From: Choristocarpus tenellus KU-1152
Lineage: Eukaryota; Protista; Phaeophyceae
Length of the DNA stretch: 38,045 nucleotides
Assembly: GCA_964200185.2 (NCBI GenBank)
Contig: CAXNAD020000036.1
Coordinates: 1 to 38,045, forward strand
Reading direction: 5' to 3'
Shown here: positions 1-38,045 of the stretch, piece after piece
Layout of the letters: every line of letters starts with the position of its first letter
Position numbering within the stretch: position 1 is the stretch's first letter
The notes under the pieces: generated by a model
Database searches by the model: none
What the model was told of the DNA's origin: nothing
Seen by the model: only the letters and a program-made list of their open reading frames with translations
Program-made: the position numbers and the translations under genes

Positions 1-312
1 GTAGGGGGCAACATTGTCATAGAGGCCCAGCCACCCAACTCACCTGACCTCAATATCAACGACCTGGGATTCTTTCATTCCATCCAACAACTGACGGAAG
101 ACGTGGGGGTGACCAATATAGAAGAGCTAGCGGAGGTCACAATGGAGGCAATCAACGAGGTGGTAAGGGACGACATTGTCATAGAGGCCCAGCCAACCAA
201 CTCACCTGACCTCAATATCAACGACCTGGGATTCTTTCATTCCATCCAACAACTGAAGGAAGACGTGGGGGTGACCAATATAGAAGAGCTAGCGGAGGTC
301 ACAATGGAGGCA
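1..312 (+). repeat. 162-bp near-identical tandem duplication
   Basis: ACATTGTCATAGAGGCCC at 11 and 173; ACAATGGAGGCA at 139 and 301; only a few substitutions. Confidence 0.95.
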
Positions 313-557
313 TTCAATCCAAGGAGGCACTAGAGCAAGTCTGGCAGAGCCTCTTCGGAATGAAATGTGAAGTGCTGGGATCCAAGTGTGACAACGTCTT
401 CAATATTTCCCATCTTAGAAAGGAAAGTGCTTTAAAAGGCGGGCAAGCTCCACCCAAATGCCCTGGTGGATGCTACAAAATACCATGCTGGAGAGGATTT
501 TTGGAAGACTTTGAGGGTGTGATCATAGATAGGTGTAGGCTGATTCATTTTGCTTGA
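1..557 (+). pseudogene. Tc1/mariner transposase C-terminal remnant
   Basis: ORFs 103..333 and 360..557 are pieces of one transposase broken by frameshifts. The catalytic segment is present twice. Confidence 0.8.
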
Positions 558-1308
558 ATATGTGAAAAAAAAATTGTTTCTTCATTGGGGCTGCAAAAGT
601 TTTATCGCATTTAATTCCAAACGGAGTAAGTAGGACACTGTGGAAAGACTTGGTAATTCTCGTGAAGGCTATTGTTGTCAAAATATTTGAATACCAGTAT
701 GGCACAAGCAACCGCAGTATTTCGTACTTCAGAGTTTGACAGCAGCTGCTCAGGTTATGTAGTGGTGCATCCTTGCTAAGAGGGGGGAAATGTGGAAGTA
801 CCTTCATTGATCACTGCAAGTTATCAATCAATCATTGCAGTATTCTGCATGGAGCAGGAGGTTGGTACAAACAGTGGTGGCTGGCATGGTGTAGTAGGTT
901 ACATCTCTAATTTTGTGTTCATATCTGTTGTTTGGAGTGCTTGCGTATATTGTTGCTAAGCCAGGGATACAATCTACCATGAGGAATGTAATACTCCATG
1001 CAAGAAAGGCTCTACAAACATATAAGGAGAAGTGTCCAACTAGTACAATCTTATTGGACCCAAGTGCGCACAAAATGCTCATGCTTCCGCTGATTAAAAA
1101 GTAACCACTGTCCTTCCTGTATGAAAGATAAAAGACAGATCATCATTGATTCATTGATGAGGAATGAGCGTTGGGTCCCAGCAAGTGCCGAGAATGCTCC
1201 TTCCTAAGCTTTATGTCAATCCCTATCATAATCTTGATTCTGAGGCCTTCAATTGCAACTATTATGCCACACCTCATCAATCCTTAACCCACATGTTGGC
1301 GGATGCAG

Positions 1309-1446
1309 GCTCCTCTCCCTCCATCAGCGGGTGGTGCGGACTATGCCTTGTTTCTTCAAGGACATCAGTACATGGAGGTTCTTGCTCCAGTGGGCCTAGA
1401 GCGGTTGAACGAGCTCATTATTGCAGCTTGGTTCAACCCCTCAAAT
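1309..1446 (+). CDS. Exon 1 in window: start of LamG/ConA-like domain
   Basis: cag|GCT acceptor; YALFLQGHQYMEV...LIIAAWFNP; donor AAT|gtgaga. An alternative in-frame donor after 1476 is possible, and an in-frame ATG lies at 1303. Confidence 0.65.
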
Positions 1447-4400
1447 GTGAGAAAAGCACCTCTATCTTGCTTGAGAGTGGGAGGCGATATTGACTGACAC
1501 ACAATATCTCTATTCTACACGAAGAACAAAGTAGGATACACCTGTGGTATTGTTCACAAATAAAGCCTGCAAACTAGGGCAGCTCCTGTGAGGCACTTCT
1601 TGAGTGAATAGTCTTTGGCATGCAAAGATTTTATTTTAATAGTATCCATAACCTCTAGTAGCCTTGCCTTCTTAACCTTACTGTACTCTATCTGCCTACT
1701 TTCCGGTTGTGTGCATGAGAGAAGACCCCCCACTCCATGCTGTTGTCAGAAGTGTCAGGAAGGTAATGTCCCAATGCATGCCATTTGTAAAAGACCATCA
1801 GAGAGGACAACATTGAGAAGTATAAAACATGCATACAAGGAAAACTCTATCTGCTTGGCACATGAGGACCCCGACTTTTGTCGTAGATTTGCTTTGAAAG
1901 TTCTTCATCTTCTGTGCTATCACTGTCCGAAAACCAAATTGCACTAAAATTTGCATGTTTCAGGGATCCTCAAGGTTGACGAACAGGTATCCTGAAGAGG
2001 AGGTGGGCATCATAGATTTTTCAGTAGGAGCTGGGTTTGGGTTTAGTGTGACTCTAAAGCATGACACCGCAGCAGATATTTCACGTGTGAGATTACGGCT
2101 GGGAACAGTCTTGGACTGGTCTGCACCCTGTCCACCTATCAAGGTGAGCAGGGTCAATTTCCATTGCTGTGCTCTTTCACAAGCACGGTATGATTGGAGC
2201 TAATTGTCCTCTATTTTATCTCAGTGACTTCTTTCCTTTGTGAGATATAAGATGAGTGATGTTCTCTTGGATAGACCGGGTGTGATAGTGATCTTCTCTT
2301 TTCTTTGCCCTTTCCCTACTTTTTATGCAGGACATGGCAATTTTGACATCCTGTCCAATCTAAATTGGGTCCCACTGTGTCTCGTCTGGTCTTCTCTTGG
2401 CTGTCCTTCTTAGCTACATTGGTTTTTTCTCCTTCTTTTCCTTCTCCTTAAGTATAAATGATAATTTTTTCGACGGCAATAAGGTATTCTTGAGAACACC
2501 CAACTGTGTTACACTTGGAACTATTTCCCACAACTATGAACTTTGGAGTAGCATTAGATTTAAGCCTGGCAGTGTCAAAATTGACCTCTATAGCTGAGAT
2601 ACCTAGGTTTCATTGACAGATACCTTTGGTGTTGTCTTCAACCATCCTGTAGGATTATATTCTGTAGTTAAGGATTAGAACTCCTGTTTCTGACATCTTC
2701 CGCACAAGCAATTTATGCATGAGAGGAGAGTATACTGCTGTCCCTGTTTAATTATGCCTTTGGTCCAACATGTCATATGTTCGACAATGCTTGTGAGGGC
2801 TGCCTTCTACACTAGTACATGGGTAACCAATACTTGTGTGTTCGGGGCATTTGGTGTAGAGCATTATTTTGGTTCTTCCCCTGACCATTCTTCAAAAAGA
2901 GTAAGATTTTACCCTTTGCTTGTTTCGATCATCTGCAGGTCAGCCAGTGGAGTCATATACTTGTTGGATGGAATGAAACACATGCCTTTGTCCATGCTAA
3001 CACGTCCTTGTGTGGGACTATGGACCTAGGTACGGTAGGTAGCATTGCACGATCAAACTTGACTGTGCCCCATCCTGTTAGTAGCCTCCTAGTCGGCACA
3101 TGGCGAAAGAGTGGAGGAGATTCTGAACATCAGGGGTACTACACGGGACTGATTGACAACCTTGAGGTGGGAAACATGATCCACATGTTTGTTTGTTGAA
3201 GTTAACTTTTCCACATGTGATATCTTTCCTAGGTTGGGCATGGGACTGGGTGTGAAAAAGCACTCTAAAATATATACTTGAAGTATACTGTTGGGACCTA
3301 GGGAGACACAGAGACAAGCATTAAAAAAAACCCTACAGTAGTACAGAATGCTTGAAGTACAGAGTGCGCACCTTGATGAGCTTCTTTGGAAAGACATGAA
3401 CCACCATTTGTATTTTCTTTTCGTTCCTCACTAGGAAGAATGATCAAAGGTGAGGGAGGGATCGCCTTGAATATCCAATCACATTGCAAGTACCTCTTGA
3501 CCATTTTCGATCACCTTTGGCCCCTTTTTGTTTACCTCAAAGTATTTCCTTGTATCCTCTGAAATGACCTTTTGTGACTGTATAGGTCAAAGTATTATAA
3601 ACAAACTATGAAAGGTCCCATGTTATATACTTTGAGGAGCTTGACTTTGGATCACCCCCATCCTAACTTTGCTCCCACTCAGCTGCAGTCAGATTAGCTC
3701 TGAGCCAAAGTATCTTAGAGAGTAGGGCCGCATCCATTTGGGTGTCAAAATCCAATGTTGCGATTTTGATGTAATTTTGGCTATTGTGTTAGTTACGAAG
3801 TGTCAGTTTCCTTGTTGTGGAGACATATTTTCATATCATGTACATTTTACCTACTCCAAAAAATTTTGGAGGTAGGAAAATATCGTAACTAAACCCATGG
3901 GAAGTCAAGCCCCAAATAGACAAACAGGGCAAAACTCATACCCTCTAAGATACTTTCACTCTCTAGTTGTTACATGCTACCATCAGGAGCACATTATCCA
4001 CAACCAAGCTCAGTCACCTTTTCCCCATGATTCTAAAGAGTTATGCATGCACAATACTGACTCTTCCCCTATAAACAAAGGTGTGGTCCTCAGAGGCAGC
4101 ATATGGGAACCGTGATCCTCATCTCCCACTCTCTGGTTTTGAGTCTGGACTGGTCTCATTGTGGAGGTTTCATGAGGGTCGTGGGACAATTGCTACCAAC
4201 TCTGCTCAGAATAGCATCAGTGGTTCTACTGGCGATGGGGTTGTTGATATTGGAGTCTTGACTCTGGCTCACAATACAGATGTTGATCTTCTGGTTTCTC
4301 AAAGTATGGCACCTTACCTTGCTACTTGGGCAGTTTCAACTGCCCCAGTTGGTGACCGTGTCTTCACTGATGAGTCTCGGCCTGTGTCACTGAGAATAAA

Positions 4401-7400
4401 TGGCACTGATGCTCATCTTCGGCTCCTTTGGGCTATTGTAGTGACACCCCCTTCAGGAGGCAATTTAACAGTGACAACACCCATTGGAGATTCGCCATCT
4501 ACAAGTACTGCATTGGACCCAATCAAATCTGGAGATCGCATTCTGGTTGGAACTCAGCTTACATACATCCCCAATCCTGGGGCACATGATGTCATGCCTG
4601 AGGAAGACAGTGATGACCATAGTGGTAATGTTGATGGTGGTGAGTGGAGGCAGCTTAGGACAGGAAAACGTTCACATGACTGGATCTCATACACAGTAGA
4701 GACTGAAGGTGGGGAGCCCTCAGGTAACCAGGCAACCGTGCTGCTCAGTGTACAGGCTGTCATTGACTTGCCTCATATCAGCTGGCGCTCAAGGGTGAGG
4801 AGCTTGGTGTTAGTTAATTTTAGAGGAGTAGAAATAGTGCCATTCAAAGCTATCGACAAATCTGCATGTGAATTGAGTTATCATGAATATATATGTTGAG
4901 TGTTCCAAAGAATTTCTGTAGGTGTCATCGATTTTGGATGATAGAGCAATGACCTGAACCTTTTTTGTTTAGCTTTTTAAGAAATGTACGTACTACTGTT
5001 TCCTTCGTCCCTAACCTTGGGTAGTACAGGAGTATTCATTCTCATTAGCATGTAATGGGTGTCATCATGGTGCAAACAGTGATTGTTGGCATGAATGACC
5101 CATAAACCCAGCACAATGTAATCTGTTTGTTACTAAGTCCTTTGTACCTCCTCAAACAGGATCTTACGTTGTCTAACTATGAGGTTAATGACGTTGATGC
5201 CTGGGAAGGCTCTGGAGAATCCATGCTAGTCCGCCTTAAGGTTCATGAAACATATGGGACTGGACTTCATGCCCCGACCATCTCACTTGCCTCCACTTCT
5301 GGACTAAGTTTTGCTGCATATGGTATAGGAAGGGGTCAGTTTGATGGTGAAATGGGTTTTGTTTCAACCCTTGGTCCGACAAATCGGGCCCTGCACGACC
5401 TAACCCTTCACACAACAGCCAGTGACGATTCCATGGTAGCCAATGGGGTCTTGAATATTGCTGTATGTGACAATGAGATTGGAAGGAGTCTTGAAGCAAA
5501 GGATTGCGGGACTCCCAACTGGGTTCAACAGAATATCTCGTATGGATACCGTATGGGAACATTGCCTATTGTAGAGAGTGTATGTCCCATGGCTGCACCA
5601 GTGACGGGTGGGCTTAACCTTGAGGTGAGCTGTACTACAGGAGGGGGTGCTTTGATGTGCAACATTGAAAAAAAACACTGCCTGCAGACATGAACATGTG
5701 GTAAATCCTTCAAGCCTTAGGATCAATATTGACCACACTTCTGGCATCGAGTGAAGACATGAGAACTTCTTAAAACATAATTCTTGTTCTCCTTGTGATG
5801 TGGTGCACTTATATGACCCACATGTGGAGGAATGCTGACCTCGCTTTGTCAAATCTCACCACGAATGCTACTTTTCTTTCTTGCCAACAGGTTTATGGGG
5901 TGAATTTTGGGCAGTCACATTATCGTTGTGTGTTTGGTGCTGATGAAAATATCTCCACAAACGCGGTCCATTCAGGAGCTGGGCTCCTTGAATGCCCCAT
6001 TCCGGCTGCGCCCAATGAAATAAGCAAGGTGACTTCCTTCCAAGTGATCAATAGTGTAGGGTTCTCCAGCAACCGCTTGAGTTTTCTGTACTATCCTCAG
6101 CCAATGTTTGTTGGAGTATCGCCAGATCATGGTCCTACATGTGGAGGAACAAGGGTAACGGTGTCTGGTCTGCACTTTGAAGATTATGGTAGGATTGCCT
6201 GCCTGTTTGGAGGAGTGGACGTCACAGGGGTGTGGATTTCGTCAACATCGGTGGAATGTACAACACCAGCTGCACAAAATGGTGTGGCCATGGAGGTTTC
6301 CCTCTATGTGTCAATGAATGGACTACACTTTGGGAGCTATACATCGACAATGACCAACTCACTCATGTATAGGTATGTAGAACCTGCCATTGTCTCATTC
6401 TTGTCACCCACATCCGGCCTGCCACTGAGTAGTCAGAGAGAGGGCGATGAAGGAGGCAAAGTAACAGTATATGGAGCCAACTTCGTGGAAGGGATAAGTC
6501 TTGTTTGTCGATTTGGAGCCATACTAACAGCAGCAACATACATTTCAACATCAGAGGTGCAGTGCCAAATTCCTCCTATGTCTAATGGCACGGGTGCCAA
6601 GCCAAGGGTGTCAATATCTACAAATGGTATTGATTTCAGTCGTGAGGGTTTCTCTTCAACCATCTTCACATATTATATTGCACCTGAAGTTCTTGGACTC
6701 TCTCCCACTCTAGGCCCAAGCACTGGTGGCACTGTTATCACAATAATTGGAAAGAATTTTGCCTTGGTCGGCGCAAATATCACCAGGTTCATGTGCATTT
6801 TTGAGGGGATGACAACCAATGCTACTATTGACAGCAAGAGCACTGGCATCCTACCAATTTCCTTAGTCCATGGAGAATTTATCTCAAGTAGCACAGCTTT
6901 GTGCCATTCTCCGATGGTGGAACCAATTGGTGGCTATGCTCGCCTAAGAGTATCTATTGATGGTGGGTTAAGCTTCTCAGGTTCTTCTTCACGGTTTCTT
7001 TTCCACCCAACTATAGAAGTGGCTACTGCCTTTCCTATTCTAGTCCCTTTGGGCAGTGGGAAAGAGGTTACCATCGTTGGTAGGGGTTTCCTTCCCGGGG
7101 AACATTTGCTACTATGTGTTTTTCGTCGAATTGTGACAAAGGAAGCCGGCAATCTTTATACAGACAGCCTTAAGGTATTGGCATCGGATATCACATCACC
7201 AGTGACATGGATGTCATCAGAACTTGTTCGGTGCTCAACTCCAGAAATAGAGGTTGGAGGAAGTGCTTCAGTGCCATTTGCACTGCATATGACAATAAAC
7301 GGTATAGACATTTCTCCAACCGCAGCGCATCTGGTCTTGTACTCCAGACCACGAGTTGTCAGCCTTGTTCCATCCTCTGGTCCCAAGACTGGGGAAACGG

Positions 7401-10400
7401 AGATAACCCTGACCCTGGAAGGATGGGGTTTGCAAAGAAGGGATGATGAAGAGTTGCTGGGTTACTCGGAGGTGCAATGTCGTTTCAGAGACACCCTTGT
7501 CCCCGGCAGCATCGTGATGGGTGATTCTGACAGGGCTGAGGTGATGTGCAAATCTCCAGCCCTTCCTATGGAAGTTGATCAGGTCCCGGTCCAGATTTCC
7601 ACAAATATAGAAGTAAATCTCACCCTAGAGGTTGACGGGATTGTGGCATCTACTCAGAGTCTTCGTTTCTGGTATTACTCCTCACCTGTTGTGCACAGTA
7701 TTTCCCCCTGGTTTGGCAATGATGTTGGGGGAACTAATGTGACCGTCCATGGCGATAATTTTCCTCTGGAAGGTAGTGGGGAAGCCAAGGTGATGTGCAT
7801 CTTTGGCAACATTCCTGTCCCAGCATTATTTCTATTATCATCCACACGTCTCATTTGCACATCCCCCAAGTGGACTATACCACTTCAGTACAACACAGGG
7901 ACTGCTGTTGCTGTAGGAGTTTCACTAAATGGTGGTGCAGACTTTAGTGAACTCACTGGAAATTTCCTATACCTGCCCACACCAGAAACAACCGGTGAGA
8001 GAAATTGCTTTTGGGTACTGAAATGGTTGAGAAATTGTTGTTGGATCCTGAACTGGTTGGAAATGATTTTCTCACGGAATGTAAGTGGAAGTGTTATGCA
8101 AATGAGAGTGGCAGGAGTAGGTAGAATATGTTGAGAGGGTTCAAAATTGGTTGGGTACGCTTGTGAAATCATGAAATTTTTTTCACTGCACTACAATTAT
8201 AAACAGTCTTGTGGATCCATAAACGATGATCTACTTGAATTCAACAAATTAACCAACACAATAAGGAAAAAAACTACTATTATTGACCTAATTGAACCTT
8301 GGCTCATGTGTACTGGGTATCAATTTATTTCCTAGGTGATAAGTAAGAAAATTATGTGAGAAACTATCTTGCTATGCAGGAGCAATTAAATAATGGTATT
8401 TGAAGTTTTGGTACCATCTTTTGGAAAATTTTCTTTCCAAGAAAACGCATGTAGTTGAAATCTGTCCCAAGACATTGTCGGACACAGAGTACAAGTCAAT
8501 GTCACTATAATGCTTACATTACGTTCAACTGGCAAGATTTTCATTTGCAGGTGACTACCTTGGATAGCATATCCAGGAGGTCCACAAAAAAATGCCCAAT
8601 GTATTTGAGAGTCAAGAAAGCAAACACGCTGTGAAGTGTTAGAAGGGAAAAGTTGGCAAACAAGTCAATACATTTATATCAATATCATTTGACCTTCTGA
8701 TGTATGCTACGTCTAGATCACAAACAAACACCAGTACGTATAATAGGTACAGATAGTACACTTGGTGTACAAAGTGTATACTAGGCTCACCTAGCATGCA
8801 GTGCAGTCAATATCTGCAAGGTGTTAGTTTGTTGCTAGAAGTGTTCTTTCCATGAAAGATGAGTTTGATGGCCTGAGGAGCGCACATACAGAGCATGTCA
8901 TTATCAAAAGGTATTCATCCACACTCCTACTAGAATATTTAGATCATGTATAATGCGCACAAGATGGGAAATATGGTCGTCAAGCACTTTTTTGAGGGGC
9001 ACATTACAAGGGAAGTTGCATGGGTATTTAGAGGCCCCCAAGTCCATACACAACGACTGAAGGGAAGAAGTGCTGTGGAACGAAAATTTTTGCATGCAAC
9101 CCAGGTTCAAGGACAGGGAGGAAATAACTTGAGGATAAGACATGCATGCTTTTCTTGACAAAACTTGTCTTCAGCACCTTGCTCTCTTCAATTCGACTCA
9201 AGCATGTCTAGCTTGCTTGTGATTATTCCACAACCAAGCCCCCCTTGTTACTGTGCATGACTGCATCAAACTCTTTCACTCAAATTGAATAGGTGTGTCA
9301 CCACAAAGTGTGCCATTGGCGGGTGGGACAAATGTGTCAGTGACTGGGTTTGGCTTCTCTCCAACTGAGCTATTGTCTTGTGTCTTCAACTTGTCTGTTG
9401 AGACTGCACATGGCCACAGACACAAAGACACCGTAATAGTTACCGCTCATTGGTTCTCTTTCAATCTGGTGGTCTGCAGTGCACCAGAAGCACTCCCAGC
9501 AGCTACCTATTTCATGTCGGAACAGCATCAGAAAATTACAGCAATGCTAGCTGTGTCCAATAATGGGGTTGATATCATGGGGCCATGGGTCCACTTGCAG
9601 TACTTAAATGCCCCCTCCATTGAAGTGATAATGCCTCCAGGGGGGCCAGCAACTGGAGGGACAAATGTGTATGTTAGTGGACATGATTTTGTCAACAACA
9701 CTGCCCTCTCTTGCCGTTTTGGTAACACTACGGTATCTGCCATATACCATGACCTGTATAATGTGTCATGCTTGGTCCCATCTTTCATTGCATCAGAGGG
9801 AACTGGTGAGAACGGGGGCATCACAAGTGTCATTCTGTCAGTGAGCAACAATGGAGATGACTTTGGCAACCATGTTCCTTTCTACTACTACCCAACTGCT
9901 GAGATCACAGGGATATCTCCACGCACTGTCACTATTGAAGATGTATTGTCTGGGAATGCAGTGGTGAGCGTGTCTGGCAGGGGCTTTATCAAGATTCTGA
10001 GCCCAGCTAGTCAATTGATGTCAAAGATCACTTGCCGATTCTCTGATTTTGGAGACTCGATTGCAACATTTGTACGCCCAACATTGGTGGAATGCCCTGT
10101 TCCCATCCAAGTGATGACGGGGCAGGTAATGGTTACTGTAAGCAATAACGGCATTGATTTCTCCAAAGATGAGGGTGGTGCCAGCATAACAGTTGCTGCT
10201 ACTCCTCATGTGTTTTCTCTGTCCCCCACCTCTGGACCTGACCAAGGAGGAACACTCCTTCTGGTCCAGGGATCGAAAATTGGGCAGTTATTCTCGCCTC
10301 AGTGCACCTTTACATTTGCATCCGGCAATGAGTTATCCACCCCAACAGTTTCAAGGGGAAGGGACGTAATATCATGCTCAACTCCCTCACTCCTGTCTTC

Positions 10401-13400
10401 TATTGACACCCCTAATGATGGTACATACTCAAATCAACTGACACCAGTCTTGGTCAATGTCAAGGTCGATGGAAGACAAGGGTCTCAAGGTACAGCAGAG
10501 AATGATGGTGCTGTGCAAGGGTTAACATCCAACCTGATGTTCATGTATTACCCTTCCCACGAGGTCAAGAGTGTATGGCCCTCTTCTGGGTCGGCCTTCA
10601 CGCCAGTAACAATCTTTGGTAGAGGCTTTATTGACTCACCTGACCTACTGTGCCGATTCGGGGACAAAGTGGTCGCTCCTGTCAGTGTGACTGGCTTTGA
10701 TACTGTTATTTGCAAGGCCCCGCCTCAGAAAGGAGATCGTGTGTTTGCAGTTGAGGTGACAAACAACAATGCTGACTGGTCATATAACGGATACACATTC
10801 ACCTACCGACCAGTTCTCTCACTGTCTGCAATGAATCCAAGGGTTGGACCTCTGAATGGGAGCACAATAGTCAAAGTGAGTGGTTCAGGATTTATGAATG
10901 ATAGCAGCCTGTCATGTCGCTTTGGGTCAAGGCTAGTGACAGCTGTCCCTGAGTCTACAAACGAAATTCATTGTGTAACACCACCAGCAATGAATTATGG
11001 TGTTGTTGCGGTTGAAGTAGTTGAGAATGGGAACTCCTTTACCTCAAGTGGATGGTCCTTCAACTACCTCCCCGATGTGGAAGTCACTTCAGAAGGACCA
11101 CTTGCTGGACCTGAGTATGGGGGCACCATTGTCACCTTGATAGGGCTGGGATTCCTTGGGCAGACATATATTATTTGCGAATTTGGCTCACATAGATCAC
11201 GTGTTCCTGGTAGATGGCTTGGAGGGACAGCGTTTGAGTGCAAGTCACCCCCCCATAAGCCAGGCCTAGTCATTCTGCGGTTAAGTATCAACGGACAACA
11301 GTTCTTTGATACTCACCTTGTATATGAGTATCGCTCGCGGGCTACGATTAGGACGATTGACCCTGAGCAAGGTCCAGACTATGGTGGCACAGTAATTGAG
11401 GTCACTGGCACAGGCTTTGTCAACGCCTCATCTTTGGTGTGCCGTTTTGGAGACATATTGAGTGAAGTCGAGTTTCTTGATTCAACAAAGGTACACTGTC
11501 ACGTGCCAAGGGCTCCTGAAGGTAGCATGCCAAAGTCAGTCGCTGTTGAATTGTCCAATAATGGTGCGGACTTCACTAGCAGTGGGATCAAGTACAAGTA
11601 TTTCTCTTCACTTCAAGCAATGGACATAGAGCCCAACAGTGGGCCGACTACAGGTCACACCATTGTTGTAATTTCGGGTATGAACTTCTCTGAACTCAGG
11701 AGCGGACGTTGTCTGTTCAATGGTACAGCAGTTGACGCGAGCATAAATGGGTCTAGGGAGCTACTTTGTCTATCTCCACCTATGGCAGAGCCAGGTGCGG
11801 TGAAGGTTGAGATTACAAGTAGGGGACATGTCATAGGATCAGAATTTACGTTTCTATACCATGACCCTATGGAAATATTCAGCATTTTTCCACGCACTGT
11901 GCCAGAGTACGGTGTATCAAGTATCTTAGTCATTGGTTCTGGTTTTGTGAAATCAAAGCATCTGGTGTGCATCTTCAGCCCTTCGGATGGGAAAGATCTC
12001 TCTGGTCCAGCCAAGTTCATTTCCAGGTCTCTCATCAAATGTGACCTACCCAAACTTGCTCTTGGCAACATAGTTGTTGGGGTGTCCAGCAATGGGATGG
12101 ATGTGTCTCTAGCAAAAGAGCACCTGAAGGTTATGGCTGCATCAACTGTGAGCTCTCTGTGGCCTTCCTCTGGATCCACAGCTGGGGGAACCATGGTTCA
12201 AGTCCAAGGTACTGGGTTTGCGGACTCCTCAGAAGTGTACTGCAGATTCGGTGACAAATCTGTAGTACCTCACATGGTATTGAGTTCTACCGTTGTCGTC
12301 TGTCGAGCTCCTCCTCATGGAGAAGGTGGGCAGGTGTCGGTTGAGGTGACAACTAGCAAATTCGACTGGACCTCAAGTGGGGTCATGTTTACCTACAAGC
12401 CCCCAATTGAAGTAACAGATGTATATCCTACTGCTGGACCCCTGAGAGGCGGGACTGTGGTTAGTATCAAGATCCTCGGATTTGACTCAGGGAGTGTAGA
12501 TGAGCTATCATGCCGTTTTGGGACCAACGTTGTATCAATAGCACTAATTGATTCTGAAGGTGCTGCCCTTTGTATATCTCCAGAGATGTCGCAGGCTGTC
12601 ACAGTTCCACTGGAACTTACCAACAATGGAGTCGATTATACAAGAAGCGGGTGGAGATTCACATATGTCCCTCAAATCAATGTGGAAAATGCTAATCCCT
12701 TGTCGGGCTCTGAATATGGCGGTACTGAAGTGGTAATAGTGGGCTCCGGTTTTCCACACCTAAATTCACTTGTGTGCGAATTTGGTTCCCTAGGAAGGCC
12801 AGTACGTGCTCATTGGTTGGATCAAACAAAAATATCATGCATTACTCCTCCTCAGATGCCTGGTACAGCAGCTCTGAGGATTGGTCCGAATAGACAACAA
12901 GTTCTTGATTCTGGCCTAGTTTTTACCTACCAAGCGACACCAACAGTGTTAACTATGGATCCCTCCTTTGGACCTGTGCTTGGTGGGACACATGTCAATG
13001 TCATTGGTGCAGGCTTTGCCAATTCGACTGAAATAGCTTGCCATTTCGGTGATCAAACAGTGGCAGCAATTTTCATCGATAATATGAATATTTGGTGTGT
13101 TGCGCCTGCCACTAGATCAGTTGGAAAGGTCTCCATACAGGTCTCCAACTATGGCAAGCATTTTGTCAGCAACAGTCTGCAGTATCGATATGTACCAGCC
13201 CTGAAGGTCCTACATACTCATCCTTCTAGTGGTCCAACTACTGGTGGTACAACTCTTGCAATCTTGGGTTCAGGGTTTGTAGGTGGAGGAAAACTAAGGT
13301 GTATAATCGGAGGAAACGTGTCAACAGGTGTAGTTCTAAGTGATACTGAGCTCCTCTGCAGTACACCAGAACAAAATTCCATGGGACCTGTTTTGGTTGA

Positions 13401-16400
13401 AGTCACTGCCAACGGTGTTGACAGAGTAGCGAGTCAGACCAAGTTTACATACATTGAGCCTGTTTTAGTAGATGATGTGCACCCTGTAAGTTCAAGTGAA
13501 TTTGGTGGTGACAGAGTAGTGGTCTCTGGGAGGAACTTCCTACCCTCAGATTCTCTTGTATGCAGATTCGGTGCCAGGGATATAGCAAAGGCTTCATGGA
13601 TTTCTACCACAAGTCTTTCATGCCTCGTCCCTCCGTCAACTTCTGGGCCGCGCATTGTTACACTATCAGTTTCCAACAATGCTCAAGACTTTCCTGCAGC
13701 ATATGTGACCTTCACGTACAAACCAGGTTTCACGCTTTATGGAGTGGATCCCTTGGCAGGTCCTCCACAAGGAGGCACTGAAGTAGTAGTGACAGGCACA
13801 GGTCTAGACAAGGATGGTTCTTGGGCGTGCGTGTTTGGAGATTTAGCTGCTGTTATTGCTGAACGGCTTCCAGATGGAAGGCTCAAATGTCTCACACCAT
13901 CACTTCCACCTGGTATTGTTGCGCTTCGAGCATTTCGTTCAACCTCTTCAATGGCATCAGCCATGGCAGGGGCCTTAGCTGCTGCAGCTGACGGTTCTCT
14001 TCAAGATTTCAACCTCACGTTTGAGTACCAAGGGGTTGTTAGTACTACTTCAGTCGAGCCACTGAGCGGATCAATAGATGGTGGCACCCCCATCACCGTA
14101 CGGGGTTCAGGATTTGCCAACACAAGTTCACTATCATGCGGATTTTTGTGTCTGAATGGTGTAATGATAAAAAGCCCAGCTTCTTTTTCATCGACTAACT
14201 CAGCAATATGCATGTCTCCAAGGCTTGATCATGGCGTGGTGTGTGGTCATGGTGGTGGAACATTCTTTGTGTCAGTCATCTTAAGTCTAAACAGTGTTGA
14301 TTATAGTACACATGGGCCTCAGTTTTTATATTTCAAGCCAGTTGTGGTTCTTGGGGTCTCTCCAGAGCTTGGATCAGAGAGAGGAGGGACACTAGTGACT
14401 GTCATAGGCCATAACTTTATCCCCTCAGAAGAACTGAGCTGTCGGTTTGGGGCCCAGCTTCCGGTTCCAGCTGTGTTTGTAAACTCCGAGACTATCCAGT
14501 GTGTGGCTCCTTTTTCAAAGCTTGGACCAGTATCTGTATCCTTGACAGCAAGCAATAACCTTGTGGAATTTTCGTCAACATCTGCGCTTTTCGAGTATCA
14601 TCGTGCAGCCTTGCCAGAGTCGTTCAATCCGTGGGCTGGTCCGATTCTTGGAGGCACGCATGTAACAGTGAAGGGCCGGGACTTCCATCCCTCGAAACGA
14701 TTGGCATGCCGCTTTGGTACGATCAATATCCATGCCACATGGGAGTCACCAACACATATATTGTGCAAATCGCCAGCATCAGCCTTTGCAGGACCTGTCC
14801 GGGTGCAAGTTACTCAAAATGGTGTTGATTGGTTAGACATTGGACTCAATCATAATGAGCCCAATCATATCAAACGGGACTTCTTGTACTACCACCCTCC
14901 GATGGTTGAGAGTCTTCTCCCTCGCACTGGTCCACTGCAAGGTGGCACACATGTATCTATTTTAGGTCGTAATCTGGGCGCCTTCTTTACATATGGACAG
15001 ATATCAGATTCTGTGTTATGCCGCTTTGGCAAGGTTGTTTCCCCTGCAATCAGTGTGGTGAAATCACACACCACCAACCCAGTTGAAATGGAAGAAGTTG
15101 AGCAGAGAAGGGACTCAGTGACCTGCAAGAGTCCCAACTTTGAAGGTCAAACATTACAACAAGTGGCAGTGGCTGTGAGCATAGATGGTGGGGCTTATTT
15201 CTCTTCGCCAGAACTTTGGTTCACCTTCTTACAGGTAAGAAATTTTGAGGAGAAATACGGAAACCTCTTTGGAGCATATACCAGGTGGCAATGTGTGTCG
15301 ATGGAGAGAGAAGTTTCTGCCGCTCAAGTAGATTTTCTCGCGTTATTCGACTTGAATGCAATTGAGGACTCCTTCTCCCTGGAACTCTGGGCAATCATGA
15401 TTTATTAACGACAACGTGTTTGTCCAAGTCATCGTAAAATATTGTGTTTTCACCATGCAACAATGTTTTCCATATGTTGAAGTGGAAACACTTGAGCATG
15501 TACACGATGGATGTTGTCTTGCACCAGTGAAGAATGAGTCATGCATGTAGCCTGAGAGCCTGTCACTTTGAATTTCTTCAACATCCACAGAGTTGATCTT
15601 TGTTGTGGGGTGTTCTTGATCATTGTCTTGCATTCCTATGTCATGGTTCCAATACCTTTTGTACCAACCTGGAGCAGGCTGGTCAATGTGAAAATATTCT
15701 CAGTCCTTTGTTCGAACCAAACAATGTACACTCTCTATCGATTGACAATGGTTGCATGTTTTTAATGCCTTGGCTCTTGCATCAGGTTCCTTTTCTTGAA
15801 TCCCTAAGTCCAGCATCATCGATAGAGCGTGTGGAGACCTCACTTATAATATCAGGTCGTGATTTCCTTGATACTCCAACCCTGGCCTGTCGATTTGGTG
15901 TAGAAGGGGTTGTCTCAGTTGCTCAATATTTGTCAGGTGGGCGTATTTCATGCCTCACATCTAAGAATTCTGCACCAAGTACTGTTGAAGTGGAAGTGAC
16001 AATCAACGGAGTTGATTTCACTGCACAAGGAAAAATCCATACATTCCTCCCAATGGTGACCACTGATGAGGTAGTTCCTTCAGTAGGATCAGTAGATGGG
16101 GGAATGGTGATCAACATTCTTGGCAACGGATTCATAGCATTGGAATCTAGCGCATCAAGACTCTCCTGTAGTTGGGTGATGCCAGGGACTGAGAGTCGTG
16201 ATGTGCTAGTGACAGAAGCGAGACCACTATGGAATGAGGCACTTGAATGTGCAACTCCACCATCAGTATTCACTGGTAAGGCTTCACTCTCACTTGCAGT
16301 GGATGGTGTGACCATCACCAAATCACCAGCTTTGGAGTTTTTGTACGAGCTCACTCCAAGAATATTTGAGCTTTTGCCAGCCCATGGACCACTCAGTGGA

Positions 16401-19400
16401 GGAACAAGGATTAATATAAAGGGAGATGGGTTTGTACCATCTTCTACCCTTATTTGCCATTTCCACACTATATCAGCTGACAAAAGTGTTAACCCTAGTC
16501 TGGCAAGTGCAGGGGTGGCTGTACCGGCTGATTTTGTCTCTGCGGAGTTGGTTCAGTGTGTGACTCCTTCAATATCTCAAATTCATCCACATAAGGGGGA
16601 TATCATGAAATTCATGCAGACATTGGTGGAAGTATCAAGCCATGCTTCATTCCTGACACCATCCACAGGCAAGGGTATGTCCTTTTGGTACCGACCTCTG
16701 CCAGAGGTGAGAATTTACCTTGGAAATTGATATAAATTTGCGCAGGAATAGTAGGTTAGCCTCTTTTTGAAAGCTGAAGAGGCTCTGCAGGTGATAGATG
16801 CGAATGATCCTATAGACTTTTTGTTTGTATCCTTTCACATAGCTACCTACCCTAACCCCAAACCTATTGTCATATGTGTGGTAGATTTAGTATCTTACCA
16901 CCACCTTCCTGTCAATTTCTTCTAAATTGCTCACCCGAACAGCTTGATTGCGGGGTGATACATTTCATGTATCTTTCTACACCTGTTACTGAACCGATTG
17001 TGATACCTAAATTTTTGCTACTTTGAAGTATGGAGTTTGGCATAGTATAAGGAGTATTTTCTTGTGAAATTTTGAGGCTGGTACTGACCAAATTCTACTT
17101 GGAAATGCTCTAGTCAAGAATGAGTTCTATCAGGCACACTAACAACATGGTACAATAGGTTAATGTGATAAGTGGTGCTGCAGAAGGAGAAAGGGACAAT
17201 CTTTTGTAGATGCCTTGTCAAATCTGCCAAAATAGAATGCCCAGTTCATTCCCACAATCATCCTTTTCTAAATATTAGTGATACATCTGTGAATAGAGGT
17301 ACATGATAGTGACCTCCCATGTGACCCACTAGGATATATCTACAAATGTAATAGTTTTTGTTGTTGCTTGCATGTTCATCTTGATGATGAATGTGAAGTA
17401 CATTAAGTCCATATATTTGTCTTTGGCCTGTTTGTACTTTGTGTTCTGTGCAGAGTTGGTTGCAGTAGGACATCCTAAGTATACTGGGGGTAGTGATGGA
17501 TTAGATTTTTTTCACGAGAAATGATTTAATCTGGAGTACATGCTGACATTCACAGGAGACATGAAGCCCTAGTGCCCCACCACCATTTTAGACCCCACAA
17601 ACCTAGGCGAAAGGGAGTCTTGTTAGGATTTTCTCTCTAGAGTGACTATGATACTTGTCGGCCTACCTGGTTGTCCAGGGGCACGAAGTTGCTGCTCCAG
17701 AGCTTGTTAGAGTAGAAGAGTATACATGTACTGCTCTATAGCAATCTTTTGTACCAGTGTTACAAAATAGATAGCATATCTGATCTCTCTCTCTCTCTCT
17801 CTGTATATGCATGCTTTCCTCCTCTGCATGCACACGAGACATTCCTCTCAGGTTCTCAAGATTCAACCACAATCTGGAAGTTTGATGGGTGGTACAAACA
17901 TCAAAGTGACTGGCCGAAATTTTGTCTCAAGCCAATCATTAGCTTGTCGCATTGGTCCAGTGCTAGCCCCAGCATTGTACTTGTCCTCAACATCCATTAC
18001 ATGCTCAAGTCCATGGTCTGATGCCCCTGGCACTGTCGACTTGGACATCACAGACAATGGCTTTGACTTTGTACAAGCGGGAAATTTCACATACCTTCCA
18101 GAGTCGACAATTCTCGATTTCTCTCCTCAATCTGGTCCATCTTCTGGGGGAACAACTGTTACACTGGAAGGAACTGGATTCTCAATAATGGGTATCCCAG
18201 CCTGCTCTGTTGGTGATGTTGTTGTTGCTGCCAAAGTGATAACATCCAAGAAGGCCATCTGTGTAACGCCATCAGCAAGAAACTTGGATGCAAATTTAAC
18301 CAGAGCTTCTATCATGTTTTCCAATAATGGTATCGATTTTGACAATAAAACTGGTGAAGAATTTGTGTACTATCCCAAACCTGAAGTTCTGTTGCTGAGT
18401 CCATCCTCTGGAGTTGTTGGAGGGGGTTCAAATATCATTTCAATGAAAGGTGTGCACCTCCTCAACTTTGGTGACAATGACTCAACAAGCAATGAAAAAT
18501 TGCTTTGTCGTCTGGGACCAGAGGGTCTAGCAATGAATGGGCGATCAATCTCCTCTACAGAGGCTGAGTGTACTGTAATTTGTGAAGACTATCCTGATCG
18601 CATCAACATTGAATTGTCTTTGAACGGAGGTGGGGATTGGACTGCATCTGGCATGAGTTTCCTCTGCAATATGTTGCCGAATGTCACGTCACTTTATCCA
18701 AAGTTTGGCCCCACTACTGGTGGAACCAGTGTTTCAATATCAGGTTCTGAGTTTGTGCATGGGTCTGGGATCCTTTGCTTGTTTGGTGACCGAAACAATA
18801 CTATGGTGCCTGGCTTGTGGATCTCAAGTTCAACGATTATCTGTGACACACCTGATGTAGGAAGGGATGGACCAGGAAACATCACCATCTCGGTTGCTAA
18901 TGATGGCCTCCATTTCTCGCTACAGACTGCTGTTACTTTCTTTCATTATGTTGCACCAATTTCTATCTCCAGAACCAACCCAGAGTTTGCTGTTCTATCA
19001 GCGGAGTCAGTTATAATTGTCATTGGTGCTAATTTCTTGGAAAGGGAAGAACTCTCCTGTGGCTTTCAGTCAACTGACATGAAACAGACACAATTGATTC
19101 CTGGGACTGCGGAGTTCATAAACAACACTGCTCTTCTTTGTCATGTGCCAAGTACTAAACTGAGTCCAGGGCAAGCACTTGTAACAGTCTCCAACAATGG
19201 TGTTGATTTTGAGGGCTCCTTTGAGGTGGGACTCGCTGAACCCCCTGAAGTAGTGCAACTCATTCCGCCCAAAGGGATGGCAAGGAGTGGTGCAATGCCT
19301 GTGGAGGTGAGTGAAAAAGATAAGCATGGATTCTTTTGGAATGATGTATTCACTGCTGTTGTCCTACCCACCATACCTCCTCCATAGCTTGCAGCATCCA

Positions 19401-22400
19401 TGCACTTATCATCTCTGATCTAAGAACCATGGTACTAGAGCGTAGTGTCCATCAAGATGATAGCTGTATCTCAGAGGTGTGCCACTCTTAATGGCTGACT
19501 TTGTCCAAAGCAAACGAGAGGTACCCAGGTTTCGGCTGTTTTACATTCTAAGTCTCTTTTGCAATCGTTTGCAATTCACCCATATTTCTATGGATGAAGT
19601 TCTAAGTTTGACTCGAGAGCATATGTTTCTCTATTGTTTGAAACTTTTCCTACACAACCTACAAAATATCCTATGCGGAATTGTAAAAAATGCAGCTCTG
19701 CGTACCTCTCGTATACTTTAACTCTTTGTACGACACTAATAGTTGACAGCGTGATGAAAAGCTCAGTTTTGACACTTAAGCAGAGTCCACTTAAGAAAAT
19801 ATATAGTTCAATCTTGTACATTAGATATGACTTGGGTTACCATTCGAGTAAGGTCCTGAGACTCAGCAGTTTTCCACCTCCATTTATTAACTTCTGCTCT
19901 GTGGACTCAAAACTAATCTAGTTTTATGAGTTCGTCAGACCCCGGTCCGTTGTACTTATTTTGATCTTGACTCTAGATTTAACCTACTCAAGTATACAAA
20001 TTTTCTGTGTAGTTAAAGCATTTGGCTTGGTGAATAATACCTTGTTGCCAACTGCTGTACTTGAAATGCCATGGACCCAGAGAGCGAATATAGAGTTCAG
20101 TATATAATATATGACTATCTGGAATATACTGTTGTAGCAATTTGACACGTTGCCCAGACCTCAGTTTCCCTGTGTGACCAAGTCGGAAATTCCACCTGTT
20201 ATATACTAACATATAAGTTGCGTCTTGCCCACTTTGTTTCGATATTTTCATTGCCATATAATCAGGTGATTGGCTCTGGATATATCAATCGTCCGGGTCA
20301 ACTCAAGTGCAGATTTGGAGCAGACATTGTAGATGCATCTTATGCCTCGAGCAATGTCATTCACTGCTCCACTCCTGCTCATGCTGTATCTGGCATCTAT
20401 GATGTCTCTGTGTCAATAGATGGCGGATTTAACTTTGGTGGTGCTTCCCCTGAAAACACAGGATCCTTCTTCTTTATGGAACCAGCGTTCATTGGAGGAA
20501 TATACCCTCGTTCTGGTCCAGAGAGTGGTGGAACAATTCTGAGAGTTGTGGGTACAGGGTTCAGCAAATTATATTCCTTTGTATGCGAGTTTGGCGGTCC
20601 CAACCAATTCAGTGCTCCTGCTGCTCTTGTCTCACCATCAGAACTTACGTGTATTGTCCCATCAGCACCTCCGAACTCTGCAAAAGAGGTTGATGTATTC
20701 ATCTCAGTGCATTTTGAGAGAGGATCCTTGGTTCTCAGCGAGCTACCTGGCCTCTTTTCTCCTCTCCGCTTCACATACTCTCCTGACCTGGAGCTTCGGA
20801 GTCTGACCCCGAGCTCTGGACCAATTTCAGGGGGCACCCAGGTTGATGTGACTGGGTCAGGATTTCTCCAAACTGGTCCTCAAGTGAATGACTCAATGTC
20901 ATCATATACAACAGGGGGGTCTGTTTGGTGCCGTTTTGGTGAAGCTGTGACTAGAGGCCTGCACCTTTCTAACAACTTGATTCGATGCTGGTCTCCCCAA
21001 AGACATGATACCAATGCAGCACAGGTTGAAGTGTCAATTAGCACCAACAATGGGGCAGACTTTGAGGGGGCATCTCCGAATGCGCTGGTAAGTCATGAAA
21101 TATGGTTGTAAGTTTCCACCTTCTAGAAAATGAGCACTAGTCCTAGCTTTAGGTGTGATAAGGGATATGAAAAAAAAATGGATACATTTGAACAAAAGAA
21201 GAATGTGAAGTATCAAGCTTAATATATGGAAAGCATGTGTAAGGATGTCAAATGATCTTCAATCCTAACACTTTCACTTCTCTCTTTCTGATGCACCCCA
21301 GATGTTTTCCTACGTGCACATCCCAGCATTCATTTCTCTGTCACCGAAATTTATGCCAACATCTGGTGGCACACTGGTAACTCTCTTTGGAGCTGGCTTC
21401 CCTCAAAATGATGGTACCCTCTGCCAATTTTCTACCTCTGAATCCACATCCGTATCTTATGCATACCATATCTCTAGTGAGAGACTGACCTGTGTTGCTC
21501 CATCCAACCCGTCTGAGGGTGCAGTGTATGCTGAGATCCACCTTGCATTTGGTGACACAATGCTACAGACAGGGCTTTCCGTGCAGTATGTAAAATCCAT
21601 GGAGATATTTTCCTTCAGCCCTGTTCAAGTCCATGAACACTTTTCTCATGATATTTTAATTGAGGGAAACAACTTTCCTGACCTGCCTGACCTATCCTGT
21701 AGAATTGGAGGCAGCGGACGATCCCCTGCTCTTTGGTTGCGACCAACAGCAATATCTTGCCAAACTCCAAACTCCTTGACCCCAGGAGATGTCACAGTGG
21801 AGATTACATTCAATGGTGCTGACTATATGACCGCTCCAGGTATGCTCTTGGTGGAAGAGAGGTTATTTATCACCAGTATGACCCCGGCAGTTGGCCCTGC
21901 ATCTGGCGGGACCATAGTTAGCATAAGAGGAACCGGCTTTGGTAGTGTTACTGCTTCAGGAGTCACCGTAGCCTGCAAGTTTGGGGAAGTGTTTGTCTTG
22001 GCCGAAATTGTTGATAGTGGGCTCCTACTTTGCACAACACCTCCTCAACTGGGCATGTTCGGTTCAGGTGGCTCTCTCCTTGTTAGTGTTGTTGGGCAGT
22101 ATACCTCAATTGTGCAAGCCCAGCATATCTTTCCAGGCTCTACACACAGCTTCTACTTTGTGGCTGATGTGCGGTTAACCATGGTGGGTCCAATAAGGGG
22201 ACCAGCAAAGGGTGGGACAATGGTGATGTTGGGAGGCTTGAGTACTCCATTGAAAGGGTTAGAAGCTGCAGGCATAAACCCTGACTTGAAGTGCATTTTT
22301 GGGCAGGTAGAAGCTCTTCATATCAGCATTGCACAAACTGAAGAGTCAGAGGGTACCAAGAAAATTAGATATTCTGTCAGGTGTGTATCTCCTCCCCTCC

Positions 22401-25400
22401 TAGATAAGGCTTCTGCAAACGTTAGCATTGGCATATCACTCAACGGTGGTATAGACTTCTCAACGTCCAGAGAACCCTTTATATACTATCCAGATCCTAT
22501 TTCCTTGGCTGTTGAACCCCCAATGGTCTCCACTATAGGAGGGTCAATGGTCACTCTATCAGGAAAAGGGTTTCCATCAACAGCAAACATCACGTGTATA
22601 TTCGGACAAGAGTTTGGCCTCAGCCTTGCTGAGTGGATATCAAATGAGGTCATCTGTTGTAGGGTGCCTCCACACTCACCAGGAATGGTTGCAGTGTCTT
22701 TAAAGATAGACGGCGTAGAATTCACTAATGCAAGCGTGGTGTTGGAGTATGGCCACGAGCTTTTCATCACAGATATTAAGCCACAGCATGTTGCTGCAGG
22801 AAGTGCCACTCAGCTGACCTTGATGGGAACAAATTTTTTTAATTCGACTCTCTTTTCAATACGTTGGCGGACTGACGGGTCAAAGTTATGGACAACATTT
22901 CCATTGGAGTATATTAACTCAACCACCGCTACATTAAACACTCCCCATCTCACCCTTAATGAAGGAGACAGCTGGGTTGATGTATTCATGGAGGTGTCCA
23001 ACAATGGATTGGATTTCATGGCCTTGCCTTTCCCAATTAAGGTGGCAGGTCCACCAAGGGTGACGTGGGGTTCTCCAAGGTATGGAAGTGCGGTAGGAGG
23101 CACAAAGATCACCTTGGTTGGAAAGTCATTCATACCTGCTGCGACCATTTGCAGGTATGTGCAACGAGTCCCACCTGGGACCAACGGCACGATTCCAAGC
23201 ATAGATCTGGATGCAGACGTGCTGAACTTGACTCAAGCAACTTGTGTTACCCCACCACTGGCACCTGGTGAATACTACATCAAGATGTTGTCTGGTCTAG
23301 ATCATAAGAACTCTACAGACACTTCATCCCACTTTTCCACAACAGGTTTCACCAGCATTCCACCTCCATATGTTTCAAGCTTTGACCCAAAGGTGTTGCC
23401 AGAGTCAGGAGGTGTTGCAGTCATCCTTGCAGGGGGAAATATGACACAGACAGGTCAAGAGACATGTCGATTTGGACCTGATAACCTTGTTGCTGCTCAT
23501 TGGGTGGACTCCAGAGCTATTCAGTGCATGGCCCCAGCTATGAGTGTCGGATCATATGAGCTTGGACTCACTTTCAACGGAGAAGATTGGATCATACTCC
23601 CACAGGCAATTAAGTATGAGCCAGACCGTGTTATCTTGAACTTGAGTCCAAGTTTTGGACCCTTTAGCGGAGGAACACCGGTTCGTATTCAAGGTACTGG
23701 ATTTGCAACAAAATTGAACAGCAGCAATGACGATGTTGAAGGAGGGCTCTATTGTCATTTTGGCCACCTTGAGGTAAGCTTTCCCTTTTGAGGTAGAGTT
23801 GATACAGCAAAATTATATTGCCAGTAGATACTCTGATTTAGAATCTGATGTTCAAAGAGGGACGTATTTCGACGGATCTGCCTTCCATTTGTGAGATTCT
23901 TGTACAGGCACGTATGTAGGTATGGCTCTTGAGATATGACATTGTTGCCCTTCGATTTGATAGATTGATCAAGGTATCCAGTTGGACTTCAAGACTTTTG
24001 ATTTGTTTAGCAGCCCCGCAAAAATTCAAAATCCCCTGGTGTGAAAGCTGAAGTGACAATTCACAAAGAGGGCACCAGGTTTCTGCAGAACAGGTCCAAT
24101 TCCAAGTCAATCAGTGCCCACCATCATCCACAAGCCATAGCTTCACTTTTTATGTTGAGCATAAAAATCGAAGAATGGAGTACTTTGTAGCGACCTCATG
24201 GTGCAAGAGAAGTGACTGACAGGCATGGTGGGAAAATAGAAAATGTTTTGAATCATTGCACAGGTGTGATGTCTTGACTTATGCAATGTGCAGAGCTATT
24301 TCAAGACAAGAACATATCCTTTCTGACTATGTAAAGAACACTACCGATGTTATCTTCTTATTTGAAGAAAAAATGACATTGAGCCTTATTGCACAGTTGA
24401 GGCATTGAGGCACATATATAACATCTTAACAATAACAGAGACTTGAATATATTTGGTATTGGAGACTTTCACATTGAGGATCTGTCAAGCCTAGGACATC
24501 AACAGCGCCAGGCAAATATGTCAATGTTATATTGGTGAACAAAAATCAATGTACTCTGCAATTTGAAATAATATTTTAGTAGCAAATACTCTCAAGCAAA
24601 AATACAAAATATCTCTTACCTTGAGACATGGCGTCGACTTTGATGACACCTTCAATAGTTGTTACCTTGCGGTGTTCGATCCCTTCTACTGACATCTGTG
24701 GCTGGCACCGCCATCCTTGTCACCCATCAAAGGTGATGGCCCGCCTTCTCACTGTCACAGAGCTTGAGTGCCTTACACCTTCAGTTCCAGAGGAACGATT
24801 GGTTGATGTTTCTGTTGCACTGCGCTATACCAACACTAAGCGGAAGACTGAGTTCCTTCTTGCTACTGGGGGTAGAAGTTTGGTATTCACATACTCTTCG
24901 GTGTCATCTGTGTCAGGGATCCACCCTGAGGCCGGGCCAGCACATGGTGGCATGTTGATTCATGTATATGGAGGCGGGTTTGCCCATTCAGAGTGGTTAT
25001 CCGTGCGCTTCTCAACCACACAAGCCAACACAACACGCCAACCCAACTTTGTCACAGCGAGTGAGTTGATAGTGAAATCTCCTCCTTGCCCTGATGTTCA
25101 ATATGGTGGCTTTGCCTCCATCGAAGTTTCGAACAATGGGGTTGACTTCTCATCGAATGGAATCATGTATTACTATGATGCCAGCAGGCCCTATGCTGAT
25201 GCAGTTAAGCCGAAATTAATCCGAGAAGGGGGGGGAACAGTTCTTTACGTGAGTGGGACAGCGTTTTCACAGCTGTTTTCCGGATCTTTAGCTTGTGTAT
25301 TTGGGGAGACAACATCTGTACCAGCAAAGTGGTTATCCAATGGACTCATCACATGCCTTGCCCCACCCCACAGGCTTGGAGTTGTTGTTGTTGGCATTAT

Positions 25401-28400
25401 GCATAATGGGGATGTCATATCATCGAGTGACCTCCATGTCGAATATATAGGAGCCTTGAGTATTGTGTCTTCATATCCCCTTGTTGGTCCTGCTGTTGGA
25501 GGCACTAATGTTACAGTGTATGGTGAGGGCTTTCGATCAGAGGAAACATACCTTTGTATGTTTGGAGACATTGCAGTACCTGTTCTGGCCGGAGATATTA
25601 ATTCCTCCAGTATCTCATGTATGTCACCGCCCTCGCACTATTTCCGAATGGGAATGGTACAGCTTCAACTCAAGCACTTAGGAGAAGGTACAGGCGGTCA
25701 AGACGACCGTAGGGATGGGAGCTACATCAATGATACCCAACTTTCTATGACGGTCAGAGGTGCTGCCTTTCACATGGCGCTAACTACACCCCTTTCATTT
25801 CAGTATCACATCAATATGGCTGTATCAAAGTTGTATCCCAGCCATGGGCCCTCATCCGGTGGATCTGCAGTACGAGTAGTAGGAATAGGATTTTTGAATC
25901 TTCCAACAATGGCCTGCCAGTTTGGTGTTGCACAGCCAAGTGTTGCGCAGTACGTCAATTCGCACACGTTGGTGTGTAGAGCTCCATCCCGAGCTGCTGC
26001 ATTGGGTAGAGAGGGGAAGAGAGAGACTTCTGATAGATTTGCTGCTGTCACTGTCACAGCAAATGGACTGGACTTTTCGTCAAGTGAATCAGCTGCTTAT
26101 TTTTCGTATGATGAAGATGTCATACTTCGCTCCCTTACACCTGATCGTGGTGCTGAGGCAATAGAGACAAGGGTGTTGATCCAAGGTAGTGGGTTTCGAG
26201 ATTCCTCACATTTGGCCTGTCGATTTGGACTCTATGTTATTCCTGCAGTTTTCATCAACGTGAGCATCATAGAATGCACAGCTCCCCCTAAGGGTCGCCT
26301 CAGAACAATGTCAGTTGATGTTACACTGAACGGACAGGACTTTGCTTCGGATGAGAATGGGAGTCTTGTTTTTTCTTATTCTGACCAAATTTCAGTGCTC
26401 GCCTTGAATCCACGATTGGGCTCAGTCCGAGGAGGTACCAATGTTCAAGTGTTGGGGATGAATTTTGAAAATCATACTGAACTCTTCTGCCTCTTTGGAG
26501 TGATCCAAGTTCCCGCAAACTTCCTTAGCTCAGAAGTTATTACATGCAATTCTCCACCTTCACTGACTGGCCCAGAGACAGTTGCAGTTGAGGTCTCCTA
26601 TCGACAATCCATGGATCCACAAGCAGGTCGAGGAAAAAGATATTTCAGACACCGTTCTCTGGCTTGGAGCAGCAGTGGAGTCAAGTTTGACTTTGCCATT
26701 GAACCTGCTGTGTTGAGCATGAGGCCTACTTCTGGACCAACATATGGTGGCACAAATGTTGTTATATATGGGAACAACTTTGTTGACTTGCCTGATCTTG
26801 GGTGTCGCTTTGGTTCCCTCTACACTCAACCATCAGATGTAATTTTCTTGTCCTCTACAGAACTTGTCTGTATAGCTCCAATGTGGACACTCCACGAAGG
26901 CAGAGAGACAGTAGCAGTGGCTGTTTCTGTCAATGGACAAGATTTTGGCAAACAGACCGGACAGTTTTCATATTATCTTCACCCACAGGTATGCTTTCGC
27001 CTCTCACAGGTAATTCGAGTAATTCCTCGGGAATGATGTGTGGCAATAGAATAACATAGGTGAACAAGGAAGCGAAACAAAGTGGTGTCAAATAGAGCCA
27101 AAACCTATGATGGATTATATTGTTGGAGATCACCCCCCCAAAAACTATGTTCTAGATGAGCAGCATGATGTCAATACCCACACTGCAATATGAATTTCAC
27201 TTGGTTGACATGTTTCTATATTTTCAGGTCCTCTCAGTTTATCCTGAGCGTGGCCTGATTACAGGGGGGACCGTGGTAACAGTTCAAGTTGACAACCTCA
27301 CATCTGCACTTTCTACTTACGAGGAGGGAGAACTGATGTGTCGATTTGGATCAGGTCCATATGAGGAATGGGGGGTTGTCCCTGCTGAAGCTCTACCTGG
27401 TCAAAATGCTCTTAACTGTGTTGCACCAGCTCCACCAGATGGCTTTGGACTTCTTGAGGTCAGATGTGTGGTTAAGTTGGACCCAGTAGCAAGCTTCATC
27501 ATTAGCAGCTCACCATTTGACATCCTATCTTACTATTCTAACGTCTGTATATGTATATGTGCTACAGGTACAGCAATTATCTATCACTGCATCATCTCAA
27601 GGAGCTGAAGTTCAGGTAGTTGAGGTGACTGCCCTTCCTGAGGCAGATGAAGTTCAAGAGATTTCCATTCGGGGCTGGGGATGGCAAAAGCAGGTCCAGG
27701 CGCTGAAGGTACAGGCCGTACTTGCAGAAAATGAAACTGCTGTGCAGGTGAGGTATAAAATCTACAAAAATAGTTTGAACAATTCCCAGGAAAACACCAC
27801 AGCTGGCATTCTATTGCCTCTGCCAAGTGTACAATGTTGACTGATGATAAACTTCGGTGGCGTGTACTCTTGAGTGTATCAAGCCAGATAATTATTTTTT
27901 CTGAATATCTGAGACTCTAATCAACTGGGCATGGGATGGTGCACATGTCTTGATCCCAACATACAAGATGTTTGTAGCCTTCTAGATTTTCCTTCTTTGT
28001 AGCCAGGTCAACTTTTCATTCTTGGCAACAGCAGCACTTATTCTGTCCAGAAGTGAGTTTGAGGAAAACATGAGGGACTTGGAGTGCTGTGAATGTCATA
28101 GTGGGAGGAGTGAGAGATATCGATAGAGATATCGATAGCGATGAAGCGTAAAGCTCAATTTACCGTGCTAGAGGAAATATCATTTGTAGCTGAAAGAAGA
28201 ACATGCTCACATGCACATCGTTAGGATGCATGAAGTGTGGCAGCCACATGCAGCATGCTCCTGCAGGTTTGCTGGCCTCCTGTCAAACCGACTTTGATCT
28301 ACCACCCAAAATACTGAATCTCAATAGATATCCCCTTCTTGGACAACAGGTCGTGCACACCTCATTGGAACACTCTCGGGAGGTGCAGCGAATTACTGTA

Positions 28401-31400
28401 GATGCTTCTGCAAATATCAGTGAGGTACTACTCTCATAGCACATGTTGCTTTCACAAACTAATCAAACTTCACAATAGTTCAGAGTCTTTGTAGTACTTT
28501 GCAAATTGTGGAGTGTTAGGTAGCACATAGTGAACTACAGTGATTTTTGGGAAATCTTTTGACAAGGAAGAGGGATCCAGACGCCTCAACCAACCTGCTA
28601 TCTGAGTCAAAGTATCTTAGACGGTAGAGTCGTGTCCTTTTGGGGGTCAACATCCGATGTTGCGATTGTGATGTAATTTTGCTATCGTATTTGATAGGAA
28701 GTATCAATATCCTTGTTCTGGACACACCTTTTCATAACGTATACATTTTACCTACTTTGAAACATTTTGGAGTAGAAAATGCCATAAAAAAACCCATGGT
28801 AAGCCAAGCCCCAAACGGACAAACAGGGCAAAACTTGTACCCTAACCCTAAGATACTTTCACTCATCTACAGTTTGTTTATCCATGATCTCAATATTTCA
28901 GGTTCAGCAGCTGATTGTGGCTTCTGAAGATATTTCTACACTTTCTGGAACCTTCATGCTCCGGCATGGCTTTCATTTTTCTGAACCTGTTCCATTTAAT
29001 GCTACTGCAAAGGAGGTGAGTTGCAGTCCTTGCAATAGCAAAAAGTGAGTGCCAAGATAAGAAAGAAATAATGTACAGAGACACAGCCTTGTTTTATGAC
29101 ATTTTGAAACCTGGAACACACAATTTGCAGCAATTGAACTCTCTGTCTTCTCCATTTCCCATGTGCTGTCCTCCATTCCTGTGTGTGATATATCTCAGAT
29201 CGAGGGAGCATTGGGTGGCATTCCAAGTCTAGGGGGTGCGATAGTCCAACGAAGAGATATTTTTGATTCTGTTCTTGGAATAGAGGGAACAGTCTATAAC
29301 ATTACAATGGCCTACGTGATTGGTGATGTTGCTTCATTGGTGGTGGTAACAAGCTCTCTTAGGGGTCTTGGTCTAAACACTTCAGTGGTAGAGGTAAGGA
29401 TACTGTGACTGTGGTTGAAATGTTCATTGCAGTCACAATGAAGAATACCTTCCCAACATGTACCCTTAGGTGCTTGTCCAATCAACAGATTTTCAAATTT
29501 TGATTGGTTCTCCACTCAATAATAGATTATTCCTCTTGCAGGGACTCTATCGTCTCTCACTCAAGTATCACTGTGCCGGAAACAGATTATGGTGTCTTTG
29601 CCATACCCAGCTCTTCTTGCCTTTGCTATTTGAGCAGATCAGTAGTTGTGCCTACCTGGGACTCCTTAGCAGCCTAGCAACATGTTTGAACAAATCTACA
29701 TATGTCATATTGGTGTAGATCATACTGAATTCTGCAGCTTGATTTTATTATTAAACCTAAAACTTCTTTCAGAAACGAACCTGAAGTCAAGCAGGGTATC
29801 TGTATTTGTTTAGTCCCTTCACGGAAAAAATCTTTCTCTTTGCATGTCTTGCAGCTGGTGAAAGGGGTACCCTGTGAAGTTCAGGATGTAGCAGTACATG
29901 GAGCAAAAGGGGGAGAACTCTTTCTCAGCTTCCGTGGGGAAGTTACATGGCCAATACCATGGAATGCACGATCAGCTGATGTGGAGGCTGCACTAGAAGT
30001 GAGAGGATTAAACCAACATAGATTAATATATACCCTGATCAAGCATCGAGGAAGCTGGAGAGCATTGACCTTCCATTCTAGCATGATGTGGGACTATATC
30101 AAGCTTGTCAATTTAAGAATACTGTTGTTTTTCCCCTGAGGATACTCCTGCTCTAATATAGATTGGATTAATTAATGAATGATTGACTTCTGTCCAAGGA
30201 CTATATTTATTGTGAGCATTATGTTGACCTCCTGTCTACATTGTTGAGCAGCACTCAATACAAGCAAGTACTGGAAGCAAATACTGCTCTTCTTCTCTAC
30301 CCCAAAACCTCTCTTGTGGTCGGCACAGGCCCTTGACACAATGGGTGATGTCATGGTCAACCTGACATCGCCAAATTCATATGATGGTCGGACTTGGTCC
30401 GTTGCCTTCATAGGGATTGGTGGAGACATGCCCCTTCTCATGGCAGACTCCTCAGGTTTAACAACTGAGTTTGCTAAGAGATCATCGGAAAATCCTCCAG
30501 ACTCTGCTGTAGTAACGGTAACAGAAGTGCACAAGGGGGCAGCAGAACTTGCTACAGGGGATGTCAATCTCTATTTCGACAGTGATGGAGATGGCATGTA
30601 TGAGAGCCTAGTTGTAGAGGTTATGGCGGAGGCTGATGCTCTGCAAATAGCCCTAAGAAATCTCAGTGGCTTCCTTGAGGGAGCATTGGTTTCAGTGGAG
30701 AATGGAGGAGCAAGAACTAGGAGTGGAGGTGAGAACTGCAGTCTGTGTGTAATAATTGTGCATTAGCTCATATACATCGGAAATAACTATATATGACCAA
30801 AAAAGAAGTTGCAAAGCATACTAAATCAAACATGGCATTGCAGACTGGAAATCCTTGTCTTTAGTTTTTCATGGCATCACCATACACTCTTCCATTTGCA
30901 GGCACTGCTTGGCTTGTCACATTCACGGAAGGCAGGGATCATGAGTCGTTTTACGTGGGGACAGAGGGAATGGGCGGAACATCACCTTTTGCACTCATAG
31001 AGGAGGTAAGACTGCAACCAGCTCAACAAATAAATGGAAGTAGCTGGTCGTCATTCTAGAGTTGGACCTTTTCAGGTGATGAGCTATCAGCTTCACCATA
31101 CTGTTGCAACAGCAACAGCACAAATAATAAGAGAGCATCTCCATGCATGACAGGTGATCAAGGGAACACAGTTTGAGGTGCAGAATGTGACAACAGTGGG
31201 ATCCTCAATGAGTGCAAAACTTGATTCCTTCTTCTTGGGCTTTGATGGAGGTGCGGCACATGAGTTAGCTCTTAGGGGATTCATAATTCAGGTGGCTTTC
31301 TTCCTTAGACTCAATAGAAGAGGCTTGGCTTATGACTGCTAGTGTTTTTGCCTCCCTTGTATATATATGTGCATAATATGTTTGTAGAGAGTTTAATTTG

Positions 31401-34400
31401 GTCATTTTTGAGTGCATGTGATGGTACAGAAATCCTAGGTTCTAGAGTTCCTTTTGTAGCTTTTTCACAGTCAAAAATCAGAAACCGCTGCCAGAATTTC
31501 ATGCCTAGGTCATGACCTCTAAGTCCTGGTCTGGCAAACTGAGATATGCATAAAAAATAATATAGTATGTCCAAAACAACCACAACCCTAACACTAACTT
31601 CTGTCCAACTGTGAATGCCTCGGGGGCTTGGAATGATTGCTAGTTACAACGGATTACTTAGCGGCAAATGCCAGTGCATCAGACATCCGTGCTGCACTGG
31701 AAGCCATTGATTCTGTTGGTGAAGTGAATGTTACAAGAGAGGACCTTGGTGGTCTCCTTTTCACTTGGCTCGTGACATTTTTTAAGCCATCAAGGACTGG
31801 TGACGACATTCCTCTGCTGTATGCTGGGGGGCAGGATCTAACAGGGTCCGGCCTTTCAACCTTGAGTGGTGGAATCAATGTCACACGTGTACAGAAGGGA
31901 ACCCTGAGATCAATATGTGGAGAGGTAAAGTAATAACATAATGCAAATCTCAGTGTCTGGGGAGAATAATTTTTCCCACTGGTGACCTTATGATCACGAA
32001 TCTCAATTGAATGAATAAAGGATTAGTAGTAACACTATTTTTAACTGTTTCCCTACCTTTATGTCATAGGTTGAGGTCAAAAACAAATTGCGGAACTGAC
32101 TATCTGGTAGAATATCTGAGTATGCTTATGTGCCTCTTTTGGGTGGTATGGTTAAGGCTTCTTATAAGACTTGAAATGACTCCTGCTAGATACCAAGTAC
32201 AGTATTCTGGTTCCCCTACTTCTGCACAGTTAAAGATTTCTTTGGGTGGAGGAGAAAACACTTCAGTGACAGTGTATCACAATGCTTCTGAAACAGAGAT
32301 GGAGAAGGCAGTGGAATCTCTACAAGGAGCAGGAGATGTAAAAGTCTCTAGGTCCTCAAATGGAGCAAATGGTCTTGAATCATTCAGGTAGGAAAATATC
32401 AACTTATTGAATAGGCAAGGCGATTCACAGCAACCATATATTTGTATTTTGTATTTGGGTGTTTCTTCTCTGTTTGTATTTCGATCCCATGCGATGACAT
32501 TGGATACTTTCTATTTCCAATAAACTCATCTATTTGTACCTAACTGGATCATGTGCTACATTAGCTAAATTATTATTAATTTCAGAACCGCAACATGCGG
32601 ATTTTCCCTCTTTGGCTGTCTCAGATGGACAGTAACTTTCCTCACCCGAGCTGGAGAGGTCCCGCCCTTATCAGCAAATGACAGTTACTTGACAGCACTA
32701 ACTCTCACTGGGGTAGCTTCAGCTGGTACAACAATATTGCAAGACGGAGCAGGAGTGTGCTGTATTGGTGGCAGTATCACTCTCAGCTTCAATGGCACAG
32801 AACTTGAGGAAATTGACCTTGACAATGGGGAGCTAGATTCAGCCTACTTGCTTCAGCGACTTGATGTTATTACGGAAGGTACGACTATCTCATGTAACTG
32901 AAAATCTGTAGCAAGGGCATTAGAATCAATTGATCATTCTCCTGGTGTACATTATGTAGTTGAGGATTGGACATGGATACTCTGGAGAACAATAATTTGA
33001 AGTTCGTAGGTTCTATGAATGCATGGGAGCCCAAATGAATGTTTGATATGCACATGTCTGATATATCCCTCCACTCTCTTCACAGGAGATGCTTGGGGTC
33101 CAGTAACTGTCAGTTACCATGCATTGATCAACAATGGCTCAACTTGGCTAATCACTTTCGAAGAGTATTCCAATGGTGATGCCCCGCTGCTTGTGGTTAG
33201 CGAAGATAGGGTTTCAAATGGAAAGGCATGGGTTGAGCAGCTGACAAGTGCAGAGCGGCCTGAGGTTCATCGGGTGCTAGTTGCAGCGGATTCAACGCTG
33301 GGATCTAGCAGCATGATAAGGTTGTCCTTGGGCAGCAAGGTTACCCGAGCTGTCAGCATTGATGCTTCGGCCAGTATTGTTCAAAATGTGAGCCTGTGTA
33401 ATGTGCTGTCCATTCTTTCATCCTAAGTGTGCAAGACTTAATACTCGAATTAGTTCATGAGGGTGGTTCGTTTTATAGATGGACCGTGTCCCACAAGAAG
33501 TTCTCAGCTTGTATGAAACTTGAATATGAGTAACTGGTATTCTGATCAGTGCAAGTGCACAAGTACAATAAGTTCATGTTGCGAGCAACTGGATGATATG
33601 CAACGTGTGACTCTCTCTGCCCTCCTATCCAACAAGTGGAGTTGCTAGAAAAATTATAGTGTAATCACTGTGTGGTCAGACTATGACTGAAGTAGACTAC
33701 ACCAATTTGTAGGAAGATGATTTTGATATTCTCTAAGATTGTAGATACTTTCACTTACAGTTTCCCAAAGCGATATTGTAACTGAGTCAAAATAGAGGGT
33801 AGAGCCATGTCCATTTGGGGGCCAAAGTTCCATGTTGTGATTTTGATGTAATTTTGGCTATCGAGTTTGTTAGGAAGTGTTAGTATCCTTGTTCCGGACA
33901 CACCTTTTCACAACATATACATTATACCTACTCCAAAATGTTTTGGAGTAGGTATAATGTCATAAAAAGTCTGAGGGAAGCCAAGCCCCAAACGGACAAA
34001 CAGGGCAAAACTTGTACCCTCTCTTAATAAGAGACTTTCACTCAACTGCTGCTCAATATCTAATCACAATCAAGAAAGGATAAGAAATTGAAACTACTAA
34101 CATCACACATCAATCTTTGTTGATGGTATGAATGCATCCCCAGGCATGTACTAGTGCTCGCTACATCATATCCCTCAGTACAATAATTATGCACAATCTG
34201 ATATGAAGCTTGAGCGATGAACTGCGCACTCTGTACTCTCTATATTGCACATGCGAATATTGTGCATGAATGGGACATAATAGCTCATGTCAACAAAAGG
34301 CTTTTAATAGCACCAAAAAGTCACTGTACATGGAGCGTTGATAAGTTCCTGGAAAGTTACTCTAAAAAAAAGACCTTGAATTACAGCTGTGTTGCTTCTA

Positions 34401-37400
34401 TGCTTCCTTGCTGTGAGTCAGGTAATGCACCAAGATCTTGCCTCTCTTGGAGTGCGGCCTTCCATCAGATCAGTGTCTGCATCAGAACTTCGCATGTCTG
34501 GTGACTACCGTGCATGGGACGTCACATGGACAACGGTCCCTGGCGGTCTTGGCACTGCTGACTTTAGTTGTACAGGAGTTAACTTGACAGCTATGTATAC
34601 AAGTGATGCAAGATGCTTTGTCTCCCATAGGCAATCTGCTACTAGTTCACCCCTATCGGGGGTATTTTCATTATCAACCACTGCTGGTGATACCCCTGAT
34701 CTTGCACACAATGCATCTGCCAATGAAGTGTCTGCGGCGCTTGGAACTCTTTCCATCGTCACCAATGTCTCTCTCATCAATACCCTTCCTGATGGGAAAG
34801 GTGGAGGAACTTACCGCATCACATTCTCGGGAACAGATAAAGAAATCAATCTCCTAGGTGTGATATCAACCTATCTTAATGGAACTGGTGCTACTGCAAG
34901 TACTCATGGTGCCACTCCAGGGTGCAGATGGGGGGGGGATTTTGCTATCTCTTTTGGTGACCTCGAGACAGAAGCTCTCTCTTACAATGCGTCACCAGAC
35001 GAAGTTCTTCATGAAATCCAGAACCTAGGCATTACTGACGAGATTACTGTTGAAAGACAGAGTTTGGACACAGGGTATAGGTGGATGGTAACCTTCCTGG
35101 GAGATCCTGGAGGACCCGTTGATTTGATGAAGGTGAGAAGTCAGTAAGGCGCACGTGTATCTCAACGTCTTACAGATGTGTTACTGCAAGTTGTTAGATC
35201 TCACACAATGTGTGCAACAACATGTATATATATATATAGAGAGAGAGACTCATAACACAAATAAAAAATCACCTTGAATTGATAAAAAAAATAGTCCAAA
35301 ACATAGCTTGCTCACATTTGGATTAATATTTTTTTTCAGAATATTCTATATTGGCAAAACTGTTGATCACAAAAGCTTGTTGCTTGTGCTAATACAGCTT
35401 TTGGATTGAGGCAAACCATTGACTATATCCCAGGAATCCACCCAGGGCGCTCAAACTATCCCCAAAGGCATCCAATATTTTTTCCATGCCTAAAGCGAGT
35501 TTATATCTTGATATTGGTCAGATTTTGTTTTCATGATGGAGAAATGGATGTATCCTAACCTTGAAATTTCACACTTGGAAAATGTGAAACTTTGTGGTGA
35601 TATCTTTTGTTGCTTCTCCACATACACTACACAAGTTTTGGATTAAACATGCTACTCCCCTTTTGAGTTGTCCTGCAATGCGTGCATGTACCCATATTTA
35701 TACACATATCAAAATTTCTAGCACAGTTAGAGTATTTTTATTGTCATGAAGTCATCATAATAATGATATCGGTGTAGTTCTGTTGGCAAGATCAAAAGAG
35801 ATTCACATTGCTTCTAAGGATATTTGCATTCATTCTGTGCACAGGAATCAGATCATGCACGCCCACCAAGAATGCCATTTTTGCAAAAATTCTGAGGGCC
35901 TACATGCAGTACCTTTTTGTATTGTATTGTATTGATTACTTGAATACTAGGCACTCCACACAAATTTTCTGTTGACATTTTCTCTGTTTTTTATATATTT
36001 TCATATTTTGCAACAGAATTCAATTGAGTTAAGTTTGGACGCATATGTCTATACTTCTATATTTGGATATTCCTCCTCACCCAGTTAGTTGCATCATCGA
36101 CAAAGCAGTTGTTCCCGCTGACACACAATGGTCAGGTGGCTTGGGAGGATTTACAAGGCACAGGAAGTCACGCATATGTCTATCATCAGTCCAGCGGACA
36201 TGAGCCTCTGGGTGGAACGTTTTCCCTCTTATATGGTGGCAGTATCACTGTCCCAATTGCGTGGAATGCCACAGCAACTGAAGTAGAAGTTGCTCTTGAA
36301 AATCTCCCTGCTGTGGGTGACGTGCATGTCTCCATTGCTGCACCGGGCTCAAGTTGGGCAATTGAGTTTACAACACTTGGTGCACCGTCAAATCTTGGAA
36401 ACCTTCCACTCCTTGAAGTGGACAGGACTTTCCTTCAGGGGAGTTCAGTGACTGTACAGATTGAGGAATTATCTGCAGGCTGTTGTGCTGTTGAAGTCAC
36501 AGCAAATGGGGGCACAGATTTTTCCGACGATGGGGTATCTTTTGCGTACTTTGAACGTCCTGTTGCTACTGCTGTAATTCCTAGGGCTGGCCCTACTTCT
36601 GGAGGAACCCAGATTGTGGTAATAGGACTAGGGTTTCATCCCCATTCAAAGGCAGAGAATGCTGAACAAGGTGGACTCTCATGCATATTTGGAGGCTTAA
36701 TAGAGACTCAAGCCACACTTATCAACTCAACAGCAGCCAAGTGTGTCACCCCACCAACAGATCGGAGGGGCACCATTACAGTTGCAATGAAGTGGGATGG
36801 TTCAGTTGATTCTTCCTTCAGTATTGCCACCTTCTTATACTTCGATAGCACTTCGATTCAATACATGAAACCCAGTCGATTTTCCAACTATGGTGGCATT
36901 GAGTCCACAGTATATACCTATCAAGGATCGTTCATGGGTGCTGAGGTATCATGCATAGTTGAAGTCAGGATACCCTCCAATCTTACCAAGGTGGGATATG
37001 TGTCCAAGGAGTACACATATGTGGCAACACTACTAGAAACAAATACAACAGAGGCATATCTGTGCCCCATACCAGGGATTGGAGATTTCTTTGACTCTGC
37101 CTCCTCGTGGATTGATGGTGACTGGAGAGCTGCTGGATTCATTAACCTGTCTGGAAATGATGGCCAAGACAAGACAAACCACCTCATCTTCCAATACAAG
37201 CCGCCTGTTCATGTAGATTATGTTGAACCTTCAACTGGGGAATATAGTGGCGGAGTATTAGTCGAAGTTACAGGGTCTGGTTTCCTAGAAGGGGATGAAC
37301 ACAACAGCCTACTTTGCCACTTTGGACATGGGGGTGAGGTCCCTGGTCGTTTTCTGAGCCCAACTAAGATGGAATGTCAAGCACCACCACACGACAACGT

Positions 37401-37935
37401 GCAATCAGTACAAACAATTACAGTTGATGGAGCTTCTGCTTTCCATGAGATACAAAATATATTGCTCCGGACACCCATTTCCAAGTCGGGCAACATCAAC
37501 AACATCAGTTTCCCATTGCGAGGAACATGGAGTCTGGAGGTTGAAGGGTGGACAACATCAGGTCTTGCACCAAATGCAAGCACCCAAGATATGTCAAAAG
37601 CCCTATATCTACTTCCCAATGTGGGCAATGTGAATGTTACTAAGGAATATGATACTTTAGAGGAATCTTCACTCGGTGACCTTTGGAATATCACAGGTTG
37701 GACAGTCACCTTCATTGATCGTGGTGGTGATGTACCAGCAATGACTGGAGATACTTCAAATCTGTTTGGTGGCTCTCCTTCCGGCAACCCTGATGTAGTG
37801 ATTCGCACAACACAGGATGGGCATGAGGGTGATGATGTTTTGCAAGTTGTGTATATGTTGCAAACGAACAGGTCCAGCTTGATGCCAGAGACACAGGTTG
37901 TGACATTGGCAGTTGGAGCAAAGCCATTGCCTGAG
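1309..37935 (+). CDS. Giant multi-exon extracellular IPT/TIG-repeat protein (fibrocystin-L-like modules), partial, at least 7,581 aa in 27 exons
   Basis: 27 exons bounded by AG/GT with matching phases at all 26 internal introns (21 phase 0, 4 phase 1, 1 phase 2). Domain motifs continue across junctions. About 59 repeats of the IPT/TIG pattern P..GP..GGT.V.V.G.GF...C.FG...C..P...V.VS.NG.DF...F.Y. No stop is reached, and the last exon ends at a GTGAGT donor. Confidence 0.9.
1964..2143 (+). CDS. Exon 2: LamG-like domain
   Basis: tttcag|GGA ... AAG|gtgagc, phase 0-0. Confidence 0.75.
2939..3166 (+). CDS. Exon 3: LamG-like core
   Basis: ctgcag|GTC ... GAG|gtggga; encodes QWSHILVGWNETHAFVHAN and YYTGLIDNLE, matching the W.H...W and F.G.ID motifs. 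Confidence 0.85.
3702..3961 (+). mobile_element. MITE copy 1 (about 260 bp, intron 3)
   Basis: TIRs GAGCCAAAGTATCTTAGAGAGTA / TACCCTCTAAGATACTTTCACTC; colinear with the copies at 28604 and 33784; possible CTCT TSD if one base was lost. Confidence 0.85.
4081..4794 (+). CDS. Exon 4: end of LamG region plus cadherin-like/Big domain
   Basis: caaag|GTG ... AGG|gtgagg; GLVSLWRFHEGRG; LTYIPNPG...ISYTV...ATVLLSVQAVIDLP. Confidence 0.85.
5160..5624 (+). CDS. Exon 5: second cadherin-like domain and start of IPT 1
   Basis: aacag|GAT ... GAG|gtgagc; VNDVDA...TNRALHDL; ends PMAAPVTGGLNLE. Confidence 0.88.
5891..7994 (+). CDS. Exon 6: IPT/TIG domains 1-7
   Basis: aacag|GTT ... ACCG|gtgaga (phase 1). Confidence 0.92.
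8001..8060. repeat. Imperfect 30-bp tandem duplication at the start of intron 6
   Basis: GAAATTGCTTTTGGGTACTGAAATGGTTGA / GAAATTGTTGTTGGATCCTGAACTGGTTGG. Confidence 0.6.
9293..15234 (+). CDS. Exon 7 (5,942 nt): IPT/TIG domains about 8-28
   Basis: aatag|GT (phase 1) ... CAG|gtaaga; 2037-aa ORF made of IPT repeats. Confidence 0.95.
15786..16706 (+). CDS. Exon 8: IPT/TIG domains about 29-31
   Basis: atcag|GTT ... GAG|gtgaga. Confidence 0.92.
17784..17801. repeat. (TC)9 microsatellite
   Basis: Read directly; about 50 nt upstream of the exon 9 acceptor. Confidence 0.9.
17852..19306 (+). CDS. Exon 9: IPT/TIG domains about 32-37
   Basis: ctcag|GTT ... GAG|gtgagt. Confidence 0.92.
20266..21087 (+). 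CDS. Exon 10: IPT/TIG domains about 37-39
   Basis: atcag|GTG ... CTG|gtaagt. Confidence 0.92.
21302..23773 (+). CDS. Exon 11: IPT/TIG domains about 40-48
   Basis: cccag|ATG ... GAG|gtaagc. Confidence 0.92.
24733..26988 (+). CDS. Exon 12: IPT/TIG domains about 48-55
   Basis: caaag|GTG ... CAG|gtatgc; CHFGHLE|VMARLL joins one domain across the intron. Confidence 0.9.
27228..27458 (+). CDS. Exon 13: N-terminal part of split IPT domain 56
   Basis: tttcag|GTC ... GAG|gtcaga; PERGLITGGT...CRFG...CVAP. Confidence 0.88.
27568..27747 (+). CDS. Exon 14: tandem EVQ strand repeats
   Basis: tacag|GTA ... CAG|gtgagg. Confidence 0.85.
28113..28136. repeat. 12-bp tandem duplication AGAGATATCGAT x2
   Basis: Read directly, intron 14. 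Confidence 0.7.
28350..28424 (+). CDS. Exon 15: EVQ strand repeat
   Basis: aacag|GTC ... GAG|gtacta; VVHTSLEHSREVQRITVDASANISE. Confidence 0.8.
28604..28864 (+). mobile_element. MITE copy 2 (intron 15)
   Basis: GAGTCAAAGTATCTTAG ... CTAAGATACTTTCACTC, flanked on both sides by ATCT (4-bp TSD). Confidence 0.9.
28902..29015 (+). CDS. Exon 16: module A start (absent from the ORF track)
   Basis: ttcag|GTT ... GAG|gtgagt; VQQLIVASEDISTLSGTFMLRHGFHFSEPVPFNATAKE. Confidence 0.85.
29199..29393 (+). CDS. Exon 17: module A
   Basis: ctcag|ATC ... GAG|gtaagg. Confidence 0.85.
29855..29998 (+). CDS. Exon 18: module B start
   Basis: tgcag|CTG ... GAA|gtgaga; EVQDV...IPWNARSADVEAALE. Confidence 0.87.
30329..30728 (+). 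CDS. Exon 19: modules B and C
   Basis: cacag|GCC ... GGAG|gtgaga (phase 1). Confidence 0.87.
30902..31005 (+). CDS. Exon 20: module C end
   Basis: tgcag|GC (phase 1) ... GAG|gtaaga; TAWLVTF. Confidence 0.85.
31154..31250 (+). CDS. Exon 21: module D start
   Basis: gacag|GTG ... GGAG|gtgcgg (phase 1); EVQNV. Confidence 0.8.
31644..31924 (+). CDS. Exon 22: module D
   Basis: gctag|TT (phase 1) ... GAG|gtaaag; ANASASDIRAALE...WLVTF. Confidence 0.85.
32230..32387 (+). CDS. Exon 23: module E
   Basis: cacag|TTA ... TTCAG|gtagga (phase 2). Confidence 0.83.
32625..32878 (+). CDS. Exon 24: modules E and F
   Basis: ctcag|A TGG (phase 2, restores RWTVTF) ... GAAG|gtacga (phase 1). Confidence 0.85.
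33086..33387 (+). CDS. Exon 25: modules F and G
   Basis: cacag|GA (phase 1) ... AAT|gtgagc. Confidence 0.85.
33784..34043 (+). mobile_element. MITE copy 3 (intron 25)
   Basis: GAGTCAAA ... ACTTTCACTC, flanked on both sides by AACT (4-bp TSD); internal 20-bp perfect inverted repeat at 33919-33960. Confidence 0.9.
34422..35132 (+). CDS. Exon 26: modules G, H and I
   Basis: gtcag|GTA ... AAG|gtgaga. Confidence 0.87.
35225..35248. repeat. (TA)7(GA)5 compound microsatellite
   Basis: Read directly, intron 26. Confidence 0.9.
36136..37935 (+). CDS. Exon 27: module J, completion of IPT 56, IPT 57-59, start of second module block
   Basis: gtcag|GTG ... GAG|gtgagt; the gene continues past the window. 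Confidence 0.9.
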
Positions 37936-38045
37936 GTGAGTATTCTATTATTCACTTTGGTATACTGAGTATTTCATATGTTAGATCTTGCATATTGCAA
38001 TGGCCCAAAGTATCTGGGAGGAGGGGGGGGGGGTCTACACCAGGG

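What the first reader, a model, noticed from the sequence alone, without database searches (positions are those of the whole stretch)
27456..36480. Six unassigned EVQ strands match six strand-less modules: nested out-and-back topology
Seen: the insert opens with 7 EVQ-type strands spaced about 14 aa apart (EVQQLSI, EVQVVEV, EVQEISI, QVQALKV, AVQVVHT, EVQRITV, EVQQLIV). Ten modules A-J follow, with consensus G.F.L....T..I..NA.A..V..AL..L...G.V.V...W.VTF....G..P.L. Modules A, B, D and G are directly preceded by their own strand (EVQQL, EVQDV, EVQNV, EVHRV). C, E, F, H, I and J are not, giving 6 free strands and 6 incomplete modules. Inference: the outgoing chain lays down strands and the returning chain completes each domain in reverse order (strand 6 with C through strand 1 with J). 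This is intramolecular donor-strand complementation forming a two-chain arm, with B, D and G as secondary twigs. I know of no description of this design for such proteins; it is the best candidate here for an undescribed system.
Basis: inference. Interest (0 to 1): 0.9.

Follow-up and report, generated by a model that had tools for sequence, protein, structure and literature searches.

The report
Nested strand-and-module arm inside an IPT domain
A giant brown-alga-type surface protein carries side arms built like Russian dolls: small domains are inserted one inside another, so the outgoing chain leaves one strand per domain and the returning chain supplies the rest. The principle is known from flagellar proteins, but not for this unnamed, widespread domain family.

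Summary
At 27568-36474 a block of about 1,115 aa is inserted inside one IPT/TIG domain. It opens with 7 Q-strands (VQxIxI type, about 14 aa apart) and holds 10 modules. A, B, D and G have their own strand; C, E, F, H, I and J do not, giving 6 free strands and 6 strand-less modules.

The nested reading is supported by indirect evidence.
- The gene's other two IPT-hosted inserts are also balanced, at 3/3 and 8/8.
- So are inserts in an oomycete and in Phaeothamnion.
- Among the module-bearing members of one bacterial multicopper-oxidase family read by eye at a single site, strand number equals module number: 1/1, 3/3, 8/8, or tandem pairs.
- AlphaFold2 of a 3+3 bacterial arm gives pLDDT 90.6. 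Structural alignment shows three domains made of strand 3 + module 1, strand 2 + module 2 and strand 1 + module 3.
- AlphaFold2 of the Phaeothamnion orthologue pairs strand 6 with module C and leaves A, B and D contiguous.

The module has no Pfam or NCBIfam model. Its closest solved relative is the mycobacteriophage Bxb1 C-terminal extension (CTE) domain.

The design is recursive domain insertion, as in FliD, flagellin and the RNA polymerase Si3 insert. It is a new variant of a known kind.

The window's own spliced insert was not folded. The scan also noted a similar "matryoshka" FN3 protein elsewhere in this genome.

The parts
27228..27458 (+). N-terminal part of the host IPT/TIG domain. It ends after the C-x-x-P strand, just before the insert.
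   Evidence: TIG HMM hit 27225-27461 covers profile positions 3-72 of 93. Donor gt at 27459.
27568..27747 (+). Exon with free strands 1-4 and the first two residues (VQ) of strand 5
   Evidence: Translation and ag/gt boundaries. Motif hits at 27568, 27610, 27652 and 27694.
28350..28424 (+). Exon with the rest of strand 5 and free strand 6
   Evidence: Orthologous to the first strands of P0021.
28902..29015 (+). Strand 7 (module A's own strand) and the N-half of module A
29199..29393 (+). C-half of module A
29855..29998 (+). Module B: own strand (29879) and N-half
30329..30728 (+). C-half of B, then the N part of strand-less module C
30902..31005 (+). C part of module C
   Evidence: Phase-1 acceptor.
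31154..31250 (+). Module D: own strand (31178) and N part
31644..31924 (+). C part of module D
32230..32387 (+). N part of strand-less module E (an alternative acceptor lies at 32203)
   Evidence: Orthologues have no strand here.
32625..32878 (+). C part of E, then the N part of strand-less module F
33086..33387 (+). C part of F, then G's own strand (33265, VH variant) and the N part of G
34422..35132 (+). C part of G, then strand-less modules H (34647-34922) and I (34923-35132)
   Evidence: Module HMM E-values 2.8e-32 and 3e-28. 62% identity to Discosporangium P0001.
36136..36474 (+). Linker and strand-less module J, the last module of the insert
   Evidence: Module HMM E-value 7.4e-34..
36475..36561 (+). 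C-terminal part of the same host IPT domain (its last two strands), which closes the loop
   Evidence: The sequence continues as the normal end of an IPT domain.
37204..37407 (+). N part of a second split IPT domain, three IPT domains downstream
   Evidence: TIG HMM hit 37210-37428 covers profile positions 3-73.
37408..37965 (+). Start of insert 2: a free strand, module K with its own strand, and two more free strands. It continues on contig C386, minus strand.

Best explanation
The block is a side arm built by recursive domain insertion.

The repeating unit is an alpha/beta module of about 100 aa with no Pfam model, related to the Bxb1 phage CTE domain. Its first strand is the Q-strand (VQxIxI), followed by a body of strand, helix and four strands. 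The first strand and the body are joined by a short loop, and that loop accepts further modules.

In the window, the chain leaves the host IPT domain at a hairpin and lays down strands 1-6, one per future domain and about 14 aa each. At the tip it builds complete modules A and B. On the way back it supplies the bodies C, E, F, H, I and J, which pair with strands 6, 5, 4, 3, 2 and 1. Complete modules D and G hang off as twigs. The chain then re-enters the IPT domain and finishes it. Neighbouring domains of the arm are therefore joined by two chain segments.

Shown:
- the counts and the exon map
- the insertion inside the IPT domain
- the counting rule in homologues
- nested pairing in AlphaFold2 models of a bacterial arm and of the orthologue's inner part.

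Inferred:
- the pairs strand 1-J to strand 5-E in this protein
- the rigidity of the arm
- an extracellular spacing, adhesive or mechanical role, which is my lowest-confidence step.
For: Insertion inside an IPT domain:
- The N part is 27228-27458 (profile positions 3-72) and the C part is 36475-36561.
- Inserts 2 and 3 sit at the same position of their host domains.

Counting rule:
- This gene has 6/6, 3/3 and 8/8 free strands to strand-less modules.
- P0021 insert 2 has 3/3 and Pythium P0017 has 3/3.
- The bacterial multicopper-oxidase family at one site has 1+1 (many), 3+3 (P0164, P0169, P0173, P0175, P0176), 8+8 (P0058), or tandem strand-module pairs (P0165, P0177, P0194).
- The automated parse found 11 closed segments of type 3/3, and none of type 3/1, 3/2 or 3/4.

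AlphaFold2, bacterial arm (P0164:695-1005):
- pLDDT 90.6 and pTM 0.77; the free strands score pLDDT 85-96.
- Solved single domains of about 90 aa align to model ranges 34-134, about 21-217 and 5-302, with 69-92 residues aligned. The best is Z 11.5 at rmsd 2.2 A.

AlphaFold2, orthologue (P0021:1-586):
- pLDDT 84.9.
- Ranges are 25-137 (A), 135-261 (B, Z 14.8), about 11-15 to 355-358 (strand 6 + C) and 358-474 (D).

Foldseek also returns FliD D1-D3 and flagellin D2/D3, which are classic out-and-back proteins.
Against: - No structure was predicted for the window's own spliced insert. Exons were not joined, and no stored full-length product was found.
- The strand 5-E pair did not appear in the structural read-out.
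Pairings are read from the first and last aligned residue of each alignment, not from contacts.
- The alignments given to AlphaFold2 were built from paralogous arrays chosen by me.
- The three-chain test on the window's exons gave no answer.
- The automated whole-protein bracket matching was no better than shuffles.
- No RNA data confirm the splicing.
Confidence: 0.8

Rival explanations
1. The leading Q-strands form a separate small beta-sheet or solenoid (a stalk or spacer). The strand-less modules fold on their own, and the equal counts come from the duplication history.
For: The strands are regular and amphipathic with a 13-14 aa period, which a meander sheet could also show. The three-chain test gave no binding signal (not evidence either way).
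Against: The counts are equal in every insert read by eye, across bacteria, oomycetes and ochrophytes. Tandem duplication alone would not keep two separate arrays equal. In both AlphaFold2 models each free strand that could be read belongs to a discontinuous module.
Confidence: 0.07
2. Strand-less modules take the tail strand of the preceding module as their first strand, and the free strands are flexible linkers that only set the length of the arm.
For: The tail (VxVxE type) sits at about the same distance before the next module as a Q-strand does, and it sometimes scores as a strand.
Against: In model 1 the tail of module 1 (strand 125-132) lies within that module's own aligned range, 34-134. 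Modules 2 and 3 take residues from 21-30 and 5-17. The free strands have pLDDT 85-96, which is not linker-like.
Confidence: 0.06
3. Strands and modules do pair one to one, but in parallel order (first free strand with first strand-less module) rather than nested.
For: The counting rule alone does not fix the order.
Against: The last strand always sits at the normal distance from the first module. The model ranges are nested: 34-134 lies inside about 21-217, which lies inside 5-302. In the orthologue, C starts its range at 11-15 (strand 6), not at 2-10 (strand 5). Parallel order would require long crossing connections.
Confidence: 0.04

Closest known systems
C-terminal extension (CTE) domain of mycobacteriophage Bxb1 capsid and tail-tube proteins, and the three CTE-like domains of gp23 (PDB 9d9x, 9d9w, 9d93, 9d94)
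   Same: Sequence: the module profile hits gp23 at E = 5e-25 and the capsid protein at 7.7e-4.

Fold: Z 10-14.8, rmsd 1.6-2.6 A, 83-103 residues aligned, 23-30% identity to models of homologous modules.

In gp23 three N-halves (280-466) precede the C-halves (514-595). This suggests nesting there too, which I infer from HMM coordinates only.
   Different: The phage domains are single terminal appendages, or three copies in one tail protein. Here there are 10-13 copies per arm, hosted inside IPT domains of a eukaryotic giant protein. The split point is after the first strand, whereas in gp23 it seems to be after the helix.
Flagellar axial proteins FliD (D1-D2-D3) and flagellin (D2/D3)
   Same: They share the out-and-back chain path, with outer domains inserted in inner ones. 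Foldseek and VIA-align hits have Z 4-6.
   Different: They have only two or three levels and non-homologous domains. The structural similarity is weak and no sequence similarity was detected.
Si3 insert of cyanobacterial RNA polymerase beta' (recursively inserted HABAS/SBHM domains; PMC11515920)
   Same: Homologous domains are inserted into one another repeatedly and form an interdigitated arm, as stated in that paper.
   Different: It has a different fold, host and cellular place. There is no regular 13-14 aa strand array and no strand-count rule has been described for it.
Fibrocystin / PKHD1L1 and other IPT/TIG-rich surface proteins
   Same: They also have long runs of IPT/TIG domains. This window has 58 TIG hits.
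   Different: No G8, PbH1 or PA14 domain was found in the window's exons. The suggested 'EVQ region' of fibrocystin-L was not tested.
Chaperone-usher pilus donor-strand complementation
   Same: A domain lacking one strand is completed by a strand from elsewhere.
   Different: In pili the strand comes from another subunit, and it is the last strand of an Ig-like fold. Here the first strand of an alpha/beta module comes from the same chain.

Membership tests
IPT/TIG domain (PF01833) as host | Match to the Pfam TIG profile above the gathering score | tested here: met
   Neighbouring exons score E = 7e-19 to 7.7e-192. The split host domain matches my TIG HMM at profile positions 3-72 (27225-27461), and the remainder follows at 36475-36561.
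Bxb1 CTE / CTE-like domain | Significant sequence similarity to the solved phage domains | tested here: met
   A profile of five window modules against PDB sequences hits gp23 at E = 5.2e-25 with 3 stretches, the capsid protein at 7.7e-4 and the tail tube at 1.2e-3. PHROGs major tail and tail sheath families hit at 2.6e-6 to 1.9e-39.
Bxb1 CTE / CTE-like domain | Same fold | tested here: met
   Z 10.1-14.8, rmsd 1.6-2.6 A. This was measured on AlphaFold2 models of homologues (P0164, P0021), not of the window's own modules.
Bxb1 CTE / CTE-like domain | Terminal appendage of a phage structural protein | tested here: not met
   Here the modules are internal, nested and in a cellular eukaryotic gene with introns.
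Recursive (nested) domain insertion, as in FliD, flagellin and RNA polymerase Si3 | Domains formed from an early and a late chain segment, with other domains in between | tested here: met
   VIA-align model ranges are 5-302 and about 21-217 in model 1, and about 11-15 to 355-358 in model 2, each with only 69-92 aligned residues.
Recursive (nested) domain insertion, as in FliD, flagellin and RNA polymerase Si3 | The two ends of the insert lie next to each other | tested here: met
   The insert lies within a hairpin of one IPT domain. The same holds for inserts 2 and 3 and for the bacterial oxidase site.
Recursive (nested) domain insertion, as in FliD, flagellin and RNA polymerase Si3 | Nested pairing in this very protein | not testable with these tools
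   The spliced product could not be folded, because exons were not joined and no stored full-length protein was found. Support is the 6/6 count and the orthologue model.
Chaperone-usher donor-strand complementation | Ig-like pilin lacking its last strand, completed by a neighbouring subunit | tested here: not met
   The fold is alpha/beta, and its nearest matches are CTE, sheath-insertion, RRM- and ACT-like domains. The missing element is the first strand, and it comes from the same chain.
Fibrocystin / PKHD1L1 | G8, PbH1/TMEM2-like and PA14 domains after the IPT run | tested here: not met
   Only TIG-type families were found on the window's large exons. The rest of the gene lies on other contigs and was not scanned for these domains.

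The most novel reading that the evidence does not exclude
This unnamed module family may be a general system for growing rigid rods of adjustable length out of a loop of any host domain (IPT, FN3, multicopper oxidase). Each step would add, in a pair, one 13-14 aa strand to the outgoing array and one body to the returning array. Selection would keep the two arrays equal. Nests reach 8 levels in this gene and perhaps 14 in P0012, which would be deeper than I know of for any protein. Such arms would have to fold from the tip inwards. They could act as mechanically stapled spacers or adhesins in stramenopile cell coverings.
Probability: 0.45. Interest if true: 0.8.

Novelty: new variant of a known kind. 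Interest (0 to 1): 0.66.

Why it matters
Three points make it matter.

- The module family is large. A profile of five window modules finds 7,178 cluster representatives at E <= 0.001, from diatoms, oomycetes, brown algae and their kin, several bacterial phyla and phages. It has no Pfam or NCBIfam model.
- Ordinary domain annotation would read these arms as tandem repeats plus a "linker". The counting rule and the models indicate that the linker is half of the structure.
- If confirmed, this would be an extreme and regular case of recursive domain insertion. It offers a simple sequence rule (strands equal modules) for predicting discontinuous domains, a test bed for inside-out folding, and a candidate scaffold for rods of set length.

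For brown-alga biology it describes the side branches of a protein with more than 55 IPT domains, probably part of the cell covering. Its function remains unknown.

Tried and rejected
**Complex prediction.** Complex prediction was run on the window's own exons, with strands 1-3 as partner against H+I and J. It gave no answer (ipSAE 0.02; ESMFold2, my alignments not used). I do not count this for or against.

**Discarded alignments.** In A2 and A4, MAFFT piled all single-module rows onto one module. I replaced them with collinear multi-module rows (A3, A6).

That row was left out and not sent to any other tool.

**Automated statistics.**
- Whole-protein bracket matching against shuffles did not discriminate (779 matched against 786 +/- 12).
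- The equality test over all simple segments gave p = 0.16.
- Segmentation by gaps and missed degenerate strands made both noisy, so I relied on inserts read by eye.

**ESM Atlas.** Fold search and feature search returned only unnamed stramenopile clusters, phage tail proteins and FliD.

**RNA evidence.** No RNA run holds the stretch.

**Fibrocystin-L.** Neither paper read mentions such a region, and no sequence test was possible.

**Spliced insert.** Folding the whole spliced insert would have needed joined exons, so it was left out. The exon pieces were pooled only for a residue-shuffle control. Nothing joined was searched or folded.

**Stored full-length product.** None was found. P0012, the top profile hit, is a different protein.
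Full report
**What the window is**

The window is a whole contig (G000:C36) of a eukaryote with many introns. Its largest exons encode only IPT/TIG domains (Pfam TIG, E = 7e-19 to 7.7e-192). My TIG HMM finds 58 hits on the + strand.

The closest stored protein is a partial product from the brown alga Discosporangium mesarthrocarpum (P0001, 57% identity). A more distant orthologue comes from Phaeothamnion confervicola (P0021). I take the genome to be a brown alga or a close relative.

**Checking the observation**

Stop-to-stop translation, splice-site reading and comparison with orthologues give fourteen exon pieces between 27568 and 36474, about 1,115 aa in all.

- The first two exons and the start of the third carry seven Q-strands, 13-16 aa apart. 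Strand 5 is split by an intron after its VQ.
- A, B, D and G are directly preceded by their own strand. C, E, F, H, I and J are not.
- The strand motif occurs 11 times in 1,114 aa of the insert. It occurs 1.06 times per 1,000 aa in the stalk exons, and 1.2 +/- 1.05 times in residue shuffles.

**The block lies inside one IPT domain**

The exon 27228-27458 matches only profile positions 3-72 of the TIG model. The missing last two strands follow module J at 36475-36561. The two ends of the insert must therefore meet in space.

Three IPT domains downstream a second domain is split at the same position (37204-37407), and insert 2 begins there. The gene continues on contig C386, minus strand. That contig holds the rest of insert 2, three more IPT domains, and a third split IPT with a 13-module insert.

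**The counting rule**

If every module needs one Q-strand, free strands should equal strand-less modules within each closed insert. The table lists the inserts I read by eye.

| Insert | Free strands / strand-less modules |
|---|---|
| Window insert 1 | 6 / 6 |
| Insert 2 (window + C386) | 3 / 3 |
| Insert 3 (C386) | 8 / 8 (nine leading strands, one without Q; five modules with own strands) |
| Phaeothamnion P0021, insert 2 | 3 / 3 |
| Pythium insidiosum P0017 | 3 / 3 |

The cleanest test is a bacterial family of giant multicopper oxidases that carry the array at one fixed site.

- Many members have one strand and one module.
- Five members (P0164, P0169, P0173, P0175, P0176) have three leading strands and three modules about 85 aa apart.
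- P0058 has eight strands and eight modules.
- Others have tandem strand-plus-module units (P0165, P0177, P0194).
- I found no exception among the members I read through by eye. P0191 was read only upstream of its first module.

An automated parse of 258 proteins was noisy. Among simple closed segments it found eleven of type 3/3 and none of type 3/1, 3/2 or 3/4.

**Structure prediction**

No stored full-length product of this gene was found, and exons were not joined, so the window's own spliced insert was not folded. I folded two stored homologues with alignments of collinear arrays.

*Model 1: the complete bacterial arm, P0164:695-1005 (three strands, three modules).*
- Mean pLDDT is 90.6 and pTM is 0.77. 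The three leading strands score pLDDT 85-96.
- Coordinates are not returned, so I used VIA-align ranges as a read-out.
- Solved single domains of about 90 residues align to model residues 34-134 (strand 3 + module 1; Z 11.5, rmsd 2.2 A).
- They also align to about 21-217 with only 69-92 residues aligned (strand 2 + module 2).
- They align to 5-302 with 87 residues aligned (strand 1 + module 3; Z 10.1).
- These ranges are nested.

*Model 2: P0021:1-586, the orthologue of the inner part of the window's insert 1 (strands 5-7, modules A-E).*
- Mean pLDDT is 84.9 and pTM is 0.60.
- The ranges are 25-137 (A), 135-261 (B, Z 14.8), 358-474 (D), and about 11-15 to 355-358 with 69-89 residues aligned (strand 6 + C).
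- The pair strand 5-E did not appear in the lists and remains untested.

**What the module is**

Pfam and NCBIfam have no model for it. A profile of five window modules finds 7,178 cluster representatives at E <= 0.001. Sources where known include diatom-type metagenome and transcriptome proteins, an oomycete, Planctomycetes, Chloroflexi and Actinomycetes.

Among solved structures the profile hits mycobacteriophage Bxb1 gp23 (E = 5e-25), its capsid protein and its tail tube. The models superpose on the C-terminal domains of those proteins at Z 10-14.8. A later preprint calls these domains CTE and CTE-like (PMC13252515).

More distant fold neighbours are phage sheath insertion domains, FliD D2/D3, flagellin D2/D3, and RRM-, ACT- and SEA-like alpha/beta domains.

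In gp23 the profile matches three N-halves in a row and then the C-halves. That suggests nesting at another loop, but this is my inference from coordinates only.

**How it most likely works**

The module consists of a first strand plus a body, and the loop between them tolerates inserted modules. Repeated insertion gives a chain that runs out as a string of first strands and comes back as a string of bodies. Each domain of the arm is then held by both passes. Complete modules placed between levels form twigs (A and B at the tip, D and G on the side).

The arm begins and ends at one hairpin of an IPT domain, so the stalk is not interrupted. Rigidity (pTM 0.77 for three domains) and a spacing, adhesive or mechanical role outside the cell are inferences. 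No function was tested.

**Comparison with what is known**

The principle is not new. Flagellin and FliD follow an out-and-back path. The Si3 insert of cyanobacterial RNA polymerase consists of homologous domains inserted recursively into each other (PMC11515920).

It is not pilus-type donor-strand complementation. The fold, the missing strand and the intramolecular nature all differ.

What appears undescribed:
- this module family as such
- the split after its first strand
- the regular 13-14 aa strand array
- the strict equality of strands and modules
- the depth of nesting, 8 levels here
- the IPT and oxidase hosts.

I found no paper on it in the library searched. That library is incomplete.

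**Limits and omissions**

- The joined spliced model was not built, searched or folded.
- The complex test on the window's exons gave no answer.
- No RNA run holds the stretch.
- The scan's own notes record a similar "matryoshka" protein with FN3 hosts on another piece of this genome (s1-513756). I did not examine it.

**Verdict**

The nested reading is well supported by comparative counts and by models of homologues. It is not yet shown for the window's own protein. It is a new variant of a known kind.

Noticed in passing
window:28618-28843 and window:33793-34020: Two introns of the insert hold direct copies (83-89% identical) of a dispersed element of about 230 bp.
   Followed up: partly
window:37990-38045: The last 45 bases or so of the contig match dozens of other contigs of the genome. 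The contig therefore ends in a dispersed repeat. The gene continues on G000:C386, minus strand.
   Followed up: yes
L006/L005 (G000:C386, reverse strand, about 5,400-14,100 from the contig's high end): This is the third IPT-hosted insert of the same gene. It has nine leading strands and 13 modules, with 8 free strands and 8 strand-less modules. Its large last exon alone holds part of one module and five more.
   Followed up: partly
window:9295-15408: A single exon of 2,037 codons encodes about 20 consecutive IPT/TIG domains. The window has 58 TIG hits in all, and no module occurs upstream of 27,000.
   Followed up: partly
window:27458/27568 and 28424/28902: Phase-0 introns fall exactly between the E that ends one unit and the VQ that starts the next strand. 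Another intron splits strand 5 right after VQ (27747/28350). Exon limits therefore partly follow the strand units.
   Followed up: no
PDB 9d93 chain M (Bxb1 gp23), residues 280-595: The module profile matches three N-halves in tandem (280-330, 342-389, 401-466) and then C-halves (514-559, 564-595). This suggests nested CTE-like domains split at a different loop. The innermost domain aligns as 388-524.
   Followed up: partly
P0058, P0164 and relatives (bacterial multicopper oxidases): The arm is an optional insert at one site of a giant multicopper oxidase. Relatives carry 0, 1, 3, 4, 5 or 8 modules.
   Followed up: partly
P0012 residues 235-3841: The top profile hit (7,591 aa, 46 module stretches, metagenomic) starts an array with about 14 consecutive free strands in the automated parse. 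If that count is real, it would be a far deeper nest.
   Followed up: no
module helix start in all window modules: The near-invariant N-A-S/T at the start of the helix is an N-glycosylation sequon in a eukaryotic secreted protein. It is equally conserved in bacterial and phage copies, so it is probably structural first.
   Followed up: no
L004 (G000:C193:14420-14788, minus strand): An open frame of 1,261 aa elsewhere in the genome shows weak similarity (32%) to the insert-2 modules. It may be a paralogous module-bearing gene.
   Followed up: no

What the first reader, a model, noticed from the sequence alone, without database searches (positions are those of the whole stretch)
27228..36549. 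A ~1,120-aa block is inserted inside one IPT domain, implying a side branch
Seen: IPT 56 begins normally (PERGLITGGT...CRFG...CVAPAPPDG) and then stops. Its missing last strands (AVEVTANGGTDFSDDGVSFAY) appear only at about 36487-36549, after 3,360 coding nt of a different repeat. Inference: the domain folds from two halves and the insert loops out from the turn after C..P, so the chain leaves and rejoins the stalk at one point. The result would be a branched rather than linear giant protein, and standard domain scans would miss it.
Basis: partly seen in the sequence, partly recalled or inferred. Interest (0 to 1): 0.85.

Follow-up and report, generated by a model that had tools for sequence, protein, structure and literature searches.

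The report
Giant surface filament with nested side-arms
A giant surface protein of a brown seaweed, shared with water moulds and other relatives, appears to grow three side-arms from a single chain: the chain leaves one bead-like domain, runs out as one long strand, folds back domain by domain around that strand and then finishes the domain it left, so one gene makes a branched filament.

Summary
Confirmed and extended. The IPT domain at 27228-27458 stops after strand E. Its last two strands occur only at 36487-36552, 1,122 codons later over 15 in-frame exons; all 15 are collinear in Discosporangium. The insert is ten copies of a phage-tail-type alpha/beta domain (Bxb1 CTE-like). Ten first strands and ten strand-less bodies are ordered like nested brackets. 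Two more IPT domains of the same gene are split at the same loop (5/5 and 13/13, the last count predicted before I looked). Oomycete, Phaeothamnion, Cantina and metagenome orthologues keep the splits with other copy numbers, still balanced by manual count. AlphaFold models of two orthologous segments rejoin the IPT halves (84-87 residues match solved IPT domains, 1.6-2.9 A); in one model the outermost strand pairs with the last body. Best reading: a membrane-anchored IPT filament with three there-and-back arms near its base. Not shown: a fold of this window's own spliced chain, RNA from this species, the middle pairings, and function. Earlier scan notes saw the second split and nesting in Fn3/filamin domains elsewhere in this genome; I found no paper describing it.

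The parts
4075..5690 (+). Exons upstream of the IPT run; equivalent region of orthologues holds LamG-like and cadherin-like domains
   Evidence: Translations; LamG domains at the N-terminus of P0173 and P0147; no Pfam hit in these two window exons, so the label is by analogy
5500..27000 (+). About 55 intact tandem IPT/TIG domains (main stalk), in large exons
27228..27458 (+). Split IPT no. 1, strands A-E (one exon, phase 0)
27450..28930 (+). Outgoing run of 7 short first strands, 13-16 residues apart (exons 27568-27747, 28350-28424 and the starts/ends of their neighbours)
   Evidence: all 7 found by a matrix trained on non-IPT proteins, scores 6.8-19.9
28941..29866 (+). Repeat body 1 (tip of arm 1; pairs with strand 7); exons 28902-29015, 29199-29393
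   Evidence: pairing inferred
29870..30540 (+). Strand 8 plus body 2: self-contained twig; exons 29855-29998, 30329-30728
30550..31165 (+). Body 3, no own strand; exons 30329-30728, 30902-31005
31169..31900 (+). Strand 9 plus body 4: twig; exons 31154-31250, 31644-31924
31905..33250 (+). Bodies 5 and 6, no own strands; exons 32230-32387, 32625-32878, 33086-33387
33257..34640 (+). Strand 10 plus body 7: twig; exons 33086-33387, 34422-35132
34650..36480 (+). Bodies 8, 9, 10, no own strands; exons 34422-35132, 36136-37935; body 10 predicted to take strand 1
   Evidence: outermost pairing seen in the orthologue model
36478..36552 (+). Strands F and G that complete split IPT no. 1
36556..37200 (+). 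Two intact IPT domains
37204..37395 (+). Split IPT no. 2, strands A-E
   Evidence: orthologous segment modelled
37396..37935 (+). Start of arm 2: two strands, one body, three more strands (the last split by an intron); continues on contig C386, which closes arm 2 and holds arm 3
28603..28865 (.). High-copy MITE-like element in an intron; not part of the protein

Best explanation
The window holds most of one giant, spliced gene for an extracellular filament protein of a brown alga. After about 55 IPT domains, three IPT domains (three apart, near the C-terminal end) each carry an arm inserted in the loop between strands E and F. An arm is built from a ~100-residue alpha/beta domain homologous to the CTE-like domains of mycobacteriophage Bxb1 tail and capsid proteins. 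Each copy is itself inserted into the previous copy right after its first beta-strand. The chain therefore runs outward as one extended strand, giving one strand to each domain at about 13.6 residues per domain, folds the tip domain, and comes back laying down each body around the waiting strand, last in first out, then supplies strands F and G of the IPT. Copies that keep their own strand form one-domain twigs. Arm 1 is 7 domains deep with 3 twigs, arm 2 is 4 deep with 1, arm 3 is 9 deep with 4 (at most about 30, 18 and 40 nm). Shown by sequence: the split, the counts and order, conservation. Shown only in models of orthologues: IPT rejoining, outermost and innermost pairing. Inferred: middle pairings (from strand spacing and short body-to-body linkers), intrachain rather than swapped folding, membrane anchoring (from an Aphanomyces orthologue), and role. 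Likeliest role: structural arms near the base of a ~200 nm glycosylated stalk with a lectin-like tip, spacing or bracing neighbouring filaments or presenting glycan-binding surfaces; I put the role at about 0.5, the architecture higher.
For: Complementary halves, no local replacement. Collinear exons in Discosporangium. Strand/body balance 10/10, 5/5, 13/13 here; the four missing strands of arm 3 were predicted in note 2 and then found in two small in-phase exons. Balanced by manual count in 13 complete inserts of relatives, in one stop-free ORF (L029, 7/7) and in a Cantina marsupialis transcript assembly (13/13). Lead length tracks the number of strands needed: slope 13.6 aa, r 0.98, n 10. 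Model 1: IPT chains span residues 1-535 (84-87 aligned, 2.6-2.9 A, Z about 10); Bxb1 capsid and tail-tube CTE domains span 68-70 to 507-510 (86-88 aligned, 2.1-2.4 A), i.e. first strand with last body. Model 2: IPT chains span 1-694 (84-85 aligned, 1.6-1.9 A, Z about 12). Repeat profile hits PDB 9d93 gp23 at 1e-50. Four hydrophobic stretches near the C-terminus of P0194.
Against: No RNA run exists for this species here. Both models are of orthologues, from alignments I built, with low pTM (0.53, 0.38); the third strand and strand G of model 1 have low confidence. The tool gives ranges, not contacts, so middle pairings were not read. Some strands are degenerate and counted by eye; the automatic matrix undercounts them (207 spare strands for 470 strand-less bodies across all hosts, r 0.64). 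The ten points of the regression are relatives, not independent. No functional data.
Confidence: 0.82

Rival explanations
1. Same parts, but pairing is between chains: the strand run of one molecule is taken up by the bodies of a neighbour, so the arms are cross-links that bundle or net filaments.
For: Strand complementation between subunits is common in pili (general knowledge). Single-chain AlphaFold cannot show swapping.
Against: Every complete insert is balanced within itself and in last-in-first-out order, and both single-chain models close the IPT. The chain has to return to the same IPT to supply F and G.
Confidence: 0.08
2. The stalk stays linear: the first one or two insert strands complete the IPT locally as F and G, the repeats follow in line, and the distant F/G motif is a remnant or caps another domain.
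For: HMM alignments of the N-half run on into the first insert strand (profile positions up to 70-77).
Against: No local F/G score; the F/G motif is kept after the last body in every complete insert; counts only balance if all strands go to bodies; models place the first strand in the last body and F/G in the IPT.
Confidence: 0.05
3. Gene-model or assembly artefact: two genes or a mis-joined contig, or an optional exon cassette that is spliced out to give a normal IPT.
For: No RNA evidence in this species; fragmented assembly; introns hold high-copy repeats.
Against: Public-run contigs (which may be the window's own sample) cover 27150-28631 and 28839-33100 without a break; Discosporangium is collinear over all 15 exons; single ORFs and a transcript assembly of relatives hold the whole arrangement. 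Strands F/G share one exon with body 10, so the insert cannot be skipped cleanly.
Confidence: 0.03

Closest known systems
Mycobacteriophage Bxb1 tail-tip cage protein gp23 (PDB 9d93) and the CTE domains of its capsid and tail tube (9d9w, 9d9x, 9d94)
   Same: Same repeat domain by sequence (E 1e-50) and fold (86-92 residues, 2.1-2.5 A). gp23 has three CTE-like domains in its distal tail protein (PMC13252515); its sequence shows three N-parts followed by later C-parts, so the domain nests in itself there too.
   Different: In gp23 and its relative P0025 the copies nest at a later loop (after the fourth strand), three deep, in a tail protein. Here they nest after the first strand, up to nine deep, with twigs, inside IPT domains of a eukaryotic surface protein.
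TLP-IPT glycofibril (bioRxiv 10.1101/2025.09.30.679562)
   Same: A single chain of many tandem IPT domains forming an extracellular filament (rise 32.7 A per domain).
   Different: Described as a linear fibril of over 200 domains, source unknown and linked to cryptophytes; no split domains or arms in the passages I read.
Nested domains of flagellar FliD and contractile tail sheath proteins
   Same: Domain-in-domain insertion that projects outward; the repeat resembles sheath and FliD domains at Z 6-7 and tail sheath/major tail PHROGs.
   Different: Two to four fixed nested domains (general knowledge), not a variable-length recursive arm of one repeat with side twigs.
Plexin and MET IPT stalks
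   Same: IPT fold and tandem arrangement.
   Different: Three to six domains, none known to me to be split by a 500-1,500-residue insert.

Membership tests
IPT/TIG domain (PF01833), split domain 1 | Strands A-E with the conserved Pro-Gly turn and Cys pair | tested here: met
   Pfam positions 4-60, 21.3 bits; 34.4 bits on the window profile
IPT/TIG domain (PF01833), split domain 1 | Strands F and G present | tested here: met
   17.2 bits at 36487, only hit
IPT/TIG domain (PF01833), split domain 1 | Both halves form one seven-strand sandwich | tested here: met
   In models of two orthologous segments only; the window's own joined chain was not folded
Bxb1 CTE-like domain | Sequence homology | tested here: met
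   9d93 E 1e-50, 9d9w 2e-8, tail tube 8e-6; window body 10 hits tail PHROGs at about 2e-6 to 6e-6
Bxb1 CTE-like domain | Same fold including the first strand | tested here: met
   Z 10-11.6, 2.1-2.5 A over 83-92 residues
Bxb1 gp23-type self-nesting | Insertion after the fourth strand | tested here: not met
   Insertion is after the first strand here
TLP-IPT-type glycofibril | Long tandem IPT core | tested here: met
   about 56 IPT hits before the first split
TLP-IPT-type glycofibril | Dense O-glycan shell, over 200 domains | not testable with these tools
   No glycan data; domain count here is far below 200
Tubular mastigoneme component | Homology to, or co-location with, known mastigoneme proteins | tested here: inconclusive
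   Repeat profile hits PDB 9ufe OCM6 at E 0.077 with plausible motif match; it was not among the top 50 structural matches

The most novel reading that the evidence does not exclude
Stramenopiles use a general, recursive 'bracket grammar' to build tree-shaped proteins from one chain: a phage-tail-derived domain that accepts copies of itself after its first strand is dropped into loops of IPT, Fn3 and cadherin-like domains, so that arm length and twig pattern are set by the number and order of short strands and bodies. These proteins would be the branched hairs or side filaments seen on stramenopile cells or flagella, and their shape could be read from, and designed into, sequence.
Probability: 0.45. 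Interest if true: 0.9.

Novelty: new variant of a known kind. Interest (0 to 1): 0.78.

Why it matters
Giant repeat proteins are usually read as linear strings of domains. Here sequence order and structure part ways in a rule-like manner: a protein's branching pattern is written as nested brackets and has been kept, with changing arm lengths, from brown algae to oomycetes and Cantina. It gives a concrete structural prediction for unassigned environmental glycofibrils (arms three domains apart near one end), names a common eukaryotic repeat with no Pfam family and ties it to phage tail proteins, and offers a natural template for single-chain branched scaffolds.

Tried and rejected
Local completion of the IPT by reading through the 27459 donor or by a hidden exon: no score. 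My first exon model had two wrong boundaries (stops in exon 10); corrected against Discosporangium to 31154-31250 and 32230-32387. RNA support: the two public runs found show genomic coverage and no splice joints. Foldseek could not bridge the insert and found only the N-half. Alignments A2 and A4 misplaced fragments and were not used for folding. The strict strand matrix undercounts degenerate strands, so counts in relatives are manual. The Bxb1 primary paper and any OCM6 paper are not in the library. Ten literature searches found no description of split IPT domains or these arms; that library lacks most subscription papers.

Full report
Setting. The window is a whole contig (C36) of a 164 Mb, fragmented eukaryotic assembly. 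Its closest protein match is from the brown alga Discosporangium mesarthrocarpum at 57% identity, so the host is very likely an early-branching brown alga (inference). The + strand carries one large spliced gene of tandem IPT/TIG domains, about 56 profile hits before position 27228.

Observation. Exon 27228-27458 covers Pfam TIG positions 4-60 of 84 and 4-61 of 89 of a profile made from intact domains of this window. A profile of strands F-G alone scores 17.2 bits at 36487 and at most 4.1 anywhere else in the three forward frames of 27440-36556. Fifteen exons with AG/GT ends give one open frame and 1,122 codons between the halves. All fifteen match the Discosporangium locus in order at 48-80% identity. 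Public contigs support the assembly over most of 27150-33100 but show no spliced joints.

What the insert is. It consists of ten bodies of about 90 residues and ten short first strands. A profile of the repeat matches the Bxb1 tail-tip protein gp23 (E 1e-50) and the C-terminal domains of the Bxb1 capsid and tail tube; PMC13252515 calls the gp23 domains CTE-like. It has no Pfam family and occurs in about 19,800 representative proteins, including planctomycete and phage proteins where strand and body are mostly adjacent.

The order of parts. In arm 1 seven strands come first, 13-16 residues apart; then body 1; strand plus body; body; strand plus body; two bodies; strand plus body; three bodies; then strands F-G. 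Read as opening and closing brackets this is balanced and never closes early. A second IPT at 37204 is split at the same loop; the gene continues on contig C386, where that arm closes with 5 strands and 5 bodies and a third IPT is split. For the third I counted 13 bodies and 4 inner strands, wrote down that the lead must hold 9 strands when only 5 were visible, and then found 4 more in two small in-phase exons, one of them degenerate but on the 13-15 residue period.

Relatives. The same three split domains occur in Aphanomyces, Pythium, Phaeothamnion and several metagenome proteins, and the third in a Cantina marsupialis transcript assembly. The insert starts right after the strand-E Cys-x-x-Pro in essentially all 32 cases flagged (one of these is a false call of an intact neighbour). 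Copy numbers differ (arm 1: 4, 4, 7, 9, 10; arm 3: 9, 12, 13), yet manual counts balance in all complete inserts examined; a few bodies were missed by the profile and read from long gaps. Lead length rises by 13.6 residues per strand needed (r 0.98, n 10, related sequences), about the length of one domain in extended chain.

Structure. P0147 residues 5866-6400 (4 strands, 4 bodies; orthologue of arm 1) gave mean pLDDT 84.5, pTM 0.53. Solved IPT domains align over 84-87 residues from residue 1 to 533-535 at 2.6-2.9 A, although the N-half has only about 68 residues; Bxb1 and Patience CTE-type domains align from residue 68-70 to 507-510, that is the first strand with the last body; sheath domains pick out the innermost strand with the first body. 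P0060 residues 1332-2025 (Phaeothamnion, orthologue of arm 2 with its twig) gave pLDDT 78.7, pTM 0.38, and IPT domains align over 84-85 residues from 1 to 694 at 1.6-1.9 A. The middle pairings were not read directly; they follow if bodies are stacked by their 4-6-residue linkers and strands are 14 residues apart (inference). Low pTM means the angle and stiffness of the arms are unknown.

How it likely works. Orthologues begin with LamG domains and end with Cys-rich repeats and, in Aphanomyces P0194, four hydrophobic stretches. With 3.3 nm per IPT (bioRxiv 10.1101/2025.09.30.679562) the stalk is about 180 nm to the first arm. I read it as a membrane-anchored surface filament with a lectin-like tip and three arms near its base, of at most about 30, 18 and 40 nm. 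Because both ends of an arm sit at one loop, the arm carries no load along the stalk and can change length without altering it, which fits the varying copy numbers (inference). A spacing or bracing role is my best guess (about 0.5). A tie to flagellar hairs rests only on a weak hit to OCM6 (E 0.077) and is a lead (about 0.2).

Wider pattern. In this genome the same repeat appears to sit inside Fn3 domains (C337) and cadherin-like domains (C193), and giant relatives show deep bracket-like runs. Over 162 blocks, 35 detected strands are left unmatched against 171 expected if order is shuffled, but the detector finds only about half the strands needed, so the rule is well supported for the IPT arms and only moderately for other hosts.

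Comparison and novelty. Domain insertion, nested domains in FliD and tail sheaths, self-nesting of this very domain in Bxb1 gp23, and tandem-IPT fibrils are known. I found no description of recursive first-strand nesting that makes variable, twigged side-arms on a eukaryotic filament (ten searches; the library lacks most subscription journals). New variant of a known kind; interest 0.78.

Method notes. The exon chain was translated joined only inside one local script, to check the frame and locate strands with a local matrix (one search counted lengths). Earlier scan notes on the second split and on nesting in Fn3/filamin domains were read after I had reached these points myself.

Noticed in passing
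window 3702-3961, 28603-28865, 33782-34045: Three copies of a ~260-nt element with 18-23-nt terminal inverted repeats, in non-coding DNA; read depth about 10,000 times the background: a very high-copy MITE.
   Followed up: partly
window 1-330: A 162-nt tandem duplication whose translation looks like the C-terminal end of a Tc1/mariner-type transposase (from memory; no Pfam hit).
   Followed up: partly
L024 and L025 (G000:C337): Giant Fn3 protein with the same repeat inserted inside Fn3 domains, between their middle strands.
   Followed up: partly
L026 5107-8889 and L027 3002-6199, - strand (G000:C193): Giant protein of cadherin-like repeats with complete bracket-ordered inserts of the same domain within single exons; no Pfam hit. 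A good in-genome folding target.
   Followed up: partly
G000:C62: A second giant IPT gene with a 5,210-codon open frame.
   Followed up: no
P0025 and PDB 9d93: Mycobacteriophage minor tail proteins nest this domain three deep at a different loop, so the fold tolerates self-insertion at two sites.
   Followed up: partly
PDB 9ufe chain FA, residues 232-337: OCM6 shows a weak (E 0.077) but motif-consistent match to the repeat, hinting that the domain may be part of tubular flagellar hairs.
   Followed up: partly
P0040 residues about 500-3900: A 7,591-aa metagenome protein with about 15 strands in a row and a deeply sub-branched block of roughly 28 bodies.
   Followed up: no
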